In this document: positions 1 through 64,000 of the stretch, piece after piece
Layout of the letters: every line of letters begins with the position of its first letter
Numbering within the stretch: position 1 is the first letter of the stretch
Virus record (IMG/VR): IMGVR_UViG_3300028536_000015
Coordinates: 1-64,000 of that record
Direction: 5' to 3' (one strand)
DNA from: a virus
DNA length: 64,000 nucleotides
The notes under the pieces: generated by a model
What the model was told of the DNA's origin: nothing
Seen by the model: only the letters and a program-made list of their open reading frames with translations
The model's database searches: none
Translations under genes and position numbers: made by a program

Positions 1-205
1 CCTGCAACAGAGGCAGCGCCTGAAGATCAACGGTCCATAGATTAGGCTGCTGATCAGACATGCGTGCCAGAAGAAGGTTGGCCTCCATCCTGGCGTCCAT
101 CAGATGCGTCTGCTCGATCTCGGTGCGTCTCACGCCAATCCTGGCAAAGGCATTCAGAACAACCTCGCCGAGAGAGGGTGAAAAGAGGTACGACCCTGAG
201 GTCAC
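1..205 (-). CDS. Conserved phage virion protein, probable head-tail adaptor (runs off the window edge)
   Basis: Own translation from GTG at 205: VTSGSYLFSPSLGEVVLNAFARIGVRRTEIEQTHLMDARMEANLLLARMSDQQPNLWTVD; not in the ORF track. Confidence 0.6.
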   Translation of the reverse strand, partial: MTSGSYLFSPSLGEVVLNAFARIGVRRTEIEQTHLMDARMEANLLLARMSDQQPNLWTVDLQALPLLQ

Positions 206-213
206 CTGTGGGC

Positions 214-495
214 TCATGGAGTGATAATCCTTAAATCGCCGTTAGCTGCTGCTGAGGTGGTTCCAATTGACGTGATGGCCCAGGTGGCAGTCCCAAGATC
301 AGAAACGCTCGATAGCCATGTCGCCGTGAAGAAAGAGTTCTGCTGGGTCATCGTGATGGCTGTCGAGACGCTGGTAAGCCCTACAGGATAGACGATCGTG
401 AGAGTTCCGCTGGCGGGAACCGTTATGTTGCCATTGGCATCAAGGAATTCAGCTACAAACTGTGCTGTGTTGCCTGATTTGACGTTGGTGGTCAT
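214..495 (-). CDS. Small beta-rich virion protein
   Basis: 93 aa, Thr/Ser-rich, abuts neighbours in the structural operon. Confidence 0.6.
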   Translation of the reverse strand: MTTNVKSGNTAQFVAEFLDANGNITVPASGTLTIVYPVGLTSVSTAITMTQQNSFFTATWLSSVSDLGTATWAITSIGTTSAAANGDLRIITP

Positions 496-1223
496 TATGA
501 TCCCTGGACTATGATGGCAACTCTTGCTCCAGCGACAGACACGGGCGTCCCCGTCGCTGGGATAGCCTGCGGTTCGTTGATCGAGACTATAGCAGCCCTG
601 GCCATATTCTCAACAATGCCAACGTTACCCAGATGCCGGGGGTCATTCTCGATAATATCGACATAAGCGCTGACGGGAATGTTGAACTGATACAGAACCC
701 CCAGGAAGAAGTCCCTCCGCTCCGTGGCCCGCAACTGGGCTGAATAATTAATCGGAACAAACTCAGCTCGCGCCAGGATCGATTGGAGTTCCTTTTTTAA
801 GCCGCGCTTGAGCCTGATAGGCTCAGAAAGCCATGCAAACCAGTCAATAATAGTTGGGATTAGTGTGTTAACAAGGAACTGCTGGCGCGCCTCTAGAAGG
901 CGAGGCTTAAATCTCTTGGGTTCAGATAACGCGACAAACCAGTCGATCAGAATGGTCGGGAATAGCGTATCGACCAGGAACTGCTGACGCCCTTCAATCA
1001 GTCTAGGCTTAAACCGTTTTGGCTCCGATAGGCCTTCCATCCAGCTAAAAGAAACAAAGGGATGCTGGAAAGCCATGGTTTGCTGGTTACCAGTACGCAG
1101 ACCTGCCCGAAATCGCTTTGGCTCAGATAACGATACGAACCATTTATCAGCCGAGATGATCTCGGAGGTTTGGGTAACAACTTGCCCGATCGTAAACTGG
1201 CCGATGGTGCCAAGACCGAGCAT
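495..1223 (-). CDS. Hypothetical virion-module protein with four internal W-x3-LSEP repeats
   Basis: WFVSLSEPKRFR, WMEGLSEPKRFK, WFVALSEPKRFK, WFAWLSEPIRLK. Confidence 0.7.
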   Translation of the reverse strand: MLGLGTIGQFTIGQVVTQTSEIISADKWFVSLSEPKRFRAGLRTGNQQTMAFQHPFVSFSWMEGLSEPKRFKPRLIEGRQQFLVDTLFPTILIDWFVALSEPKRFKPRLLEARQQFLVNTLIPTIIDWFAWLSEPIRLKRGLKKELQSILARAEFVPINYSAQLRATERRDFFLGVLYQFNIPVSAYVDIIENDPRHLGNVGIVENMARAAIVSINEPQAIPATGTPVSVAGARVAIIVQGS

Positions 1224-1233
1224 GGATCATCCT

Positions 1234-1917
1234 TCAAACAGTATAATGCTCTTCGATCCAGATGCCGCCGGAACCGCCAAGGCCGCCAGCAAATCCGCCC
1301 GTTCCAGCGCCACCCGCCGTGCCGGCTGCGCCGATCGAGTAGGCATAGGATGTGGCGAGCGGCGCATTAATGATGGCATCCACAAATCCGCCAGCGCCAC
1401 CTCCTCCACCACTATTATCCGATGCTGTCGCAGCGGTTCCTGCACCACCGCCACCGCCACCACTATTCGCGATACCAGCGCCACCGACAGCATTAGCCGG
1501 GCCATTGTAACCAGCGCCGCCCAACGCAGAAGAACCTCCTGGAGCACCGATCGAAAATACCGCCCCCGATGTTACGCTGTTGCCGCCGCCTGATGCTCCG
1601 GTCAGCGTCAGTCCAATGGCTGGAGAAGCAATGGACCCCAAACCACCATCGATGCCCGGCGAACCGCCAATGACGGGACCACCCCCGCCGCCCTTGGCCA
1701 AAATAAGCGAAGTACCAAAAGTGGTATCACCGCCAGCACCACCAACAGTGCTTCCGGTCGTACCAGAACCACCGCCGCCCCCACCAGCTCCGACCGCGCG
1801 AACCCTGATCCATAGGCATCCAGGAGGAGGGAAATAGTTGCCGCTACCAGAAAGCCGCGAGGTAAACGTGATCTTGTGGCCCCTCTTGACGGCCCGCGAT
1901 CCTGGCATCCGAAACAT
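1234..1917 (-). CDS. Glycine-rich tail fibre/spike-type protein
   Basis: VRAVGAGGGGGG ... GGGGGAGG ... GGSGGIWIEE glycine-rich domain typical of phage tail proteins. Confidence 0.7.
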   Translation of the reverse strand: MFRMPGSRAVKRGHKITFTSRLSGSGNYFPPPGCLWIRVRAVGAGGGGGGSGTTGSTVGGAGGDTTFGTSLILAKGGGGGPVIGGSPGIDGGLGSIASPAIGLTLTGASGGGNSVTSGAVFSIGAPGGSSALGGAGYNGPANAVGGAGIANSGGGGGGAGTAATASDNSGGGGGAGGFVDAIINAPLATSYAYSIGAAGTAGGAGTGGFAGGLGGSGGIWIEEHYTV

Positions 1918-2333
1918 TAGAAGTCCGCCGCTGTTACGGTTACTGCCACAAAACCTCCAGTGGTTGGGATGCTGCTCGTAATGGTCACAGTGAGTGTCTG
2001 GGCGCTGGAGGCCAGAAACAAATATGGATTGCCATCACCATCAATAGCCTGAAATGAACCCATCAGGCTCCCTGGCGATGTCGTACCGTTGATGCCGGCG
2101 TTGGAGACAAGAGAAACCGCATTAAAGACAAAGTTGGTCGCCGCTGAGTTAATCGCACCCAAGAGGTTGATCGTCGAGGTCGAACTATTAACCGCCGAAA
2201 TCGCTGTAATCTTGGAACCGTTGGCGCCCCCGGTATAAGCAGTAACGAAGGTATTCGCCGCCGCTGTCGTCGTTAACTGTGTTACACCCACATTGGGTGT
2301 CTGAGGCAGTACCGGCGCGCTTTGAACGGCCAT
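1917..2333 (-). CDS. Ser/Thr-rich virion protein
   Basis: 138 aa, coupled to neighbours. Confidence 0.65.
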   Translation of the reverse strand: MAVQSAPVLPQTPNVGVTQLTTTAAANTFVTAYTGGANGSKITAISAVNSSTSTINLLGAINSAATNFVFNAVSLVSNAGINGTTSPGSLMGSFQAIDGDGNPYLFLASSAQTLTVTITSSIPTTGGFVAVTVTAADF

Positions 2334-2683
2334 TAGATGCCTCCATACATCGCGTGCTGATTAGTGTCGATCGCCCAGAGGTTCTGCGCAGATGGATCGC
2401 AGAAGACATTGCAGGATGATGAAAGCCCGGAAAGCACGATCGCCGCCCCTCCGTTCGTAGATGAGTATATTTTCTGTCTCGATAAAGTGGGTCCGGCAGA
2501 GTTGTATATTCCGGAACCCTTCTCACTGGCTGATCCATCGTTGATCGAATACTCGATACGATCGCCGTTGCTGGCTCCAGCCAGTGCAAAAGTCAGAAAT
2601 CCAGAAACCGCGCCGCCAAGCGTAGCTGTCCCAGTCCCAGCAGTTGTGCTGCCAACACGCACAAGATTGTAGACCTTGGACAT
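2333..2683 (-). CDS. Virion protein (tail-fibre N-terminal-like)
   Basis: STTAGTGTATLGGAVSGFLTF resembles a common phage fibre N-terminus. Confidence 0.65.
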   Translation of the reverse strand: MSKVYNLVRVGSTTAGTGTATLGGAVSGFLTFALAGASNGDRIEYSINDGSASEKGSGIYNSAGPTLSRQKIYSSTNGGAAIVLSGLSSSCNVFCDPSAQNLWAIDTNQHAMYGGI

Positions 2684-2686
2684 TAA

Positions 2687-2947
2687 TTACTCTCCGTAAG
2701 ATCGTCTGGCTTCATAGGAAGCTTCTTGGCGTATGAGTTTTTTCTCGAAGGGATCGCAGAACCCTAAATCTACACATTTGGGACATACCATCTTTCTGCA
2801 AAGATTACACATGCCACCGAGGTCATAAGGATCGCACATGGGCTTGATGATAACGATTTTATTACAATGAAAACAGGTGATGGTATCCGTCTCTTGACGG
2901 AGACCATCTACGTCAAACGAGAATAAATACCCTCCAGGATTTCTCAT
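2687..2947 (-). CDS. Cys-rich putative zinc-binding protein
   Basis: ATG at 2947 just after the upstream stop; CFHC, CNLC and CPKC motifs. Confidence 0.6.
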   Translation of the reverse strand: MRNPGGYLFSFDVDGLRQETDTITCFHCNKIVIIKPMCDPYDLGGMCNLCRKMVCPKCVDLGFCDPFEKKLIRQEASYEARRSYGE

Positions 2948-2954
2948 TGTTAGG

Positions 2955-3437
2955 TCATTGCTCTTCGTAGTGGATCGTTCCAGTTGCCGTGCCCGTATAA
3001 CCACCCGACCGCGTGCGAAGTTGGAACCCAGCCGAAGAGGTTGCGGGAGATACCAATTCGCCTCCAGGAGCAGCCACCCAACGATAAGAAGCGCGTTGGT
3101 TGACGCCGATATAGAAGACGTTCGAGTTCGCCGTGATGGTGCCGAACTGAGAACTGTTGACCGTCGTGGTCGTCAGCGACGCGGCGTCGGCTTGATCCAG
3201 CGGCTGGGGTGTCGCCGTGGTCGATGTCGAGGCCGTGGTAACCCGGCTGATGTCCCACTCGATAAAGTTATCCGCCGGGGTTCCATTCGTGCCAATCAGG
3301 ACATCATAGACCTTGATACGGCGCGCTGTTGCGCCGGTACCCGTAAGACCAAGCAGAGCGCCAACATAAGTGGTCGTCATGTTTTGCTGAGTACCAGCGC
3401 CGCTGGTGCTGCCGTTCGTTATGCTATAACGCGCCAT
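2955..3437 (-). CDS. Thr/Ser-rich virion protein
   Basis: 160 aa, start overlaps the upstream stop. Confidence 0.65.
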   Translation of the reverse strand: MARYSITNGSTSGAGTQQNMTTTYVGALLGLTGTGATARRIKVYDVLIGTNGTPADNFIEWDISRVTTASTSTTATPQPLDQADAASLTTTTVNSSQFGTITANSNVFYIGVNQRASYRWVAAPGGELVSPATSSAGFQLRTRSGGYTGTATGTIHYEEQ

Positions 3438-4306
3438 TATGTTTGCACTCCTGACCAGATTGCCTTGGTATAATCGAGGTCCTCGACCGCCCCCTCAAGA
3501 AAAGTAATACCATGGATGAGTTTGTCGCGCTCAGCTTTCATCGCCTCAATCCTGGTCTTAAGCTCCTGTTCTCTCACATGGAGCTTGCGACCAAATGGCG
3601 TCGAGTCTGAGTACCCGTAAAGGGGCGGCGGTTGCGCAAGATCGCTCTCAAAGGGAATGCTGACCTTGATGCCGCGCCGGGCAGCCTCTTGGATGAAAAA
3701 ATAACCCCCTGCCCGTTGCATAATATACTCGCCCTTCGATGCCATATCGATGCCGAACAGGGCGATCTCAGCCGCGCCATACTTGATCGCCATGGCAATC
3801 ATGTAGGCAAAACTGGACGTGAAGAAATACTTTCCGTGCTCGTTAACAAGATCGGCAATCGGAATGGTGATCGCATTCGGAACCAAAGACTGGTCCTGCA
3901 TATAGATCGGGAATTTCTGCTGCTTGAGCCATTCAATATAGGGCTTGCCATAAGAGATACATTCCGGCCAGAGAAGGTTGCTATGGACTTCAAACCAAGC
4001 GTCCACACGAGGAAGGGTGCCGTGAGCATTGCCAGGAGAGCAGGACCAGATCGTCCAAGTCGGATCATTAAACGGGGCTAGATCGCGGGAAGAAGGCGCC
4101 GTGCCGATCATGGCTACCTTAAGCGGGGGTTTGGGAGCTTCAGCCGGCGAAACTGGAACTTCAGGAAGTGGCGCTGGATTGGGCTTTCCTTGAATAGTCG
4201 TCTTTCTCAACAAAGCTTCAGAACCGTTCATTTTGACGGCTCCATGACTTCTTTTGCTCTTGAGCAAATCAGTGTTTCTGGGAGTTAGTTTTGTGTGGGT
4301 ATCCAA
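3437..4306 (-). CDS. Putative CMP-nonulosonate transferase (CstII/GT42-, GT29- or Maf/DUF115-like Rossmann fold)
   Basis: KVAMIGTAPSS and FTSSFAYMIAMAIKYGAAEIALFGIDM resemble the recalled CstII motifs IIAGNGPS and TSGVYMCAVAIALGYKEIYLSGIDF. Confidence 0.55.
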   Translation of the reverse strand: MDTHTKLTPRNTDLLKSKRSHGAVKMNGSEALLRKTTIQGKPNPAPLPEVPVSPAEAPKPPLKVAMIGTAPSSRDLAPFNDPTWTIWSCSPGNAHGTLPRVDAWFEVHSNLLWPECISYGKPYIEWLKQQKFPIYMQDQSLVPNAITIPIADLVNEHGKYFFTSSFAYMIAMAIKYGAAEIALFGIDMASKGEYIMQRAGGYFFIQEAARRGIKVSIPFESDLAQPPPLYGYSDSTPFGRKLHVREQELKTRIEAMKAERDKLIHGITFLEGAVEDLDYTKAIWSGVQT

Positions 4307-4309
4307 GTT

Positions 4310-4687
4310 CTAAACTCCGGTTATGGTGGCGAACGTAAGGGTTATGGCCTGTCCAGAGCTGACAAAAGGACTTGTCATGACGATATCAAAAGCTGTGGAC
4401 GGACCAACGGTTAGGCCAGACGCTACCACAAGACCCGTAGAATCCTCAATATCCGCTGTTACAATTTGTGTGCTTAAAAGGGTCAAAGGAGCAGCCAGCG
4501 GAAGCCCGGAAAATGTAAGAACCCCATTCGATACGGTGGCGCTGGGTTTCAATAATTTAATAACACCCACAGTTTGGATACCGATGCTTAGCAATCTCAT
4601 TTGGCCAAAGCTGGATCCAGCATCGATGTTGGAGATAACGACGTTCAGGCGTCCATTAATCGTTGTTGTATTATATGAGATGGACAC
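4310..4687 (-). CDS. Virion protein
   Basis: GTG at 4687 next to the upstream TAA; beta-rich composition. Confidence 0.6.
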   Translation of the reverse strand: MSISYNTTTINGRLNVVISNIDAGSSFGQMRLLSIGIQTVGVIKLLKPSATVSNGVLTFSGLPLAAPLTLLSTQIVTADIEDSTGLVVASGLTVGPSTAFDIVMTSPFVSSGQAITLTFATITGV

Positions 4688-4688
4688 A

Positions 4689-5048
4689 TTATTTCCCCAA
4701 CGGTCTTGGGTACCCTGACCCGTGCGGTACCGGCGAGAAATTGAGACTGGTCCGATTGCCGCCAGTAAGGACGGCCGCGAGCACAAAAGCCCCGTTCACG
4801 CGCCCAAGATCACGGTCCAGCTTCATCACGCAGAGGGCGTCGAGTGCTGCGTTTGCAATCGGCAATGAAATGATGATCCAAAACCCGGTCAATGAGCTGA
4901 TGCCGTTCACAAGAGCCTGCGGAGTCGAGACGCTGATACCGGGGAAGACTTGGCTGGTGTCCCATGTAGCACCGTTCCAAAACGTGCCTACCGTCGAATC
5001 TGCTTGCGCGGCTGCAGCGTTCGCGAAGATGCAGAAATAATCGATCAC
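4689..5048 (-). CDS. Hypothetical protein, possibly a fibre-associated chaperone
   Basis: 119 aa, overlaps the upstream stop. Confidence 0.55.
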   Translation of the reverse strand: MIDYFCIFANAAAAQADSTVGTFWNGATWDTSQVFPGISVSTPQALVNGISSLTGFWIIISLPIANAALDALCVMKLDRDLGRVNGAFVLAAVLTGGNRTSLNFSPVPHGSGYPRPLGK

Positions 5049-6043
5049 GCCGTGTTGGCCTTTAATGTCGCATCAGGAAGGCGGGTGTTCCATGCGGTAA
5101 GCCTACTTATTACTCCATCGAGAGGAAAAGAACCGGCACTTCCGCCGATTCCCGCAGGAATGGTTCCTGTGGATGCTGTCGCATCCGATACGAGCGTACC
5201 ATTGTTGAACACGAGACTGCGTCCAGATGCGTTCCACGAAAAACCGCATTTATTCAAATTTGCCAGAGTAACTGTACCGACTGCGGTAAGAGACGGGGTG
5301 AAAGACGTAACTTGATTTCCATTATAAAAGAGGCCGACTGAGCCGACGCTTGCGTACATGGCGCGAACGCCCCCAAACGATGTGACGCCACTCGTCTGAG
5401 CAATAATTGATCCAGAAGTTGTTAGGACAAACGCGCCGGATGTCGTGACGCTATCCGCCGCCCGTGTCGCCGTCGCACCAGCCGTCACGATGAATGACGT
5501 TCCGAATGCACCCGATTCAAGCTGGAACGCATTCAGCAAACCGGTGACCGTGGCCGTGACCGTTCCGGCGACCGTGACCGTGAATGTGTTGGGAGAACCG
5601 TTGGTCGCGGGTGCAGCGCCCGTGATCGTTGCGGTGCCGCCGGATGCCAGCACCGATCCCGAACCGTTGCACCACAACGTGTAGGTGCCGGTGCCGAGCG
5701 ATGCCGTGGTCTGCGTGGCCGGCGCGTTGCTGTTGAGCAGCAAATTCGTCCGCGCTTCGAAGATCAGCAGTCCGAACGTCGGTGAAATCGCGAGGATGTT
5801 GCTTGAAAAGGTATTGTAGGCGTAGCCCGAGGCCGACGATGGCAGTAGATCGGTCGCGTTCGAAGCGCGGGTGATTGAAAGCAGGCTCGTCAGCGTGCCG
5901 CCGAAATAGCGGCCGTTGGCGAAATCCAGATCGACGGTAGCTCCTGGTAAAACCCAACCAGGGACTGAACTCCCTGTTCCAGTCAAATACTCACTGATAC
6001 TGTCATCCAGGTTACTGGCGATATAATTAGGTAAAGTTGGCAT
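5045..6043 (-). CDS. Head/tail spike fibre protein with LamG-like C-terminus
   Basis: LDFANGRY, GLLIFEARTNLL and TSFIVTAGATATRAAD motifs. Confidence 0.65.
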   Translation of the reverse strand: MPTLPNYIASNLDDSISEYLTGTGSSVPGWVLPGATVDLDFANGRYFGGTLTSLLSITRASNATDLLPSSASGYAYNTFSSNILAISPTFGLLIFEARTNLLLNSNAPATQTTASLGTGTYTLWCNGSGSVLASGGTATITGAAPATNGSPNTFTVTVAGTVTATVTGLLNAFQLESGAFGTSFIVTAGATATRAADSVTTSGAFVLTTSGSIIAQTSGVTSFGGVRAMYASVGSVGLFYNGNQVTSFTPSLTAVGTVTLANLNKCGFSWNASGRSLVFNNGTLVSDATASTGTIPAGIGGSAGSFPLDGVISRLTAWNTRLPDATLKANTA

Positions 6044-6044
6044 A

Positions 6045-6389
6045 TCACCAGCCTTCTCCCTGAATGACCTTGAAAGTCAGGGTTCCGGCAGTGAAGGTCG
6101 TGCTTGATATTCTTAATGCCGCCAGAGGGTATACAGACCCAATAGAAACCCCAGCATCAAAATTAGCACTGGAATAGTGCGTCGCAGATGAACCCGCGCT
6201 AGACCCAAATGATAGCCATGTCGGAGAAGTAGATAGCTGCACATCATCTAGCGTGTATTGAACCGTAAAGTCAGCCGCTACCGCCGTGCTGACAATCACC
6301 GTAGCCGTAATAGGCTTCCCGCCTCTCCAGTTCAGGTTAACAATCGGAGAAGTTCCAGCAGAAGACAGCGTTACGGTGGTATACGGCAT
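6045..6389 (-). CDS. Small virion protein, paralog of 6863-7207
   Basis: Shared VQ(Y/F)TLDD, SPTW/SPTVSW and P-L-x-x-LR motifs. Confidence 0.65.
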   Translation of the reverse strand: MPYTTVTLSSAGTSPIVNLNWRGGKPITATVIVSTAVAADFTVQYTLDDVQLSTSPTWLSFGSSAGSSATHYSSANFDAGVSIGSVYPLAALRISSTTFTAGTLTFKVIQGEGW

Positions 6390-6637
6390 TAATGATGGAA
6401 CCCCTTAAGCGTGTGCGCCAATCCCGCCATCTTGCGAACCCTGGCGCTGCCGGAATGCGACGCCTGAGACATCTTCTTTGCCGGTATCTTCTCTCCCTCA
6501 GGGACATGCAACGCTCTGTGCAAGGCGCCTGGGTGCTTAATCGCTCCGGCAATCCAATGCGTGCCGCCCCCGGAGGCCTTCTCTACGCGTCCCCGTTCGT
6601 GCTCACGTGGCTCGGCGCGAAAGGGGATTTGGTGCAA
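6389..6637 (-). CDS. Basic peptide WIAGAIKHPGALH, possibly expressed by -1 frameshift from 6583-6849
   Basis: Recognisable phage motif; only a TTG start; C-CCT-TTC slippery site in the overlap. Confidence 0.55.
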   Translation of the reverse strand: MHQIPFRAEPREHERGRVEKASGGGTHWIAGAIKHPGALHRALHVPEGEKIPAKKMSQASHSGSARVRKMAGLAHTLKGFHH

Positions 6638-6849
6638 TCGGCACCACCGCCTCCTGCCTTGCCAATCCGACCGCCACGGGCGCGCTTATCAAGGCGACCA
6701 TGGCCCTTCTTGCCATGAACCTTGCCGCCGTCCTTCTTTTCTTCAGCTTCCGATACGATCTTGTTCGGGCCGTCACCAGAGTAGTTCTTGCCACCCTTGA
6801 TGCCGCCGCTGACCTTGCCGCCGCCGGCTTTCTTATGACGATTAGCCAT
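6583..6849 (-). CDS. Lys/Gly-rich basic protein with GG motifs
   Basis: AGGAGA RBS plus ATG; KAGGGK, KDGGK and ARGGR repeats. Confidence 0.65.
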   Translation of the reverse strand: MANRHKKAGGGKVSGGIKGGKNYSGDGPNKIVSEAEEKKDGGKVHGKKGHGRLDKRARGGRIGKAGGGGADCTKSPFAPSHVSTNGDA

Positions 6850-6862
6850 GGTCTATATCTCC

Positions 6863-7207
6863 TTAAGCAGTAACCGACTGAAGGGCTTTGAGAGTGATCG
6901 TGCCAGATACTGCCACAGTCGATCCGGCAAGAGATAGGCGCAGTCCACCGAGAGGAGAAAGTACGGTGTAGATAACGCCACCGCCCGTGTCCATGGTAGT
7001 CGAATTAAGAGCCGAACTCAGGTTCGCCCAAGATACTGTCGGAGACGGAGTAACCGTTGGGTCATCCAAGGTAAATTGCACGAACCCCTGCGATCCAACT
7101 GCGCCAGAACTTGCCGTGACCTGGATCGTGGTAGTCTTGAATACCGGGTTAAGGATGATCGCCCCAGAAAAACTGGAAGTGGCGAGAGTAGTTACTTGTG
7201 CGCCCAT
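6863..7207 (-). CDS. Small virion protein, paralog of 6045-6389
   Basis: 114 aa with AAGGA RBS. Confidence 0.65.
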   Translation of the reverse strand: MGAQVTTLATSSFSGAIILNPVFKTTTIQVTASSGAVGSQGFVQFTLDDPTVTPSPTVSWANLSSALNSTTMDTGGGVIYTVLSPLGGLRLSLAGSTVAVSGTITLKALQSVTA

Positions 7208-7218
7208 GATGTTTTCCT

Positions 7219-7356
7219 TTAACCGCCGGTCTCGATTTGCCAGTAGGTCTCGTTGGTATTCTCAATAGCAGCCGTAGACCCACGCTGCGTCATGGGATTT
7301 ATGGTTCCAGCGAAAGCACCCAGGGTAATCTGACCACTATTGAATACGCTGATCAT
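7219..7356 (-). CDS. Small hypothetical protein (45 aa)
   Basis: ATGA overlap with the HNH stop; MISVFNSGQITLGAFAGTINP...; fills the gap. Confidence 0.45.
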   Translation of the reverse strand: MISVFNSGQITLGAFAGTINPMTQRGSTAAIENTNETYWQIETGG

Positions 7357-8159
7357 TGGATGTCATCCCTAGTTCTAATGCCATATTTTTCAATGGCAGT
7401 TTTTCTAGCTTCTATCGCGTCTTCCAAGGCGGCGAAACAGCCAAGGTCTATAGACTTACCCTCTATCTCAAGACGGGCACGGTATTTGTTACCATGCTTA
7501 CAGATACCGGAATAGCCAGTTTTGTTGCGAGGATTTAACCCCTTATTGTGGTTGTTCTCGCTCTTGGTAGCAACAATCAGATTTTCCCATCGGTTATCAT
7601 TGCGGATACCATTCTTATGGTCAATATCGTTTTCAGGCCACTGATCCGTCATGTAGAGAGATGCAAGTGTGTGCTCTAGATACTTCTTATAGTCGATGCC
7701 GATCGATCGATATCCGCCACCATGAGCACCACCAGCCCGTTCTCCAGGTTTGGCAACTGAATTGTGGACCCTCCAGGTGAAGTGGCCTGTCAGCGGCTCG
7801 TAATGGAGCAATGCTCGTAGGCGCTCTGCTGTCATCTCCTGAGACTTGATCTCATCCTGAGACTTGTCATGAACCCGGATATTGCTAATCCGATTATTGA
7901 GCTTATCCCCATCGATGTACTTGATGCGAGCGCACGGCCAATCACCATGGATGTAAGCCCATGCCACCTGCCCTGCGATATAGTTCACTCCATCAATCAT
8001 CAGCAGCACATATCCTAACTCGCTTATACGGCCAGCCCCTTGCCGACCATATTTACCATCTCGCCTACCACCACGACTGAGCCGTCTCGTAAAAATCCCG
8101 GTCTCGGGATCGTAGTGGAATAGCTCCTTAATCCGGTCTTGTGTTGGTCTTTCCTTCAT
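7353..8159 (-). CDS. HNH homing endonuclease, tandem HNH units plus AP2-like domain
   Basis: Two HY(D/E)PxTG units; IDHKNGIRNDNRWENL; AP2-like C-terminus; ATG at 8159 after AGAGGGA. Confidence 0.85.
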   Translation of the reverse strand: MKERPTQDRIKELFHYDPETGIFTRRLSRGGRRDGKYGRQGAGRISELGYVLLMIDGVNYIAGQVAWAYIHGDWPCARIKYIDGDKLNNRISNIRVHDKSQDEIKSQEMTAERLRALLHYEPLTGHFTWRVHNSVAKPGERAGGAHGGGYRSIGIDYKKYLEHTLASLYMTDQWPENDIDHKNGIRNDNRWENLIVATKSENNHNKGLNPRNKTGYSGICKHGNKYRARLEIEGKSIDLGCFAALEDAIEARKTAIEKYGIRTRDDIQ

Positions 8160-8162
8160 TTC

Positions 8163-8217
8163 CCTCTCCACAGATTATCTATGAAGAGGTATTTAACTCC
8201 TAATGCATATATGTCAA
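8163..8217 (-). promoter_or_regulatory. Sigma70-like promoter and RBS-sequestering hairpin for the HNH gene
   Basis: TTGACA (8217-8212), N16, TAAATA; 12-bp hairpin at 8163-8189 covers GGAGAGG. Confidence 0.55.
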
Positions 8218-8224
8218 GTACACA

Positions 8225-9139
8225 TCATGAAGTCGGGAAGGAGCCCCAAATGCTTCTCCAGTCGAAAAAGCCAAATGAGTAGCGCTGGTAACCCTTGACA
8301 AGGAGGTTATCTGTTGTAAATTCGACACTCATATCCATCTCATAAGGCTTGCGGTTCATGAAGATCAAGCCGTCGATGTTCGTAGTAATGAACCATGCGA
8401 ACGAGCTGGTCAGGTAGTCATTGACGATGAACCCTTCCTTGAAGGAGTCGTTCATGTCCTTGATAGCATTGATATCGTTCGTGGCAGTGCCGGGACGTAG
8501 CTCGCTGCGATAAAGACGGAGCGCAACGGGTTCCAATGCTACCGGGATGATGGTCTTCTTGGCGCGGGCGTAAATCTTCAGAGCCGCGTTGTCTCTCCAG
8601 GTAGACCTGATCTGAATACCCGCGTTCAGAAGTGAAGTCTCATTAAGATCGACCGCAACGCTCGGAGTGTTCGCAATCGTGGTTCCGTCGATCGGATGGT
8701 TTGGATCGAATAGGGCCTTGCCGTCGCCACCGACCGAAGGATTGTAAGTGGTGCCGCTATTCAGAACGTTCGCGGCGTAGATTTCTTCGGTCTGCGCAAA
8801 GGAGAACATCAGACCATCATTCGACGGTCCAAACTCTGACTTGTACAGATTGTCATCAATGGCCTTGCGTGTGATCGCGTAGCCAAGCCCGATCTCGTTG
8901 TGCTCTTGGTTGTAGACGAAGCGCTCACCAGCCGCATTGTCGAAGGAGGTCGGGCCGCCCTCCTGCTTCAACTGGGCAAGACCCAGATAACGCATAGAAG
9001 CGCGACGTTCGACCGCGTATTGCGAATTCGTCTGCTTGAAAATCTGAGGCCACTGACGCGGGATTTGATCGTATTTACCCGATATACCCCATAATCCTGG
9101 CAAAAGGAGGTCGCGGATTTGACTGAGTGCTACGGGCAT
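8225..9139 (-). CDS. Major capsid protein
   Basis: 304 aa; LGYAITRKAIDDNLY, GGDGKALF...HP and YQRYSFGFFDWR motifs; position after the scaffold. Confidence 0.85.
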   Translation of the reverse strand: MPVALSQIRDLLLPGLWGISGKYDQIPRQWPQIFKQTNSQYAVERRASMRYLGLAQLKQEGGPTSFDNAAGERFVYNQEHNEIGLGYAITRKAIDDNLYKSEFGPSNDGLMFSFAQTEEIYAANVLNSGTTYNPSVGGDGKALFDPNHPIDGTTIANTPSVAVDLNETSLLNAGIQIRSTWRDNAALKIYARAKKTIIPVALEPVALRLYRSELRPGTATNDINAIKDMNDSFKEGFIVNDYLTSSFAWFITTNIDGLIFMNRKPYEMDMSVEFTTDNLLVKGYQRYSFGFFDWRSIWGSFPTS

Positions 9140-9152
9140 AGAGACCTACTCC

Positions 9153-9776
9153 TTAGATGCCGGTCAGGTTAGATCGGTCGAAGTTATTCGGAGCGACCAC
9201 AAGGATATTGCCGGCACTGGTGTTATCAGTGCCGTTAACGCCCGGAGGTGCGTAGTTCGAATAAAAATCGTAGATACGGAAGGGAAGAGAAGAGCCGGTA
9301 ACCACCACACCAGAGGAGGGGTTCAGAGATACGTTGGATACTCCGCTCAAAGTGTTCCCTAGCGAGGAAACAGCAGCAGTAAATCCAATGTTCAAACCAA
9401 TCTGGCTGGCCGAAAGAGTGGCGACCGTCGAGCACTGCGCAATGTAGAGCATCTCTGTATCAGTGCAGCACCAGCCCTTTACGTCGTTGGTGCCCGACGT
9501 GGTCGCGACCGATCCTGGGAAATATGGCGAGAACACAATGCGGTTCACAGACGCGTTGTAATATTCGCAGCCCATGAAGATGCCGCGAATTTGCTGAGTA
9601 CCGGAAGCCGGTAGGGTTACATAAGGACCGGTGGTCGAAGTCGCGATCGGATCACCAGTGAAGTACAAATTGGGATCGGACGACGCGATGACTACGGTCT
9701 CAAAGCCCGCAGTCGGGGCGCCACCGTCAAGGCGGCGAAGCTGACGAAAACCAAAGGGCGCTGGGGTATTTGCCAT
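9153..9776 (-). CDS. Capsid-associated (decoration/cement-like) protein
   Basis: MANTPAPFGFR N-terminus typical of the gene preceding the MCP; strong RBS. Confidence 0.65.
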   Translation of the reverse strand: MANTPAPFGFRQLRRLDGGAPTAGFETVVIASSDPNLYFTGDPIATSTTGPYVTLPASGTQQIRGIFMGCEYYNASVNRIVFSPYFPGSVATTSGTNDVKGWCCTDTEMLYIAQCSTVATLSASQIGLNIGFTAAVSSLGNTLSGVSNVSLNPSSGVVVTGSSLPFRIYDFYSNYAPPGVNGTDNTSAGNILVVAPNNFDRSNLTGI

Positions 9777-9926
9777 TTTGCGATAGCTCCTTTTGCGTAT
9801 CCAGGACCATCCTGGTTACGTCAAACGTCAGAAAGCGATCAACGCTTTTCCGACAGAGCCATCACGGCGCGTGATGGTGGTGGTTTTGGCAGCGCGCCAA
9901 GCCCGATATCGAGCTGTAATTCGTCA

Positions 9927-9955
9927 CACTTACGACAGAATTATATTACCGTCAA
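9927..9955 (-). promoter_or_regulatory. Candidate promoter for the capsid genes, followed by a structured leader
   Basis: TTGACG, N17, TAAGTG; several hairpins at 9796-9900. Confidence 0.4.
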
Positions 9956-10116
9956 GCCTTGTTGCGTTTAAATAGCTCGCACCAATAGCTTTTTTCGATC
10001 TCTCCAATAACTAACGTACACTTCCCTCCAGGGATATAATGAGCGCAGATACCGCAATGCGCCTTCCTCATTCCCTGGGAGTAATCAACATCATCCTTAT
10101 GATGGGTCGGCTTCAT
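9952..10116 (-). CDS. HiPIP-like [4Fe-4S] protein (54 aa)
   Basis: Own translation MKPTHHKDDVDYSQGMRKAHCGICAHYIPGGKCTLVIGEIEKSYWCELFKRNKA; C-x2-C-x8-C-x11-WC. Confidence 0.6.
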   Translation of the reverse strand: MKPTHHKDDVDYSQGMRKAHCGICAHYIPGGKCTLVIGEIEKSYWCELFKRNKA

Positions 10117-10118
10117 TA

Positions 10119-10649
10119 TTATTCTTCAGGAACCCTCAAAAGAGGCTCATAGCTCTTGTTGATCTTATTGGAGTTGAGCGCAGTGCGATGCTGGCCATCT
10201 AGTGTTACGTTAACATCACCGCCACGAAGCTGCTGTTCCTTGATCCAGACCTGTTCGCGGGCCTTCTTCTTGTCGTGCGCCAGCGCCATTTTGGTATATT
10301 CAGCAGGTCGCTCCATCAGAACAAGACCCTCGACATTGATCTCGCCCTCATAGCCCTTGGGCATCCAAACGCCATCGTGGCGCCTGGATGGAACCGGCAT
10401 CCAGCCCTTGCGCTCGAACCGAGCCCGGCGCTGAGGTTGGTGCTGGCCGAAGATACTATCCGTGACCCACTGGTAGGTCATGCCGTCCGGGATCATCTCA
10501 GGACCAACCTTGAGCCGATCTTCATCTTCATCAACCACGTAAACGAAGTCATCCGGAAGACGAGAAGTGGCCTTCGGGCGAAGGTCGATCTTCTCCTTGT
10601 TCTTGGCTCCAGGAGGCCGACCGCGACGCTTGGGTTCTTCAGTTGTCAT
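10119..10649 (-). CDS. Conserved head-module protein
   Basis: IPDGMTYQWV, GWMPVP and GLVLMERP motifs. Confidence 0.7.
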   Translation of the reverse strand: MTTEEPKRRGRPPGAKNKEKIDLRPKATSRLPDDFVYVVDEDEDRLKVGPEMIPDGMTYQWVTDSIFGQHQPQRRARFERKGWMPVPSRRHDGVWMPKGYEGEINVEGLVLMERPAEYTKMALAHDKKKAREQVWIKEQQLRGGDVNVTLDGQHRTALNSNKINKSYEPLLRVPEE

Positions 10650-11715
10650 AGTAGCCTTCTTCCTTCATCTCATTAAGGCGCATCAGGTTCCGGGCGTACT
10701 CTTGTGGAGAGATGCCTGAAATCGCCGCTGCTTCCTGCTGCTTGATGCTCAGCTTGATCTTCGAGGAACTGGGCTTGCCGCTATTGGTCGGAGCATCCCT
10801 GGATACTGGTGCTGACACTAGCGTTCTCCTTGCGGTCTGACGGCGGGAGACGGGCTCGCTCTCCTCCTCGTCATCTTCATCGATCTCTTCCTCAGTCTCT
10901 GAGTAGCCAAGGCGATCTTCCAAGTACTGAAAATACTTCTTCGACCCAGGAGTAAATCCCTTATCTTCCGCTTCCACATGGGCACCTTGAAGCCTCATAT
11001 TTTTGCGTTGATCGGTCCAGGCGTCTGGATGAGTTTTCAGCCATTCCTTCTGGCTTGGCAGCAAGGCTGAATTAGCGTCAATCTGTTGTTCCACGCTAAG
11101 ACGCTGCGCAGGAGGAGGATTGCGCTTTAGTTCCTCAGCCTTGGCGACAGCATTGGCTTTTCGTTGCTCAAGGATATTCTTGCCATCCTCAAGCTGGATG
11201 ATCTTGGCCTCAGCCCTGGCAATACGCTTCTGGGCATCCGTGGCGGCCCTATGATCACCATTTGTGAGGGCGCCCTCAAGATCGCGCTGTGCCCCTTCGG
11301 ACTCGCTCTCAGCCGCGCCCATGGCGGTCAGGACTGATTGATACTCCGCTTCTTCGGCGCGCGTGAGATAACCACTCGACTCGCGCTGGGCTTCCTGGAG
11401 ACGGGTCTGGGCTTCGGCCTGCTGCCTCTGGGTCTCGATCTGAACCTTGCGGCCTTCTTCGATCGCAGCCCGCATATCCTCAAGTTGCTTCTTGAGATCG
11501 CTGGTTTCGGCGACACGAGCTTCCTCTTCCGCCTTCTTATGACGGCGATACTCGCGAGCGGCTTCTTTCTTGGACTCTTTTTGAGCGTCCGTATCCGTAG
11601 CAAGTTCCGCAAAAGAGTCCGCAGGATTACTCTCTTCGGTAACTACGGGATCATAGTCGATCTCCACCTCAACATCCTGAGGCTCTTTGTCTCTCGGAGG
11701 CTTAATGCGGGGCAT
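10639..11715 (-). CDS. Scaffolding protein
   Basis: Acidic coiled coil; C-terminal helix AAISGISPQEYARN; lies between portal and MCP. Confidence 0.7.
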   Translation of the reverse strand: MPRIKPPRDKEPQDVEVEIDYDPVVTEESNPADSFAELATDTDAQKESKKEAAREYRRHKKAEEEARVAETSDLKKQLEDMRAAIEEGRKVQIETQRQQAEAQTRLQEAQRESSGYLTRAEEAEYQSVLTAMGAAESESEGAQRDLEGALTNGDHRAATDAQKRIARAEAKIIQLEDGKNILEQRKANAVAKAEELKRNPPPAQRLSVEQQIDANSALLPSQKEWLKTHPDAWTDQRKNMRLQGAHVEAEDKGFTPGSKKYFQYLEDRLGYSETEEEIDEDDEEESEPVSRRQTARRTLVSAPVSRDAPTNSGKPSSSKIKLSIKQQEAAAISGISPQEYARNLMRLNEMKEEGYYDN

Positions 11716-12134
11716 TAGTAAACCATCTCCGGTCTGGGAATGATCAGTTTGACGCTGGTATCGACCAGCATTCTACAGGGGCGCTCACCGACTTTAAGCT
11801 GCCATCCATCCCCTGGACGGAAGACAACCCAATCGCCAATCTGGGCGCGCTGCTCGCCGAACTCCATGTCAGCGGTACTCACAAAAGCAGCGGGACCGCA
11901 TTTCAGGACCAATCCAACCTTGCCCTGATAGTCATCTTCCTTGCGGGTATTGTCCGTCAGAATGATGCCGCCCTTGGTCTTTTCGGGACGCTTCCAGATA
12001 CCTACGAGTATCTGATTATACATCACGTCAACTTCAGAGATGTCACCGACTTCATTGAATATCTGAAATTTATCTTCCTCATCGGGGTGATAAGGAGGAG
12101 GAGCGGCGGCGACCCAAGCTCTAACTTTCCCCAT
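11715..12134 (-). CDS. groES: GroES-like co-chaperonin
   Basis: EKTKGGIILTD mobile loop; GLVLKCGP; IGDWVVF. Confidence 0.85.
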   Translation of the reverse strand: MGKVRAWVAAAPPPYHPDEEDKFQIFNEVGDISEVDVMYNQILVGIWKRPEKTKGGIILTDNTRKEDDYQGKVGLVLKCGPAAFVSTADMEFGEQRAQIGDWVVFRPGDGWQLKVGERPCRMLVDTSVKLIIPRPEMVY

Positions 12135-12143
12135 TTTGTACCT

Positions 12144-12326
12144 TTACGTCCTCATGATCTCATCATCGATCTGTTCGCAGATAGCGATAACATCTCGGAT
12201 GCACTGAAAGTATCCCATCTGTCTCATATAATCATCTTGTGTCAAGACAGTCTGGGTAATAACTTCCGTTCTAGTTCTCTTTAACTCATCTAAACGTTTG
12301 AATAGCTCATTCTCAAAGTTGTTCAC
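12144..12326 (-). CDS. Small hypothetical protein
   Basis: 60 aa helical ORF between portal and GroES. Confidence 0.6.
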   Translation of the reverse strand: MNNFENELFKRLDELKRTRTEVITQTVLTQDDYMRQMGYFQCIRDVIAICEQIDDEIMRT

Positions 12327-12784
12327 TTTGACTTCTTCCCAGCCTGTTGAAGACGGGCAACTCCTGTTGCTTGACCAGCATCAGGAATGCGACCGCCAGA
12401 GGCACGCTTAATACCTCCTCCACGCTTCTGCATGGGCATCCCAGGCATGCCTCCTCCAGGAGGAGGAGCGCCCAGGGGAGATGCCGGGGCTGGCGAGGGG
12501 GAGGGCATACCAGCCCCGGCTTGCATCGCGGCCATATCGTCCGGAGAGGGAGTCGCCGGGGGAAGACCGCGAGCAATCGATGATTTATGCTTTCCACTAT
12601 GATGCTTGGCACGACCACCACGCGCCAAGGCATGAGGATGATCCTTGATCTCCATCACGTCGGAATGAGAACTGTCTACGTGACCGTATCCCTTCGTATC
12701 AAGATTCTTGACGGAGCCACCCTTATGGATGGAGCCCATCTTGCTCTTGCCAGATTTATGCGCTTGGTGCTTGAAGGGATGCAT
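12323..12784 (-). CDS. Basic Pro/His-rich protein with GG motifs
   Basis: HKGGS, ARGGR, KRGGG and ASGGR. Confidence 0.6.
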   Translation of the reverse strand: MHPFKHQAHKSGKSKMGSIHKGGSVKNLDTKGYGHVDSSHSDVMEIKDHPHALARGGRAKHHSGKHKSSIARGLPPATPSPDDMAAMQAGAGMPSPSPAPASPLGAPPPGGGMPGMPMQKRGGGIKRASGGRIPDAGQATGVARLQQAGKKSK

Positions 12785-13001
12785 GTTTCATAACCTCTTT
12801 AACAGCGTTAATGGGTTGGCTATCGCCGTGCAGTTGATCCCCAACAAACCATTTCAGGTGAACTTCTTGTTGGTCGCAGCCTACAACCGTCATGTCAGGG
12901 CTGCCGCTTTTCAATTGGACTATATCACCAGCTTTATACCTTGGGGCGAATTTTGTAAAAACCAGAAGGTTAGTTCCCAGCACTTCTTTAACTTCGGCCA
13001 T
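12756..13001 (-). CDS. YodC/DUF2158 family protein
   Basis: GDIVQLKSGSPDMTV ... WF motif. Confidence 0.75.
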   Translation of the reverse strand: MAEVKEVLGTNLLVFTKFAPRYKAGDIVQLKSGSPDMTVVGCDQQEVHLKWFVGDQLHGDSQPINAVKEVMKHASLQAPSA

Positions 13002-13003
13002 AA

Positions 13004-15631
13004 TCAGTCTCCCTTTGATGCAGGCTTAGGCTTGGCTTTAATTGCTTCTATCTTAGCGTCATTGTTCATGCCCGCAATGTGCGCTTTGTTGGCCTCTTGA
13101 AGCGTGGCCATATGCGCCTCATGGGCATGATCGCGCGCCTGCTGAATATGATCAGATTGAATGGATTGCAGATGTTGGTTCTGATCCGATTGTAATTCCT
13201 GCTGATGCTGATGATGTTGCATCAAGAGTTGGACCGCATTCTGCATGGTCTCCTGGCCACCGCTGTCATCCTGACTATGGATAAGGCGCTCTTCCAGAAG
13301 CTTAAGACGCTCCAGAACGATCTTCATCTGCTCTACACGCTCGCGTGAGGCACGATCAGCCGCCTTGTCCTGAGAGGACATCTTCTGGATTTCCATCTTG
13401 AGCTGCATCTGCATAATATTGGATTGCTGAGCTTGCTGATTGGCCTGCTGTTTGGCCTGCGCGGCAACCATGCCTGGATCAGGCGGGGCAGGTGCAGGCG
13501 TGGCGCGGAACAGTCCCTGTGGGTCTATGCCAGCAATCCGCATGGTGCGGACATCAACTGCAATCGGGTCATAAAGAGCTGGCTTGGCAGCAGAAAGAGT
13601 CTGGATGACCGCAGCCTTCGCGATCCTGTGCATGCTGGTTGGATTGTTCGGATCGGCTACGGGAACAAGATTAGCGTCATTGAGCGCTTTGAGGAATTGC
13701 TGCTTCTTCCACGGCATCGCCGGGTGGTTATTGAAACGCCAAAAGGCTTCCGGGTCTTCCTTAAAACGCTCCTTAAGAAGCTTGAACTCGCGCAATTGGG
13801 CGTCGTGTAACCTTTTGTGAACCGCATCCATTACTTTCGTTGCCTGCTCGATCAGAGCCAAGGTGGTTCCAACCGGAGCGTCTTGCTTGCCCTCACCGAT
13901 ATTCACATCAGCAGCGCCACCTGCCCGCTGTCCGACTTCTTCCACATGCTGAATGAACTGAACAAAGGCAGCACCGACATCCTTGTACGGCATCGGCATC
14001 ACGGCCTGACCGATCGGCATGCCGCCGGTATCCAAACCAATTCCAGTACCCGGAGCCACGCGGAATTGGTTGGTTAGCTGCCGTCCGAATTGCTTCTGAT
14101 AGACGAACCCAGGGAAGTTCGCGAACATGCCCGCATCGAGGATTTCTCGCCATGCTGCCGTCAAAGCCGCCGTGGTGTTACCCAGGATGTTGATAAGACC
14201 GATGCCATAGAAGCCCATGGCGTTTACGAAGGGGAAACTTACGAAGTACTCTTTCGCGATAGCGAGCTTGTCTTTTTCTTCCCAATTGCGCCGTACCTGA
14301 AGGACCTTGCGGCTTTCTTTGTGGATCGTGACCACATAGGGAACGTGTAGACCGGTCACCTTGCCTTTATTTTTGTGCTCGAAACCATCGATATCAAGCT
14401 CGCAATAGCACTCGTAAATCTCATGCTCGGCATCCTGGGGGCGCTGGGCCAGAGGCACGACACCCGTTATTTCGTTCTTGATCTGATCGACAGGAGAGGG
14501 CTGAAGATAAGAGGGAGCGGGCATGATATCCGTATCACGATAAGCTCCGACAATCTGCATCAGCTTAAGCGTTCTGGGACGCATCTTGATGATGTGCGTA
14601 ATGCGACCGCAGTTATCCAAATCAGTCGCTGAATTGTTAACGACAAGGTCTTCAGCATTAACACTTTCCGATACGGGTCTACGTCTCAAAGGACAGTTAT
14701 AGACCTTCTTAAATCCCTGGCCGCCAGCGCCAACCCAAAACAGCATGCGATCCGTATCGGGCACGTATTCAGTCGCGACCGCTGTCAGATAGTGATTGAA
14801 GTCTGTTTCGAGCGCCATGGCCAGTTCGTCCGCTGGGTCATTTTGACCATCGGGAATAGCCGGTGACGGGGGCTGCATCATGCCAGTCGGCGCCGCAGAC
14901 GGTGGGGACGGCGGCGCCGATCCTTCAGGGGCGGGCATGCTCGGTGGAGGTGCCGGGGGTCCCGGAGGTGCAGGAGGAGGGGGAGTCCCAGGCGCTGGCG
15001 GCCCTTGCACTGGCTGGCCTTGCAAGGGATTTCCCATCGGTGGACCGCCATTATGTCCCATTTGAGGCGGGGGAGCTGGTGGAGGCGTCGGAGGAGCTTG
15101 CGGCACTGCCTGCTTCGGTCCGAGCGTATTATCGTTCCGAACCTTAACAGGGCCGCCAGCAGGAAGCAGTTCGCCACGGGCATTTGCCTGAAATCTCAAT
15201 ACCGTATCGGCGAGAAGAGGATGCCTGACCTTGGAAATGCCGCCATCGGTACTCACCTCACCGGTCGGGATTTCGAGCTTAAACCCAAGCAGTTCGATCC
15301 CACGCGCGCGCGTTTCTAGCCAGTCCTTGCGTGATTGGATGTCGATTTCGACACCTTCAAGTATCTCGGTAGCGATGCGCTGAAGCTCGCCTTCATCGAT
15401 ATCATCTGCAAGGTTTCTATAAAAATCGTTCTTATCGTCCTCATTTTCGACAGATTTCGGTGCAAAATCGAAGGTAATGGAACCGTCTGAGTTCTTGGTT
15501 TGCTGAACGCCATTCGTAGGTTTCGACTGATCATCCTGGTTGAAATGACTCAAATCCAAAGTAATCGGAGAGGCAAAGGGATTGCCTCCAGGAGGTTGGG
15601 TAACATTTAGCGGGTCTAAGTGATTTGCCAT
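13004..15631 (-). CDS. Portal protein with a Pro-rich insertion
   Basis: 875 aa after TerL; HPLLADTVLRFQANARGELLPAGGPVK and GFYGIGLI; coiled-coil C-terminus. Confidence 0.85.
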   Translation of the reverse strand: MANHLDPLNVTQPPGGNPFASPITLDLSHFNQDDQSKPTNGVQQTKNSDGSITFDFAPKSVENEDDKNDFYRNLADDIDEGELQRIATEILEGVEIDIQSRKDWLETRARGIELLGFKLEIPTGEVSTDGGISKVRHPLLADTVLRFQANARGELLPAGGPVKVRNDNTLGPKQAVPQAPPTPPPAPPPQMGHNGGPPMGNPLQGQPVQGPPAPGTPPPPAPPGPPAPPPSMPAPEGSAPPSPPSAAPTGMMQPPSPAIPDGQNDPADELAMALETDFNHYLTAVATEYVPDTDRMLFWVGAGGQGFKKVYNCPLRRRPVSESVNAEDLVVNNSATDLDNCGRITHIIKMRPRTLKLMQIVGAYRDTDIMPAPSYLQPSPVDQIKNEITGVVPLAQRPQDAEHEIYECYCELDIDGFEHKNKGKVTGLHVPYVVTIHKESRKVLQVRRNWEEKDKLAIAKEYFVSFPFVNAMGFYGIGLINILGNTTAALTAAWREILDAGMFANFPGFVYQKQFGRQLTNQFRVAPGTGIGLDTGGMPIGQAVMPMPYKDVGAAFVQFIQHVEEVGQRAGGAADVNIGEGKQDAPVGTTLALIEQATKVMDAVHKRLHDAQLREFKLLKERFKEDPEAFWRFNNHPAMPWKKQQFLKALNDANLVPVADPNNPTSMHRIAKAAVIQTLSAAKPALYDPIAVDVRTMRIAGIDPQGLFRATPAPAPPDPGMVAAQAKQQANQQAQQSNIMQMQLKMEIQKMSSQDKAADRASRERVEQMKIVLERLKLLEERLIHSQDDSGGQETMQNAVQLLMQHHQHQQELQSDQNQHLQSIQSDHIQQARDHAHEAHMATLQEANKAHIAGMNNDAKIEAIKAKPKPASKGD

Positions 15632-15640
15632 TAAATAGCC

Positions 15641-17245
15641 TTAGCAAGGATATAAAACTGGTAGTCTTCTTCGGTATTTTAGCAATTCTTCCTCTTCGTA
15701 CTCCGTCTCCTCCTTACGGAGCACAAATCCCATGTCGCGTAAATACCTTAGCGCCTGGGTAGTTGAATCAACCAAGTCATCGTGAGGTGCCTTTGGAAAC
15801 GTAGCACACTGATCGATTACTTTGGTGGCCCAGTCCACATCTGGCGCATAGACCATTCCTTCCGAGAAGATGTGCACAATACTATGGGCGCGAGCGACTT
15901 TATCTCCCTTGCGGGTGGGATTGATTAGCTCGACACCGAAGTTCCCAGAGAAGCCCACGATCTTTCTGATTTCCTGTGCTACCGAAATACCGCTGGCTTT
16001 GGCCTCGATGAGTAGCTTATCGACCGGATATCTTGGTTCGCCAAGGTCTATCTTCCGACTATCCCTAGTGCAGCAGTCTATAACACGTTGAACCAGTTCA
16101 GGAAACCCAAGGCGCTCTTCCCAGGCATAAAGCAGGATGACTCTGGGATTTCCGTACTGATCGCGGAAAACGCCCCAAATCGTCAGGGCTGAAGGATCGT
16201 TCTCTTCTTTTTCGGTATAGGCGCTGTCCAACGAGGCAATAATGAACTCGCAACGAGGGTATTCACCGCTTTCCCAGACTTTCCACCAATCCTGCTTGAT
16301 GATGGCGCCGCCGCGCGGTGTCGGGATTTGCTGGTACTGACCGGCCCACGCATAGGGTCCTTTTGCGTGCTCTAGAGCATCAACGCTCTCTTTAGAGAAC
16401 CTCTCTGGCCACGCCAACTCGCCGTCTTGAGTTCTGGGGTCTTCCCAGATGATCTCCTCGCCTTCGTGATTTGTACCAAGAACGGTAACACAGTGTCTGG
16501 TCTCATCATACCGCATAGGTATCATAAGATGGGTATAACCTAGCTCCCTTGAGATCGCGACACCAGACACATCTTCCGCATGAAGTCTCTGTTGAATAAC
16601 AACAATCGCGCTTTCCTGGGGATTATTCAGGCGGTCCGGGACGACTTCCGTGAACCACATATTGGTTGTGGCGCGAACGGCCTCCGACTCCATCAGCATG
16701 GTATTATTGGCATCATCGATGATGAACCTGTCACCACGCTCACCGACGCCGATACCACCGACCGACGTAGCCAACTTCCATCCGGTTTTATCGTTGGCGA
16801 ATTTTACTTTCGTAAATTGGTCGTTGGAGATGCCAAATCGAGACCCCCATAGGCGCTGGTATCGATCGCTCATGACAATATTTCTGCATCGCATATTGTC
16901 TCGTTCTGTCAAGTGGTTAGAATAAGATGCGCAGACGTATCGATACCATGGTTTATTCTGCGGTCCCCACTCATAGGCGGGCCACATGACATCCGTTAAC
17001 AGGGATTTTGTGAACCCAGGCGAGACGTTTATCAGGAGCCGCTTTATATCTCCACGCGTAACCGCTTCCAAATGCTCAGCAATTGCCGAAATAGCCCAGC
17101 CTTTTACGAAGGGGATCGCAGGTTCGACCACAGGCCAAACATACTCCACGAATGAAATGAGGCTTTTTTCGTATACCTCTGCCTCAAGTTTTTCACGAAG
17201 CTTAGCGGTGGCCTTTGCGATGTTGGCAATTCTTGATTGGTCCAT
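15641..17245 (-). CDS. terL: Terminase large subunit
   Basis: LLINVSPGFTKS Walker A, FIIDD Walker B, SLDSAY and HDDLVDSTTQAL nuclease motifs. Confidence 0.93.
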   Translation of the reverse strand: MDQSRIANIAKATAKLREKLEAEVYEKSLISFVEYVWPVVEPAIPFVKGWAISAIAEHLEAVTRGDIKRLLINVSPGFTKSLLTDVMWPAYEWGPQNKPWYRYVCASYSNHLTERDNMRCRNIVMSDRYQRLWGSRFGISNDQFTKVKFANDKTGWKLATSVGGIGVGERGDRFIIDDANNTMLMESEAVRATTNMWFTEVVPDRLNNPQESAIVVIQQRLHAEDVSGVAISRELGYTHLMIPMRYDETRHCVTVLGTNHEGEEIIWEDPRTQDGELAWPERFSKESVDALEHAKGPYAWAGQYQQIPTPRGGAIIKQDWWKVWESGEYPRCEFIIASLDSAYTEKEENDPSALTIWGVFRDQYGNPRVILLYAWEERLGFPELVQRVIDCCTRDSRKIDLGEPRYPVDKLLIEAKASGISVAQEIRKIVGFSGNFGVELINPTRKGDKVARAHSIVHIFSEGMVYAPDVDWATKVIDQCATFPKAPHDDLVDSTTQALRYLRDMGFVLRKEETEYEEEELLKYRRRLPVLYPC

Positions 17246-17493
17246 AAGGGCTTAGCTCCTAAATGGCTAATATCATATTTGCGCCTTAATGTAATGAGAC
17301 AATTTGGGTATGAGAAAGAACGCGCTTTGGCCCATGGGCATCGTTGGTCTCGGAATACTTGCGCTTGGGTTACTTGGGGCAGCGGGCTTCTTTCATGCGC
17401 CTAAATCATTCCTTCAAGCACCTGCGCTCTGGTCTGATGTCTGTGTCAAGACGGATGCCTGTAAGCCTTTGCAATCCCCCAAGATGGTGAGCC

Positions 17494-17688
17494 ATGAAAA
17501 AACAGGAACTAGAAGCGCTGTACGAGCAGATCGAAGTGCTGGAGCGAGTACGAAAGGCACAGGGGGAATTCGACGCAAACTCAAAAACCATCCTCATGCT
17601 GTTATCGACGGTACGCGAACTTGTAATCCATGCCATCGAGGAACAAAGCCGGGTGTCAAAACTCATCCGGTCCAAACCCAAAGGCTAG
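17494..17688 (+). CDS. Small coiled-coil hypothetical protein
   Basis: 64 aa helical ORF ending just before the next RBS. Confidence 0.45.
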   Translation: MKKQELEALYEQIEVLERVRKAQGEFDANSKTILMLLSTVRELVIHAIEEQSRVSKLIRSKPKG

Positions 17689-17706
17689 AATAACGAGAGG
17701 GAAACC

Positions 17707-18258
17707 ATGACGCCGATTGATGAATACGATCAGCCCGTTCTCGCAAAGAGAGCAAATTTTCTACAAACCAAGGGACTATCTCTGGTTCCGATCAATGAGA
17801 ATATTCGGGATTATTCCAGATGGCTCAATGATCCTGAGGTCGTTAAGTTCTCAGAACTTCGCCATCGTTCGCATACCCCTGAAAGCTGCATAGAGTACAT
17901 CAAGGGCTTTGATCAGATCGATAACTGCATGTGGGCGATCTATGCCATCGGTCCTGACATGCATATCGGGAATATCACCATCCACATCGATCCCAACAAC
18001 AACGTCGCTCAGATGGGCATGCTGATCGGTGAAAAGTGGGCATGGGGACGCAAATATGGCCGGGAAGCATGGGGGGCCGTAATGACCTGGGCGAAGACTC
18101 AGAAAATCCGCCAAGTCGAGGCTGGTTGTATGCTCAATAACGTTGGCATGCGCCGCATCATGATACTTTGCGAAATGTTGCATTGCGCAACCGTTGAAGG
18201 TCATTTCTTGCTTGATGGAGCCATTATCTCCAAAGCCATCCACCGGAAGATATTCTGA
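17707..18258 (+). CDS. GNAT N-acyltransferase (RimJ/RimL type, PseH-like)
   Basis: WLNDPEV, HIGNI and IGEKWAWGRKYGREA; sugar-cluster context. Confidence 0.8.
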   Translation: MTPIDEYDQPVLAKRANFLQTKGLSLVPINENIRDYSRWLNDPEVVKFSELRHRSHTPESCIEYIKGFDQIDNCMWAIYAIGPDMHIGNITIHIDPNNNVAQMGMLIGEKWAWGRKYGREAWGAVMTWAKTQKIRQVEAGCMLNNVGMRRIMILCEMLHCATVEGHFLLDGAIISKAIHRKIF

Positions 18259-19070
18259 TGCATAAAACGAAAGAGTTTTGGGACCAACAGGCTGAGAAGC
18301 ATGGCGCTGATCAAGCCGCGACAGCGCCAGACCATTTCTACCGCGATAACATCGAGATCAAGCGCATCGTTGAAGTCATGACGATCATGGAGCCGGAAGC
18401 TATCTTGGATATAGGCTGCGGTAATGGCTATTCCACGATCGAAATCGCCAAGAAGTTTCCGACATCGATGGTGATCGGGGTCGATACTAGCGAAAAGATG
18501 CTCGAAGAGGCCCGAGAGGCCGCCAAGGGCATCAATAACATCACCTTTTTCCAGGGTGATGTCCTTACTCTATCCTGGCATCCGAAATTGCAGCATCAAA
18601 AGTTCGATGTGGTGCTCAGTGTGCGCTGTTTGATCAATCTGGACAACTGGGAAGAGCAAAAACTCGCCATTTTGCAGATGCGAAAGCTTCTGACGCCGGA
18701 CGGTTCTCTGATTTTAGTCGAAAACACCAAAGAGGGACTGGATAAGCTCAATTTGCTCCGTCAGATCGTGGATTTGCCCCCGATCGAACAGCGATGGCAC
18801 AATAATTACATCCCGGAAGACAAATTGAAGCAGTTTGTCGCTGAAAACAACCGAAAACTGTTCCAACTCATGGCAATGGAGAACATCGGGAACCTCTACT
18901 ACATCATTTCGAGGGTGGTTTATGCCAAACTTGCGCAAATGGAGGGCAAAGAGCCATCCTATGATCACCCACTCAATGAAATAGCATCTCAACTGCCTAG
19001 CCTGGGCGATCATTACTCATGTTCACCGAACTATATGATGATCTTAGAGAACATCCCGGACGAAAGTTAA
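18258..19070 (+). CDS. Class I SAM-dependent methyltransferase
   Basis: ILDIGCGNG; RCLINL. Confidence 0.85.
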   Translation: MHKTKEFWDQQAEKHGADQAATAPDHFYRDNIEIKRIVEVMTIMEPEAILDIGCGNGYSTIEIAKKFPTSMVIGVDTSEKMLEEAREAAKGINNITFFQGDVLTLSWHPKLQHQKFDVVLSVRCLINLDNWEEQKLAILQMRKLLTPDGSLILVENTKEGLDKLNLLRQIVDLPPIEQRWHNNYIPEDKLKQFVAENNRKLFQLMAMENIGNLYYIISRVVYAKLAQMEGKEPSYDHPLNEIASQLPSLGDHYSCSPNYMMILENIPDES

Positions 19071-19091
19071 TCAGCAACAAAGGAAAGAGAC

Positions 19092-19367
19092 ATGACACAG
19101 AAATTGGACGCGAAATTCTCTGGCGTAATTTTTAAGATCAAGGATGGATCGATTGTCAGCGACGACGAGTATGTGGTATTCTTGGCAAAGGATACCGCAT
19201 TCTATGAGACACTTCCGACCTATCGCCGTAAGTGCATTGAGCTTGGTGCCGATCAAGAACAGATCGCGGCAGTCGATCGCATGATCGCAAGAGCGACTGA
19301 TTGGCGGCATGCTAATCCCGATCGCTGCAAAGTTCCTGATGCTAAGGGTGAAAAGCTGGTTGGTTAA
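19092..19367 (+). CDS. Hypothetical protein
   Basis: 91 aa with AAGGA RBS; VFLAKD motif. Confidence 0.6.
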   Translation: MTQKLDAKFSGVIFKIKDGSIVSDDEYVVFLAKDTAFYETLPTYRRKCIELGADQEQIAAVDRMIARATDWRHANPDRCKVPDAKGEKLVG

Positions 19368-19392
19368 TTAATCCCGCATCAAGAAGAAAGTA

Positions 19393-20037
19393 ATGGGCAA
19401 GCAGGAAGATATCTTTCTGGAGAGCGAGGGGGACGCGTGGTTTGAGCGAAATATATACAAAGTTCGTGAGGATGTCCACGCAGACCCCGTTATCCAGCTC
19501 GTTCTCAGGCATTTTAATACCGGCGAGCCATTGGGGGTCCTAGAGATAGGATGCTCCAATGGCTGGCGCTTGAGCGAACTCCATAAAATCTACCATTGGT
19601 TCTGTTACGGCATCGATCCTTCAGCCGAGGCCATCAAAAACGGCCTGATGAGGTTCGGCAACCTGGAGAAACTGAACCTTACCCGAGGTTCAGCGACGGC
19701 TCATCCTTATCATTCCGCAACCATGGATATGATCATCTATGGTTTTTGCCTCTATGTGTGCGATCCCGAAGAGCTGTTCGAGATCGTTACGCAGGCCGAC
19801 AATGCTCTAAAAGACGGCGGCTCAATCATCATCCATGATTTTGACGCAGAGTATCCTCATTCTGTCCCCAATCATCATGTAGAAGGATTGATATCTTACA
19901 AGATGGATTGGAGCAAGCTTTGGCTATGTCATCCGGCATATAGATTGGTCGAGAAGGTATCATTTGCAGACGGAACCGCTGTCTGGCTTCTTAGGAAATC
20001 TCAGGGAGATGCGTTTCCGTGCTCATCGGCATCTTAG
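19393..20037 (+). CDS. SAM methyltransferase resembling pseudaminic-acid-cluster-associated methylases
   Basis: QEDIFLESEGDAWFERN; VLEIGCSNG; GFCLY. Confidence 0.75.
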   Translation: MGKQEDIFLESEGDAWFERNIYKVREDVHADPVIQLVLRHFNTGEPLGVLEIGCSNGWRLSELHKIYHWFCYGIDPSAEAIKNGLMRFGNLEKLNLTRGSATAHPYHSATMDMIIYGFCLYVCDPEELFEIVTQADNALKDGGSIIIHDFDAEYPHSVPNHHVEGLISYKMDWSKLWLCHPAYRLVEKVSFADGTAVWLLRKSQGDAFPCSSAS

Positions 20038-20888
20038 GGTTTGGTTCGATTGGAATGCGTCATGGGCGCAATCTCATGGATATCGGGCATCAGGTTGTTT
20101 TCCATGATCCTGGCGTTCTCGGCAGCATAGATCGTGATGTTCTAATCCGAGAGGCGGATGCGGTCATTATCTGCACGCCAACGATACGGCATGCTCTTGA
20201 TCTCTGCGATGTCTTGCAGGCAAGGAAGCATGTCCTGGTTGAGAAACCCATTGGTTATGACTGTCCTCCATATATCTCGGGCCTCATCATGGGCGCGCGG
20301 TCAGCAGCGAGAGATTTGGTAGTCGCTACTGGGTTCATGTGTCGGTTTCATCCTGAAGTTCAGAGAGCAAGGAGCATGATAGATTATGGCTACTTCAACA
20401 AAATCATCGATGTGCAATTCGATGTTTTACAAAAAAATAGCAAACCTGAATACTTGCGTGATGGTGTTATCCGAAATTGGGCTTCGCACGAACTCGACTT
20501 GGCTAGATATCTCTTGGGAAATCTCTGTCTAGAAAAAGCTGATGTTGGCGTTTCTCTCGATCACCAAGACATTTCTATGGTAGCTGATCTCTATAGCATA
20601 GAGCATGACTGTCCTGTGATTATACGAGCCGATTACATTACCAGTCCAGAGTTTAGAAGATTTTCTATTCAAGGCAATAAAGCTGTAGCCGTCGCGTTTA
20701 ATCTAGTGCGAGGAGAGGCCGTCTGGGACCAAACCTACGTGGATGAACTCAAGGCATTCATCAATGCGATCGATGGTAAGGACCCTGGACCGCTGGCAGA
20801 TGGTGCAGATGGTGTCGCGGCTCTTCAACTCGTCATGGACATAAGAGAGAAGGTTGGATTGGAAGATGAGCAAAAGAAGAACATTTAG
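20019..20888 (+). CDS. Gfo/Idh/MocA NAD(P)-dependent oxidoreductase
   Basis: GFGSIGMRH, HVLVEKP and SHELD. Confidence 0.88.
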   Translation: MLIGILGFGSIGMRHGRNLMDIGHQVVFHDPGVLGSIDRDVLIREADAVIICTPTIRHALDLCDVLQARKHVLVEKPIGYDCPPYISGLIMGARSAARDLVVATGFMCRFHPEVQRARSMIDYGYFNKIIDVQFDVLQKNSKPEYLRDGVIRNWASHELDLARYLLGNLCLEKADVGVSLDHQDISMVADLYSIEHDCPVIIRADYITSPEFRRFSIQGNKAVAVAFNLVRGEAVWDQTYVDELKAFINAIDGKDPGPLADGADGVAALQLVMDIREKVGLEDEQKKNI

Positions 20889-21072
20889 ATGCGAGTTATG
20901 TGAAATGAATTATCCGGTAGAACCGGGATGGACTGACGACATGGCAAAGGAGGAGTTTCGTCGTCTTTATCCAGGGCAGCCATTCAAGAATGTCGCCAAA
21001 ATCTGTGATGACTGCCATAAAATGGTCGAGATATGGCGCCAGGAGAATGAGGGAAAGAGGACGCTTCAATGA
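20854..21072 (+). CDS. Small CxxC protein
   Basis: CELC ... ICDDC; start uncertain. Confidence 0.5.
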   Translation: MDWKMSKRRTFRCELCEMNYPVEPGWTDDMAKEEFRRLYPGQPFKNVAKICDDCHKMVEIWRQENEGKRTLQ

Positions 21073-21081
21073 GACTTCCTC

Positions 21082-21591
21082 ATGAAGCCAAAACACAAGA
21101 TATCTCAGACTACGCTCAAGCATCATCTAAAATATGATCCTGAAAGTGGAATATTCTACTGGAGACATTCCACCTATCGAACTGACCTAATTGGCAATCA
21201 AGCTGGGTACATTGATCGACGTGGGTATATCCGCATTAAGATTGGATCGATTACATATCTAGCTCATAGACTAGCCTACATCTACATGACCGGAACTAAT
21301 CCTCCAGAGCTTATCGACCATAAGGATAACAACCGACAGAATAATCGATGGATAAACATCCGTTCAGCTACACATGGGCAAAATGTCTCAAACTCCTCAG
21401 GATGGAAAAAGAGAAAAATAAAACTACCCAAAGGAGTGTACAAACATTCCATGTCAGCAGGATATTTTGCCATGATCGTAGTAGACAGAAAACGTCACTA
21501 TCTTGGCTCCTTCAAAACAATAGAAGAAGCGAAAGCTACCTACATTTCCGCCGCCATAAAATTCAAAGGCGAATTCGCGAGGGCTTCATGA
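21082..21591 (+). CDS. HNH-AP2 homing endonuclease
   Basis: YLAHRLAY, IDHKDNNRQNNRWIN and YLGSFKT. Confidence 0.88.
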   Translation: MKPKHKISQTTLKHHLKYDPESGIFYWRHSTYRTDLIGNQAGYIDRRGYIRIKIGSITYLAHRLAYIYMTGTNPPELIDHKDNNRQNNRWINIRSATHGQNVSNSSGWKKRKIKLPKGVYKHSMSAGYFAMIVVDRKRHYLGSFKTIEEAKATYISAAIKFKGEFARAS

Positions 21592-23576
21592 CTAAAACCG
21601 TTGCCATATGCCAAGCTAGGATGTCCAGTACCCGCTTACCGGGAAAGGTTATGAAAGACCTTGCGGGAAGACCTGTAATAGATTGGGTGGTAGAGGCCGC
21701 CAAACACGCTCCCGGCGTTGACGAGGTCATAGTTGCCACCTCCATAGAACCTGCGGATGACGTGATTGCGGAGTGGGCTACACATAAGGGAGTAGCATTA
21801 TACCGAGGATCGTTAACTGATGTCATGAGCCGATTTGTAGGAGCGGCCAATCAAACCAACGCCGATATTATCGTTCGCTTGACCTGTGACTGTCCTCTGC
21901 TTGACCCGAATGTAATTGGAGAAGTGATCCAACTCAGGAAAATAAAAAATGCAGACTACGCCTCATGTACTGATCCTCCCTCGTATAGTGACGGTCTCGA
22001 TGTCGAGGTATTCACGCGGGGAACTCTGGAAAGCGCCAATCGGGAAGCAACGCGAGGAACTGACCGAGATACTGTTACTCGCTTTATGGTTCGCAATCGT
22101 CATAGGTTTCATGCTGTTAATTTGGTCTGCTCGCTTCCTAATCTCGCTCGTGAACGGTGGGTCCTCGATAGTCCAGAGGATTATGAATTCATCCTGGAGA
22201 TCGCAAAGAGGCTTGGCGGCGGCAGAAATCCACCGTCATACCTTCAGATTTTGTCGATCCTTGATAAGGAGCCATCACTCCGGGCGATAAACAACATGCA
22301 CTCTCGCAACGAGCGCTTCTATGAGGCGCTTGCTGCGGAAGGCTCTAGCAAACGATCATATCATAATTCCAAGATGATGCTAGCTAAGGCTGAGGCTTTG
22401 ATCCCCTTGGGAACGCAGACCTTCAGCAAGAGCAAGCTGATGTTCCCGGAAGGAGCAGCGCCACTGTTCGTAACCCATGGAGATGGGGCCTATGTCTTTG
22501 ACGTGGATGGCAATGATTATGTTGATTGCGTCGGAGGGCTTCTGCCTAATATCCTTGGCTACAGAGACCCCGATGTGGATAGCGCTATCCGCGATCAGCT
22601 ATCTAGCGGGATTAGCTTTAGCCTTGCGACCCCTTTAGAAGAGAAACTAGCGGCGCTGCTCCATAAGCATATTCCATCCGCTGAGATGGTGAAATTCGGC
22701 AAGAACGGCAGCGATGTCACGACTGCCGCTGTCCGTCTTGCGCGCCATGTCACCGGACGAGATATGGTCATGGTAGGTGGCTATCACGGCTGGCACGACT
22801 GGAGTATGGCGGTTAGTGAGCGCCATAATGGCATCCCCTGGGATGTCCAAAAGCTTTCCGATAGTCTGCACGCTGATAAAGAGCGGTTTAGCTCATACGC
22901 CGCCATGATCATTGAGCCTGAGTTCTATTCCAAGGAAGAGCTACAAGGCATCCAAAAACTATCCCTTGAATATGGGTTCCTCTTGATCTTTGACGAGATC
23001 ATCACTGGGTTCCGTTGCGGGTTGGGGGGTTTGCAGAAAGTCCATGGGGTGGCGCCTGATTTGTCTTGTTTTGGCAAATCCATGGCCAACGGCATGCCGA
23101 TATCTGCCTTGGTCGGACTTGAGAAATACATGAAACACATGCCTGAGATTGCTTATTCAGGCACGTTCTTTGGCGAAACACTATCGATCGCAGCGGCGAT
23201 TGCGACCATCGAAAAGTTGGAACGCGAGAGGGTCCCGGTTTGGTTACTGTCCCTTGGTATCTCTGTCTATGCCAATGTTACAACCCTGATCCAGAAGGCC
23301 AGATTGACTGAGTATATCTCATTGTATGGCCCTATGGAGCTAAATCGCATCAAGTTCAAGAACAATGGCGTCCAGAGCCTGTTCATTCAGGAGATGGCCA
23401 AGAACGGCGTGCTCATCATCGGTAGCCACAACCTCAGCTTTGCTCATGGTAAAACCGAGCTGGATATCATCACCAGAGCCTGGGAAAAGACACTGGACAA
23501 GCTTGCTGAAGCGGCGAGTTCCAATATCCTGGATCATCTCGATGGCGGTCTCGTCATGGCGAAAGGCGTCAGATGA
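21588..23576 (+). CDS. Fusion of SpsF/PseF-type cytidylyltransferase and class III PLP aminotransferase
   Basis: ATG at 21588 (ATGA overlap); QARMSSTRLPGKV and RLTCDCP; FGKNGSD, FDEIITGFR and FGKSMANG. Confidence 0.88.
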   Translation: MTKTVAICQARMSSTRLPGKVMKDLAGRPVIDWVVEAAKHAPGVDEVIVATSIEPADDVIAEWATHKGVALYRGSLTDVMSRFVGAANQTNADIIVRLTCDCPLLDPNVIGEVIQLRKIKNADYASCTDPPSYSDGLDVEVFTRGTLESANREATRGTDRDTVTRFMVRNRHRFHAVNLVCSLPNLARERWVLDSPEDYEFILEIAKRLGGGRNPPSYLQILSILDKEPSLRAINNMHSRNERFYEALAAEGSSKRSYHNSKMMLAKAEALIPLGTQTFSKSKLMFPEGAAPLFVTHGDGAYVFDVDGNDYVDCVGGLLPNILGYRDPDVDSAIRDQLSSGISFSLATPLEEKLAALLHKHIPSAEMVKFGKNGSDVTTAAVRLARHVTGRDMVMVGGYHGWHDWSMAVSERHNGIPWDVQKLSDSLHADKERFSSYAAMIIEPEFYSKEELQGIQKLSLEYGFLLIFDEIITGFRCGLGGLQKVHGVAPDLSCFGKSMANGMPISALVGLEKYMKHMPEIAYSGTFFGETLSIAAAIATIEKLERERVPVWLLSLGISVYANVTTLIQKARLTEYISLYGPMELNRIKFKNNGVQSLFIQEMAKNGVLIIGSHNLSFAHGKTELDIITRAWEKTLDKLAEAASSNILDHLDGGLVMAKGVR

Positions 23577-23779
23577 GCACTGTTATCATGAAATTAACGG
23601 TGCCTTCTGATTGGGATGGCCAACAGTTGAAGCCAGCCGGCACTATTGGTTTAAGACAAATCTGTCTAAACCGAACTAACTGGATGGCCCATGATCAGCT
23701 AAGTTCGATCATCATACCTGATGGTGGCCAAATTATCATCAGACGCGATGGTCATACGATCTATATTGAGCGACCATGA
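23573..23779 (+). CDS. Hypothetical protein
   Basis: ATGA overlaps on both sides. Confidence 0.55.
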   Translation: MSTVIMKLTVPSDWDGQQLKPAGTIGLRQICLNRTNWMAHDQLSSIIIPDGGQIIIRRDGHTIYIERP

Positions 23780-24696
23780 AAGTCCTTATCACCGGAGGCT
23801 CAGGTAGCTGGGCGCAGGCTTGTGTTAAACGCCTCCTAGATGACAAGTTGGCTGACCGCATCGTTATATATTCTCGTGGTGAGCACCTTCAAGAGGAGAT
23901 GGCGCGACGCTTTAATCATGATGATCGCCTCAGGTTCGTCATAGGGGATGTTCGTGACCGTGATCGACTTGAGATGGCGATGTATGGGATTGACACAGTT
24001 CTCCATGCTGCGGCCCTTAAGATCGTTCCCACGGCTGAGTATAATCCTTACGAATGCGTGCAGACCAACATCGGAGGAGCTGAAAATGTTGCTAGAGCTA
24101 GTCTTGCTGCTGGCGTACAGCGCGTTATCGCTCTTTCTACTGATAAATCAGTCTCTCCTCTTAACCTCTATGGTGCGACAAAGCTTGCTGCTGAGAAGAT
24201 TTTCGTGGCAGCAAATAATATGTCTGCTGGTCGATGTAGCTATTCTGTCTGCCGCTATGGGAATGTCGTTAATAGTCGCGGGTCTGTGGTTCCGCTATTT
24301 AAACGACTTGCCAATGCTGGAGAACGTCTACCCATCACTGATCCACAGATGACCCGGTTCTGGATGACGCTGGATCAAGCTGTTGATCTCGTGCTGTCGT
24401 CTCTAGAGATGATGAAGGGTCGGGAAATCTTCATTCCAAAGATACCATCTGTGCGAATTGTTGATCTTGCCGCCGCTATTTCGCCAGAGTGTGGGACTAA
24501 GATTACCGGCATCAGACCGGGGGAGAAACTCCACGAAGTCTTGATGACACAAGAGGAAGCCAGAGGTGCTCTGGAGGCCTGGGATCGCTTTATCGTAAAT
24601 TCTGACGGCGTATCCAACATCAAAGAACCAAGGACCTATTCTAGTGATAGTAATGGCGATTATCTTAGTTTGGAAGAAATTAAGAGATATCTATAA
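23776..24696 (+). CDS. pseB: UDP-GlcNAc 4,6-dehydratase (inverting)
   Basis: HAAALKIVPTAEYNP, STDK, YGATK, RYGNV, MTRFW and GIRPGEKLHE. Confidence 0.9.
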   Translation: MKVLITGGSGSWAQACVKRLLDDKLADRIVIYSRGEHLQEEMARRFNHDDRLRFVIGDVRDRDRLEMAMYGIDTVLHAAALKIVPTAEYNPYECVQTNIGGAENVARASLAAGVQRVIALSTDKSVSPLNLYGATKLAAEKIFVAANNMSAGRCSYSVCRYGNVVNSRGSVVPLFKRLANAGERLPITDPQMTRFWMTLDQAVDLVLSSLEMMKGREIFIPKIPSVRIVDLAAAISPECGTKITGIRPGEKLHEVLMTQEEARGALEAWDRFIVNSDGVSNIKEPRTYSSDSNGDYLSLEEIKRYL

Positions 24697-24702
24697 GAGG
24701 GG

Positions 24703-25791
24703 ATGATGGTGAAACTATTCACGACCATAGGAAACGATGAAGAAGAAGCTGTCCTGAGGGTTCTACGCAGAAAGCAGCTCTCTGGATATATAGCCGGGAA
24801 GGATACCTCTGGTGTAGAAGTCAATCGACTAGAGACTAACTGGGCTGAGTTCTTCGGCGTCAATTACGCGATTGCGTGCAATTCAGCCACGTCTGGGTTG
24901 CTCGCGGCCTGCATGGCAATCGGCGTGGGTCCTGGCGATGAAGTTATCGTTCCCTTTTTGACCATGTCTGCCACAGCCTGCGCTCCGAATGTTCTTGGGG
25001 CGCAGATCGTGCTTGCGGACGTTGATGAGAACCTATGTATCGATGTCAACCATGTCGGTAAGCTCATCAATGAGAACACCAAGGCTGTCATCGCGACCAA
25101 CCTATTCGGCCATCCAGCGAAACTAGCACAGTTGCGCGGCATGTGCGACAGCGTCAACGTCTTCCTGATTGAAGACAATGCGCAGGCCATAGGCGCGAAA
25201 GAAGGAACCCGCTACACCGGGACCATAGGTCATATCGGCGTGTTCTCGCTGAACTACCATAAGCAAATCCAGGCTGGTGAAGGTGGCGTGTGCGTCACAG
25301 ATAATTATCTTTTGAACATGAAGCTGCGTGGCGCCATAAATCATGGCGAGCACATGAAGCTCGATTTCCCAGGGCTGAACCTGCGCATGACCGAGATCAC
25401 AGCCGCTATCGCCATAGAGCAACTTAAGAAATTACCAGATATTCTGGAAGCTAAAGAAGAAGTGGCACGCGCCATCATTGGTCATATGAAACGATGTAGT
25501 TACATCAATCCACCTCCGACCCGCGATAATTGCACGAACGTATATTACGCCCTGCCGTTTCAGGTTATTGAGGGCTTCAGCCTCATAAGCGTTATTGCTC
25601 ATTTTCAAAGTAAATCAGGTCTTAATCTCTCGCTGGGTTATAGCAATCTCATGAAACTTAGGATCGGTGATAAATGGGTAAAGGACAAATGCCATAAATA
25701 CCGAGATGTAAGTAGGTTAGTCCTTCTGGAGATGTACAGCGATGACATCACGATGGATAGCCTGAAGCATATGGAGAAGGTATTCACATGA
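24703..25791 (+). CDS. pseC: DegT/DnrJ sugar aminotransferase (PseC-like)
   Basis: NSATSGL, IEDNAQA and SLNYHKQIQAGEGG with the PLP lysine. Confidence 0.8.
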   Translation: MMVKLFTTIGNDEEEAVLRVLRRKQLSGYIAGKDTSGVEVNRLETNWAEFFGVNYAIACNSATSGLLAACMAIGVGPGDEVIVPFLTMSATACAPNVLGAQIVLADVDENLCIDVNHVGKLINENTKAVIATNLFGHPAKLAQLRGMCDSVNVFLIEDNAQAIGAKEGTRYTGTIGHIGVFSLNYHKQIQAGEGGVCVTDNYLLNMKLRGAINHGEHMKLDFPGLNLRMTEITAAIAIEQLKKLPDILEAKEEVARAIIGHMKRCSYINPPPTRDNCTNVYYALPFQVIEGFSLISVIAHFQSKSGLNLSLGYSNLMKLRIGDKWVKDKCHKYRDVSRLVLLEMYSDDITMDSLKHMEKVFT

Positions 25792-26003
25792 CCGACGAGG
25801 AACTGTTAGATCAGATCACCAGAGTTCGCGCGCAGAATAACGTCAATTGGGTGGAACTCTTAAGGATCGCATTACGCGCTGATCCCAAGGCCACCAAGGA
25901 GGTTCTTGGCAAGGTTCTTATCATGGACCTCCAAGTGAGTAGGCTCACCAGAGCCCTGTCCGCGACAGACTGGAAGCCCAGGGACCTGGAGGACAAGAAA
26001 TGA
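25788..26003 (+). CDS. Small hypothetical protein
   Basis: 71 aa, coupled by overlaps; RAQNNVNW motif. Confidence 0.6.
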   Translation: MTDEELLDQITRVRAQNNVNWVELLRIALRADPKATKEVLGKVLIMDLQVSRLTRALSATDWKPRDLEDKK

Positions 26004-27043
26004 AAATAGGCTCACGGGAGATCGGACCGGATCATCCTCCTTATATCGTGGCCGAATTATCTGCTTCGCATCTAGGAGACATCAATAACGTATTCAGGCT
26101 GATCGATGAGGCGAGACATGCTGGCGCTGATGCCGTCAAGCTACAGGCCTACACACCAGATACGATTACGATGGATAGCAAGAATGCTGACTTTCTCATC
26201 AAGGAAGGTCCCTGGAAAGGACGATATCTCTTTGACCTTTACGCAGAAGCTCACGTGCCTTTTTCGTGGATGGAACGTATATTTGATTATGCTCGCAACG
26301 TTCGTTGCATCGAGATATTTGCATCTGTTTTCGACGAGAGCGCGGTTGGTCTCATGGAAGAACTTTATGCCCGTGCTTACAAGATTGCGAGCTTCGAGTT
26401 ATCTCATCTCCCTCTCATCAGGAACGTAGCGGAGACCAATAAGCCGATTATCTTGTCTACTGGGATGGGTTCCACCAAGGAAATCCTGGACGCCATGAAC
26501 GTCATCAACAAGTTCTCTCTCAAGCCTGATATCGCCCTGCTTCATTGTGTCAGCGCCTATCCGACACCTGCCAGTCAGGCCAACTTGCCGGCGCTAGGGC
26601 CTTTGAGCGAACTCCTGGGAGGGAAACATGTGGTTGGTCTGTCTGACCATACTCTTGGTATTGCTGTGGCTGTATCTGCTGTTTGCTACGGTGCGACCAT
26701 CATTGAAAAGCATCTATGTCTTAGTAGGAGCGCAGGTGGCCCTGACGCTGATTTTAGTCTGGAACCTGATGAGTTCACAGCCCTGGTAAAATCATGCCGC
26801 GAGGCATGGGAGGCTACTCGGCCGTCGAAGTCTCCGGATCAGAAGGCAAATCTTCAATGGCGTCGGTCGATTTATGTAACGAATCCAATTTCCGAAGGCG
26901 AGCCTCTGTCCAAGGAGAATATCCGAGTGATACGGCCAGCGAACGGGCTTTTGCCGTCATTTTACCCGTCCGTTTTGGGGCGAAAGGCAAAGGTGGCCCT
27001 GCAACCTGGGACTCCATTATCTCTCGATCACTTACTCTCATAA
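26000..27043 (+). CDS. pseI: Nonulosonic acid synthase (NeuB family, PseI-like) with SAF domain
   Basis: AELSASH, KLQAYTPDTIT, YKIASFE, LHCVSAYP, GLSDHT, IEKH and GPDADFSLEP. Confidence 0.88.
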   Translation: MKIGSREIGPDHPPYIVAELSASHLGDINNVFRLIDEARHAGADAVKLQAYTPDTITMDSKNADFLIKEGPWKGRYLFDLYAEAHVPFSWMERIFDYARNVRCIEIFASVFDESAVGLMEELYARAYKIASFELSHLPLIRNVAETNKPIILSTGMGSTKEILDAMNVINKFSLKPDIALLHCVSAYPTPASQANLPALGPLSELLGGKHVVGLSDHTLGIAVAVSAVCYGATIIEKHLCLSRSAGGPDADFSLEPDEFTALVKSCREAWEATRPSKSPDQKANLQWRRSIYVTNPISEGEPLSKENIRVIRPANGLLPSFYPSVLGRKAKVALQPGTPLSLDHLLS

Positions 27044-27281
27044 TCTTTACAGAAACCGTGCAACCTAGCGCGGCAGCTAGTTTCTTGATGGTCATGGTAC
27101 TCATGTGGACGATCTTGCCGGTTTCATAGGCGGCAATAAACGATTGGGATATCCCAGACGCATGAGCTAGCTGTTCCTGGGTCATATAGGGCGTCTGGGT
27201 CTGTCGAAGCCAGCGGAGGCGCTGGTGGAGCACTTGATGCTCGTTCGAAACCATGGCCCCCTTAGGGCGTCCGCGCGGCAT
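26814..27281 (-). CDS. XRE-family HTH regulator whose 3' end overlaps pseI antisense
   Basis: MTQEQLAHASGISQSFIAAYETGK ... KLAAALG. Confidence 0.75.
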   Translation of the reverse strand: MPRGRPKGAMVSNEHQVLHQRLRWLRQTQTPYMTQEQLAHASGISQSFIAAYETGKIVHMSTMTIKKLAAALGCTVSVKIMRVSDREIMESQVAGPPLPFAPKRTGKMTAKARSLAVSLGYSPWTEARLRKLDSLHKSTDAIEDLPSDPETSTAE

Positions 27282-27654
27282 CGCATTCTTCCATGATCTG
27301 TTCAGCCCGCATGATCTCCTCTTCGGAGAACTCAACCCTGGTATCGATGATTACGTAAGGCACATATGGGTCCAATGGCTGCGCTACGCCTCCTGAAGTA
27401 TACCCCCCTGATCCCGTTTGAATTAATACACCACCATATGGGTATGGAGTGAGAGTTCCGGTTCCGGCGCCGCCCATGACTGAGTGTGGGTATGATGTTA
27501 GTGTACCCGTTACCACATTAGAGCCAACATTAGAGTTCTGGGGGGAAATCACCCATCCTGGGTTTTGGTTATATTGGGCGCTATAGGCTTGGTTTGAGAC
27601 CGCGATCTGATCTGTGGCTACACTGTAGCCTGGGTGGGTGGTTTTACTTGCCAT
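27262..27654 (-). CDS. Hypothetical protein
   Basis: ATG at 27654 after GAGGAG. Confidence 0.5.
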   Translation of the reverse strand: MASKTTHPGYSVATDQIAVSNQAYSAQYNQNPGWVISPQNSNVGSNVVTGTLTSYPHSVMGGAGTGTLTPYPYGGVLIQTGSGGYTSGGVAQPLDPYVPYVIIDTRVEFSEEEIMRAEQIMEECDAARTP

Positions 27655-27823
27655 AGGCCTGCTCCTCTTCGGTTTCCCTGAAGTTCGCCATGAAGCCGAT
27701 CGCGTTGGCTTCCTCCCGGCGCCTGAGGCGAGGGTTGATATAGCCATCCTCTTGCATTCTGGGAACGGTGTAGCGCTTGATCTCTCGATGCCGGATAGGC
27801 TTTCCAGAGGAATGAGGTCTCAT
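27644..27823 (-). CDS. Hypothetical protein (59 aa)
   Basis: Own translation MRPHSSGKPIRHREIKRY...; ATGA overlap; fills the gap. Confidence 0.45.
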   Translation of the reverse strand: MRPHSSGKPIRHREIKRYTVPRMQEDGYINPRLRRREEANAIGFMANFRETEEEQAYGK

Positions 27824-28206
27824 AGCTGCTTGCCTGTTTTTACGTCGAATAGAGGGTGCGCGGAAGTAATGGAGAGCTTAGGAGGCGATGCATCCGACGC
27901 GCTAGACGGAAACGTATTTTCCAGCGCCGGGCCTCCATTCCCGATCTGATCCATCTGCGCCATGAGCTTGTCGTACTCTTCGATCTTGCTCATGTTCTCG
28001 TGGTTCAGGGCGAGGCGCTGCTCAAATTTATCCATGATCGCCGAGTGCTTGCCAGCGTCCCTCGCCGCCCGGTCCGTAATGCCCTGGGCGCGCTTCATGT
28101 TCTCTACTAGCTTCTGAAGGTCAGAAAGCGCCATCCTGCCAATGCTCTCTATGTCTGCCACGTACAGTAAAAGCATAACGCATAGGAATAGGAAAATCCA
28201 GTCCAT
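27820..28206 (-). CDS. Hypothetical protein
   Basis: Tightly packed ORF; may start at 28134. Confidence 0.55.
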   Translation of the reverse strand: MDWIFLFLCVMLLLYVADIESIGRMALSDLQKLVENMKRAQGITDRAARDAGKHSAIMDKFEQRLALNHENMSKIEEYDKLMAQMDQIGNGGPALENTFPSSASDASPPKLSITSAHPLFDVKTGKQL

Positions 28207-28458
28207 TCATCTTTTCGTCAGATTAGTAATCGGCAGGGACGTTGGCTTCTTCTGCTTGTTTTGATGCGTAATTAGCTTATCCAGCTTGGAGTTAGCTGAT
28301 TTGTACGAAGATTGGATGTCCTTGAGCATATTCGCCATAATCGAGTTATCAATTTTTAATTGATCCATACCTATCCTGAGTTCCATAACAGCGCTGTTCA
28401 GGCGCCAGATCATGAAACCCAGGACAAGGAGCGCAACGGCAAGCAGGGCTTCTTTCAC
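28207..28458 (-). CDS. Membrane-anchored coiled-coil protein
   Basis: N-terminal hydrophobic helix. Confidence 0.55.
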   Translation of the reverse strand: MKEALLAVALLVLGFMIWRLNSAVMELRIGMDQLKIDNSIMANMLKDIQSSYKSANSKLDKLITHQNKQKKPTSLPITNLTKR

Positions 28459-28973
28459 ATCCGGCCCGCCGCCTTGAGCATCCTGACCACCAGCTCGTCA
28501 GGGGACATTCCGGCGATGCGCATTTGATCGACGCTCTTCCTGGAGAAGATGAACTTGTCTACCTTCTGAAGACCCTCTTCCTGCTTGGTCGAGAGACTGG
28601 ATAGGAGCTGAGAAAAGGTTCCGGCATCACCAGACTTGAGCATCTGCTCAAACTCGCTCCGGGTTCCAGGGATGATCGTGTCCAGACTGGGATCGATGAT
28701 GATCTTGACCTCGTGCATTTCGCCTTCATGACGCCACTGAAACGTATGAACCTCGGGAGCGCGTGGAGCCATCTTCTCGACAACAGTCTCCTTGATGAGC
28801 TTGTTACCCTCTTCCGTGAGCTTGCTGATATAGTCTGAGAAGTTGGTTGCTTCTTCCTTCTTGGGTTCTTTGCGTTTCTTGAGTTGCTTCCTGAACTCCA
28901 TCACAATAGCGACGATTACCACCGCCCAGTAGAAGCAGGCGGTGACGTTAAGAAAGATTTCATTGCCGGTCAT
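28455..28973 (-). CDS. Membrane-anchored hypothetical protein
   Basis: GGAGGG RBS; N-terminal TM segment. Confidence 0.6.
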   Translation of the reverse strand: MTGNEIFLNVTACFYWAVVIVAIVMEFRKQLKKRKEPKKEEATNFSDYISKLTEEGNKLIKETVVEKMAPRAPEVHTFQWRHEGEMHEVKIIIDPSLDTIIPGTRSEFEQMLKSGDAGTFSQLLSSLSTKQEEGLQKVDKFIFSRKSVDQMRIAGMSPDELVVRMLKAAGRM

Positions 28974-28977
28974 TTAG

Positions 28978-29361
28978 TTACCCTCCTTCTTTTTCAGATA
29001 TTTCCTTGAGTTCGTTGCCGCCACTCTTGCGGGCGATCATGGATATCTCCTCTCCGTCCTGTCTTTGCTCGTCCATCAGAGCCACGGTGCACGGGAGACA
29101 TACCAGGGTCAGGTTCTTCGGCATATTGTCGCGGAAGAAAATCTTACGATCGCAGAAGCTGCACTTATCGTACTTGATCTGATCAGCCCAGATATCCGGG
29201 ATGTTTCGGATGTTTTCCTCAGTCGCAGGAAGACAGGAGCCGAAGTCAGCGCTACTGATATGAGCATCCATCTCCGTGTCGTCTACTTCCTTCAGAGAGC
29301 CCTCGGCGACCATCTCGTCCAGAATTTCCAAGCTCTTCTTTAGTTTCTTAATATCCATCAT
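28978..29361 (-). CDS. Hypothetical protein with CxxC pairs
   Basis: CSFC ... CLPC. Confidence 0.6.
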   Translation of the reverse strand: MMDIKKLKKSLEILDEMVAEGSLKEVDDTEMDAHISSADFGSCLPATEENIRNIPDIWADQIKYDKCSFCDRKIFFRDNMPKNLTLVCLPCTVALMDEQRQDGEEISMIARKSGGNELKEISEKEGG

Positions 29362-29621
29362 TGTCTTCCCTCCAGTTCATCCATGATTTGCATGGCGCGG
29401 AATGTCTCTTCGTATTCCTTGCAGAGACCTTCTACCCTATCCCGACTTACCTTTTGTTCCCGGTCCCGGTATAGTATTTCTTCCCTCATAGCTTCGAATT
29501 CTACGTAGTTATGTCTCGCTATGTTTTCTTTCTTCATACGCCATGCACTGAACATCATAATCAAACCAACCGACATCATAAAGATGAACACGGTACAAAA
29601 GAGCACAATCAAAACGCTCAT
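29358..29621 (-). CDS. Membrane-anchored hypothetical protein
   Basis: ATGA overlaps; TM N-terminus. Confidence 0.55.
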   Translation of the reverse strand: MSVLIVLFCTVFIFMMSVGLIMMFSAWRMKKENIARHNYVEFEAMREEILYRDREQKVSRDRVEGLCKEYEETFRAMQIMDELEGRQ

Positions 29622-30055
29622 AGCAGGTTCAAGCTCCTCTTGATCGCCATGATATCAGCGCCGAGCTTGCCTTTCGCCAGCTCTTTCACGCGCTCGATAG
29701 AACTGACGATCGTTGAACGGTCACGGCCTCCTAAGCGGGAAGCAATCTGAGGTATCGACAGGCTGGTATGCTGACTGGCAATGTAGGCAATAACATGACG
29801 GGCGCAGACGATCTTCACACCACGACGCGCTGAGATAATATCCAGCATGGACACTTTATAATATTTGCACACTTTCCGAAAGATGTCCTTGAACGTGATG
29901 GACTTCGGATCGATCAGGAAATCATAGTCGTCTTCTTCGATCTGGATCGGTGGGGGCGCAGGCTCTTCCTGAGGGACCAGCTTGGCTGCATCGGCAATCC
30001 TCCCGCGCCGCTCCTTGTGTTCTCTCTGAAGCTTTTGCAGGTACGTCTCGGTCAT
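29618..30055 (-). CDS. Stand-alone DnaA C-terminal (domain IV-like) HTH protein
   Basis: DIISARR ... ARHVIAY ... SIPQIASRLGGRDRSTIV. Confidence 0.8.
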   Translation of the reverse strand: MTETYLQKLQREHKERRGRIADAAKLVPQEEPAPPPIQIEEDDYDFLIDPKSITFKDIFRKVCKYYKVSMLDIISARRGVKIVCARHVIAYIASQHTSLSIPQIASRLGGRDRSTIVSSIERVKELAKGKLGADIMAIKRSLNLL

Positions 30056-30339
30056 TGGATAAACTGCTGTTCGCCCCCTTCGAAGGCCGGCTTGTCGAAG
30101 TTAATCAGCTTGGTGACAACCTCCGTCATCTCCTGAAGGGCTCCGCGTTTATCATCGTTGCAGTCGATGATATAAGCCGCAAGAAATGACAGAGCGCACA
30201 TCACATCTCTTGCGCTCATCCCCTCTACCATCTCGATAAGATTAGCCGTGATCTCTCCGACTTTTTGATCGTCGTCGTGGAACATCTTGCTGACCGACTT
30301 GATGAACTCTGCCCTGTTATTGAAATCGAACTTAGCCAT
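30052..30339 (-). CDS. Hypothetical protein
   Basis: ATG at 30339, MAKFDFNNR. Confidence 0.55.
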   Translation of the reverse strand: MAKFDFNNRAEFIKSVSKMFHDDDQKVGEITANLIEMVEGMSARDVMCALSFLAAYIIDCNDDKRGALQEMTEVVTKLINFDKPAFEGGEQQFIQ

Positions 30340-30812
30340 TGAGTTTCTCCAGACTTCCCACAAAGGTTCCACCGATTTCCGCACCTTTGGTATCAAGTTC
30401 GTTGAACGGCGATAGAAAAACTTCACCACCCTCAGGTCGATTGATGACATACTGGCCCATACGCTTGTCACCCTTGCGGTCTTCAGCAGTAATCTGGGAT
30501 GACTTCGATGCGGTCGGGACATTCGCTAGGCATGACGCCTGACAAGTAATCGTCGCGCCCACGCGTGACACCCCAGGCTTCAGCCATGAAGCCGACGACA
30601 TGAGCATCGACTTCCTTGGCCTTCGCCTGGATGAACTTGAAGAGTTCCTGCTTCTCACCGGGAGTACCCGAAAACTGGGTGATAACGGGAATGATCTCCT
30701 TGTCGCTGACGATGATCCACATCGGCATGACTTCACCATTTTTATCGAAGCAGTCCTTGGAGAATTCAGCCAGATGCTTCAGCATCTCCTCTGCGTTCTT
30801 GATGTCGCTCAT
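30332..30812 (-). pseudogene. Hypothetical gene split by a 1-nt frameshift at about 30497
   Basis: ...PSECPDRIEVI continues as QITAEDRKG... if one C of ATCCCAG is skipped. Confidence 0.55.
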
Positions 30813-31132
30813 TTCAGGTTCTCCTTCATCTTCTCAAAAAAGACCGCACCGGCACCCTTCTGCAAATCTCCGGTGTCCCTTTCGGATACCTTCTCGGAAA
30901 TCTTGGTCGCGGCGGCTAGCATGATCGCAAGCGTCTTCTCGGGATTACTGGAGCAATAGAGCACGTAGGCAAGTCCCAAGGACAGCGCCAAGGCGACATC
31001 GGCTGGCGTCGTGCTGGTCGTGATCATGCTGGACATCTGATCGAGCGCAGTCCTGGCGGATTGCGGGAACTTGCCCATGTATTCCGGATCAAGCGCATCA
31101 TGCATGACCTTCTTCATTTCATCTGATTTCAT
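30809..31132 (-). CDS. Hypothetical protein
   Basis: ATGA overlaps. Confidence 0.6.
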   Translation of the reverse strand: MKSDEMKKVMHDALDPEYMGKFPQSARTALDQMSSMITTSTTPADVALALSLGLAYVLYCSSNPEKTLAIMLAAATKISEKVSERDTGDLQKGAGAVFFEKMKENLK

Positions 31133-31443
31133 TTTCCTTTTCCCTCTTGTACAAGATTTTCATAAAGTTCGATAGATTGCATCGTGTCTTCGTATTCGAA
31201 GGCGGCTCTGTCCATATTGGAATTGGACTTGCCGATCATGCCTTTTTCAAGCGCGAGTATCTCACTGATGATTGCTGCTTGTTGCCCTGGGGTTGGCATA
31301 TTATACAGGTCATTCATCTTCTGATGATACGTATCTTTGCCCCATTCAGTATGAAACAGACTTGAAATAGGTGCAACCGATGAGGAGCCTTTGGCGCCCA
31401 CGTTAATTGAGCCTCTCGTCCTTGGTCGAGCTTGCTTCATCAA
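31129..31443 (-). CDS. Hypothetical protein (start uncertain)
   Basis: Fills the gap in the operon. Confidence 0.4.
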   Translation of the reverse strand: MMKQARPRTRGSINVGAKGSSSVAPISSLFHTEWGKDTYHQKMNDLYNMPTPGQQAAIISEILALEKGMIGKSNSNMDRAAFEYEDTMQSIELYENLVQEGKGK

Positions 31444-31681
31444 GGAAGTCCACGTCCTCAGCGCCGGCTTCGATGATCTGTTCGTAGATGTATTCGGCGA
31501 TCGCCCTGGAGGCGTTGAACAAGCCCTCCTGGCTTTCCTCCTTCATGTCTTCGAGGCACTCGCGAGGAGATTTACCCTTTGGGCGCGCGGTTCCTGTGAG
31601 ACCCTCGACGATCCGGATCGCCATCTCGGCTTGATCCAGCTTGATCGCGATGATCTTCTTCTCTTTGGTTTCCTTGGTCAT
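31403..31681 (-). CDS. Hypothetical protein
   Basis: AGAGGGAAAA RBS. Confidence 0.6.
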   Translation of the reverse strand: MTKETKEKKIIAIKLDQAEMAIRIVEGLTGTARPKGKSPRECLEDMKEESQEGLFNASRAIAEYIYEQIIEAGAEDVDFLDEASSTKDERLN

Positions 31682-31741
31682 TAGCTTTTCCCTCTGAGAC
31701 TAGACGTGGATACTAGACACAGAATGTGGTTATTTAAGGAT

Positions 31742-32077
31742 TTAATATCCCAGTTCTTCTGCAAGATTTGCATATATATCATACTCGGCGTCGTCGGCCG
31801 CGAACTTCTTGCTGAGCTTCTTCAGGCGAAGGGCATGCTTACGACCGGCGGCAAAGCCACTATTCCAAGATGCATGGCGTCCATTTTTCCGGCACGCTTT
31901 CTGAAATTCATCCGAAGTGTAGTAATCGTAACGTGCGATGATATCACCCATGCTGGGCCTATCCAGCATCTTATAGGGATTTTCTTTTGGCATCTTACAG
32001 GGATTGGTCCCGGAGTTATATCCGCGCTGCCAAGCCTTTGATCTAGGAATAGGTTTTCTTGCGGACTTCATCGACAA
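31742..32077 (-). CDS. Hypothetical protein with Rmf-like W-x-x-G-(Y/F) motifs
   Basis: AWQRGY ... NPY ... SWNSGFAAG. Confidence 0.5.
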   Translation of the reverse strand: MSMKSARKPIPRSKAWQRGYNSGTNPCKMPKENPYKMLDRPSMGDIIARYDYYTSDEFQKACRKNGRHASWNSGFAAGRKHALRLKKLSKKFAADDAEYDIYANLAEELGY

Positions 32078-32351
32078 CCCACTGACGGTTCTTTTGCGCG
32101 GCGAGCACTCTTTCGTCGCCAGCTATTTCATGCATCTCACTCGATGTCAGATGACGTAGACCATAGTCTTCGAACGCAGCGATATTGCCGCAATAGACAC
32201 AGACCGAGATATCTCCAGGGACAGGCATGGCATGTTCGGCCGTGGTGCTGGTTGCCATGTCCAAGTCTTTGCCGCAATCAAGGCACTTGATCTCAGTTAT
32301 CTTTGTAGTGTTCCCGACTTTCATATGCCCTCCTATCTTGCTCCAATTCAT
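32043..32351 (-). CDS. Zinc-ribbon-like protein
   Basis: CLDCGK ... PGDISVCVYCG. Confidence 0.6.
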   Translation of the reverse strand: MNWSKIGGHMKVGNTTKITEIKCLDCGKDLDMATSTTAEHAMPVPGDISVCVYCGNIAAFEDYGLRHLTSSEMHEIAGDERVLAAQKNRQWVVDEVRKKTYS

Positions 32352-32487
32352 TGGTCTCTACCAGCCGGCTCTTGATATCTCGTCTTACGGCCTGTCTCTC
32401 GCCTTTCCAGAAAGGTCGTTTGACCCACTTAAGATGCTTCCACCATTCCGGCGATGAGGTCAGAATTCCCTTCTTCTTGGTTGCCAT
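32293..32487 (-). CDS. Small basic hypothetical protein
   Basis: GGAGG RBS; EWWKHL...KRPFWKGER. Confidence 0.55.
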   Translation of the reverse strand: MATKKKGILTSSPEWWKHLKWVKRPFWKGERQAVRRDIKSRLVETNELEQDRRAYESREHYKDN

Positions 32488-32737
32488 TTAGTTCCTCCAT
32501 GATTTCGATAGCGCGCATGGTTTCATCATATCCAGAGCTATCCATAACGAGAGGATAGCAGATATGACCTTCAGCGATATCAAGAGCTTTATTGAGAAAC
32601 ATCGCATCCTCATCGCCTTGTTCAAGGCAGCCGTGTTCTTTAGCTTGGTTCCAAAACTCCAGGTAAATCTTTTGGGCTTGACGCTGTTCTGGTGAGCGAC
32701 GCCAACGAGCAAGGGCATCATCATATAACTTACCCAT
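32429..32737 (-). CDS. Hypothetical protein
   Basis: GAGGAG RBS; YxETxRAxE tail shared with 29358 and 34633 products. Confidence 0.55.
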   Translation of the reverse strand: MGKLYDDALARWRRSPEQRQAQKIYLEFWNQAKEHGCLEQGDEDAMFLNKALDIAEGHICYPLVMDSSGYDETMRAIEIMEELNGNQEEGNSDLIAGMVEAS

Positions 32738-32951
32738 TGGATATCTCCTCGATCAGTTGATTGATCATGTCTTGCTCTTGATCCCATTCGGTCATGCCGC
32801 GAATTTGGGTATCGGCGCATTCCCAACCATGATCCCAACGGCGCCATTTGTGTATAGACCTTGTGCGGCGTGGATTAGCATCACGCGGCTTGCCGTTGTG
32901 GCGAGCGCGGTAGCCATCGTACCACCATCGATTATGTCCCTCGGTCGGCAT
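32730..32951 (-). CDS. Ribosome modulation factor (Rmf)-like protein
   Basis: YDGYRARHNGKPRDANP ... WDHGW. Confidence 0.55.
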   Translation of the reverse strand: MPTEGHNRWWYDGYRARHNGKPRDANPRRTRSIHKWRRWDHGWECADTQIRGMTEWDQEQDMINQLIEEISNG

Positions 32952-32955
32952 GGTC

Positions 32956-33165
32956 TCATCTCAAGAAGTCGTCTATGGCTGCGATCAGGTCCTCGACGTA
33001 GGAGCTGCCCCAGTCTTTCGCGATGGTTCTGGACTTCAGCAGCACGAGGAACTCAGAAAGCATCGCGCGGCTTTTGGCAGTAGGCGAAGTTACCAGCGCA
33101 TGGAAATTAGCCTCGTTGCCTCCAGCGGCGACGTGAGGCATTTGCTGTTTGGCGGGAGTTACCAT
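32956..33165 (-). CDS. Hypothetical protein
   Basis: Packed ORF. Confidence 0.5.
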   Translation of the reverse strand: MVTPAKQQMPHVAAGGNEANFHALVTSPTAKSRAMLSEFLVLLKSRTIAKDWGSSYVEDLIAAIDDFLR

Positions 33166-33773
33166 TGCAGGTCCTTCATTTCGAGTTCAGCTAGACACAC
33201 AAATCTTGTTCCTTCGATGACCGCATCAAAAGACTTATGGTGGTGACCGTAGACCCAGAGTTTTGGTTTATGGACTTCCCAGAGTTTCTGTAAAGAAATT
33301 TGCGTGATGGATTTATCGTCCCAATGGTGCGAGTGCATCATGGGGATAATGCTCAAGGGGCAGTCGTGGGTGACCATGACGGTTGGCTTATAAGAGTTAT
33401 ATCTCGCCATGAGAGTTTCGAACTGCTCGGAAGACAACTCTTCGTTTTTCCACCAGGAGAAGTCTTCGACGCGGTACATATGGTCGATTGAGAACGCGCC
33501 GCCGATAAGCATAACTCCGTCGTCGTAAGTTCCGTCAGGTATCCACTGGGTGTGACGTGCGCAGACATCGGGGTTATCGTGGTTGCCTCGGATAAATCTT
33601 GCGTTGGTTTCGACCATGAGGTCATAAGGCGGGTTTGTTTGGAACTCGCCATGGGGCCAGCGCCGGAACCCGATGCCCATGTCACCGACCTGAATGGTGC
33701 TCGGGGAAGACCTTATGAGTTTCTTATACTGTTGGTACTTTCCATGGACATCGCCGATGAAGGTGGCTTGCAT
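33159..33773 (-). CDS. Calcineurin-like metallophosphoesterase
   Basis: GDVHG, QVGD, RGNHD, VTHDCP and GHHH. Confidence 0.9.
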   Translation of the reverse strand: MQATFIGDVHGKYQQYKKLIRSSPSTIQVGDMGIGFRRWPHGEFQTNPPYDLMVETNARFIRGNHDNPDVCARHTQWIPDGTYDDGVMLIGGAFSIDHMYRVEDFSWWKNEELSSEQFETLMARYNSYKPTVMVTHDCPLSIIPMMHSHHWDDKSITQISLQKLWEVHKPKLWVYGHHHKSFDAVIEGTRFVCLAELEMKDLQW

Positions 33774-33781
33774 GGTAGTCC

Positions 33782-34651
33782 CTAGAGGATGGGGCGTTGG
33801 AAGAGATAAGGTTCTTTGGGGATGACGAGGTTGGCGCGTTGGGTCAGGGGCTTGGCGAGGATTTCCATGGGAAGTAGTTTTTCTTGGGAGACCAAGAAAC
33901 TCTCACCCAAGAGTTTGCGCAGCTTGGTGGGGTCGCTGGTGCCGTGGGTCTGGATCAGATGGCGCATGGTGAGATATCGGCTGTTGAAGTACATGTAGTG
34001 GGTTCCTTCTTCGAGCGCGAAGGGTTTGAAACCAGCACCAATGAAGGAGCCTCCGCTGAAACCCAGGTTGGGGTTGATGAACGTGAATAGGATTTTTGTA
34101 GAAAAGTTTTTTATGAGATGACTTGAAAGGCGTTTGGTAAAGTGACTGAAGGTATTTGCGGGAGCCCATCGGAACGCAAAGAAGCGCGTGTAGGTGAAGG
34201 CTTCTGCTGGAACTATTTTATCTTTGATCTTGTCTATGACGTGAGCGAGATCACACAGAGCTACACTACCGATGCAGACGATCTTGCCGCTGGTTTTATC
34301 GAGGTAGCCAAAATGGAACCCGGGTCGATAGGACCCAATATAGTGGAAGTTTTCGTGGAGTTTTTTTGCTATGGTTTCATCTAACTTAATGAACTCCAGA
34401 TGGTCGAGGGTCAGTTCAGTTCGCGGGGGTGCTAGGTGATGCGCATAGTTCTTGGTTCGTGCTTGCAGCAAAGCCGCTAGGCGGAACATCTCGTCTCTGA
34501 AATCGCCTGGGCCGGGGACCCCGCCATCGGCAGAAAGACGGGGGATGTGGAGTAAGGTTTGGGAACGCAGCGCAAGAGGATCGATATTGTGCATTGCGGC
34601 ACATTCGTCTACCTCGTGCTGATCTAAGACAGTCATAACAGTTCCTCCCAC
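33782..34651 (-). CDS. Mom-like (GNAT-fold) DNA modification protein
   Basis: HYIG ... TRFFAF ... PANTFS ... TFINPNLGFSGGSF pattern resembles the Mom family. Confidence 0.5.
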   Translation of the reverse strand: MGGTVMTVLDQHEVDECAAMHNIDPLALRSQTLLHIPRLSADGGVPGPGDFRDEMFRLAALLQARTKNYAHHLAPPRTELTLDHLEFIKLDETIAKKLHENFHYIGSYRPGFHFGYLDKTSGKIVCIGSVALCDLAHVIDKIKDKIVPAEAFTYTRFFAFRWAPANTFSHFTKRLSSHLIKNFSTKILFTFINPNLGFSGGSFIGAGFKPFALEEGTHYMYFNSRYLTMRHLIQTHGTSDPTKLRKLLGESFLVSQEKLLPMEILAKPLTQRANLVIPKEPYLFQRPIL

Positions 34652-34893
34652 AGTTCCATGGCGCGCAATGTCTCCTGATACTCATCTGCTGCCTCCCTGA
34701 ATACGTCCTTCCCCACTCCTAGATGCTCGTTATAACAGTGCCAGAGCAGCTCGTGGTTGAGCCTGTCATACCATTCAGTCGTGTCCTTAAGCTCTTGGAA
34801 CCTCTGAAAAATAGCGGTGTGATCCAGAAGCGGCAGCGCCAGGATCAAGTTGTAAATCTCTTCAAACGCCGCGCTCTCAGATGTTCGTGACAT
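34633..34893 (-). CDS. Hypothetical protein
   Basis: AGAGGGAA RBS. Confidence 0.55.
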   Translation of the reverse strand: MSRTSESAAFEEIYNLILALPLLDHTAIFQRFQELKDTTEWYDRLNHELLWHCYNEHLGVGKDVFREAADEYQETLRAMELWEELL

Positions 34894-34937
34894 CAGGGTT
34901 CCCTCTCATAGGATTGTGGCACAATAAGGGTGAGTGG

Positions 34938-35198
34938 TCATTCATCCAAAAATCTGATACTCTCATCGTCAATCACAACCGGACACACTGCGGGTTTCAA
35001 TCGGGTTTTCTTCCGCAATCGATACGCCTTCATGTAAGCCGCCCTTGCCCGCTTCCGCGATGGCTTCGGGAAACTCCCGTCCGCAAGCCGGTCCAGGAAC
35101 TCCTGGCATAGCCGCTTGATCCTGGGGACTAAGCTAGTATCCCTGAAGAACTCAGCCTCTCTCCTAATCTCTTCATTCGTCATTCTGTAACCCATCAC
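34938..35198 (-). CDS. Basic hypothetical protein, first gene of the leftward operon
   Basis: RAAYMKAYR motif. Confidence 0.5.
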   Translation of the reverse strand: MMGYRMTNEEIRREAEFFRDTSLVPRIKRLCQEFLDRLADGSFPKPSRKRARAAYMKAYRLRKKTRLKPAVCPVVIDDESIRFLDE

Positions 35199-35442
35199 TC
35201 ATGTTGCTGTAGCCAGTTACATATCGTCTGGCGCAGGTACAACAAGGGTTCAATAGAATTTTTTATAAAGAGTCGGGAGACCAAAGAAGTCTCAGACCCC
35301 GCCGGCCCTTTCCCTAGCGGCCCTGCCCCCGGCCTGGGTCCCTTTCCCATATCATACTACCTCACCCTATAGCCCTAGGGGCGCCCCAGTGCATAGGCAC
35401 ATCACACATGCAAGCCATTGATATCATTGATGTATCGCAACG

Positions 35443-35470
35443 TAGTTCCATAATAGATGTTATGCGAACT
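35443..35470 (-). other. dif-like XerC/XerD recombination site
   Basis: AGTTCGCATAA-CATCTA-TTATGGAACTA, 11-6-11 architecture. Confidence 0.8.
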
Positions 35471-35742
35471 GTGATGTGGACACGTGTGGGTGCGTGGAGA
35501 TGGGGAAGAGCGCGGACAGACTACGTATTGCCCTATCTTCCTGCTCGATAGTCTTGGATATCTTATCTGTGCCTAGGGAGGCACGAGAGAGCGGGACAAC
35601 AGGTCTTATGCATCTATTGTGCATCTCTAGCACACCCTCTGTAGGGGCTTTGCAGGGGTAGGTGTGCGGGGAAAATGTTGCGCTGGGGTCTAAGCTCGGG
35701 AGAGCGTTGCGCGCCCTGGTGCGCCTGGAGACATGCACAAAT

Positions 35743-35889
35743 GCATTGCTGCTATGCGTCAGGCAATTATACCCGGATAGCTTAGCAGCTCTGGTGACTG
35801 TGAACATTGTTCACTCATAGCTCCTATGCAATTATGCATGGATTGCTTGCACTTAGCAAGAGCTATGTTTGTTTGCATACCTGCTATGC
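35743..35889. promoter_or_regulatory. Three GCAT-N7-ATGC operator-like boxes
   Basis: At 35743-35757, 35815-35829 and 35875-35889; a perfect copy lies at 48738-48752. Confidence 0.45.
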
Positions 35890-35919
35890 GTTTGCCCCAC
35901 TAACCCAATTTGTACAAAG

Positions 35920-36450
35920 GCGTATGTACATCGGGTGAGGCGAGGGCTTGGTGCTCTCGCGGAGATACCCGATACCCTTGGATTGAGCCTCCCGCCTGAT
36001 TGGCGCGGGACACCAGCGAGGTGCAGCTAGCACCATATCGCGGCCAAGTGGCGAACTATAAGCCACAGCGCTCCAGCCCTTACGGTTTCGCACTTGCGAT
36101 AACCCTGGCGACACTAGCGACCAACAGTCCGTTAGTGACTGTGTTAGAGTAGGGGCATGTTCTACATGCTGGCGAGGGCTTTCGAGCTAGTAGCCAACCG
36201 AGGGTAGCACGGCGGGACCGAAAATCGGGTAGCACTCCATTGCGAGTGTGTGGCGCGGCCACAATACCTAAAAGTCCTCTCAAGGCAGCGCCTCTCGACC
36301 GTGGCCTATTCCTTGAGATGATACCAAGTTTTGCATTGCACTTAACATGGTCACAATGAGCTTGGAACGCAGGCTAGCGCTTGCGAAAGGTAAACAGCCG
36401 CTTCTCACGAGCCTGACGCTTTCGCCGCACTGCTGGCGCTTACAAGCTCT
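35920..36450 (+). ncRNA. Candidate large structured RNA (strand uncertain)
   Basis: No credible ORF; about ten consecutive stem-loops. Confidence 0.35.
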
Positions 36451-36603
36451 TCCCTTTTCCTCTTAGACTACCGCTAATGTTACCTAGTGGGGCTAGCTCG
36501 GAACTACATTCCAGGCTGGCCTTACTGCGAAGCATTACGCTTCAGACATGAGAAAGCAAGAAAATGCATTCTCATGCTTTTTCTTGAGAGGGAAAACTAT
36601 ACC

Positions 36604-36783
36604 ATGGTCGCAGATCAACGCAAAGGTGCGCGTGCTCGTGCTCGGAACCGTATCAACACCATGTTGGACAATATGGTTGCCGCCAGCGAAACACCGCAAA
36701 CCGCCACGTTCTCTAACGCCGCATGTTCCTCCGATATGGAGCATATGCGTTGGGCCGATGATGGCGGGCGACATCACGACTAA
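36604..36783 (+). CDS. Early hypothetical protein
   Basis: ATG at 36604 after AGAGGGAAA; ends RWADDGG. Confidence 0.6.
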   Translation: MVADQRKGARARARNRINTMLDNMVAASETPQTATFSNAACSSDMEHMRWADDGGRHHD

Positions 36784-36854
36784 TGTTTCGGCATGGGCAG
36801 GGAATTATACCTGCCCATTGCGAAGCATTATCGCTTCACAAGAGGGAAATTACC

Positions 36855-37043
36855 ATGACTGACAAAGGGATGCACACCGCAAGCGCCGGACATGGCCAGG
36901 ATTGGGGGATTGATAATCTCTCAACTGCCCATGATCACGGGCGCGTTGTTCCGCCCATCGCCTATCAGACGCCGGATGTGACTGTCTATGATATCGGTCA
37001 CGAAAACGACGACCTGATCACGTCAGGTGATACCAATGTCTGA
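36855..37043 (+). CDS. Early hypothetical protein
   Basis: ATG after the element-2 RBS. Confidence 0.55.
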   Translation: MTDKGMHTASAGHGQDWGIDNLSTAHDHGRVVPPIAYQTPDVTVYDIGHENDDLITSGDTNV

Positions 37044-37107
37044 TGAAGGTACTGCGCTTCTGGCGCTGATGATCCTCATCGCCTTTACATTCGTTGTCTT
37101 GCTCTAA
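37036..37107 (+). CDS. 23-aa single-TM peptide
   Basis: MSDEGTALLALMILIAFTFVVLL; its stop begins element 3. Confidence 0.45.
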   Translation: MSDEGTALLALMILIAFTFVVLL

Positions 37108-37168
37108 TGTTTCGGCATGCAGCATTCGTGCTGCATAGCGAAGCATTACGCTTCAAGAGGGAAAGACT

Positions 37169-37732
37169 ATGCCAACAATCGAGTTTAGCAATGCATTCGA
37201 CGCGACAAACAAGCGCGTTCTGTCCGAAGTGTTCGCTATCGTCATCAAGAAACTTGATCTCACTGAAGATTTCAAGGTCAAGGTCTCGATGGAGTTTATG
37301 GATAACAGAAGCCTTTATGCGCGGGTTGCGCGGGGAGGCGAAAAGCTGTTCCTGATGGAAATGAACAGCAACGGCTTCAACCTATTCGACGCAACTGCCG
37401 CGTTTGGACACGAGCTGATCCACGTGCAGCAGCACATCAAGGGTTGGTTGCGCGTCAAGAATACAGGCAAGGTTTGGTCCGATGGGCTCTATTGGAAGGG
37501 CGAATTCTATTCCGCTCTTCATCTGATGCTCAACGGCTCCAGCAACTGCGTTCCTTGGGAAATCGACGCTTGGAAACGCATGGGTGAGCTGCACAAATAC
37601 GTGGTCTCTCATTTGCCGCCGGCTGATGCCGCGCTGATCGATATCACCAAATCGACCGGCCTTAAAGATACTTGGAATGCAGACTATGCATCTTGGAAAG
37701 AGTGCGAAGAGATTTTTTCTCTTAAACACTAA
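37169..37732 (+). CDS. Zincin-like metallopeptidase
   Basis: GHELIHVQQ (HExxH) ... PWEIDA. Confidence 0.75.
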   Translation: MPTIEFSNAFDATNKRVLSEVFAIVIKKLDLTEDFKVKVSMEFMDNRSLYARVARGGEKLFLMEMNSNGFNLFDATAAFGHELIHVQQHIKGWLRVKNTGKVWSDGLYWKGEFYSALHLMLNGSSNCVPWEIDAWKRMGELHKYVVSHLPPADAALIDITKSTGLKDTWNADYASWKECEEIFSLKH

Positions 37733-37842
37733 ATCGCTTCTGTCCTGCCGCGTACCTAATAAGCCTTGAGGAAGGCTTCTCAGGCTTTCTCAAGTACGCG
37801 GCAGTGAGAAGCGATTAAGCTTCATGAAGAGGGAAACTTCAA

Positions 37843-38064
37843 ATGACCAAAGCAACAAGCAAGTCTTGGGATGAGGTTCATGCCGAGCGCGTGGCCTATC
37901 GGCGCGCTCACAATAACCAGCCCAATGGCTACCGGCCTGTTACGGAAGCGGAATTGCAGACGCAACGGAAAGAACTGTTTAGCGAATTGGAACCGGATAT
38001 CAATCCGGAAACCAAAATCGTGAGCATTCTCGATCCGAATTTCGGCAAGGTCAAAGCGGCTTAG
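37843..38064 (+). CDS. Early hypothetical protein
   Basis: RBS plus ATG after element 4. Confidence 0.65.
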   Translation: MTKATSKSWDEVHAERVAYRRAHNNQPNGYRPVTEAELQTQRKELFSELEPDINPETKIVSILDPNFGKVKAA

Positions 38065-38138
38065 CTTTTCGACACTGCGGAGTTTAATCTCCGCAGCACG
38101 AAGCGCTGATGCTTCAAAAGAGGGAAAGAAATTCTACC

Positions 38139-38294
38139 ATGCAAATCTTCAGTGACAGTGACGACTTGCCGATGAAGGCTGAAAAACGTGCCGAGACTTC
38201 ATTGCTCAAATCCTTGTTTTACGAGGATGTTGCAATGAGCGCCGGCTGGGTCTTCATCATCCTGTGCGTTCTCGTGATTGCGGAGTGGGGCTGA
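38139..38294 (+). CDS. Small membrane protein
   Basis: ATG at 38139; C-terminal TM. Confidence 0.55.
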   Translation: MQIFSDSDDLPMKAEKRAETSLLKSLFYEDVAMSAGWVFIILCVLVIAEWG

Positions 38295-38488
38295 TGAAAA
38301 AGATCAAAATCCCTCACCCTGTGCTCCAATGCCCAAAGGTCAGGAAGCGCCGCGTAGAAGCGGGTATTCTGATCGTTGTGTGCGTGGCGCTGGGCGCGCA
38401 TTACATCATTCCGGACTACGAAGCTGTGATGAATTTCGCAGCCAGTTTTCTGTTCTGGCTTGAACCGAAAATTGCGGTTGAAGTCTAA
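38294..38488 (+). CDS. Small membrane protein
   Basis: TGATG overlap. Confidence 0.55.
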   Translation: MKKIKIPHPVLQCPKVRKRRVEAGILIVVCVALGAHYIIPDYEAVMNFAASFLFWLEPKIAVEV

Positions 38489-38598
38489 GCGTTTCGGCAT
38501 GGGCTGGTTTATCCAGCCCATAGCGAAGCTCTTGAAGCTTTACATGAAAATGGTTGAGAAACCATCCTCATGGTTTATCAATGGAGAGGGAAATACAA

Positions 38599-38754
38599 AT
38601 GGCTAAATGTGTTAAGAGCAAGCGTAACGGCAACATCATCAGGGTTTCTGATGAGGAAGCCGCGCGGCTTGTGAAAGAAAGCGATTTCGCATATGCGCCC
38701 AAGAGCGAGTATCGGGCATATATCGCCAAGACTGCCGAGGTGACCCATGCCTGA
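38599..38754 (+). CDS. Small hypothetical protein
   Basis: IIRVSDEEA...YAPKSEY. Confidence 0.6.
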   Translation: MAKCVKSKRNGNIIRVSDEEAARLVKESDFAYAPKSEYRAYIAKTAEVTHA

Positions 38755-38914
38755 TATCAATGATATGATGGCCTGGGAAAACGGCGAAATGAATGAAGAC
38801 CGCGAGGACAAGCTGTTCCAACAGCTTGTTGATAGCGGCTTGGCTTGGACGCTCCAGGGTATGTATGGGCGTCGGGCATCGCAGCTATTGAGAGAACGGA
38901 GAATTCACCGTTAA
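38747..38914 (+). CDS. Conserved small phage protein (55 aa)
   Basis: Own translation containing FQQLVDSGLAWTLQGMYGRRA. Confidence 0.65.
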   Translation: MPDINDMMAWENGEMNEDREDKLFQQLVDSGLAWTLQGMYGRRASQLLRERRIHR

Positions 38915-38976
38915 TGTTCATGTCCTGCCGCGTAAGCGCGGTAGTGATGAGCATTTGCTCAAAGAGGGAGAGACCT

Positions 38977-39390
38977 ATGTCTAAACACAATGTGAGAATG
39001 TTGAAAATGGATATCCATGAGACGCCCAAAGCGTTCAATATCAATGGTATCACATTTTCCAAAAAACGCCTTACTGAACTGTTCCCCGGCTGTGGATGCG
39101 ACATCAAGACGTTCTATCGGCTAATGATTATCATGCCGTTCTTTGCGTCTCAAAAGAGCGTGGAAGAAGCCCCAACGGTTACAGGCAAATACGCCATCGC
39201 CAAGGCCAAACGGATTTTCGAAAACATCGGCCTGGATGACGCGTCTATTCTGCCGTTCATGCAGATTGCGGCGCAACTCGGCGAGCTTCAAATCCCGGAA
39301 TGCCTGGATGATATCACAGAACAGTGCCACGATCAGATTTGCGGCTGTGGCGCGAAGGTTTCACCGGGTACCAAAAATACCCTTCATTAA
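38977..39390 (+). CDS. Hypothetical protein
   Basis: ATG after element 7. Confidence 0.6.
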   Translation: MSKHNVRMLKMDIHETPKAFNINGITFSKKRLTELFPGCGCDIKTFYRLMIIMPFFASQKSVEEAPTVTGKYAIAKAKRIFENIGLDDASILPFMQIAAQLGELQIPECLDDITEQCHDQICGCGAKVSPGTKNTLH

Positions 39391-39398
39391 CGGAGGGT

Positions 39399-40331
39399 AT
39401 GATGGACTTAGCTAAGAGCGCGATGCTAGTAAGCGTCAATATCGTGAATGGCGGATTGCTGGGAGAACGTAAAAACGCAAAAGCAACGGCCCTGATCCAC
39501 AAGACCTATTCTATTGCTGATAAGCGTGCCAAAGCCAGCACGTTCTTGATTGACCGTAAGCATCCTAAAGTCAAAGCGGTTGTCGCAGCCTCACAACGCG
39601 TGCGCGAAGTCCTATATAAGTATACGCTATCATGGGGCGACGACAAAACGAGGCTTCTTTCGATTTCCGTGCATGAGCTTTTCAGCAAGAAAATATCCGA
39701 AGCAGAGGCTGAATTGCGGGAGGCGTGGGATGAGTATCTCCATGTTTATCCGTCGTTGGTTGCCGATAGCGAGCGCAAGGAAAGCGGCTTAGGCGGCCTG
39801 TTTGATGCGTCTCAATATCCAAGCGTCAAGAAGGCCAGAGAGCTTTTTGCTTTTAAGCTCACCTATTGGCCGGTTCCTAGCTCGGGTAACTTTGTTGCGG
39901 ACATCGCCACGGAAGCAGCGGCAAAAGCCAAAGCTGATATGGCGCTGGAGATCGAGACCCGGCTCAAGACAAGCGCGCAAGAACTTGTCAATCGAGGGCG
40001 TGAAGCCGTTGCTACCTTGATGGAGCGGCTTCAGTCTTTCAATAAAAAGGCTGACGGCAAGATTATTAAGGATAGCTTGATCAAAAACCTGGAAGAGGTT
40101 GCCCATCTGATCGAAGACATGAATATCACGGGAAATTCTGAGATTTATACCATGGCTCATAGGATCAGGCGGCTTTCTAAGGTCAGCGCCGTAGGGTATC
40201 GAATGAGCCCTCAGTTTAGGGCTAATGGACTTTCTCTCGGGGAAGCCATCCTTAAAGAACAGATCGACTTGGATACGCTCGATTTGGAAGTATCTGAAAT
40301 GGTTGCAGAAGCAGGTGAATACGAGTTTTGA
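39399..40331 (+). CDS. DUF3150-like helical protein
   Basis: YTLSWGD..RLL and YPS motifs; typical neighbour of MoxR/VWA pairs. Confidence 0.6.
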   Translation: MMDLAKSAMLVSVNIVNGGLLGERKNAKATALIHKTYSIADKRAKASTFLIDRKHPKVKAVVAASQRVREVLYKYTLSWGDDKTRLLSISVHELFSKKISEAEAELREAWDEYLHVYPSLVADSERKESGLGGLFDASQYPSVKKARELFAFKLTYWPVPSSGNFVADIATEAAAKAKADMALEIETRLKTSAQELVNRGREAVATLMERLQSFNKKADGKIIKDSLIKNLEEVAHLIEDMNITGNSEIYTMAHRIRRLSKVSAVGYRMSPQFRANGLSLGEAILKEQIDLDTLDLEVSEMVAEAGEYEF

Positions 40332-40485
40332 GTGCCTTAAAACTACCACATTATTATGGTTTACAGAAAGCTTGAACGAGAGGGAATATGGAAATCTTCT
40401 TTATGCTCTACGCCTTAGGACAGGCGATGTTACTTGTTTTGTCCACAAGACGACTAGCGAAAAACCCCCATCAGAAGGAATAGCA

Positions 40486-40665
40486 ATGCCAGCACCGTTA
40501 CCGGATGATATCACGATTGATATCAAACTTTCTGTAGCCCGCGTCGCATGTGAGTTAGCCAAAAACTATATCATAATGATGCAGGGTGATCCACGCGATA
40601 ATCCGCACGGCGATAAGGTTTTAGCGGCCGTTTTGGATCAATTGGACGAAGCGTTGAAAGAATAA
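40486..40665 (+). CDS. Hypothetical protein (start uncertain)
   Basis: AAGGA RBS; its stop begins element 8. Confidence 0.45.
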   Translation: MPAPLPDDITIDIKLSVARVACELAKNYIIMMQGDPRDNPHGDKVLAAVLDQLDEALKE

Positions 40666-40731
40666 GCTTTCATGTCCACTGGCTTACGAGCCAGTGAGAT
40701 GAGCGCTTATGCTCAAAGAGGGAGACCTTAA

Positions 40732-41769
40732 ATGCTGAAATGCAAAATTACACAGCTTGCTGACGTTGTGTATCCTTTGATCCACGCGAATATTCCCGTG
40801 ATGATCAAAGGACCTACCGGGGTCGGCAAGTCTGCGGTGATCAATACGGAGATCATGTCCCGTATCCGCACGGATTTCGGACAGGCTTCGAGGCTGCATG
40901 ATATCAGGCTTTCCACAAAAGATATTGTGGATGGCACTGGCATGCCGCTGATCGATCGCGAGAAGATGGCCACCTATTGGACGCGGCCCGCGTTTGTTCC
41001 GGAAGATGACGGCGAAATGCATGTCATGTTCCTTGACGAGTTCGGCCATGCGAATGTTCAACTCCAGCAGATGTCTTATCAGTTGGTGTTGGATCGTTCG
41101 TGCGGCGGATATCCATTGCCCAAAAAGAACCGCATTATCCTTGGCTCGAACACCAGGGAAGACGGCGGCGGCGACAACAAGATGTTGAAGCCGCTGGAAA
41201 ATCGTATGGCACATATCCAGGTGGAAGTCGATGAGATGGGCTTCATTGAGTTGATCAAGAAGTGGGGATGGGACAAGCGTCTGATTGCTTTCCTCAACCT
41301 GCGCCCTGAGTTGATCCATAAGGTGGACCCGAACCATCCGTCCTTTCCGACGCCGCGCTCTCTTGAGAACTTCAACAAAGTCCTTCAGGACCCGGCGCTG
41401 GCTCATTTGGACCCCAAGCCGCTCAAGTCTGTCCTGGAAAGCGCCGCGAGGTCTATCTTGGGCGAGGGGTTTGCGCATCAGTTCAGCACGTTCCTGGATC
41501 GTATCACCGCTGGTCTGCCCAAGATCGCAGATATCCTGGCGGACCCGACCAAGGCCAAGATGCCCGCTGATGCCCATTTCCAGTGGCTGATTGCCGGCAC
41601 CATCTCGCGCAACATGAACGCCAAGAATGCCCCGGCGTTCGCCAAGTACTTGGCTCGCATGTCGCCTGACATTGCGTCCATGTGTGTTCATGATGCAATC
41701 TCGCGGGATCGTGCTTTGGGCGATGTTGTTTCGCTCAAGGCGCTGTTGTTGGAAGGATCGGGGAAGTAA
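40732..41769 (+). CDS. MoxR-like AAA+ ATPase
   Basis: GPTGVGKS, MFLDEF, LENRM and FPTPRS. Confidence 0.85.
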   Translation: MLKCKITQLADVVYPLIHANIPVMIKGPTGVGKSAVINTEIMSRIRTDFGQASRLHDIRLSTKDIVDGTGMPLIDREKMATYWTRPAFVPEDDGEMHVMFLDEFGHANVQLQQMSYQLVLDRSCGGYPLPKKNRIILGSNTREDGGGDNKMLKPLENRMAHIQVEVDEMGFIELIKKWGWDKRLIAFLNLRPELIHKVDPNHPSFPTPRSLENFNKVLQDPALAHLDPKPLKSVLESAARSILGEGFAHQFSTFLDRITAGLPKIADILADPTKAKMPADAHFQWLIAGTISRNMNAKNAPAFAKYLARMSPDIASMCVHDAISRDRALGDVVSLKALLLEGSGK

Positions 41770-41770
41770 G

Positions 41771-42007
41771 ATGCAGGATTTATTTTATCTTCTTGCATCG
41801 ATCTTTCTAATCTTGATGATGGCGTGGATGTTTAGCCGCTCAGGATTTGACGATAGCGACAAGAGCCGTAGCGAGCGTTCTGGTTTGATGATCTTCACGG
41901 ATCACAAGACTGGTTGCCAATACGTTGGAACTATCCTTGGAGGTATTACTCCGCGCCTTACCTCGCAAGGTACTATTCTCTGTGTTTCCGAAGAGAAAAA
42001 AGATTGA
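41771..42007 (+). CDS. Small membrane protein (TDHKTGCQY family)
   Basis: N-terminal TM; RSGLMIFTDHKTGCQY..GGITPRL. Confidence 0.65.
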   Translation: MQDLFYLLASIFLILMMAWMFSRSGFDDSDKSRSERSGLMIFTDHKTGCQYVGTILGGITPRLTSQGTILCVSEEKKD

Positions 42008-42114
42008 CGTTTCCACTCATGGGCTTACGAGCCCATGCAGGAAGCGCCTAATGCTTTACATAAGAAAGCTTGAGTAAGCATTCTTATGGTTCATCAAGAA
42101 AGAGGGAGATATTA

Positions 42115-43344
42115 ATGTTTGGAATGAAACCGAATGCAATGCGGCGGATGCTTCTGGCGCGGGAGCGGATCGCGAGAAAGAACCCGTTCTTTGCATCCAT
42201 CTTGTTCGGCGCCAATATCATCGAGAGCAAAAAGCATCAGACGATTTGGAGCGATGGATTGAACATCCTTTTCAATAAAGACTATGTTGAAGAGGGGAAC
42301 AATGACAAATACATTGAGGGAGATGTCCTTCACTCCGTTCTACACTGTGCCTTGCTGCATCATCCTCGCAAGCGCTATCGCGATCCCAAGAGATGGAATG
42401 AAGCCTGCGACTATCCTGTCAACGCCGTGGTCAAGGACTACTTTCCTTTGTCCCCGGATGCCTTGACCAGCCAGAAGTATGGCGCCTTGGCACCGGAAGC
42501 TGTCTATGAACTGCTTCAGAGACAAGAAGAAAAGCAGCAAGGCAAAGGCAAGCCTCAGAAGTCCAAGGGTAAGCCTGAGAAGGGCGACAAAGGAGACGAC
42601 AGTGGGCAGGGCGAGAACGATGAGAATGATCAGGACGATGGTGAGGGGCAGGAAAAAGAACAGCCCGGCACCATGTTTGAGCCTGACCCTGAGGATCAGG
42701 AACAGGATAGCGAGGAAAACGAGCGTCAGTGGAAAAGAGTTCTCACCGGCGCGATCGAGAAATCGCCTCCTGGGACCATGCCGGGAAGTCTCCAGCGCCT
42801 GATCCTGGATATCTTTCCAAAAGACAAGATCGATTGGAAGGACCTGATCCGGGATATGTCACGGGATGCCAAATCGAAGGCTACCAGAACGTGGCATCGG
42901 CCTAATCGGCGCCGCCTTGGCAATGATGAGTATATGCCGGGCTATGGCAACGATAACGTCTACAAGCTTGTCATGTGCCTGGATGTCTCGGGTTCGGTCA
43001 GTCAGCAAATGATCCAGGAAATGTGCGATGAGGCCGCAAGCCTTCTCGATCAGGACCTGGTCACGAATGTTACGCTGATCTCCGTCGATACGCGCATTCA
43101 GAATGTCTTGGAGGCAACAACCGGCGAGGATATCAAGGGTTGGAACGCAGGGGGCGGGGGAGGAACAGACTTCCGCAGCGCCATGGATACTATCGGCAAG
43201 ATGGAGGATGTCATTGGCTGTATCTTTCTGACAGACATGGCCACGAGTTCCTTTGGTACCGAGCCCCCGTTTGGGGTAGTATGGGTCGATTGGAGCGGTG
43301 GTGGCAGCAAGGCGCCTTATGGGCGCACTGTTTCTTACCGCTGA
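42115..43344 (+). CDS. DUF2201-type metallopeptidase-like plus VWA domain protein
   Basis: HSVLH..WNEACD; acidic linker; DVSGS MIDAS, GGGGTDF and FLTD. Confidence 0.82.
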   Translation: MFGMKPNAMRRMLLARERIARKNPFFASILFGANIIESKKHQTIWSDGLNILFNKDYVEEGNNDKYIEGDVLHSVLHCALLHHPRKRYRDPKRWNEACDYPVNAVVKDYFPLSPDALTSQKYGALAPEAVYELLQRQEEKQQGKGKPQKSKGKPEKGDKGDDSGQGENDENDQDDGEGQEKEQPGTMFEPDPEDQEQDSEENERQWKRVLTGAIEKSPPGTMPGSLQRLILDIFPKDKIDWKDLIRDMSRDAKSKATRTWHRPNRRRLGNDEYMPGYGNDNVYKLVMCLDVSGSVSQQMIQEMCDEAASLLDQDLVTNVTLISVDTRIQNVLEATTGEDIKGWNAGGGGGTDFRSAMDTIGKMEDVIGCIFLTDMATSSFGTEPPFGVVWVDWSGGGSKAPYGRTVSYR

Positions 43345-43399
43345 TGCTTAAACACAGAGGCTTACAAGCCTCTGCATTAAGCACCATTAGGAGGGAAAC

Positions 43400-43696
43400 A
43401 TGAGAGATTACGTAGAACGTTCCTTGCTGATCAAGGGCCCATGGAATTTAGACGGAACAGAAGATTTGAGTCATTGGGGTAATGCCACCTTCATAAGGCA
43501 TATTACACCAAAGGGACCTGTAATAGAAATGAACCAAGGGGACCAATGGCATACCAGCATTCATAAAGTTCCGGGGCTCAATATTCCATATTGGCTATCC
43601 GGAAGACTACCTGAGGAATATAAGCAGATAAGATATTTTCCAGACGCTGATCCGTTTGATGACGTGGTATGTCTGGAGGGAGGAAATGATGCGTGA
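43400..43696 (+). CDS. Hypothetical protein, paralog of the next gene
   Basis: WNLDGTEDLSHW. Confidence 0.6.
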   Translation: MRDYVERSLLIKGPWNLDGTEDLSHWGNATFIRHITPKGPVIEMNQGDQWHTSIHKVPGLNIPYWLSGRLPEEYKQIRYFPDADPFDDVVCLEGGNDA

Positions 43697-43997
43697 TATA
43701 TTCGATGAGTATACCTGGAACCTGACAGGGCAAGAAGACCTGAACAGTTGGCGCCATCAAACTCAAAAATGGTACAAGACAAAAAGAGGGTGGTTTCTAA
43801 CCACTACGGAAGACTACGGTTCAGTAATTCAACATTGGTTCTCTACGAATTCTGATAGTGATCTTCTTCCTGTATGGAACTTATGGGATGGAGCGATACT
43901 GCCTTATGATATCCTCGATGCTGAAGCTAACTGGGATCATAGTTTCGATTTGATCGATATCGAGCTGGCTGAGATGATCATGAAGGGGGAGCTTTAG
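43686..43997 (+). CDS. Hypothetical protein, paralog of the previous gene
   Basis: WNLTGQEDLNSW. Confidence 0.6.
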   Translation: MMRDIFDEYTWNLTGQEDLNSWRHQTQKWYKTKRGWFLTTTEDYGSVIQHWFSTNSDSDLLPVWNLWDGAILPYDILDAEANWDHSFDLIDIELAEMIMKGEL

Positions 43998-44009
43998 AGG
44001 GAGGCAAGA

Positions 44010-44340
44010 GCACGGCTTGGTTATCATCATCAATCTTTACACCAAGTTTCCATAGCCGCTCCCCGCTCTCTCCCGGCTAGGTAAAGCCAGAGCAGTGGGA
44101 GCCAGCTAGCGCGTATCCCTGAGGTACCCGATATCGGGGGGTCAGCCGCCCGGCCTGCATTTGAGTTGCAGAACTGCCGTACATGCCTCAGGTACAGGCA
44201 TAGCCTTGGCGGCATTTGCCTGGGTCGGGGTTTACCCCGCGCTTCGTCCTTGGAATTCCGCCAAGCCGCCTTAGGAGATGGGATTTCGACCTGCTCAGAC
44301 GGCTAAAAGCCGGGCTGTGGGACTTTTTCGGGTTGATTAA
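44010..44340. ncRNA. Candidate structured RNA
   Basis: GC-rich, multi-hairpin, no credible ORF. Confidence 0.3.
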
Positions 44341-44408
44341 CTGTTACACTATGACTATAAGAAGCCTGTGCACAATTTCTGGATCGTCCTCAAAGTCAAT
44401 CCAGCCCG

Positions 44409-44440
44409 AAGCCGTCCTGCTCCTACAGGGCGGCTTTTGT
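44409..44440 (+). terminator. Intrinsic terminator between convergent units
   Basis: AAGCCGTCCTG-ctccta-CAGGGCGGCTT followed by TTGT. Confidence 0.6.
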
Positions 44441-44470
44441 GGTTCTGCACTAAGATGTTGCGTATGTCAA

Positions 44471-44977
44471 TTAGTTGCCAGATTTTTCATCAGTCGGTGG
44501 TATTAGAATATTCCCGTCCTCCAGCTTGACGCCCAACGTATTTTCTATCGTTTTAGCATCCATTCCCAGTTCCTTGAGTTCCCCTTTAATGTAGCTGAGC
44601 AGTTGTTCCGGCGATTGATTATCAAAATCCCCAGGACCGCCAACCTCTTTGCGATCCAAAAACATGCGGAACATCTCGCCGCCAAGAAGCTTCGCGTTAG
44701 TGGCAGCCGCCGCCATCTGGCCTAGCTTTCGGCTCAGTTCCCAATCATCGAAAACGCGCTGTAGGATTTGCGAGCGGGAGAGCTGAGCCCTCCTAGCGTT
44801 GACATCCATTAGCTCATTGACGCGCCTCCTAATGACCTTGCGGGCCATCCTGCGGGAGGCGGCCAGTGGCGGGTTACCAGAAGTTCCACCTGTCTCCAGG
44901 TAGGCATCAGCGGGTTCCTTGCCGGCGACCACCATCTGGCAGAACCGCTCGTCTTCTAGGTTTCTTAGAACTCCCAT
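44471..44977 (-). CDS. terS: Terminase small subunit (putative)
   Basis: LRNLEDERFCQMVVAGK..ADAYLETG...ASRR HTH N-terminus typical of TerS. Confidence 0.65.
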   Translation of the reverse strand: MGVLRNLEDERFCQMVVAGKEPADAYLETGGTSGNPPLAASRRMARKVIRRRVNELMDVNARRAQLSRSQILQRVFDDWELSRKLGQMAAAATNAKLLGGEMFRMFLDRKEVGGPGDFDNQSPEQLLSYIKGELKELGMDAKTIENTLGVKLEDGNILIPPTDEKSGN

Positions 44978-45006
44978 GCAAATCCTCTTAATCCTCTTGA
45001 GAGAGT

Positions 45007-45051
45007 AAAAAAGACCCCCTGAGAGTTATCCCAGAGGGTCTAAGAAAAAGC
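45007..45051 (-). terminator. Intrinsic terminator after the AAA gene
   Basis: AGACCCTCTGGGA-taac-TCTCAGGGGGTCT followed by a T run. Confidence 0.65.
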
Positions 45052-45072
45052 AACATATCGGATGGGGGAGGA

Positions 45073-46896
45073 TTAGATGCTACTTCCTTCCGACCTTTCA
45101 CGGTCGAAAGCCGTCATAAGGCCAATAACCCTTCGTAAGACTGCGGTATCGACCTTCTTGTTTTCGGACTTTGCCAACGTCTGGCTCAGCCTGATGGCGT
45201 TCTTGATCTGGCGACCATTGATGTCGAGCGGGATAAGCTGGGCAACGTCGATGCCCGTGATGCCCGCGCTCTCCAACAGGTTATTCCAGATTTTCTCTCG
45301 CTTGTCATCCGCACCCTTCGTAAAGTGCAGCGCCACCGAAATACGCGAATAGAACGCAGTGTCGATGTTCTTGACGCGGTTGGTGGTCAGGAACAAAACA
45401 CCATGATGGTATTCGAGTAGTCTGAGGAACACACCGACCATGGCATTGCGCGTGATATCGTGCTCGTCCCTGGCCTCCAGGTAAATATCCGCCTCATCGA
45501 GGAGGATCACCGCGTTCCATACCGTAGCAACGTCTAGGATGACCCGTAGGCGCTCTTCGAGCTGGTCGGGCGTCACCCCTAGCTCTCCGACCGAAATCGC
45601 ATACAGGGGCCTCTTAAGCAGTTCTGCGATGGTCTCAGCCGTCAGGGTCTTGCCTTGGCCGGGCGGACCATGCAGCAGGAAGATGCAACCGCCGCCCTTG
45701 CCCTCGATCAGGTCCGAGAAGGAACCGTCGTTGTGTTCGACCAGCGCCCGCACCAGCTTCTTCTCGTCGTCGGCCAGCACCAGCTTATCAAAACTATCTG
45801 ACCGCCATGCGATTTCCGACAATCCCTTGATCGCCATCCGGCCCCAGCGCTTGGCTCTGAAACTAAAACCATAGACATAAGGGAAGGTTCTCCAGAGATC
45901 GTTTTCCGTGGGCGTATAGGCGACAACCTTGTGAACCGCGTTATCCCCGTCACGAACGCCAGCCAAATGGGTACTTCGCATTTCGCTGGTGAACTGATCG
46001 TTATCCACGCGCTTGAACGAATGAACGTCGATCATCACGCGGCCATCTGCGCGGAACGTCTCGTTGCTCCACCAGCTAGAACGCGTGAGCTGTCCAGTGT
46101 ACGAAAGATACGTCGCACCTTTCGCGCACTTGACGTAGAGCTTGCCGTATTCCGAAAGCTTTTTCTTCACTTCCGGCGTGACTGTCTTGATGTGAAGGTC
46201 CTCGATCTTTTTGAGACCTTCGTAGGAGCCCAGCGACGCAACATATTTTCCGGGAACCAAATCACCCTGCACCGCGTGGATGATATCCATGGTGACGGCC
46301 AGAAACTGACTGCCAAACCAAGTCGATTGGACGCCGGCATTTGAAACAACCCCGGCAATGGTGTTGCCGTCGTCGTCGCTGAAGTAGACTTCCTTGCCGG
46401 TCGAAAAGTAAAACGGCAGATCGTCAAAAGCAACGGCGCCTTGGAGAACCTGACGTGCGACCGCTTCTTCGATATCCTTGATCCTGGTTTCCAGGACTTT
46501 CAGGATCATCGCGATCTCTGCCGACTGGTTTTCGATGCCAATCGGATCACCCTCGTCATCCGTGGGCCCCCAGTGATAACCATATTGGGAAAGTCCGGGA
46601 ACCCACTTGTTCTTGGTCCGAGCCAATTCACCCAACGGAAACACGCTGTTCATGCGGCTCATGCGGGCATGACCGAAAACATCCTGAAGCTGGCGAGTAA
46701 ACGCTGCGTTGAAGTGCTTATTGGGAGAACGCGAGAAGTCCAGGAACTCCTCACCAAACTTATCTCGCTCGAAAGAGAAAAAATCGGCGAGGTTATTTTT
46801 CGCGAGCAGTTCCTTGACGCCCTTGGGGGTCAGAAGCTGGTCGGTCTTGACCGCCTCGCTGAGATAAGCGGCGGCGGTGGTTTCTTTTGGTGTCAT
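45073..46896 (-). CDS. AAA+ ATPase of the family expanded in filamentous fungi
   Basis: DLIEGKGGGCIFLLHGPPGQGKTLTAE, LLDEAD and FLRLLEYHHGVLFLTTNR. Confidence 0.85.
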   Translation of the reverse strand: MTPKETTAAAYLSEAVKTDQLLTPKGVKELLAKNNLADFFSFERDKFGEEFLDFSRSPNKHFNAAFTRQLQDVFGHARMSRMNSVFPLGELARTKNKWVPGLSQYGYHWGPTDDEGDPIGIENQSAEIAMILKVLETRIKDIEEAVARQVLQGAVAFDDLPFYFSTGKEVYFSDDDGNTIAGVVSNAGVQSTWFGSQFLAVTMDIIHAVQGDLVPGKYVASLGSYEGLKKIEDLHIKTVTPEVKKKLSEYGKLYVKCAKGATYLSYTGQLTRSSWWSNETFRADGRVMIDVHSFKRVDNDQFTSEMRSTHLAGVRDGDNAVHKVVAYTPTENDLWRTFPYVYGFSFRAKRWGRMAIKGLSEIAWRSDSFDKLVLADDEKKLVRALVEHNDGSFSDLIEGKGGGCIFLLHGPPGQGKTLTAETIAELLKRPLYAISVGELGVTPDQLEERLRVILDVATVWNAVILLDEADIYLEARDEHDITRNAMVGVFLRLLEYHHGVLFLTTNRVKNIDTAFYSRISVALHFTKGADDKREKIWNNLLESAGITGIDVAQLIPLDINGRQIKNAIRLSQTLAKSENKKVDTAVLRRVIGLMTAFDRERSEGSSI

Positions 46897-46950
46897 GTTG
46901 TTTCCCTCTGGTTACTCAAGAGTACCCAAGTTGGGTCAGGCTTTGCGGCT

Positions 46951-47139
46951 TTACAAGTCCTCGAATGGATTTTTTTCCAGCCTTTCCTCGATCCGCTTAA
47001 CGATATCTCCCAATTGCTGCCATTCCCATTCGTCGGCAATATCGATGCCGGTGGATTTTTTGAACGCGCGCTCATTGTCTACGATTTCGTCTAGCGTGGC
47101 TTTCGTAGAGCGCCGTATGAAATCTTTGTAGTCCGTCAT
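46951..47139 (-). CDS. Hypothetical protein
   Basis: ATGA overlap with the helicase. Confidence 0.55.
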   Translation of the reverse strand: MTDYKDFIRRSTKATLDEIVDNERAFKKSTGIDIADEWEWQQLGDIVKRIEERLEKNPFEDL

Positions 47140-47981
47140 AGGATTTGGCCGCCTCCAACTTGTTCCCTGAAAACCCCAGTCTGCGGATCAACAAGAAAAA
47201 TGCAGTGACCGAGATGTCCTGCTTGAGGCTGTTGGCGCACCTTCGCGCTGAATACTATAGTATCTAGAGGATTGCGTTTAACGATAAGTCCATTATCGCA
47301 CTTATTGAACCAGTTCATAGAACCTTCGATATCCGCGAGTGTTACTTCGCGACCATTTGCGGCCTTTGTAGGGTGCGCAACCATAAACACCGTACATCCA
47401 GTAGTTTTAGCAAACATCTTCACGCGCATCAAGCAACGACCAATGTAATCCGTGAGAAGTTCGTCCTTTTGCTTTGCGCGTTCCAATTCATTCCAAGGAT
47501 CGATCATCACAAAATCTATTTTATCTTTCTGCCAAGATGTATAAGCCCTCTCTAAAATCCATTCGATATCACGAGGATCATCATTGTAATGTTCGTAGTT
47601 AGATGATTGCACAAAACACATCTGGCTTGCGAATTTGCTGAATTCATTTTTGCTCGCAAACAATCCTTCCATTTTTTCTACAATATTTATCTCATTCTCT
47701 GGAATATAAAGCCACGAACGTTTACCGCCATTCGCTGGATTAGTGCAGAGACGGATAAGCAGGTTATACAAGAACGTGCTCTTGCCGCTCCCGGCACTGC
47801 CAGTAACGACGACAAGTTGGGTTGGGTAGATTTTTAGAATTTTATCCATCTCATCCCAGCCTGTGGACATCGCATCCTTGAGGATGTTGGCTTGGTCAGG
47901 CAGATCGCTGAGCGCGTAATAGCCAGGGAGAGCATGGCGCGGAAACGGAACGGTAGTGCCAAACGGGATGGTCGTGTTCAT
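47136..47981 (-). CDS. SF4 (DnaB/Twinkle-like) helicase domain
   Basis: TGSAGSGKS, IDPWNEL, VAHPTK and GSMNWFNKCD. Confidence 0.85.
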   Translation of the reverse strand: MNTTIPFGTTVPFPRHALPGYYALSDLPDQANILKDAMSTGWDEMDKILKIYPTQLVVVTGSAGSGKSTFLYNLLIRLCTNPANGGKRSWLYIPENEINIVEKMEGLFASKNEFSKFASQMCFVQSSNYEHYNDDPRDIEWILERAYTSWQKDKIDFVMIDPWNELERAKQKDELLTDYIGRCLMRVKMFAKTTGCTVFMVAHPTKAANGREVTLADIEGSMNWFNKCDNGLIVKRNPLDTIVFSAKVRQQPQAGHLGHCIFLVDPQTGVFREQVGGGQIL

Positions 47982-48598
47982 GCGAGATGTTTCCTGACGT
48001 CATAGGAGGGGGGGGCAGTAGGGAGGCGGTAATCGGATGAGGGCTGGTCTTCCCAGCGCCGCTTGTTCAGCCATGTGGCCGGCAGTGGCACGTACTGGAC
48101 CTCGTCGGAGAATGTGAATTTTTTAAGGCCGGTCACAATTGTTTCGAGCGGAACTTTTTCTTTCATCGCCCTCGAAAAAGCTTTGAACGCATCGGGCTTG
48201 GCGGCCTTCCTGGGATACAGGTTCCAGAACGTTTCAAAATCTGTGGTATAATCTTTCTTACTTTCTTTCTTTCTTCCTATTACTCTCTTACTATATATAT
48301 CCTCGTTTTTTGAGAACGTTACAGAAACGCCGTTTTCATGTGTTAAATCAACACTGTTCGTCAGAATGACGCTGTTTACGGATTTCGCGTTTTCATGTGT
48401 TAAATCAATGCCATTCGTCATTCTGACGTTTGAAGCGTCATTCTGACGTTTTACGCGGTGGTAACGGCGCTGTCTTTCGCAATGCAGCATGCGACTGCGT
48501 TCCTCTTTCGCTTGCTCCTCGGCAAGACGCAAAAGTTCCATTTTCATGTCGTCGGGGGACAGTTTGGCAATACGAAATAGTTTATCCGAAATGCCCAT
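47978..48598 (-). CDS. Replication initiator protein
   Basis: FETFWNLYPRK..K ... PATWLNKRRWED; internal iterons; may start at 48625. Confidence 0.8.
   Translation of the reverse strand: MGISDKLFRIAKLSPDDMKMELLRLAEEQAKEERSRMLHCERQRRYHRVKRQNDASNVRMTNGIDLTHENAKSVNSVILTNSVDLTHENGVSVTFSKNEDIYSKRVIGRKKESKKDYTTDFETFWNLYPRKAAKPDAFKAFSRAMKEKVPLETIVTGLKKFTFSDEVQYVPLPATWLNKRRWEDQPSSDYRLPTAPPSYDVRKHLA
48250..48448. repeat. Putative origin: iterons plus AT-rich tract inside rep
   Basis: CGTTTTCATGTGTTAAATCAA at 48331 and 48388; CGTCATTCTGACG at 48416 and 48436, inverted at 48359; AT-rich 48250-48300. Confidence 0.65.
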
Positions 48599-48602
48599 GC
48601 GT

Positions 48603-48656
48603 TCAACGCATGCCTTGCGGAACACAAGCAGATGCTATATGTTGGGATTTGGTCAT
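48603..48656 (-). CDS. Putative 17-aa leader peptide upstream of rep
   Basis: GAGGA RBS; MTKSQHIASACVPQGMR; stops 4 nt before the rep ATG. Confidence 0.4.
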   Translation of the reverse strand: MTKSQHIASACVPQGMR

Positions 48657-48735
48657 TGGCGCAGGTCCTCAGAAGTTGCGACTGTGGCTTTTAGGCCCCG
48701 GTGTGCGTTCCCTCTCGCACCGGGGCCGTTCTATT
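48650..48735 (+). ncRNA. Candidate counter-transcribed antisense RNA
   Basis: TTGCGG-N17-TATGTT upstream; two hairpins with GUCCUC and UUCCCUCU loops. Confidence 0.35.
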
Positions 48736-48765
48736 CTGCATAGCTGCTATGCGCTGTCAATGCCA

Positions 48766-49329
48766 CTAGCACTGGTAGCTCGAACCAGACCACTGCATAG
48801 CCATAGCTTCGGCTATGCCTTGATACGTTCGCGATCTAAATCGCCATCGATCCGGACCAGGGCTGGCAAAATGAACCTTTGGTTCCCTGCCGTCCACGAT
48901 GTTCGTTGGAACTAAGTCGGGAAGATTTTTTAACCATAGGCAAGTAGCCTTGGTTTCTCCATGGCCATATTGCCAAGGTTGTATTATTTGATTCGGTTTC
49001 CTTATTCTCGAACTAATAATCGATATTGGATTTTCCAAGGCTATAAACTCGATTGGAGAGTCAAGCAGTTTTCTTACAAAATCAATGGCTTGATCTTGTT
49101 CGTCCCCTTTATTCTTGAACCAGCGCGCGCCTGATACGGCGAGATGTGTACAAGGAGGATGGGCAATCATCATATCCCATCCATGATTAAGATACTTAAG
49201 CACATCGTCTTGAATATGTGGTCCAACTCGCTCGCTTGGCAGTAGATCGCAGCTTACTGCTTCATGCCCTTGTTTTATGAAGGCATCCCGCACTATTCCG
49301 CTGAATTCACAAGCAATTAGAATTTTCAT
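48766..49329 (-). CDS. Phage DNA cytosine methyltransferase (short type)
   Basis: ILIACEFSG, AHPPCT, LENP and RSRTYQGIA. Confidence 0.85.
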   Translation of the reverse strand: MKILIACEFSGIVRDAFIKQGHEAVSCDLLPSERVGPHIQDDVLKYLNHGWDMMIAHPPCTHLAVSGARWFKNKGDEQDQAIDFVRKLLDSPIEFIALENPISIISSRIRKPNQIIQPWQYGHGETKATCLWLKNLPDLVPTNIVDGREPKVHFASPGPDRWRFRSRTYQGIAEAMAMQWSGSSYQC

Positions 49330-49693
49330 TCTTAGCAGCAGCTCTGATGGTTACCCGACAATCCACATCTAGTTTTTCATCCCAGAGCATTAGAATCTTC
49401 CTGCAAAGCCGATCGTTCTCGATCAAGCCATGCGCCTGAAGAAGGTCTGGGATGGCTTTAAGGAAATTATCGAGATCGGCCGCTGGCTGGCGTGGCCTCA
49501 GCCTCACAATGAGGCTGTACGGGCCTGGGATGGCCCTCAGGAGGAGTTGCGGTCTCTGGCTGATGATGTGCAGGCCGGCTTGCTTAATCCATCCTAGGTA
49601 CACTGGAGAGCGATGGACGCGCCCCCAGTGAGATCGCCACATGCGGTTGACGCTTGGAGGTTGAGGCAGGGTCAGGGTGATGGAACTTTTCAT
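49307..49693 (-). CDS. rusA: RusA family Holliday junction resolvase
   Basis: PPSVN, DLDNFLK and IEND. Confidence 0.85.
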   Translation of the reverse strand: MKSSITLTLPQPPSVNRMWRSHWGRVHRSPVYLGWIKQAGLHIISQRPQLLLRAIPGPYSLIVRLRPRQPAADLDNFLKAIPDLLQAHGLIENDRLCRKILMLWDEKLDVDCRVTIRAAAKNENSNCL

Positions 49694-49722
49694 GGGATTA
49701 ACGACTTGTAACCAAGCAAGGA

Positions 49723-49977
49723 GTGAACGCCATGGGATGCTTCACGCTAAGTTGGCTGGAGGCCATGCTGATCTGGCTGATTATCGCCAGCGCCGTGGTT
49801 GCGATCCTCAGACTGCTCATTCCTTGGATCACCTCGATTACGTTTCCCATCGTAGGTCAGGTGCTGGAGATTATCCTCTGGGCTGTCCTGGCCATCATCG
49901 CGGTCTATATCATCTTTGCCCTCTTGAGCTGCCTGATCGGTATGGGAGGTGGCCTACACTTTCCCCCCATCCGATAG
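49723..49977 (+). CDS. Small membrane protein (2 TM)
   Basis: AAGGAG RBS; hydrophobic; lone gene on the opposite strand. Confidence 0.6.
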   Translation: MNAMGCFTLSWLEAMLIWLIIASAVVAILRLLIPWITSITFPIVGQVLEIILWAVLAIIAVYIIFALLSCLIGMGGGLHFPPIR

Positions 49978-50043
49978 TCAGGTCGATCCTTTACCGCCGT
50001 ATCCTCCAGCGCCGCCAGATATTTGTAAATCGTGTTAAGCTTG

Positions 50044-50568
50044 TTAGCGCCTAACGCGATACTCCGCCGGGCGGTAATAGATTGCCGCATGCGCCGCACA
50101 AAAAGATTTATTAGGGCCTTCGACTGGGTTCCCGCAATATGTAGCAAGATTATAGCGGTTGCCGTCCTTAATAATCGCGTGGCACGTCTGGCTGGTCAGC
50201 TCGACAATCTGGATACCGGGATTGTCGGGATCAAGCATCCTGGTAGGGATATGCGTCGGAAGCTTGGTTTGACGCTGTTTACGCAAAACCAAGGGCGCAA
50301 GAGTGTGCGTGGCGGGAACAACAATCCGCTTGCGGGGCTGGCTCTGTCTTGCCTTTGGGGAATTACCCCGAGGCGGTTGTTTGATGTTCATTCGGAATGC
50401 CTTACCGATAACTGCGTTCCGGGTAATAGCGTACCCTTCACTTCTTAGTCTGCATGCGATCTCTGTTGAGGTCTTTCCGTTTTCCCACATGTCAGTAAGA
50501 GTTTTTACGTTTTCGTCGTTCCATGGAGTAGTCCCATAAAATCTACCGCAGCCCTTTTTTAGCGCCAT
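50044..50568 (-). CDS. gcrA: GcrA-like cell-cycle regulator
   Basis: W...LTDMWENG..EIA..ITRNAVIGK; ELTSQTC ... YCG ... FCAAH. Confidence 0.85.
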   Translation of the reverse strand: MALKKGCGRFYGTTPWNDENVKTLTDMWENGKTSTEIACRLRSEGYAITRNAVIGKAFRMNIKQPPRGNSPKARQSQPRKRIVVPATHTLAPLVLRKQRQTKLPTHIPTRMLDPDNPGIQIVELTSQTCHAIIKDGNRYNLATYCGNPVEGPNKSFCAAHAAIYYRPAEYRVRR

Positions 50569-50766
50569 CTAACTTACCCAATCATTTGGTTGAACGGCGC
50601 CATCTGTGAACTCTCTGATCCTAGCTTGCATCGCCGGTCTCGGCGTTCTACCGTCTTTTTGGCCGCAGCGTAACCACTTCTTTACGGTGTGAGGAGAAAC
50701 CTCAAGTTTCTTTGCTATCGCGAGGATATCAAAGCTTTTTTGATGCATCCATTGTCTCAAAAGCAC
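50569..50766 (-). CDS. Cro-like HTH protein
   Basis: IAKKLEVSPHTVKKW...P....RIREFTDGAVQPND. Confidence 0.7.
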   Translation of the reverse strand: MLLRQWMHQKSFDILAIAKKLEVSPHTVKKWLRCGQKDGRTPRPAMQARIREFTDGAVQPNDWVS

Positions 50767-50797
50767 TGATGTTCTCCAAGGTTAAACCTTGCCTTAT

Positions 50798-50867
50798 TAG
50801 TTAACAAACAAAAATTTCCATGTCAACCCAAAATGTGCTTGACTGTGTAAAACACAAATAGTATCTT
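50798..50867. promoter_or_regulatory. Back-to-back sigma70-like promoters
   Basis: Plus: TTGACT (50839), N17, TATCTT; minus: TTGACA (50826), N17, TAACTA. Confidence 0.65.
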
Positions 50868-50897
50868 CTGGGTTGATCGAGGTTCCTTAGCAAAAGG

Positions 50898-51359
50898 ATG
50901 GAAATTGAAATGATGAGAAGTGTTAGGAAGATCGAGGGCCTTCCGATTGCAGATGCATCCAATCGCATTGTGATCGAAATCAGCCGTCAAGATATCTCAT
51001 CTGGAATGAACAAAGACCCTTCGGCATGTGCCGCTGCTAAAGCCTGCTTACGGCAAATTCCCAAGTGTACTGCGGTCCGTGTTTATAAGAGCCGCACTTT
51101 CCTGAAGATGGGAAAAAGATGGCTGCGGTATCACACTCCACTTGGAATGCGGACCGAGATCGTTGCGTTTGATCGCGGTGCGAACTTTCTCCCAGGTGTT
51201 TATGTTTTGACGCCATTACAGCCATCGCATAAAGCGACGGGAAAGTCGCTTAGCAAAACTCCAGCACCACCCAAAAAGAAGAAACCTGACGGCGGCAAAG
51301 GCAAGAAACGCAGACCGTATCACGTCATCGAGGGCGTGAGGGAATTCAACAAAGGATAA
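50898..51359 (+). CDS. Hypothetical basic protein
   Basis: CAAAKAC ... RY..P...EIVAFDRG. Confidence 0.65.
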   Translation: MEIEMMRSVRKIEGLPIADASNRIVIEISRQDISSGMNKDPSACAAAKACLRQIPKCTAVRVYKSRTFLKMGKRWLRYHTPLGMRTEIVAFDRGANFLPGVYVLTPLQPSHKATGKSLSKTPAPPKKKKPDGGKGKKRRPYHVIEGVREFNKG

Positions 51360-51390
51360 CTAATCTATCCTAAATACAGAGGGAAATCAC

Positions 51391-52548
51391 ATGGCAAAGA
51401 CAGAGCGAGAAATCATCGCTGTCCGTCTTCAGAATGCTGCGCTTGACGACAAAGACAAGGATACGATCGTCGCGCACGGCTGGCTTGATCTATCTGCCCT
51501 GCTTGAATTGAGGGTAGGAGACTATCAGCGAGAAGTCCTTGAGACCCACAAGTCCAAGAAGTCCAAACTATACACGGCGATCGAAAACGGCGAACGCATT
51601 CCCGATATCACATTGGGTATGCGCGGTCAGCGTTTTACAACGCGCGCCGGAACCTTCTATCTGGAGGATGATGTTTACATCATCGATGGCCTCCAGCGTG
51701 TCAGCAATCTTCGTAAGTTTGCCGTTCAGTATCCTGACCGGATAGATGAAATCAGGATCGGCGCGGAAGTGCGTTTTAATACCAATCGTGAAAGCGAAAA
51801 AGCGCTGTTCACGGCGATGAACCTGAACCGTACTGCCATGTCACCCAATGTGATCTTGCGCAATGCGCGCGAGGAGAGCAATGGGTTGCTGACGCTTTAC
51901 GGTCTCTCACATAACGATCCCAGCTTCGTGCTGTATAATCGTGTTTGCTGGAACCAAAAGATGAGCCGCAACGAACTATTGACGGCGCTGAATTACTGTA
52001 AGTCGGCCATCGCTCTACACCGCATCATGGTGTCGGGCCCGACCACTTCCGTCTCTCTTGTGCCTCCGCAGCTTCAGCGCTTGGGCGACGATCTGGGTAT
52101 TCAGGCCATGCGCGAAAACGTCTATCGCTTTTTCGAAGTGATCGATGAAATATGGGGCATCAAGGGCGTCAAATACGTGGACATCAACACCCATCTGCGA
52201 AGCAACTTCCTGAATATCTTGGCGCGGCTGTTTGCCTCACATGAGAATTTCTGGGATGATAAGAAATTGATCGTTGATGCGCGGTGTCGGCAGAAGCTGA
52301 AGTCGTTTCCGCTCGATGATCCGCAAGTCCAGAAGCTGTCTGGCGCCGGTAATGCGGCTTCTGATCTGCTCTATCGGTTGCTGCTGGATCACATGGATAA
52401 AGGCCAGAAAATCAATCGGCTTATCCCGCGCGAAATCCCTGATCTCCGTAGAGGACCTTATGCTAAAAAAGCTCAGGCCCGACGCCGGGAAACCATGCTG
52501 AAGCAAAAAGCAAAAGAGGTAGAGAATGCTTCGAGGAGGAAAAAGTGA
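51391..52548 (+). CDS. DGQHR/ParB-like domain protein
   Basis: YQRE ... YIIDGLQR ... LF..MN. Confidence 0.6.
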   Translation: MAKTEREIIAVRLQNAALDDKDKDTIVAHGWLDLSALLELRVGDYQREVLETHKSKKSKLYTAIENGERIPDITLGMRGQRFTTRAGTFYLEDDVYIIDGLQRVSNLRKFAVQYPDRIDEIRIGAEVRFNTNRESEKALFTAMNLNRTAMSPNVILRNAREESNGLLTLYGLSHNDPSFVLYNRVCWNQKMSRNELLTALNYCKSAIALHRIMVSGPTTSVSLVPPQLQRLGDDLGIQAMRENVYRFFEVIDEIWGIKGVKYVDINTHLRSNFLNILARLFASHENFWDDKKLIVDARCRQKLKSFPLDDPQVQKLSGAGNAASDLLYRLLLDHMDKGQKINRLIPREIPDLRRGPYAKKAQARRRETMLKQKAKEVENASRRKK

Positions 52549-53021
52549 AGAATATCTTCTCGAATCTTTACGCACTTGATGACAAGTGCGTAAAGATGGT
52601 GAATGACGCGTATCTATGGGCGCTAGATTGGACCGGTATCTATGTCGGGACGATCCTACTCATCAATTGCGCGCCGGGCTTTGCGTTCTTATGGTATAAG
52701 TTGCCGGCATGGATGAGCCTGTTCTTTCTTACCTGTGTATTGATCATGGCTTGCCAGATGTACTGGCTGCAAAATTCTGGTAATAAAATCCAGTTCAATG
52801 CTTATGCCGAGATGGTGAGGGGCGCCATGTATAGATGGTGCTTTCTTGGCCTTAATATCGGCTCATTGATGGCTGATATCTTTCTCAATCATCTAACGCT
52901 GTTGCAGGTGTTGGGGGATATTGATGCTATCTTGTTCTGGTACATCATCTGTATCAAGATCAGAGACCGCGAAAAGAAGAAGTTCCTCCTGCCAAAGATG
53001 GCCTATGGCATTAACACCTGA
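52545..53021 (+). CDS. Multi-pass membrane protein
   Basis: Hydrophobic segments; GTGA overlap. Confidence 0.6.
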   Translation: MKNIFSNLYALDDKCVKMVNDAYLWALDWTGIYVGTILLINCAPGFAFLWYKLPAWMSLFFLTCVLIMACQMYWLQNSGNKIQFNAYAEMVRGAMYRWCFLGLNIGSLMADIFLNHLTLLQVLGDIDAILFWYIICIKIRDREKKKFLLPKMAYGINT

Positions 53022-53808
53022 GCAAGTAAAAGCGAGAGCTGGGAAACTAACCGCGTCCCGCGTCGGAGCGCTAGTCAGTGGCGATAAAGAAAAGGTTCTT
53101 GATGTTTGGAAAGAGCTTGTTGGCGACCCTAGTTGGATAGAGCCTGATTTTTCGGATAATTGGCCAGTCCAACTCGGGGAGGCTACTGAAGCTCTCAATT
53201 TGAGATGGTACTCGAAGAGGACCGGCAACATCTTGACTAGACAAGGCGATGTCGTGATACACCCTGATTATGATTGGGCAGCGGCGACCTTGGACGGTTA
53301 TGATGCCGTTCTCGCGTGTCCCGTTGAAACCAAATGCGTTGGCGGGTGGGAAAAAACTGAGACGGTTATCCAGAGATATATGCCTCAGCTTCAATGGCAA
53401 TGTGAGGTGACTCAGTCGAAGAAGTGCGCGATCTCCATCATCGCGGGCTCTGCCGAGCCCTATATCGAGTACATCAAATACGACAAAGATTACGCCGACG
53501 AACTGATGGCGCGCGCGCACCGGTTCATGAATCATGTCTGGATGATGGCGCCGCCCGTTGTTATCGAGAAGGCTGTTCCTGTATATGTTGCGCACGATAA
53601 AATGCGGGAAATAAATGCCTATGGCAACAATACGTTTGCCGCAATGGCGTCACAATATATCGACAATAAGAAGAACGCAGCGGACTTCAAAGAAGCTGAG
53701 ACAAAACTAAAAGAACTGATGCCGCCAGATGCCAAGCGAATGTTTGGCTACTTTCTCCAATTGAAGCGAGCCAAAAATGGAACCATCCGTATTAGCGCCT
53801 TGGATTGA
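53005..53808 (+). CDS. YqaJ/lambda-exonuclease family protein
   Basis: LTAS, ATLDG, VETK and YMPQLQWQ. Confidence 0.85.
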   Translation: MALTPEQVKARAGKLTASRVGALVSGDKEKVLDVWKELVGDPSWIEPDFSDNWPVQLGEATEALNLRWYSKRTGNILTRQGDVVIHPDYDWAAATLDGYDAVLACPVETKCVGGWEKTETVIQRYMPQLQWQCEVTQSKKCAISIIAGSAEPYIEYIKYDKDYADELMARAHRFMNHVWMMAPPVVIEKAVPVYVAHDKMREINAYGNNTFAAMASQYIDNKKNAADFKEAETKLKELMPPDAKRMFGYFLQLKRAKNGTIRISALD

Positions 53809-54523
53809 TACTACCCGTTCTGAAAACATTGATGCGTTGGTAGATGCGCTATCTAAGGCTCAAGCCAAGATCACCGCGCCAGATCGCAATCGCTCGGTTC
53901 ACGTAGATATGAAAGGTGGCGGGACTTACGATTTCTCGTATGCTACGCTTTCTCATATCATCGAAAAGATACGTGGTCCGCTGACCGAGAATGGTCTGTG
54001 GTTTACACAAATCATGAAAGAGGACCAGGGGACATACATCCTGGATACGCGCCTGATGCATTCAAGTGGCCAATGGATCGCTTGTCAGATGCCATTGATC
54101 TGGGATGGCATGGGCGGCAATCAGAAATTCGGTTCGGCGCTGACATTCATGCGGCGCTATGCCCTGACAAGCCTCTTGGGGATCGCAGCCGAAGAAGATG
54201 ACGACGCTAATGCGGCTGACGGCAACCAGATGACCGACCGTAAGCCGAACGCGCCTAAGCCTGATGTGATGAGCGACGCCGCTACCACCCAGCCGAAGAA
54301 ACTAACGGTGCCGGTCCCACTCCATCCCCTGTCGGGAGATTGGGCACTCTTTGGTCGCGCTCTTATTACCTACGTGAAGGATTCCAAAGACTATAAGGAG
54401 GCCGAACAGTGGATTTCTCATAATCAGGAAATCATGGATACCATGAAGACTGCGGCACCCAAGATGTGGACCAACCTGACTACCTCGCTGACCAAAGTCA
54501 TGGATGACAAAGGAGCGCAATAA
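53777..54523 (+). CDS. erf: ERF family ssDNA annealing protein
   Basis: YATL, LMHSSGQW and GSALTFMRRYALTSLLGIAAEEDDD. Confidence 0.88.
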   Translation: MEPSVLAPWIDTTRSENIDALVDALSKAQAKITAPDRNRSVHVDMKGGGTYDFSYATLSHIIEKIRGPLTENGLWFTQIMKEDQGTYILDTRLMHSSGQWIACQMPLIWDGMGGNQKFGSALTFMRRYALTSLLGIAAEEDDDANAADGNQMTDRKPNAPKPDVMSDAATTQPKKLTVPVPLHPLSGDWALFGRALITYVKDSKDYKEAEQWISHNQEIMDTMKTAAPKMWTNLTTSLTKVMDDKGAQ

Positions 54524-54828
54524 TGCCTGGGCCGTATCGAATTAGTGGCGCGATCTTTCCTAAAGAGATACCCAATGGTCCTGCGTTCGGTGGAACGATC
54601 GAGATCGAGGGCGTGAAATATAACATCTCACTCTGGGAGAAGACATCCAAAGCCGGTAACAGCTATCTACAAATATCGGAAGACAAACGAGCGGGTAATC
54701 TCCAAGGTAGCAGCGTCGGAACTAGTTCGGTGGCTAACAAGTTCAGGCGTCCTGCGGTAACGCCAGCACCAAGCCCCATAAACGACTTGGACGACGAAGA
54801 TATTCCGTTCGCCCCAGAGTTTAGATGA
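54523..54828 (+). CDS. SSB-like protein
   Basis: Compact beta fold plus DLDDEDIPF acidic tail. Confidence 0.65.
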   Translation: MPGPYRISGAIFPKEIPNGPAFGGTIEIEGVKYNISLWEKTSKAGNSYLQISEDKRAGNLQGSSVGTSSVANKFRRPAVTPAPSPINDLDDEDIPFAPEFR

Positions 54829-55154
54829 CCGACAACCGACCGACATCCGAGCGTTATCACGAAGCAGCCACAACATGGGTCGAGGCTGATGCTGCCGCGT
54901 CTCTTCTAGAGGAAACGCGGAGCGCGGTATTATCCGATATGGTCACGGAGATGCTATCCAAGAACATCAGTATGGCGGTTAACCGCGCTGAGGCCTTAGT
55001 TAAGTCATCTTCCAGGTGGAGAGCATTCGTCACCGAAATGGTCGAACTAAGACGCAAAGCCAATATGGCCAAGATTACCACGGAATATATTCGCATGCGG
55101 CATTCAGAAGAGATGTCGCAAGAAGCAACACATAGAGCGGCGAGCAGAATATGA
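54825..55154 (+). CDS. Coiled-coil recombination-module protein
   Basis: ATGA overlap; ASLLEETRSAVL. Confidence 0.6.
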   Translation: MTDNRPTSERYHEAATTWVEADAAASLLEETRSAVLSDMVTEMLSKNISMAVNRAEALVKSSSRWRAFVTEMVELRRKANMAKITTEYIRMRHSEEMSQEATHRAASRI

Positions 55155-55462
55155 GTGATATCATGAAACTTCTAGATGAAATTAGCGACCGTGAGCGCGA
55201 GATCAATGATTATGCCAAAGAGCATCGCCTGAAAATCGTCTCCGATCTTATCCAGTACGCATGCGCGCCATATGGCGGAAGTGCTGAAGGGGGCCTTGAT
55301 ATTGACGGCCTGATTAAGGATGCCGTCAAGCTTTCTCGGTTCGTTGAGCGCGGAGAAGCCAAAACCACTCATGCGCCCGAGATCACGATGAGGCCTTCTG
55401 GTAAAAAGCCCAAAGCAAAGCGTCCCTATGTCAAGCGGAGCAAGTTTTGGAAGAAGAAGTAG
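55151..55462 (+). CDS. Hypothetical protein
   Basis: Coupled ORF with a basic tail. Confidence 0.6.
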   Translation: MSDIMKLLDEISDREREINDYAKEHRLKIVSDLIQYACAPYGGSAEGGLDIDGLIKDAVKLSRFVERGEAKTTHAPEITMRPSGKKPKAKRPYVKRSKFWKKK

Positions 55463-55647
55463 ACTATCTCAAGATAAAACTAACGGAGACTCAAAAGAAG
55501 GTCCTCCTGGCTTTGTATGGAGACTCTGATCATCATCCATGTCTTAAGGTGTCAGAGATCGCGAAAAGAACCGATCTCTCGTTTGATGAAGTCCTCAAGG
55601 CTATTGGATTTCTGGAGCATGTTGGTTTTGCGGCTCAAAAAGATTGA
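55447..55647 (+). CDS. Winged-HTH protein
   Basis: LTETQKKVLLAL...SEIAKRTDLS..V..AI..LE. Confidence 0.55.
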   Translation: MEEEVDYLKIKLTETQKKVLLALYGDSDHHPCLKVSEIAKRTDLSFDEVLKAIGFLEHVGFAAQKD

Positions 55648-56009
55648 TGCGTAAGGAATTCTCACGTCGAGTAAAGTTCCAAGCGTTCAAGCGATGCTGC
55701 AATGACAAGGGCGTGCCATATTGCGAGATATGCGGCATTCCCTTGTCCGCAGGTAACCTGACTTACGATCATCGGGTACCTGACGGTCTTGGCGGCGACC
55801 CAACGTTAGAGAATTGCCAAGTAATCTGTATCAAGATTTGCCACAGAAAGAAAACCCACGAAGAAGATAACCTTGTCATGAAAAAAGCAGATAGGGTCCT
55901 AAAGAAGACGTTTGGTATCTCTACCCGTAAAGGGCGCCCCATTCCGGGCTCCAAGGCTAGCGGCTTCAAGAGGAAGTTCGACGGAACAGTCGTGAAGAGG
56001 GAAAGATGA
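55644..56009 (+). CDS. HNH endonuclease (Zn-binding type)
   Basis: CEICG, YDH, LENCQVIC..CH..KT. Confidence 0.8.
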   Translation: MMRKEFSRRVKFQAFKRCCNDKGVPYCEICGIPLSAGNLTYDHRVPDGLGGDPTLENCQVICIKICHRKKTHEEDNLVMKKADRVLKKTFGISTRKGRPIPGSKASGFKRKFDGTVVKRER

Positions 56010-56266
56010 CAGAGGAAGATATCAAGAAGTTTGTCGCGGAGCGCGATGAGGTGCTGCTCTCTGGCGATCTGGAGCGCGTTCTAGCTTTCCACAAGAAGCA
56101 TAACCCAAGCCTTATTGCGGTCGCTCAACCAGATAATATGGTCTTGGAGGCGTCCATGCATAAGGCTAGGACCGCAGCCAAGAGCTTGCCGATTGAGGCA
56201 CGCAAAGTATCCAAGGCGTGGCTTCTGGAGCATGGCTTCACGTCGCTGGATGATGGTGATCTATGA
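56006..56266 (+). CDS. Hypothetical protein
   Basis: MHKAR ... SKAWL. Confidence 0.6.
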   Translation: MTEEDIKKFVAERDEVLLSGDLERVLAFHKKHNPSLIAVAQPDNMVLEASMHKARTAAKSLPIEARKVSKAWLLEHGFTSLDDGDL

Positions 56267-56937
56267 GAAGTCTTGTTCCGGTAACCCCACGCGAGAGATG
56301 GGTTCATTACAGCAGCCGTCCTGATCAGATCGTGTTCTATGATACTGATTATTCGAAGGCCAAGGGTGAGCATGGGCATTTCAAACCTATTGGCCTATGG
56401 ATAACGCCTTATAGCCAAGAGGATAATTGGTTCGAATGGTCTATGGGGGAAGAGTTTCGGATCAGTGAGCTGAACTACGTTCATGACGTAGAGCTTGCCG
56501 CTTGTGCTAATATCCTAAGGATAGCTAGCGTAGAGGGCTTGGATGCGTTCTCTCAGGAGTATGCGATAGACCTGTTCTCTAATAATCAAAAAGCTATAAG
56601 CCCCACTACGGGCGAGCGGCTAGAGAGTTGGATGTACTGCGATTGGCCGCGTCTGGCCCAGAGTTACGATGGGATCATGATCAGTCCGTATCAGAAGTCT
56701 CGCAGGCTAATGACCCATAATGGGAGCAGGACGGATTGGTACTATTCGTGGGACTGTGCTTCCGGGTGCATATGGAACGCAAGGGCGATCGAGAGTATTA
56801 ATCTGCGCTCTACTGTCTCTGCGGGCTATGTTGAGAAACCAAGACGTAGTATAACGGAGATGATGAGTGAACTTAAATCTGCCGTGGATGAGATCGCTGA
56901 TGTCACCAATCCATCACAAGTACGTACAGCACCTTAG
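56263..56937 (+). CDS. Conserved phage hypothetical protein
   Basis: KPIGLW, DW..LAQSYDGI and WDCASGCIWN. Confidence 0.65.
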   Translation: MRSLVPVTPRERWVHYSSRPDQIVFYDTDYSKAKGEHGHFKPIGLWITPYSQEDNWFEWSMGEEFRISELNYVHDVELAACANILRIASVEGLDAFSQEYAIDLFSNNQKAISPTTGERLESWMYCDWPRLAQSYDGIMISPYQKSRRLMTHNGSRTDWYYSWDCASGCIWNARAIESINLRSTVSAGYVEKPRRSITEMMSELKSAVDEIADVTNPSQVRTAP

Positions 56938-57034
56938 CTGTATTATGCTTGTCGTAGATGTGCGGTATGATCGCCACCATAGGCATCATGATCGACACTA
57001 CGAAATCTTTCTAACCCCAAACAGGAGAAGCAAA

Positions 57035-57352
57035 TTGGCAAATGTAACTGTAAGTGTAGGCCACACCGTTGACTTCGCTCTGGTGTTCCTTGACCAGAAC
57101 GGCAACCCGATGCTCGTAACCCCAACCCCGGACACCCCGCCGACCTGGACCGATACCACGCCTGCTACCGGCACTCTGACGCCGGCTGCGAGCGGCCTGA
57201 CTGCTCAGGAAAGCGCTCTTGCTGTGGGAACGGACACTGTAAGTGTCACGCTCACGGTGGGAGGCGTTTCGTTTTCCGCCTCGATCGACCTGACCGTACA
57301 GGCAGCGCCACAAGTGCTGACCAGTGTACAGATCACAGGTACCGCTAATTAA
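57035..57352 (+). CDS. Thr-rich Ig-like protein
   Basis: AGGAGA plus TTG at 57035; all-beta composition. Confidence 0.6.
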   Translation: MANVTVSVGHTVDFALVFLDQNGNPMLVTPTPDTPPTWTDTTPATGTLTPAASGLTAQESALAVGTDTVSVTLTVGGVSFSASIDLTVQAAPQVLTSVQITGTAN

Positions 57353-57385
57353 TGGGAAGGTCGAGGGTCTAAACCTGAAGCGTCC

Positions 57386-57426
57386 AAATATGCAGGGAGC
57401 TTCAAAAACTTCCTGCATATTTTTTA
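57386..57426 (+). terminator. Intrinsic terminator
   Basis: AAATATGCAGGGAG ... CTTCCTGCATATTT followed by a T run. Confidence 0.55.
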
Positions 57427-57911
57427 TGATGATATGAGACAACTTGATTAGGGTTCACGATCACATAGCCAGAGATATGTCTTTCGTGCACCAGGGTTCT
57501 ATGCCCATAATTTGAGTCGTGGACCAGCCAGACATCCCCGCCCCGATGTTCCATCAGCACCATCACATGATGCCTCCTGGCTGCGGCCATGCCCGGTGAG
57601 GCTATGGCCCTGGGGAACCTGTCGATCCACTCAGCAGCGCGGTTCAGGGGCTCTATGATACGCCCAAACAGATACAGAGAGGCTCCGCAGCCACAGAACG
57701 CATGGGGGCATCCCTCTGGGCGTCCACCGATGACCGTTCCAGCGTCGTAGCTGGCAGTAGCATAGTGTCTATGATGCCGGGAATGGTGGTGAGCATGATG
57801 AACGCCATGGCGAGCGCCATGGTGGCGCTGATGATGATGCCTAGCCTCTGCGGGAGAGATAGAGAGAGTAAAAGCGATGATCGAGAGTAGGATACATACT
57901 GTTCTAGCCAC
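57402..57911 (-). CDS. Secreted His-rich protein with CHAP/NlpC-like Cys-His domain
   Basis: Signal peptide (AEA), His run, FCGC ... W ... PG ... HV ... DSN. Confidence 0.6.
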   Translation of the reverse strand: MARTVCILLSIIAFTLSISPAEARHHHQRHHGARHGVHHAHHHSRHHRHYATASYDAGTVIGGRPEGCPHAFCGCGASLYLFGRIIEPLNRAAEWIDRFPRAIASPGMAAARRHHVMVLMEHRGGDVWLVHDSNYGHRTLVHERHISGYVIVNPNQVVSYHHKKYAGSF

Positions 57912-58252
57912 TACGGATATTCCCCATCTATTCCCGGTTTTCTCTCCCCCGGCCTTTTGGTAATCCAGCCGTTTCCCCTGCGCAAATCCTCTACTATTCG
58001 ATGTAGAAGGATATAATTATCGCTTAGCGAGTCTAGTTTAGTGGTCTGGATCGCTTGCAGGACGATGATCTCGGATAGCTTTTTGATCTCTGCCTGCATG
58101 CCAGCAATGTCCTTGGCTTGGTTCAAAAGAGATAGCTCGACCCGCGAGGTTGATCGGCCTACCGTAAACAAACCTATGCCGACGCTACCAACAATAGCGA
58201 TGATCTCGCCAACCTTTAGTGCAACATCCAACGTACTGGCGCTGGCGTCCAT
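57911..58252 (-). CDS. Membrane-anchored coiled-coil protein (lysis module)
   Basis: N-terminal TM. Confidence 0.6.
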   Translation of the reverse strand: MDASASTLDVALKVGEIIAIVGSVGIGLFTVGRSTSRVELSLLNQAKDIAGMQAEIKKLSEIIVLQAIQTTKLDSLSDNYILLHRIVEDLRRGNGWITKRPGERKPGIDGEYP

Positions 58253-58262
58253 CGCTTACCTC

Positions 58263-58469
58263 TTAAGTCTTAGGGCAGTTGTCTACATAGAACTGTTCGT
58301 TCTCAAGCAGGCGTCTTTTTACGCCAATAGGGGCAATGATCTTTGAGTCCCCTTTTTCAACGATTACCTTGTTGTAAATCAGACAGAAGGAATCGATCTC
58401 ATCCTGAGTGCAGCTACTTTGGCTCAAGGCCAGTAAGCTGAGCATCAACAGCATCAGAAGTGAGCGCAT
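58263..58469 (-). CDS. Putative o-spanin (Rz1-like lipoprotein)
   Basis: Hydrophobic signal plus Cys; overlaps the upstream gene in another frame. Confidence 0.55.
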   Translation of the reverse strand: MRSLLMLLMLSLLALSQSSCTQDEIDSFCLIYNKVIVEKGDSKIIAPIGVKRRLLENEQFYVDNCPKT

Positions 58470-58641
58470 TGATTTGGTCCTTCAGGGTCTTCATCGTGGC
58501 GGTCTTTGTTAGAATAGATGCGGAGACCTTGGCGATCTCCGCATCCGTCCCAGCCTGGAATGATTTTGCATCATGAGCTTCACTCATGAGATTATTCACG
58601 AGCTTCAGAACCAACAAAATAATCTCAGGCCAAGTAAACAA
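58414..58641 (-). CDS. Putative i-spanin (Rz-like)
   Basis: TTG at 58641; hydrophobic N-terminus plus helical region. Confidence 0.5.
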   Translation of the reverse strand: MFTWPEIILLVLKLVNNLMSEAHDAKSFQAGTDAEIAKVSASILTKTATMKTLKDQINALTSDAVDAQLTGLEPK

Positions 58642-58642
58642 A

Positions 58643-58813
58643 TCACGAGTCCTTCGGGAGGTTAGGAACCAAGAAAACAAGGATAGGCGTAAGAACACCA
58701 ACGATGCCATTGACCATGGACTCTGAGAGACCGAAGTGAAGGCCAAACAAGTTGGCAAGCGTTACCCCGCCCATGATGACACCGACGATGGCTTTGTCGA
58801 ACGTCGTATACAT
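58643..58813 (-). CDS. Putative holin
   Basis: 56 aa, two TMs, ends LVPN; follows the endolysin. Confidence 0.6.
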   Translation of the reverse strand: MYTTFDKAIVGVIMGGVTLANLFGLHFGLSESMVNGIVGVLTPILVFLVPNLPKDS

Positions 58814-58814
58814 T

Positions 58815-59486
58815 TTATGTTCTCCTGAAGATTGACGATAGAGAAGACATGATACTTGCGAATAACGAAGGGGGAGGCTGTACTTTTTGTACGAGAGGCG
58901 ATGCGGGAGGTTTTGCCCCATTAGACAAGACTGAAGGGTCGATCGACTTCATGGCCAACAGTAACCCGGCGCACCCCAATTGTCTATCGACAACATCGGG
59001 GTCGAATACCCCATCCCTGATATATTTGCCGCTGGTATATTGGTTGGTGCCAGACCAGACGTAAGGAGAAGCGATTCCTCTGTTCGCGTAACCGAGCCCA
59101 TTGTACTCTTCCAGCATTGTTAGAGTGCCGCCAATGCTCCAATCCTTGTTTCTGGCAGCAAATGGAGCGCAATTGACCAAGGCATCTACGGCGGCTTCTT
59201 CCCATGAGCTAAATGGCCCGCGACCGGCAGGAACATGAACCGATACTTCATTCCAGGGATCGCCTTGAGCAAGAGAGCTATGCCAGTTCTGACTGGCCTC
59301 TCGTTCGTGCACCACAGCGATAAACCACCAGGGGACGCCAGTCTGGACAGATACTTGCTGGTAACTAGCTTTGGCGCTGATTAGGCGACGCGCGACATCA
59401 AGAAACTGCGTGCCGTGATCGGGGTTGATCCTGGCTTTCAGCCATCTTGCCGTATTGAGGCTTTTGAGCTTACTGAGATCAGCCAT
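58815..59486 (-). CDS. Endolysin, lysozyme family
   Basis: VPWWFIAVVHERE, QGDP, PAGRGPF, EYNGLGY and SPYVWSGT. Confidence 0.85.
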   Translation of the reverse strand: MADLSKLKSLNTARWLKARINPDHGTQFLDVARRLISAKASYQQVSVQTGVPWWFIAVVHEREASQNWHSSLAQGDPWNEVSVHVPAGRGPFSSWEEAAVDALVNCAPFAARNKDWSIGGTLTMLEEYNGLGYANRGIASPYVWSGTNQYTSGKYIRDGVFDPDVVDRQLGCAGLLLAMKSIDPSVLSNGAKPPASPLVQKVQPPPSLFASIMSSLSSIFRRT

Positions 59487-59487
59487 G

Positions 59488-60453
59488 TCAAGCGGCGCGA
59501 ATCATGGTTATTCCCCCTGCATATCCTGGTATCGGACTAGCAACAATGGCCTGAGAACCATTTGTATACGTGAGTGAATTAACCCCAGAAGCAAAGAATG
59601 ATTGACCCCATACGTTATTAATGGCGGCAAGAATATTGCCGCTACCACCAGGATTGCCGATGTTAAAGTTTGAGTTAAATGTATTGCCGGAATTACTAAC
59701 AGGAGCAAAAATAGAACTGCTCCCATTAGGAAAAACCGTAACAGTCCCGGTCGCGGTAAGAGAGGGTATCTGGCTTGATCCAAGATTAATACCGTTACTA
59801 CCGCCTGAAGCAAACAACGTATTTCCGTCAATGCCAGCGCCAGCAGTTGTAAGATTGCTGGTTCCCTGATTTAGGGCAAATCTGGATTTTCCCCGAGTAT
59901 CAGGAAGGGTATTGCCTCCAAGCAAATTAGCAAGAATCGGATATGTCGCAGAACTAAAGGTGGCTCCAGTACAATTGAGATATGGGGCTTTAGTACATGC
60001 ACCGATCCATGAAGGAACTTGAGTTCCAGCATAGTCCCAATACTGACCTATGTTGCCCAGATTACGGAAGTTTACGGTGGTTCCATCATAGAAAACATCT
60101 TGTGTTCCTGGAGGAAGTCCAATGCCTTGGCCGGATGCGCCGGTAGAAATAAGAACGGCACAAAAGCTTGAAGGAGAATTGAGTAACTGATTGTCCACCG
60201 TCCAGAATTTATAGATACTAGGGAGAAATATCTGAACAATTCCAAGAAGCGTACCCGTCAATCGAATGACGGAGTTTTGTGCTTGTGATGCAGTTAGAGT
60301 AACTGGGGTGCTGCTCAGCGCCAAGGTTGTTACGCTGCCAAAGGCCTGATCGATAATCCCCGTATTTCCATTGACGGGGATGTCCCATACGCCCGTATCA
60401 GTACCTCTGATAGGCTGAGCAAGGACTAGGTTTGGGGTCGTCGGATCGGGCAT
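59488..60453 (-). CDS. Tail fibre protein with tail-collar domain
   Basis: YLNCTGATFSSATYPILANLLG..LPDTRG. Confidence 0.7.
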   Translation of the reverse strand: MPDPTTPNLVLAQPIRGTDTGVWDIPVNGNTGIIDQAFGSVTTLALSSTPVTLTASQAQNSVIRLTGTLLGIVQIFLPSIYKFWTVDNQLLNSPSSFCAVLISTGASGQGIGLPPGTQDVFYDGTTVNFRNLGNIGQYWDYAGTQVPSWIGACTKAPYLNCTGATFSSATYPILANLLGGNTLPDTRGKSRFALNQGTSNLTTAGAGIDGNTLFASGGSNGINLGSSQIPSLTATGTVTVFPNGSSSIFAPVSNSGNTFNSNFNIGNPGGSGNILAAINNVWGQSFFASGVNSLTYTNGSQAIVASPIPGYAGGITMIRAA

Positions 60454-62508
60454 CTATTTACTCCACAGCGGAGTGGCGGAAGTGAACGCGCTCACCATCT
60501 TGTCTTTATCAAGTCCTGTGGAATTTGAAAGAGAGATGGCGAAGTTACGGGCTGCCGTCTCGACGGCCCTGGGGACCTTGCCGGCGGTCCAGAGCGCGGG
60601 GTTATGGATGTATCGCTCCATGGCACGCGAAAAGGCCGTTGCCGATCTGGCCGTTGCAGGACGCGCCAGAATAGAAGCCAATATGGCTCCCGTTCCAAGC
60701 TCCCCTGCCGTATTCAAGTAATTACCTTCTTTGTAATCATTATAGAGACCCAAAGCCGCGCCAGCCCCCATCAGATAGGGTCCTGTGCGGGAAGTGTTTC
60801 GGAACTGATTTACGTTAGTCACAGCTCTTCCCAGGTTCAGGATCGCATCATAGGCATCGCGTCTTGGATTGCCGGCTACGCCAAACATGGCATCGCGACC
60901 CGCATTGGACATCTTACCATCCGCCGAAAGAAGCCGCTGAATACTAAAGTCACCCGCATCATTGGCGCCCATGCGACCTAAAACAGACCCCTGAATTCTC
61001 TCCCAGTCGGCGGGACGCATGGTATTTCTCAGTGCCGCGATAGCACCCACGTTGGGTCTGGGAGAGTTGATATTTCTGAATATCGTATCTGCCGCAGAGG
61101 TATCGCCAGTACCCTTACCGATCGCCGTCGTGATCTGATCGGAGATGTCTTTCCCAATAGAATGCTGAGCATTAGCCCGCTGCCAGAGGCTCACAGCCCG
61201 CTGGCCGCCCTGAGCCCTGACGATGTCCTCCATGTCTTTGGTGATCGCAGAAATAGTCCCGACATAATCCGCGTATTGCGTGTCAGCTTTGCCCTGCATG
61301 CTTCTCCACTTTGTATAAAGATTGGTACGCAGGTCTTTGAGGGCTGGGTAACTTAGACCTCCGGCATGGTTAACCGCTTCCATGGCTTGTGTCAGGATAG
61401 GTCCTGGGTTCCCGCCATACTGACCTAGGCGGTTCATCTGATTGGCCGTTTCCTGCCATAGCGCCATAGGGATTTGCTGGGCATGCGGGTTCGGCAGCGC
61501 ATTGGTAACGGCATTATAGTTTTGCTCGGATATTCGCTTGCTAGCCGTCGTGAAGTCGTTCTTAGCTTGATTGGCGGCTTGCGAAGCCGAAGTCCTTAAT
61601 TCGGTAGGCGTTCCAGGACCTACAAATCGATCCCGGATACCCCTGATGCCTTCAATCGCGCGTTCGCCTGCCGCGTGAAGGCTGGTTCCTACTCCAGGAA
61701 GGTGGCTCAGGTTCTCGCCCGCTGCCTGCAAAATCGGACTATCGGTCACCATGTAATGCGGTAACTGGACTCCATAACGATTGGCGGCGTCAATAATAGC
61801 CTGTCTGGCAGCAGTAGCCACACGAGGGCCGAACGCAGCATTCGTGGGGGCACCCAGAGTAGCGCCAAAGGCAGCGCCTTCCCCTGCGCTCTTGGGAATA
61901 TCAGACGCCTCAGGAGCCTCGCCAGCGCCACGGAGAGCCCCTTGAAGTGCGCCCATGCCAGCGCCTCTTAACGCCCGCGCTCCCATCGTCGCGCCACGGA
62001 AAGCTGAACCTCCAGGTATCGCCATAGAACCCGCAATATCAGAGCCTGTAGCAATCGCAGGATGTTGGGCAGCGGACTCTTCCAGAGCTTTTCGGTGCTC
62101 ATCTCGCGCCTTTGTGTACGCTTCGGACGCGTCTTTATCTCCACTGATAAGCTTCTGGTAGCCCATTCGTGCCAAGCCACGAATGGCTTGCTCTGGCAAA
62201 ATGGGCATCCACTCCGGAGAACCTTCCGCTATGCCGGAAGCCGCCTTAAGACCTGCCATCTCATCGCTGAAGCCAGAAGTCAGCCCATGAACACCATGGA
62301 GCGCAGCGGACTCTAATGAGCCGTATTCTTTTGTGGGAGGCGTCTTATTAATGGGCTCATCCAGAGAACCAAAGAATGCTGCCGGACCAACCTTAGAGGG
62401 CGGCGGTTCACCCTGATAAACGTCAATGCGGCCACCTCCACTAGGAGGGGCAGGCGTCGCATCATTGCTATCTAGAGAGTTAAAGAAATCTCCGGGGCCA
62501 GCCATCAC
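60454..62508 (-). CDS. Putative DNA ejection/internal virion protein
   Basis: 684 aa, Ala/Gly-rich helical; GLTSGFSDE motif; NTSRTG. Confidence 0.6.
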   Translation of the reverse strand: MMAGPGDFFNSLDSNDATPAPPSGGGRIDVYQGEPPPSKVGPAAFFGSLDEPINKTPPTKEYGSLESAALHGVHGLTSGFSDEMAGLKAASGIAEGSPEWMPILPEQAIRGLARMGYQKLISGDKDASEAYTKARDEHRKALEESAAQHPAIATGSDIAGSMAIPGGSAFRGATMGARALRGAGMGALQGALRGAGEAPEASDIPKSAGEGAAFGATLGAPTNAAFGPRVATAARQAIIDAANRYGVQLPHYMVTDSPILQAAGENLSHLPGVGTSLHAAGERAIEGIRGIRDRFVGPGTPTELRTSASQAANQAKNDFTTASKRISEQNYNAVTNALPNPHAQQIPMALWQETANQMNRLGQYGGNPGPILTQAMEAVNHAGGLSYPALKDLRTNLYTKWRSMQGKADTQYADYVGTISAITKDMEDIVRAQGGQRAVSLWQRANAQHSIGKDISDQITTAIGKGTGDTSAADTIFRNINSPRPNVGAIAALRNTMRPADWERIQGSVLGRMGANDAGDFSIQRLLSADGKMSNAGRDAMFGVAGNPRRDAYDAILNLGRAVTNVNQFRNTSRTGPYLMGAGAALGLYNDYKEGNYLNTAGELGTGAILASILARPATARSATAFSRAMERYIHNPALWTAGKVPRAVETAARNFAISLSNSTGLDKDKMVSAFTSATPLWSK

Positions 62509-64000
62509 TGCGCACCCAGCATATCAAGATGCCCAGTAAGCCAATAGCTAGCAGTGTTTCCGTAATGTTTATTAAATCCAGCAACAACCGCAGGATCATG
62601 AGGATGCTCTTTCAGGATTTTAACGGCTTCAGGTAGCTGCTCGGAAGCTTTCCTGTTCGGCAGGTTCTCCATCATGGAGCGCACAATATAACGATCGACA
62701 GGATTTTGTTTCTGGAATGCTTGTTCCCATCCAGTCGGAATGCCTTTGTTCTCTTTGATGTAATTTTCATAAAAAGCATGCTTGTCGCGGGTGTACTGTA
62801 ACTGAGAGTCATAACCAGCCAGAAGTCTCAGCATGCCAAGTGGGCTTTGCGTCAAGCCAGGAGTGGACTCGATGCCGACTTGCTGACCCGCAAAAGCCTC
62901 GCGAGAACTCAGGTTAGACGCAAACAGCATACCAAGGGTGCGCTGATCCTTTGAGATCACTTCCATGGCTGCAAGTTTCTCAGGATCGATCGCAGGAGGC
63001 TTTCCAGCAGCGCGAGCCGCTTCGTTGAGCGATCGCGCATAACGAATACGCTCATCGACGTTATTGCCGCGCATGGTAGCTATCTTGGTCAAGAACCCAT
63101 CAGAGTCCGCGTCCTTCATAAGTTTGCCGAACTGCTGTTTGCTCTGCTGAACAAGAATATCTTCGTTGCCCATGTTGTTGGCTTCTTTGGTATGAAGCGT
63201 TGTTACATGGTTATTCTCAGCGTTAGCTTGCGTAAGCGCGGGAGAGCCTTTGCGATAGTTCGAAGTGTCTACTTTAGGCGGAACAAGATTGCTGGCCAGT
63301 TGAGGTTCTCTCATCGGAGAGACTTCGGCAGGTGTAGATATCCCACTTGGTGTATTGTCTGGAGATATCTTGCTGGTACTGTCAGAAGGCTTTCCAGGAT
63401 CAGTAAGAGAGCCGTTTGCAACGGTACCGTCAGGATTGACAACCTTTGTTTCACCAGTGGTCTTATTGTAGAGCGTCTTGCTGCCATCCACGGGATTCTC
63501 ATTGATGGTCATCCATCCGCGTAGACCCAAAAGCTGGGCCTGCATCTGAATTTGTTGTTTGCGGACATCGATTTCTTGTTTCTGGTATGGCGTCATCCTT
63601 TCGTATTGATCGCGATGGAACTGGGCCTGCTGAGCAAGCTGCTTGGCTTTCTGATTAACGCCTTCTTCGGTCGCAAGGTCCTTGCGCTGTTGTTCAAGTG
63701 TCTGCACGCCAGCCTGTAGACCCTTGCCGATATTCACGCCAGCAAACGGAGACGTGCCGGCCATCATCGCAAAGCCCGCATTCATCAGCGCCGTCCAAGG
63801 ACTTTTTGCAAAGTTCCTAGATGTATCGTGAACCTGATCCAGATCAGGGTAAGGTAACTTTTGATCGAGGCTTGTGGTGGTATCTTGAGGAGGAGGCGGC
63901 GGTGGTGGGGCTCTCATAGGTCCGCCAGCGCCAGGAGCGCCCATTCCCGGTCCACCAGCGACTTCCTGCGGAGGAGGCAACGGTGGCGCTTGCTGAGGCG
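62505..64000 (-). CDS. Putative ejection protein (5' end outside the window)
   Basis: Frame open to the edge; ALMNAGFAMMAGTSPFAGVNIG motif. Confidence 0.6.
   Translation of the reverse strand, partial: PQQAPPLPPPQEVAGGPGMGAPGAGGPMRAPPPPPPPQDTTTSLDQKLPYPDLDQVHDTSRNFAKSPWTALMNAGFAMMAGTSPFAGVNIGKGLQAGVQTLEQQRKDLATEEGVNQKAKQLAQQAQFHRDQYERMTPYQKQEIDVRKQQIQMQAQLLGLRGWMTINENPVDGSKTLYNKTTGETKVVNPDGTVANGSLTDPGKPSDSTSKISPDNTPSGISTPAEVSPMREPQLASNLVPPKVDTSNYRKGSPALTQANAENNHVTTLHTKEANNMGNEDILVQQSKQQFGKLMKDADSDGFLTKIATMRGNNVDERIRYARSLNEAARAAGKPPAIDPEKLAAMEVISKDQRTLGMLFASNLSSREAFAGQQVGIESTPGLTQSPLGMLRLLAGYDSQLQYTRDKHAFYENYIKENKGIPTGWEQAFQKQNPVDRYIVRSMMENLPNRKASEQLPEAVKILKEHPHDPAVVAGFNKHYGNTASYWLTGHLDMLGAQ

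Follow-up and report, generated by a model that had tools for sequence, protein, structure and literature searches.

A conserved phage operon predicted to make a CMP-activated pseudaminic-acid-type sugar, with a candidate transferase among the structural genes

We analysed a 64,000-nucleotide stretch of viral DNA (the window; positions 1 to 64,000 of IMG/VR record IMGVR_UViG_3300028536_000015), whose parent virus record is 73,364 bp long, is estimated to be 98% complete, and is given as linear with terminal repeats absent. Thirteen ORFs on the plus strand (17707–27043) form a unit adjoining, and divergent from, the large terminase gene terL (15641–17245, minus strand; tblastn against annotated terminase large subunits, best match 46% identity), which confirms the position and orientation reported for this gene set in an earlier, sequence-only first-pass annotation. 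Seven of the 12 ORF junctions overlap, five of them by 4 nt or 1 nt, and the remainder are gaps of 6–25 nt; the operon is its own transcription unit, on the strand opposite to the structural genes. Its first gene is preceded at 17696 by the ribosome-binding site AGAGGGAAA, of which there are 13 exact copies, every one 1–11 nt ahead of a coding-strand ATG. With up to one mismatch allowed, the matches number 34 where 16.5 ± 4.0 are expected, and the observed number was reached in none of 100 shuffles; these data bear out the proposal that the operon starts with the phage's own ribosome-binding site. The GC content of the operon is 0.46–0.51, slightly below that of the structural region (0.52–0.55).

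The core enzymes were proposed to be of the pseudaminic acid type, and the assignments of PseB and PseI uphold this. PseB, the inverting UDP-GlcNAc 4,6-dehydratase of the first committed step (23776–24696, as for all operon genes on the plus strand; Polysacc_synt_2, E = 6e-92), scores 400.4 bits against TIGR03589, for which the cut-off is 407.75, and its best PDB match is the UDP-GlcNAc C6 dehydratase 2gn4 (328 bits), with the STDK and YGATK motifs conserved in the alignment. PseI, a pseudaminic acid synthase of the NeuB family with a SAF domain (26000–27043; NeuB, E = 9e-74), scores 384.1 bits against TIGR03586, above the cut-off of 340.25, compared with 252 bits against NeuB, and its best PDB match is the pseudaminic acid synthase 8h2c.

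A sugar aminotransferase of the DegT/DnrJ/EryC1 family (24703–25791; PF01041, E = 9e-64) is a candidate for the PseC step, with scores of 161.7 bits to PseC and 156.8 bits to LegC that are both far under their own cut-offs. Its best PDB matches are other DegT enzymes, and it scores 89.9 bits to 2fn6, which is listed as 'aminotransferase' only and which we take to be the Helicobacter pylori PseC; identity to the PseC proteins adjoining PseB in bacterial clusters is just 26–30%, and there is 44% identity to another DegT enzyme in L125. The first operon gene codes for a GNAT acyltransferase (17707–18258; Pfam Acetyltransf_3, E = 4e-16) that may N-acylate the 4-amino sugar (the PseH step). It has no match in NCBIfam or to the PseH model TIGR03585, and it has orthologues in a sister phage (L002, 59% identity) and in a more distant viral contig (L006, 33%), the latter matching the PseH model weakly (29.6 bits). 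PseG is absent from all four genomes searched for it (this phage, G000, together with G001, G002, and G005), and the pathway as written is thus not self-sufficient.

The cytidylyltransferase, previously presented as a stand-alone gene, is really part of a 662-residue fusion protein (21588–23576) with both Pfam and NCBIfam matches (CTP_transf_3, E = 7e-28; Aminotran_3, E = 5e-41), the true start of which is the ATG at 21588, overlapping the stop codon of an HNH endonuclease gene. The C-terminal half of the fusion is a PLP enzyme of class III, resembling glutamate-1-semialdehyde aminomutase. The N-terminal half is a cytidylyltransferase of the SpsF/FlmC type, presumably a CMP-nonulosonate synthetase, which matches PDB 6oew ('cytidylyltransferase') at E = 2e-28 and scores 32.8 bits against the PseF model, whose cut-off is 205.7. 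All 120 of the relatives listed, from 7,559 scored, contain both domains and cover 72–100% of the query, and many of those listed lie on contigs of 70–77 kb. Full-length orthologues with 37–49% identity are also present in 13 of 401 sampled alphaproteobacterial genomes, and in each of the five such genomes tested a true PseG gene directly follows the fusion gene. The gene order PseB-PseC-fusion-(PseG)-PseI is seen in L127, L128, and L131, and in alphaproteobacterial Pse clusters the fusion gene stands in the usual PseF place, its orthologues adjoining PseG and PseI; because of this position we infer that the cytidylyltransferase domain provides the CMP activation step. The description of the locus as a near-complete system was nonetheless overstated, in that PseG is missing, neither PseC nor PseH has a firm identity, and the cytidylyltransferase does not qualify as a PseF equivalog. 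With no PseH match for the GNAT protein, a DegT enzyme that is not closest to PseC, and a cytidylyltransferase far under the PseF cut-off, there is uncertainty over both the stereochemistry and the end product.

The first-pass gene list correctly included PseB and PseI, and left out two methyltransferases, a sugar oxidoreductase, and the HNH endonuclease. SAM-dependent methyltransferase 1 (18258–19070; Methyltransf_31, E = 3e-21; Methyltransf_25) has 73% identity to its counterpart in L002, and methyltransferase 2 (19393–20037; Methyltransf_25, E = 6e-11) is found in L002 (58%) and L006 (40%). Between them is a variable insert, a 91-residue ORF (19092–19367) with no family match that was not found in L002 and is omitted by contigs from three other runs, which join 19063 to 19389. 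The NAD-dependent Gfo/Idh/MocA oxidoreductase (20019–20888; GFO_IDH_MocA, E = 3e-7) matches the NCBIfam models for UDP-GlcNAc 3-dehydrogenase and inositol 2-dehydrogenase weakly, is related in the PDB to sugar and inositol dehydrogenases, and contains GFGSIG and EKP motifs. All three are predicted to be tailoring enzymes. Downstream are a small Cys-rich ORF (20866–21072; no family match, 49% identity in L002) and a free-standing HNH_3+AP2 homing endonuclease inserted in the operon (21082–21591; Pfam HNH_3, E = 6e-11; AP2). The endonuclease is absent from the corresponding place in L002, and in other runs the read depth falls and contigs skip 21073–21989. Two other small ORFs encode a 68-residue product with no family match (23573–23779), not detected in L002, and the 71-residue conserved orf71 (25788–26003; 66% identity in L002, 37% in L006).

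The operon is conserved and belongs to the phage. Its divergent neighbour terL anchors it in the phage genome, being 83% identical in L002, where it adjoins the same operon; the independently assembled sister genome (G001; 73,677 bp, with terminal repeats, 100% complete) keeps the operon gene order beside an 83%-identical terL. The more distant L006 keeps the GNAT, methyltransferase 2, Gfo/Idh/MocA, fusion, PseB, DegT, orf71, and PseI genes. Of 15 viral genomes with a completeness of 90% or more and a relative of the gene at 3437–4306 (discussed below), 14 have NeuB/PseI, and among the full set of 20 searched records the count is 15; these are related phages that are not independent of each other. 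Four more soil-labelled runs, from three further studies, yielded short contigs that span the region from terL to past PseI; three of these runs cover all 30 bins and X6 covers 29, and contigs from other studies (records 10, 19, 20, and 24) reach across both the intergenic region and the start of the operon. The completeness of the virus record, the synteny in G001, and the NeuB count all agree with the first-pass view that this is phage DNA rather than host flank. We conclude that this is an uncultured tailed phage, about 73 kb in size, that comes from soil-labelled metagenome runs and is probably virulent, as Phage_integrase has no match in any of the four records searched and the sister genomes carry direct terminal repeats, indicating a lytic phage. 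A GcrA homologue (E = 2e-22), together with nearest terminases that include those of Roseobacter, Paracoccus, and Rhizobium phages, makes an alphaproteobacterial host likely.

A transferase for the activated sugar was earlier placed at 3437–4306. A gene is indeed present there, on the minus strand among tail and structural genes, although the signals assigning it to Maf/GT42 are all below threshold. The protein, with a conserved core at residues ~63–286, has no match of its own in Pfam, NCBIfam, or PHROGs, and belongs to a family of 4,336 cluster representatives with 339 loci in IMG/VR. PF01973 is the commonest weak match among its relatives (9 of 44, best E = 0.039) and is also the ESM Atlas lead for the protein, while in a more diverse set of the family none of 78 members matches at E = 0.1, and a PF01973 search of this genome up to E = 10 gave no match. 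A PDB profile search with the family placed GT42 sialyltransferases at the top (E = 0.22–0.82), and hhalign against a phage PF01973 family gave P = 0.0035 with both motifs collinear, the probability at default settings being just 9% over 22 columns. These signals are weak but concordant, and suggest a Maf/GT42 nonulosonate-transferase fold; we favour the view that this protein is the transferase.

We propose a pathway in which, by its family assignment, PseB would dehydrate and invert UDP-GlcNAc, the DegT enzyme would aminate C4, and the GNAT protein would acylate that amine. Since the phage has no PseG, UDP removal would fall to a host PseG or to another hydrolase, after which PseI, again by family assignment, would condense the hexose with PEP and the cytidylyltransferase domain would activate the product with CMP. 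Tailoring of the sugar is the probable, if speculative, role of the class-III PLP domain of the fusion, of the oxidoreductase, and of both methyltransferases, for example through oxidation and amination plus methylation, and the product is not exactly deducible. It is highly probable that the operon product is a CMP-activated pseudaminic-acid-type nonulosonic acid. The Maf/GT42-like protein would then most likely use the activated sugar, such that virion proteins are O-glycosylated during assembly. Coating of the virion was part of the first-pass proposal, and the candidate transferase does lie among structural genes, a position from which the role is inferred. Several structural proteins flanking it have 25–31% Ser/Thr, and possible acceptors include a small Ser/Thr-rich (28%) protein of the structural module with no PHROG match, encoded directly downstream (2955–3437, minus strand), and the major head protein (8225–9139, minus strand; phrog_371, E = 6e-11). 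We give the virion slightly less than, or at best, an even chance of being the acceptor, and regard the whole reading, from CMP-sugar synthesis to O-glycosylation of virion proteins by the 3437–4306 protein, as evenly balanced.

The main rival is that the CMP-sugar is made or boosted to modify host structures such as flagellin, capsule, or LPS during infection, with transfer by the 3437–4306 protein or by host transferases, and with possible gains in blocking superinfection, preventing progeny from sticking to debris, or topping up a host pathway on which the phage depends. A phage with no PseG fits a host that already runs the Pse pathway, and PseI occurs widely in Alphaproteobacteria, with matches at E ≤ 1e-40 in 89 of the 401 genomes sampled; the operon, moreover, is transcribed separately from the structural genes. 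Among solved structures, the transferase motif has its closest relatives in Cst-I and Cst-II, both of them lipooligosaccharide sialyltransferases, and because GT42 enzymes act on lipooligosaccharide a host glycolipid is also a possible acceptor. Two reports (PMC12053666, PMC6586298) describe enzymes, encoded by prophages, that change Pse in the capsule of Acinetobacter. Against this rival, a lasting surface conversion is of less obvious value to a lytic phage. The candidate transferase also lies within the structural module and its family was found in none of the 401 sampled alphaproteobacterial genomes, in a search that included a positive control, which would not be expected if the enzyme acted on a conserved acceptor of the host. 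An unrelated complete phage with PseI (G002) has two genuine PF01973 genes of the Maf type (88.5 and 83 bits), separated from the major head protein gene upstream by a single ORF. Modification of the host surface is unlikely, if plausible.

It is less probable still that the CMP-sugar is made and the 3437–4306 product is an unconnected protein with a structural or assembly role, its resemblance in the motifs being fortuitous and transfer being carried out by a host enzyme or an unrecognised phage protein. Besides the subthreshold similarities, the gene lies 13 kb away from the operon and on the opposite strand, and in the complete genome G018 the candidate transferase is present and no NeuB was found. 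However, the fusion gene is still there in G018, distant family members (33–35% identity) lie 4–9 kb from PseI on viral contigs L004 and L005, and four methods agree on two related nonulosonate-transferase families out of thousands possible. Placement of the sugar on phage DNA, as a hypermodification against restriction, was an alternative named in the first-pass annotation and is very improbable: glycosylated DNA is known in other phages, but no thymidylate-synthase or hydroxymethylase-family gene was found in the genome, and the proteins scanned included no DNA glycosyltransferase and no base-modifying family. The candidate transferase, moreover, is similar to nonulosonate transferases that act on protein or lipid, and a literature search did not find nonulosonate on DNA. 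Host flank, prophage cargo, or a chimeric assembly would accord with the slightly lower operon GC and the linear record, but the chance of such an artefact is negligible given the operon beside terL in the independently assembled G001, NeuB in the near-complete relatives, the phage AGAGGGAAA motif at the operon start, the phage-type homing endonuclease, and the bridging contigs from other studies.

If the glycosylated virion is correct, a sialic-acid-like sugar would be made by a phage and attached to its own particle, an arrangement for which our literature search found no phage precedent. The first-pass annotation had likewise known of no characterised phage example, and none was found in that search or among GenBank phage records, of which three of 50,697 have a NeuB relative, each with at most 31% identity. 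A bacterial counterpart of the activation enzyme is provided by Caulobacter FlmC, which the published account describes as cytidylyltransferase-like with no homology to PseF, encoded just upstream of flmD (PseG), and functional in a six-enzyme reconstitution (PMC7591256).

The sugar operon (17707-27043, plus strand) runs divergently from the large terminase gene and comprises 13 ORFs that overlap at seven of the 12 junctions, the remaining gaps being 6-25 nt. Family searches place a GNAT gene first (17707-18258), followed on the same strand by two SAM methyltransferase genes (18258-19070 and 19393-20037), a Gfo/Idh/MocA oxidoreductase (20019-20888), an HNH_3+AP2 endonuclease (21082-21591), a 662-residue fusion of a CTP_transf_3 cytidylyltransferase with a class-III, glutamate-1-semialdehyde-aminomutase-like PLP enzyme (21588-23576), PseB (23776-24696), a DegT aminotransferase (24703-25791) and PseI (26000-27043). 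The fusion ORF in fact begins at 21588, where its ATG overlaps the stop codon of the HNH gene. The first-pass annotation had described a phage-borne operon of the pseudaminic acid type, and that observation stands, with the corrections that PseG is absent, that the cytidylyltransferase belongs to a fusion gene starting at 21588, and that the candidate transferase gene (3437-4306) is on the minus strand. Its remark that the operon begins with the phage's own ribosome-binding site is also borne out, as all 13 exact copies of AGAGGGAAA lie 1-11 nt before an ATG on the coding strand, and the motif occurs at about twice its shuffled frequency. A scan of the operon region for sigma-70 promoters and terminators gave background levels; a terminator-like hairpin is located at 27065-27080, just past PseI. 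An HTH_3 (Cro/C1-type) ORF at 26814-27335 (minus strand), which is not lysogeny-specific, converges on the operon and as called has its last ~75 codons antisense to the PseI 3' end; 75% of the protein aligns in the sister-phage locus, and the antisense tail may not be real coding sequence. Elsewhere, a short hairpin repeat (GCGAAGC-ATTA/xxxx-GCTTCA) within 36540-38600 (plus strand) immediately precedes the AGAGGGAAA site in at least four short ORFs of the early region, with copies before 36841, 37156, 37828 and 38119 and another upstream of 36587. It resembles a repeated regulatory or processing signal and is absent at the sugar operon.

Judged from its enzyme families, the operon very probably makes a CMP-activated, tailored sugar of the pseudaminic acid type. 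The clearest assignments are at the entry to the pathway and at the condensation step. The predicted PseB is an inverting UDP-GlcNAc 4,6-dehydratase that scores 400.4 bits against TIGR03589, 7 bits short of the equivalog cut-off of 407.75, with FnlA far lower at 240.9; it gives 328 bits to PDB 2gn4, a UDP-GlcNAc C6 dehydratase, and conserves the STDK and YGATK motifs. PseI is likewise predicted to be a pseudaminic acid synthase, scoring 384.1 bits against TIGR03586 (cut-off 340.25) compared with 252.3 bits for NeuB, and its best PDB match, 8h2c, is a pseudaminic acid synthase. Between these steps the DegT enzyme, which has the Lys-containing motif, cannot be assigned as either PseC or LegC from its family scores (161.7 and 156.8 bits respectively, against cut-offs of about 420); other DegT enzymes give higher PDB scores, and at 26-30% identity to PseC of bacterial clusters it is not the orthologue of the cluster PseC. 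The PseH model TIGR03585 has no match at E 1 in the genome studied or in G001, a complete sister genome, although the operon GNAT is present, and the GNAT of a more distant viral contig, L006 (33% identical), matches PseH weakly at 29.6 bits. The presence of an additional oxidoreductase, a PLP domain and a pair of methyltransferases hints at a tailored derivative.

For the PseG step the phage has no recognisable enzyme. The TIGR03590 model has no match at E 1 in six frames of this genome, G001, a distant relative (G005) or an unrelated complete phage that encodes PseI (G002), whereas the same model gives 201-258 bits in each of five fusion-bearing bacterial genomes tested. The small ORFs orf91 (19092-19367), orf72, orf68 and orf71 have no family match and no obvious enzyme motif, and do not explain the absence; either a host PseG is needed or another hydrolase is used. 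A metallophosphoesterase at 33159-33773 was considered as a stand-in UDP-sugar hydrolase and set aside, there being nothing in its favour beyond superfamily membership.

For the activation step, the cytidylyltransferase has a CTP_transf_3 domain and only 32.8 bits to the PseF model TIGR03584 (cut-off 205.7), and the argument comes instead from bacterial gene order. We searched 401 sampled alphaproteobacterial genomes and found PseI at E 1e-40 or better in 89 (best identity 51-52%) and full-length fusion orthologues, 37-49% identical and likewise with both domains in one ORF, in 13. True PseG lies directly downstream of the fusion gene in each of the five genomes tested, PseI is within a few kb, and three loci have the order PseB-PseC-fusion-(PseG)-PseI, so that the fusion takes the place of PseF in these clusters. 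This position argues that the phage fusion would also do the PseF step, CMP activation. According to PMC7591256 (eLife), Caulobacter FlmC resembles a cytidylyltransferase, has no relation to PseF, is encoded immediately before flmD (PseG) and sufficed as the sixth enzyme for reconstitution in E. coli; from that description FlmC may be of the fusion-family type. A literature search for PDB code 6OEW returned no match. The fusion is uncharacterised and common in alphaproteobacterial Pse clusters, and the present finding draws attention to it. A quick PseI tree, in which Alphaproteobacteria were the sole cellular rows and alignments shorter than 250 residues were dropped, sets the two phage sequences apart from the 13 alphaproteobacterial rows, at weak support values (84 and 82), a hint that the phage PseI may not have been recently taken from the sampled bacteria.

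The gene proposed to transfer the sugar (3437-4306, minus strand) lies within the structural and packaging block, which occupies the minus strand between 17245 and 214 and includes the large terminase (15641-17245, similar to other terminases), the portal (13004-15631, phrog_1216), the major head protein (8225-9139) and tail proteins (5045-6043 and 1234-1917), the last three by PHROG match, together with several small Ser/Thr-rich proteins. The 227-residue product of 1234-1917 is extremely glycine-rich, its residues 16-55 matching a tail-fibre-assembly PHROG, and a 139-residue ORF after the portal region (11715-12134, minus strand) resembles a GroES-type co-chaperonin by eye. Virion and tail-fibre proteins are also the products of the minus-strand genes at the other end of the record. 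In the tail-fibre region there, a 184-residue ORF (L032 3048-3602, minus strand; record ~66047-66601) matches PHROG acetyltransferase phrog_1249 at E 3e-6, with no Pfam match; it might have a part in the glycan system or in receptor modification.

The 3437-4306 protein has no match in Pfam, NCBIfam or PHROGs and no obvious membrane segment by eye, and PF01973 has no match in this genome even at E 10. Its family is nonetheless very large, with 911 matches in a word-indexed search, 4,336 cluster representatives in a full HMMER search and 339 confirmed IMG/VR loci, and has a conserved core of about 225 residues. Among 44 close relatives PF01973 is the commonest sub-threshold match (9 of 44, E 0.039 or weaker), and the nearest annotated neighbour of the protein in the ESM Atlas is also PF01973. 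When a profile of 78 diverse members (alignment A3) was compared with the PDB, the GT42 sialyltransferases Cst-I and Cst-II ranked first, on a G-x-D motif, at E 0.22-0.82; individually, one of the 78 matched the CST-I model (E 0.092) and none matched PF01973 at E 0.1. An hhalign comparison with a phage PF01973 family gave P 0.0035 and a probability of 9%, and under relaxed settings the alignment extends over 203 columns and pairs both an N-terminal G-x-x-P-S segment and the G-x-D helix in the same order. A second profile, A1, returned coiled-coil noise only from the PDB, and comparison of A1 or A3 with the two-sequence alignment A2 was uninformative. The protein thus falls below the family thresholds for Maf/PF01973 (MptE-like) and for GT42. 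Relatives at 33-35% identity are located near PseI on two unrelated viral contigs, and the family was found in none of the 401 alphaproteobacterial genomes, with a positive control of four out of five viral records. In G002, two genuine PF01973 genes are present, the first one ORF downstream of the major head gene and the second one ORF further. Each of the sequence signals is weak, and the PF01973 result for the diverse members speaks against them, but the genomic setting and distribution of the family add weight; they point to a candidate relationship with the nonulosonate transferases, a link that gives a large unannotated phage protein family a testable function.

The best-supported reading, to which we would give close to an even chance, is that the sugar is put on the virion by the 3437-4306 protein. 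We favour it because of the position of the gene, the restriction of the family to viruses and the sub-threshold homology. A serious rival, if a doubtful one, is that the phage remodels host surface glycans. A GcrA homologue (50044-50568, minus strand; PF07750, E 2e-22), together with the relatives of the terminase, points to an alphaproteobacterial host. GcrA is an alphaproteobacterial cell-cycle regulator, and the phage copy is a possible host-takeover factor. We found no match to the tyrosine integrase family PF00589 in this genome, G001, G002 or G005, and terminal repeats are present in the sister genomes. Elsewhere in the window are genes for a DnaB-like helicase, AAA ATPases, a YqaJ exonuclease, an ERF recombinase and a DUF2201 metallopeptidase. 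Upstream of this last gene, which has a VWA-like domain, an ORF in the replication region (40732-43344, plus strand) has a sub-threshold AAA_7 match over residues 15-47 (E 8e-4, 19.4 bits, cut-off 25.8), and the two would form an ATPase/VWA pair if the candidate ATPase assignment holds. Modification of phage DNA by the sugar is unlikely; the genome contains no gene of the thymidylate synthase family.

That the operon is an artefact is also unlikely. The evidence is against both a chimeric assembly and host flank. The record (73,364 bp, 98% complete by CheckV, the window being its bases 1-64000) has a sister genome, G001 (73,677 bp, complete, with direct terminal repeats), where the operon keeps its gene order next to a terL of 83% identity but lacks the HNH gene and orf91, and L006 keeps eight of the operon genes. 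NeuB is present in 15 of 20 viral records with a 3437-4306 relative and, counting those of 90% completeness or more, in 14 of 15. Metagenomic relatives of the fusion protein number in the thousands, many of them on contigs of 70-77 kb; a scan of genome contigs with this protein as the single query gave distant aminotransferase matches only (Chloroflexota and one Pelagibacteraceae MAG). The operon sequence or close relatives occur in runs labelled as soil metagenomes from four studies, and contigs from four of these runs, in three studies other than the likely source, cover terL, the intergenic region and the operon, each contig being a few hundred bases, so that long-range contiguity is not provable by them alone. 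Taken together, the synteny with G001, the NeuB genes of relatives and the contigs of other studies make a chimeric assembly or host flank very unlikely. Among 50,697 GenBank phage records, three have NeuB relatives, all at 31% identity or less, and a megablast search of the operon against GenBank phages gave no match.

Within the lineage the operon varies. Contigs of other runs show that some strains carry orf91 and the HNH gene and others lack them. For orf91 the difference is an indel: in contigs from three other runs, position 19063 runs on to 19389 with 'GG' as the sole intervening sequence, and the gene is missing from the sister phage too. The HNH gene at 21082-21591 is a free-standing homing endonuclease, absent between the orf72 and fusion orthologues in the G001 locus, and in other runs it has low depth and is skipped by contigs. 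It is one of three HNH homing endonuclease genes in the genome, the others being at 7353-8171 (minus strand), between the major head gene and the tail genes, and at L032 3599-4147 (minus strand; record ~66598-67146), in the tail-fibre region. The first ~400 nt of the fusion gene, next to the HNH gene, are poorly covered in other runs, which would fit sequence divergence around a homing site. In some relatives the pathway is apparently being remodelled or lost: G018 (75,040 bp, complete) has no NeuB match but retains the fusion gene and a 3437-like gene, G008, G020 and G021 have short NeuB-like frames only (220-244 residues, model positions 1-120), and in G020 and G021 the cytidylyltransferase stands alone, lacking the aminotransferase half.

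Nonulosonic acids are surface sugars of bacteria and animals, on which recognition by immune systems, lectins and phages depends. The sugar pathway is conserved across a widespread phage lineage, and retention of such a multi-gene pathway means that phages can make, and not just recognise or trim, these sugars. Tentatively, we propose as a joint reading that a widespread environmental lineage of tailed phages coats its own virions with a phage-made, tailored sugar of the pseudaminic acid type, using a very large unrecognised transferase family that is so far known from virus collections and may be remotely related to Maf/GT42. If this is true, sialic-acid-like coats would be common on soil and water phage particles and not a curiosity. 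Were the virion the acceptor, this phage would be the first bacteriophage with a sialic-acid-like coat, which would matter for the stability of the particles, for adsorption, for avoiding host decoys and for the way other organisms see phages.

The system is like the CMP-pseudaminic acid pathway (PseBCHGIF) in its clear PseB and PseI and in having a DegT aminotransferase, a GNAT and a cytidylyltransferase, and like alphaproteobacterial Pse clusters in its fusion gene, located there between PseC and PseG. Unlike those clusters it is phage-encoded, lacks PseG, has a rearranged order (GNAT first, and PseB-DegT-PseI after the fusion), and adds methyltransferases, a Gfo-type oxidoreductase, small phage ORFs and a homing endonuclease. 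The 3437-4306 protein appears to share with the Maf (PF01973, motility-associated factor) flagellin nonulosonate transferases and the GT42 enzymes a two-motif layout, in which the G-x-x-P-S segment is followed by a later small-residue helix ending in G-x-D; both motifs are collinear with a phage PF01973 family and the second aligns with Cst-I/II, and members of its family co-occur in genomes with a nonulosonate pathway. It differs from Maf/GT42 in motif spacing, in other invariant residues (H108, E193, Q197, Y230) and in being found in virus collections and in none of the 401 alphaproteobacterial genomes. We found no described phage-encoded pseudaminic acid pathway in CC-licensed PMC articles and bioRxiv, the scope of the search. 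The nearest published cases are the prophage Pse editors of Acinetobacter capsules and the virion glycosylation of mycobacteriophages (Freeman et al. 2023). A. baumannii prophages reportedly modify capsule pseudaminic acid by EpaA/EpaB (PMC12053666) and by O-acetyltransferases (PMC6586298). These too are phage-borne enzymes for Pse-type sugars, but they are additions of one or two genes by which temperate phages edit a host capsule sugar, whereas here the synthesis pathway itself is phage-borne and there is no sign of lysogeny. We rate the system as virus-encoded glycosylation with a borrowed bacterial pathway. Mycobacteriophages reportedly have glycosyltransferase-based virion glycosylation and giant viruses have their own sugar-nucleotide pathways, and to our knowledge no nonulosonate pathway is known in either. 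As in those viruses, glycosylation genes lie with or near structural genes and presumably act on capsid and tail proteins; unlike them, this phage carries a multi-step pathway for a nine-carbon acidic sugar.

What the first reader, a model, noticed from the sequence alone, without database searches (positions are those of the whole stretch)
36475..43399. Array of ten covarying hairpin switches at early-gene junctions
Seen: elements at 36475, 36781, 37105, 37732, 38062, 38486, 38912, 40663, 42005 and 43342. Nine begin at the upstream stop codon. Each forms a lower stem (e.g. UAAUGUUUCG/CGAAGCAUUA), a 2-3 x 2 nt internal loop and an upper stem of 8-13 bp with variable sequence. In nine, a downstream segment can re-pair with the 3' strand and covaries with it (GAAGC..GCUUC in 1-5, GAAGC..GCUUU in 6 and 9, GAGC..GCUC in 7 and 8), just before the GAGGGA RBS. 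G-U pairs favour an RNA-level function. Inference: (a) RNase III-type sites as in the T7 early transcript, with refolding into a protective 5' hairpin; (b) ribosome-triggered coupling switches; or (c) attC-like recombination sites making this a cassette array of accessory genes.
Basis: partly seen in the sequence, partly recalled or inferred. Interest (0 to 1): 0.85.

Follow-up and report, generated by a model that had tools for sequence, protein, structure and literature searches.

The report
Two-state RNA hairpins between phage genes
An uncultured 73-kb soil phage separates the genes of one operon with ten copies of a conserved RNA hairpin that can refold in a second way; it is built like the sites where RNase III cuts phage T7 early messages, and it also marks where related phages gain and lose genes.

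Summary
All ten elements fold as described. They are the only matches to their covariance model in the whole 73-kb genome, and all lie on the + strand.

The same element occurs in single-strand arrays of one operon in six other IMG/VR phage contigs (52 copies aligned). A further 122 copies were found in metagenome contigs.

Two mutually exclusive helices are both kept by compensatory change:
- The two-tier hairpin: 95% of cells paired, 129 double changes against 36 in shuffles.
- A 5-bp helix between its 3' strand and a downstream segment: 98% paired.

G-U pairs (76, against 5 A-C mismatches) and UNCG/GNRA loops (25 of 52) point to RNA on the sense strand.

The layout matches the T7 intergenic hairpins without sequence homology. 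Nothing matches in Rfam.

Best reading (about 0.5): host RNase III-type processing sites whose downstream product refolds into a 5' hairpin. No cleavage has been shown.

The attC reading fails: no tyrosine recombinase and no core motif. Gene gain and loss between relatives does cluster at the elements. Earlier notes of this scan describe similar arrays in other phages.

The parts
36475..36543 (+). Element e1, in the operon leader. It starts at a TAA that closes no real gene. It has a degenerate lower stem, a 14-bp upper stem, the 3' strand X', and the X'' segment GCTTC at 36539-36543. An extra hairpin module follows before the SD at 36587 and the ATG at 36604.
   Evidence: Fold (z -7.28); model hit 34.6 bits; open frame without a start codon.
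36781..36837 (+). Element e2. It runs from the stop codon of gene 36604-36783 to X'' (36833-36837). SD at 36841, ATG at 36855.
   Evidence: z -7.02; 52.2 bits.
37105..37154 (+). Element e3. It runs from the stop codon of the 23-codon ORF 37036-37107 to X'' (37150-37154). SD at 37156, ATG at 37169. Terminal loop UUCG.
   Evidence: z -3.31; 56.7 bits.
37730..37823 (+). Element e4. It runs from the stop codon of gene 37169-37732 to X'' (37819-37823). It has a long branched upper stem, and its lower stem carries compensatory changes (AUCGCUUCU/AGAAGCGAU).
   Evidence: z -6.82; 46.3 bits.
38062..38115 (+). Element e5. It runs from the stop codon of gene 37843-38064 to X'' (38111-38115).
   Evidence: z -3.65; 58.9 bits.
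38486..38541 (+). Element e6. It runs from the stop codon of gene 38294-38488 to X'' GCTTT (38537-38541). An extra hairpin module follows before the SD at 38585.
   Evidence: 52.2 bits. The module is absent from contigs of runs X5 and X7 (joint 38503->38585).
38912..38960 (+). Element e7. It runs from the stop codon of gene 38747-38914 to X'' GCTC (38957-38960). Terminal loop GUAA (read from the sequence; RNAfold drew UAAG).
   Evidence: z -4.09; 53.3 bits.
40663..40714 (+). Element e8. It runs from the stop codon of gene 40486-40665 to X'' GCTC (40711-40714). It precedes the MoxR-like ATPase gene 40732-41769.
   Evidence: z -5.08; 58.5 bits.
42005..42057 (+). Element e9. It runs from the stop codon of gene 41771-42007 to X'' GCTTT (42053-42057). 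An extra hairpin module follows. It precedes the DUF2201/VWA gene 42115-43344.
   Evidence: 60 bits. Joints 41756->42005 and 42056->42113.
43342..43383 (+). Element e10, the last of the array. It starts at the stop codon of gene 42115-43344. It has the two-tier hairpin only, with no X'' segment. The SD GGAGGGA follows, then the ATG at 43400.
   Evidence: z -5.05; 48 bits.

Best explanation
The elements are cis-acting RNA signals in one polycistronic message of the phage. Each is a roughly two-turn double helix: a lower stem that holds the upstream stop codon, an internal loop that never pairs, and a variable upper stem.

The most likely mechanism is cutting by the host's double-strand-specific endoribonuclease (RNase III) at or near the internal loop, as at the intercistronic sites of the T7 early transcript.

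Inferred steps, none observed:
1. The long hairpin forms first and dominates the uncut RNA.
2. Cleavage separates the cistrons. A cut on the 3' side only would leave the upstream message capped by the upper hairpin.
3. The freed 3' strand (X', GAAGC or GAGC) pairs with the segment X'' (GCUUC or GCUC) 6-9 nt downstream.
4. The downstream message then begins, within 1-3 nt of its new end, with a small hairpin of median -6.4 kcal/mol. This hairpin sits just upstream of a free Shine-Dalgarno sequence.
5. That hairpin should protect a monophosphorylated 5' end and slightly raise ribosome access.

As a by-product, the repeated 11-18-nt identical cores act as recombination points. Whole 'element plus gene' units are gained, lost and swapped there among related phages.
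For: Structure is selected.
- On 52 elements from 7 phage records, the hairpin has 95.1% of 569 cells paired. There are 129 double-change cells against 35.7 in shuffles (0 of 500 shuffles reach it). Slid controls pair at 34-46%.
- On 113 distinct metagenome copies, 94.2% of cells are paired, with 242 double changes against 66.9.

The alternative helix X':X'' is selected too.
- 98.4% of 243 cells are paired, with 21 double changes against 4.0. Slid controls pair at 28-45%.
- In the metagenome set, 99.6% of 557 cells are paired, with 26 double changes against 2.4.

The structure acts as RNA on the sense strand.
- There are 76 G-U pairs against 5 A-C 1x1 mismatches, and 25 of 52 terminal loops are UNCG or GNRA.
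- U10-G117 is a wobble pair in 46 of 52 elements.
- All 10 window copies are on the + strand. All 39 copies in five relatives' whole records lie on one strand within one 5.3-8.0-kb stretch per record.

The geometry fits an RNase III substrate.
- The median is 18 bp (range 15-32).
- The internal loop is unpaired in every copy.
- The five T7 intergenic hairpins, folded the same way, share the layout: a lower stem of up to about 9 bp (overlapping the stop codon in the 0.4/0.5 junction), an internal loop, an upper stem of 9-13 bp, then the SD.

The switch is thermodynamically plausible.
- P(alternative pair) has median 0.01 in full-length RNA and 0.99 when the 5' strand is cut away.
- Mean SD unpaired probability rises from 0.42 to 0.57. 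It rises in 30 of 47 elements and falls in 4.
- X'' keeps a fixed distance from X', but its distance to the SD varies from 1 to 12 nt, and is about 40 nt in e1, e6 and e9. This fits a 5'-end hairpin better than an SD switch.

There is a precedent. RNase III cleavage in the S. aureus cspA 5'UTR leaves a shorter 5' stem-loop that stabilises the mRNA and raises its translation (PMC3386247, abstract and passages).

The elements are not terminators or promoters. None of the ten is listed in the consensus scan.
Against: - No RNA end, cleavage or expression datum exists for this phage or any relative. The enzyme is inferred from shape alone.
- The internal loop is much smaller here (2-3 x 2 nt) than in the T7 hairpins (about 2-5 nt a side in four of five junctions; 1x1 in the 1.2/1.3 junction).
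- The covariance model finds none of the T7 sites; the best hit is 10 bits at E 0.2, elsewhere in the region. The likeness is therefore analogy, not homology.
- Whether the cut would be single or double is unknown. Even for T7 R1.1 it is reported inconsistently (PMC6993053, passages).
- The conserved lower-stem sequence and the fixed U-G wobble are not required by RNase III. They could mark a sequence-specific protein instead.
- A terminating ribosome would free X' just as well as a cut would. The alternative helix therefore does not discriminate between this model and the coupling model.
- The rise in SD accessibility is modest. The elements are related to each other, so the test overstates independence.
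- The host is unknown.
Confidence: 0.5

Rival explanations
1. Translation-termination sensor. A ribosome reaching the stop codon at the base of the hairpin unwinds exactly the lower stem. X' then pairs with X'', and this transient state promotes initiation on the next cistron or delays re-formation of the long hairpin. No cleavage is involved.
For: - 46 of 52 elements carry TAA, TGA or TAG at the first paired positions.
- The 5' strand measures 10-12 nt from the stop codon in 51 of 52 elements. This is about the length of mRNA a ribosome holds downstream of its A site (recalled knowledge).
- With the 5' strand blocked, P(alternative pair) has median 0.99, and mean SD unpaired probability rises from 0.42 to 0.55.
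Against: - The SD is not consistently masked in the ground state. The mean probability of SD pairing with X'' is 0.19 (range 0-0.67) in 41 elements.
- The distance from X'' to the SD is variable, and optional hairpin modules are inserted there.
- e1 has the full element but no translated gene upstream.
- A hairpin at the stop codon is also seen at the T7 0.4/0.5 junction, where RNase III cuts by recalled knowledge.
Confidence: 0.2
2. Uncleaved intercistronic structure, or a protein operator. The hairpins might act as barriers to exonucleases, RNase E scanning or Rho (REP-like stabilisers). Alternatively they might bind a phage or host protein that recognises the conserved lower stem and mismatched loop.
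For: - The lower-stem sequence is far more conserved than RNase III would need. G9-C118 occurs in 47 of 52 elements, U10-G117 in 46 of 52, and U11-A116 in 52 of 52.
- Upper stems vary freely.
- The stable hairpins (median -24.5 kcal/mol) would block 3' exonucleases in any case.
Against: - This does not explain why a second, mutually exclusive helix is kept by covariation.
- No candidate RNA-binding gene is shared. Only three array genes are common to all relatives examined: a 309-aa protein, a MoxR-like ATPase and a DUF2201/VWA protein.
- No arrays were found in bacterial genomes. 24 single pattern hits gave one weak model hit (21.8 bits, E 0.0011, L029) and no array.
Confidence: 0.15
3. attC-like single-stranded DNA recombination sites of a phage gene-cassette (integron-like) system.
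For: - The hairpin with an unpaired central region recalls attC.
- Genes between the elements turn over rapidly. 10 of 18 window array genes have no homologue in the closest relative.
- Joints in metagenome contigs cluster at the elements.
Against: - There is no Phage_integrase-family gene in this record or in five relatives' records, two of them complete. The control search rang in 14 of 14 genomes.
- None of the 75 GTTRRRY matches in the window lies in an element.
- G-U against A-C asymmetry, RNA tetraloops, and fixed placement between the stop codon and the SD point to RNA.
- The phage carries a YqaJ exonuclease and an ERF annealase. These can explain exchange at short repeats without a site-specific enzyme.
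Confidence: 0.03

Closest known systems
RNase III processing signals between the early genes of coliphage T7 (R0.3, R0.5, R1, R1.1, R1.3; names and cleavage recalled, not annotated in the record fetched)
   Same: - Position: intercistronic, on the sense strand of a polycistronic message.
- Shape: two coaxial helices of about two turns split by an internal loop.
- Placement: the lower stem can include the upstream stop codon, and the SD follows within about 10-15 nt.
- Copy number: several copies per operon.
   Different: - There is no sequence or model similarity.
- The internal loop is 2-3 x 2 nt here, against about 2-5 nt a side in four of the five T7 hairpins (1x1 in the fifth).
- A third segment forms a covarying alternative helix with the 3' strand. 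I found no such feature described for T7 in searches.
- Cleavage is untested here.
PeSL mobile regulatory cassettes of T4-type phages (PMC2839356, abstract and section 13 read; PMC4122927, listing only)
   Same: - Both are repeated composite motifs running from the stop codon of one small gene to the SD and start codon of the next.
- Both are concentrated among accessory genes of unknown function.
- Both coincide with insertion, deletion and replacement differences between related phages.
   Different: - PeSLs contain a sigma-70 promoter and a terminator-like stem-loop and act at the DNA and transcription level.
- These elements have no promoter-like or terminator-like match.
- These elements have a two-tier hairpin plus an alternative helix maintained at the RNA level.
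RNase III-processed 5'UTR of Staphylococcus aureus cspA mRNA (PMC3386247, abstract and passages)
   Same: A long hairpin is cut, and the shorter message then starts with a smaller stem-loop. That message is more stable and better translated. This is the two-state logic proposed here.
   Different: The cspA case is a single chromosomal leader, not a repeated intercistronic array. It has been demonstrated experimentally, whereas the reading here is inferred.
Integron attC sites
   Same: Both are imperfect hairpins with an unpaired central part that bound promoterless, co-oriented gene cassettes.
   Different: Here there is no integrase, no R-box core, and the structural signals are those of RNA on the sense strand.

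Membership tests
T7-type RNase III processing signal | About two turns of double helix in two coaxial stems separated by an internal loop | tested here: met
   Median 18 bp (range 15-32) in 52 copies. The loop is unpaired in all copies. The pairs are kept by covariation. T7 comparators were folded.
T7-type RNase III processing signal | Lies between cistrons on the transcribed strand of a polycistronic unit | tested here: met
   Nine of ten copies run from a stop codon to the next SD. All copies lie on one strand of one stretch in 6 of 6 whole records.
T7-type RNase III processing signal | Cut by RNase III in vivo or in vitro | not testable with these tools
   No RNA run holds the phage. This needs end mapping or an enzyme assay.
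T7-type RNase III processing signal | Homology to the T7 sites | tested here: not met
   Model R1 gives no hit on the five T7 intergenic hairpins. The best score is 10 bits at E 0.2, elsewhere in the region.
Any Rfam family | Score at or above a family's gathering threshold | tested here: not met
   0 matches at gathering thresholds in the 64-kb window. At E up to 1 there were only five chance-level hits, four to microRNA-precursor models and one to a viral pseudoknot model, all far below their thresholds.
PeSL regulatory cassette | Sigma-70-type promoter inside the motif | tested here: not met
   None of the 15 promoter-like matches in 35000-45200 lies in a junction. Only about 30 nt separate the hairpin from the ATG.
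PeSL regulatory cassette | Coincides with gene insertion, deletion or replacement between related phages | tested here: met
   - 10 of 18 array genes have no homologue in the nearest relative, while the elements persist.
- Homology blocks of L006 against L007 start or end at elements.
- 20 of 30 ends of the 15 listed joints lie within 10 nt of a junction, and junctions make up 13% of the stretch (counted by hand).
Integron attC site | Linked tyrosine recombinase (integron integrase) | tested here: not met
   PF00589 is absent from the own record and from 5 relatives' records. The control search rang in 14 of 14 genomes.
Integron attC site | Conserved R''/R' core (GTTRRRY; motif recalled) | tested here: not met
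   75 matches in the window, fewer than the shuffled mean of 91. None lies in an element.
Intrinsic terminator | GC-rich hairpin followed by a U tract | tested here: not met
   None of the ten is among the 20 terminator-like sites. The hairpin is followed by X'' and an A-rich spacer.
REP/BIME-type host repeats | Dispersed in bacterial chromosomes | tested here: not met
   The pattern scan of 185,579 genomes gave 24 single hits. The model gave one weak hit among them (21.8 bits, E 0.0011, L029) and no array.

The most novel reading that the evidence does not exclude
The element is a true two-state RNA device rather than a passive cutting site. The long hairpin and the X':X'' hairpin would be alternately populated in response to an event at the stop codon: arrival of a terminating ribosome, or a cut. 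Each cistron's stability and translation would then be set by what happened to the cistron before it. The same module would also be the portable joint by which these phages exchange accessory genes. On this reading it is a combined 'RNA punctuation and gene cassette' system, widespread in soil phages and absent from RNA family catalogues.
Probability: 0.2. Interest if true: 0.75.

Novelty: new variant of a known kind. Interest (0 to 1): 0.5.

Why it matters
Intercistronic RNase III sites are textbook for T7 but are hardly charted outside a few model phages.

This family now has more than 170 copies (52 in viral contigs, 122 in metagenome contigs). Covariation supports two mutually exclusive helices, so it could be turned into an RNA family and tested directly.

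If the refolding step is real, it shows how a phage gives every processed message a protective 5' hairpin from one compact module. Such a module could also be borrowed as an insulator for synthetic operons.

The link between the elements and gene gain and loss gives a second, independent example of the PeSL principle: repeated regulatory joints drive modular shuffling of accessory genes. Here it occurs in an unrelated phage group and with an RNA-level element.

Tried and rejected
Searches and checks that found nothing:
- Known RNA family: Rfam at gathering thresholds gave 0 hits. At E up to 1 there were only chance-level hits.
- Close relatives among isolated phages: blastn of the 7.1-kb stretch gave no match.
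  - The ATPase is about 30% identical to those of N4-like phages.
  - The large terminase is nearest to Roseobacter, Paracoccus and Rhizobium phages at 30-46%.
  - The host is therefore only guessed to be an alphaproteobacterium.
- Phage-encoded enzymes: no T7-like RNA polymerase domain was found. The control genomes did not ring either, so this blank is weak. No RNase III domain was found, and that control rang in 8 genomes. No tyrosine recombinase was found.
- Promoter or terminator reading: rejected.
- SD masking by X'': tested and found weak and inconsistent (mean 0.19).
- Stop-codon pairing (columns 3-5 with 121-123): 82% paired but with no significant covariation. 57 of 500 shuffles reach the score and 47 of 500 reach the percentage paired.
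- MAFFT with RNAalifold on the ten alone recovered only 9 pairs, because the internal loops differ in length. A hand-set structure and model-based realignment were used instead. That alignment is fitted to the structure, so it leans towards it.
- Bacterial genomes: 24 single pattern hits, with one weak model hit and no array.
- RNA evidence: no RNA holder was listed among the sequencing runs.

Caveats on the DNA contigs laid:
- They were laid at 85% likeness, and many joints have short sides (23-42 nt).
- The elements are themselves repeats, so some joints may be artefacts.
- Only 15 of 52 joints were shown.

Rows dropped before counts:
- of 52 elements, one had no SD match and four had no start codon found, leaving 47.
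- 41 of 52 were used. Elements lacking X'', with more than 15 nt to the SD, or with no start codon found were left out. The three window elements with the extra module are among them.
- Alignment A3 leaves out three weaker L003 copies (at 6690, 9926 and 11056), which scored E 4.5e-4 to 0.06.
- The metagenome set was found with a pattern that demands one GAAGCAWT...GCTTCA...AGAGGGA copy per contig. That copy is biased in each contig; the other copies are not.

The PeSL reporter data in the supplement of PMC2839356 were not seen.

Full report
WHAT IS THERE

The window is bases 1-64000 of a 73,364-bp IMG/VR virus record estimated 98% complete. Between 36475 and 43400, one run of + strand genes is flanked by minus-strand genes.

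Each junction folds as a two-tier hairpin. MFE is -23.4 to -53.7 kcal/mol and z is -3.3 to -7.3 against dinucleotide shuffles. Each has:
- a lower stem of about 10 bp;
- an internal loop of 2-3 nt on the 5' side and 2 nt on the 3' side;
- an upper stem of 8-14 bp with free sequence.

In e2-e10 the first paired bases are the stop codon of the upstream ORF. For e3 that ORF is a 23-codon hydrophobic peptide. e1 has no gene before it, so it sits in the leader, downstream of a 1.1-kb non-coding stretch.

After the hairpin comes a short segment, here called X''. It is GCTTC, GCTTT or GCTC in e1-e9 and absent in e10. The ribosome-binding site AGAGGGA follows. In e1, e6 and e9 an additional 38-45-nt hairpin is inserted between X'' and the ribosome-binding site.

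AGAGGGAAA is not part of the element. It is also the ribosome-binding site at the head of other operons of this phage.

IS IT MORE THAN CHANCE?

I built a covariance model from the ten, with a hand-set structure of 11 pairs. With filters off, it scores them at 34.6-60 bits. Nothing else in the whole genome has E below 1, apart from weak mirror images on the opposite strand at 19 bits or less.

RELATIVES

- A protein search with the ATPase found one related 73.7-kb contig at 81% amino-acid identity.
- Two pattern scans of IMG/VR found more contigs.
- The model finds arrays in six of these contigs.
- In the five whose whole records were searched, all 39 hits lie on one strand within a single 5.3-8.0-kb stretch per record.
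- 52 copies at E of 1e-4 or better were aligned to the model as A3.
Its first 80 loci yielded another 122 copies, 113 of them distinct, aligned as A4.
- A scan of 185,579 bacterial and archaeal genomes gave only 24 single pattern hits. The model gave one weak hit among them and no array.

The element therefore appears specific to a group of mostly soil-derived phages. Large-terminase similarity suggests alphaproteobacterial hosts, but does not show it.

TWO HELICES, BOTH SELECTED

The main hairpin:
- On A3, 95.1% of 569 cells are paired. There are 129 cells with changes on both sides against 35.7 expected from shuffling, and 0 of 500 shuffles reach this. Pairing falls to 34-46% when partners are slid.
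- A4 gives 94.2% paired, with 242 double changes against 66.9.

The alternative helix. The 3' strand of the lower stem (X', GAAGC or GAGC) can instead pair with X''.
- This 5-bp helix is paired in 98.4% of 243 cells on A3. There are 21 double changes against 4.0, and slid controls pair at 28-45%.
- On A4 it is paired in 99.6% of 557 cells, with 26 double changes against 2.4.

The same two X' positions covary with both partners:
- with the 5' strand: G-C, U-A, A-U and C-G at columns 14/113, and C-G, A-U and U-A at columns 13/114;
- with X'': G-C, U-A and A-U at columns 114/131, and A-U and G-C at columns 115/130.

This is a three-way covariation. X and X'' differ systematically. X pairs through a U-G wobble in 46 of 52 copies (108 of 113 on A4), where X'' has a C-G pair. 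X'' is therefore not a stray copy of X.

Both alignments were fitted to the model and lean towards the main structure. The alternative helix was not in the model.

RNA, NOT DNA

- In the 52 hairpins there are 76 G-U pairs but only 5 A-C single mismatches. On the complementary strand those G-U pairs would not pair.
- 25 of 52 terminal loops are UNCG or GNRA tetraloops.
- Strand bias is absolute.
- Placement is tied to the stop codon and the ribosome-binding site.

COMPARISON WITH T7

I folded the five intergenic regions of the T7 early operon in the same way. That these are the RNase III sites R0.3, R0.5, R1, R1.1 and R1.3 is recalled knowledge; the record I fetched does not annotate them.

They show the same plan:
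- a lower stem of up to about 9 bp, which overlaps the stop codon in the 0.4/0.5 junction;
- an internal loop;
- an upper stem of 9-13 bp;
- an SD about 10-15 nt further on.

There are two differences. The T7 loops are larger in four of the five hairpins. There is also no sequence relationship: model R1 finds none of the T7 sites. Rfam has no family for the element.

HOW IT MOST LIKELY WORKS

The long hairpin (median -24.5 kcal/mol) dominates the intact RNA. The predicted probability of the key X':X'' pair has a median of 0.01.

If the RNA is cut at the 3' side of the internal loop, or if the 5' strand is held unpaired, that probability has a median of 0.99. The new hairpin has a median of -6.4 kcal/mol. 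It would start 1-3 nt from the new 5' end.

The predicted unpaired fraction of the SD rises from 0.42 to 0.57 after a cut, and to 0.55 when the 5' strand is blocked. It rises in 30 of 47 elements and falls in 4. SD pairing with X'' is weak and inconsistent, at mean 0.19.

X'' keeps its distance from X', but its distance to the SD varies. Optional hairpins are inserted between them. This fits a role at the 5' end better than a role at the ribosome-binding site.

I therefore favour the processing model, at about 0.5. Host RNase III would cut at the loop. The upstream message would keep a 3' hairpin if the cut is single. The downstream message would refold into a protective 5' hairpin. The logic has a demonstrated precedent in S. 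aureus cspA (PMC3386247). The stabilising effect of single cuts is summarised in PMC6993053. Every step after 'the hairpin exists' is inference.

THE MAIN RIVAL

The main rival (about 0.2) is a termination-coupled switch. The 5' strand measures 10-12 nt from the stop codon in 51 of 52 copies. A terminating ribosome would therefore melt just the lower stem. The lack of SD masking argues against it. So does e1, which has the full element without an upstream gene.

OTHER READINGS

- A passive barrier or a protein operator (about 0.15) would explain the strongly conserved lower-stem sequence, but not the second helix.
- The attC reading is rejected. No tyrosine recombinase was found in six records. 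There is no core motif. The signals are at the RNA level.

GENE FLUX

The elements persist while the genes between them turn over.
- Of 18 genes in the window's array, 8 have a detectable homologue in the nearest relative. Only three are shared by all five relatives whose loci cover the region: a 309-aa protein, a MoxR-like ATPase and a DUF2201/VWA protein.
- Between two closer relatives (ATPase 91% identical), collinear homology blocks begin or end in or next to elements. The differences are 'element plus gene' units.
- Contigs from four soil metagenome runs of three other studies were laid on 36000-44500. 13 of the 15 listed joints have an end within 10 nt of a junction, which is 20 of 30 ends. 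Junctions make up 13% of the stretch.
  - Gene 41771-42007 is absent, with a breakpoint exactly at the start of e9, in three runs.
  - The extra hairpin modules of e1, e6 and e9 are absent.
  - One contig joins X' of e2 to the tail of e3 (counted by hand, with the caveats given under Tried and rejected).

The phage encodes a YqaJ exonuclease and an ERF annealase. Exchange at the 11-18-nt identical cores is therefore plausible without a site-specific enzyme.

This parallels the PeSL cassettes of T4-type phages (PMC2839356). Those differ from the present element in containing a promoter and a terminator. Because junctions are also gene boundaries, selection alone could place surviving breakpoints there. 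The association is real, but its cause is not shown.

NOVELTY AND STANDING

- The kind, intercistronic processing hairpins in phage operons, is known.
- This family is uncatalogued and widespread.
- Its distinguishing feature is a second helix supported by covariation. I found no description of this for phage RNase III sites in searches. Those searches cover open-access text only.
- Earlier notes of this scan report comparable hairpin arrays in other phages, including one described as two-state. I did not check those.

I rate the finding as a solid, moderately interesting new variant of a known kind, at interest 0.5.

Noticed in passing
window 36546-36586, 38545-38584, 42060-42100: There are optional extra hairpin modules between X'' and the ribosome-binding site in e1, e6 and e9. 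Those of e6 and e9 are 75% identical over 77 nt (family D1). Metagenome contigs carry the same junctions without the module (joints 36548->36587, 38503->38585, 42056->42113). In e1 the module is followed by a U-rich run.
   Followed up: partly
window 35400-36475: This is a 1.1-kb stretch without a credible ORF, lying between the divergent gene blocks at the head of the array. Another first-reader note proposes a large structured RNA here. I did not examine it.
   Followed up: no
window 35742-35758, 35874-35890, 48737-48753: There are three copies of a 17-nt word (TGCATnnCTGCTATGCG, 88-94% alike) in non-coding DNA at the heads of two gene blocks (family D7). They could be promoters or operator sites.
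   Followed up: no
window 48331-48428: There are two 41-nt direct repeats, 83% alike and 57 nt apart, next to a DnaB-like helicase gene (47136-47981, minus strand). They could be iterons of an origin.
   Followed up: no
window 52921-54523: A YqaJ-like exonuclease and an ERF-family annealase lie side by side. Together they form a phage recombination system that could use the short repeats.
   Followed up: partly
window 37036-37107, 38139-38294, 40388-40483, 41771-42007: Several very small ORFs in the array (23-78 codons) encode hydrophobic, membrane-like peptides. None has a homologue in the five relatives, except 40388, which has one in L003.
   Followed up: partly
window 17697, 51379, 55997 (+); 46908, 34905, 31694, 31146 (-): The unusually long ribosome-binding word AGAGGGAA also stands before the first genes of other operons. 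It is therefore a phage-wide signal and not part of the element.
   Followed up: yes
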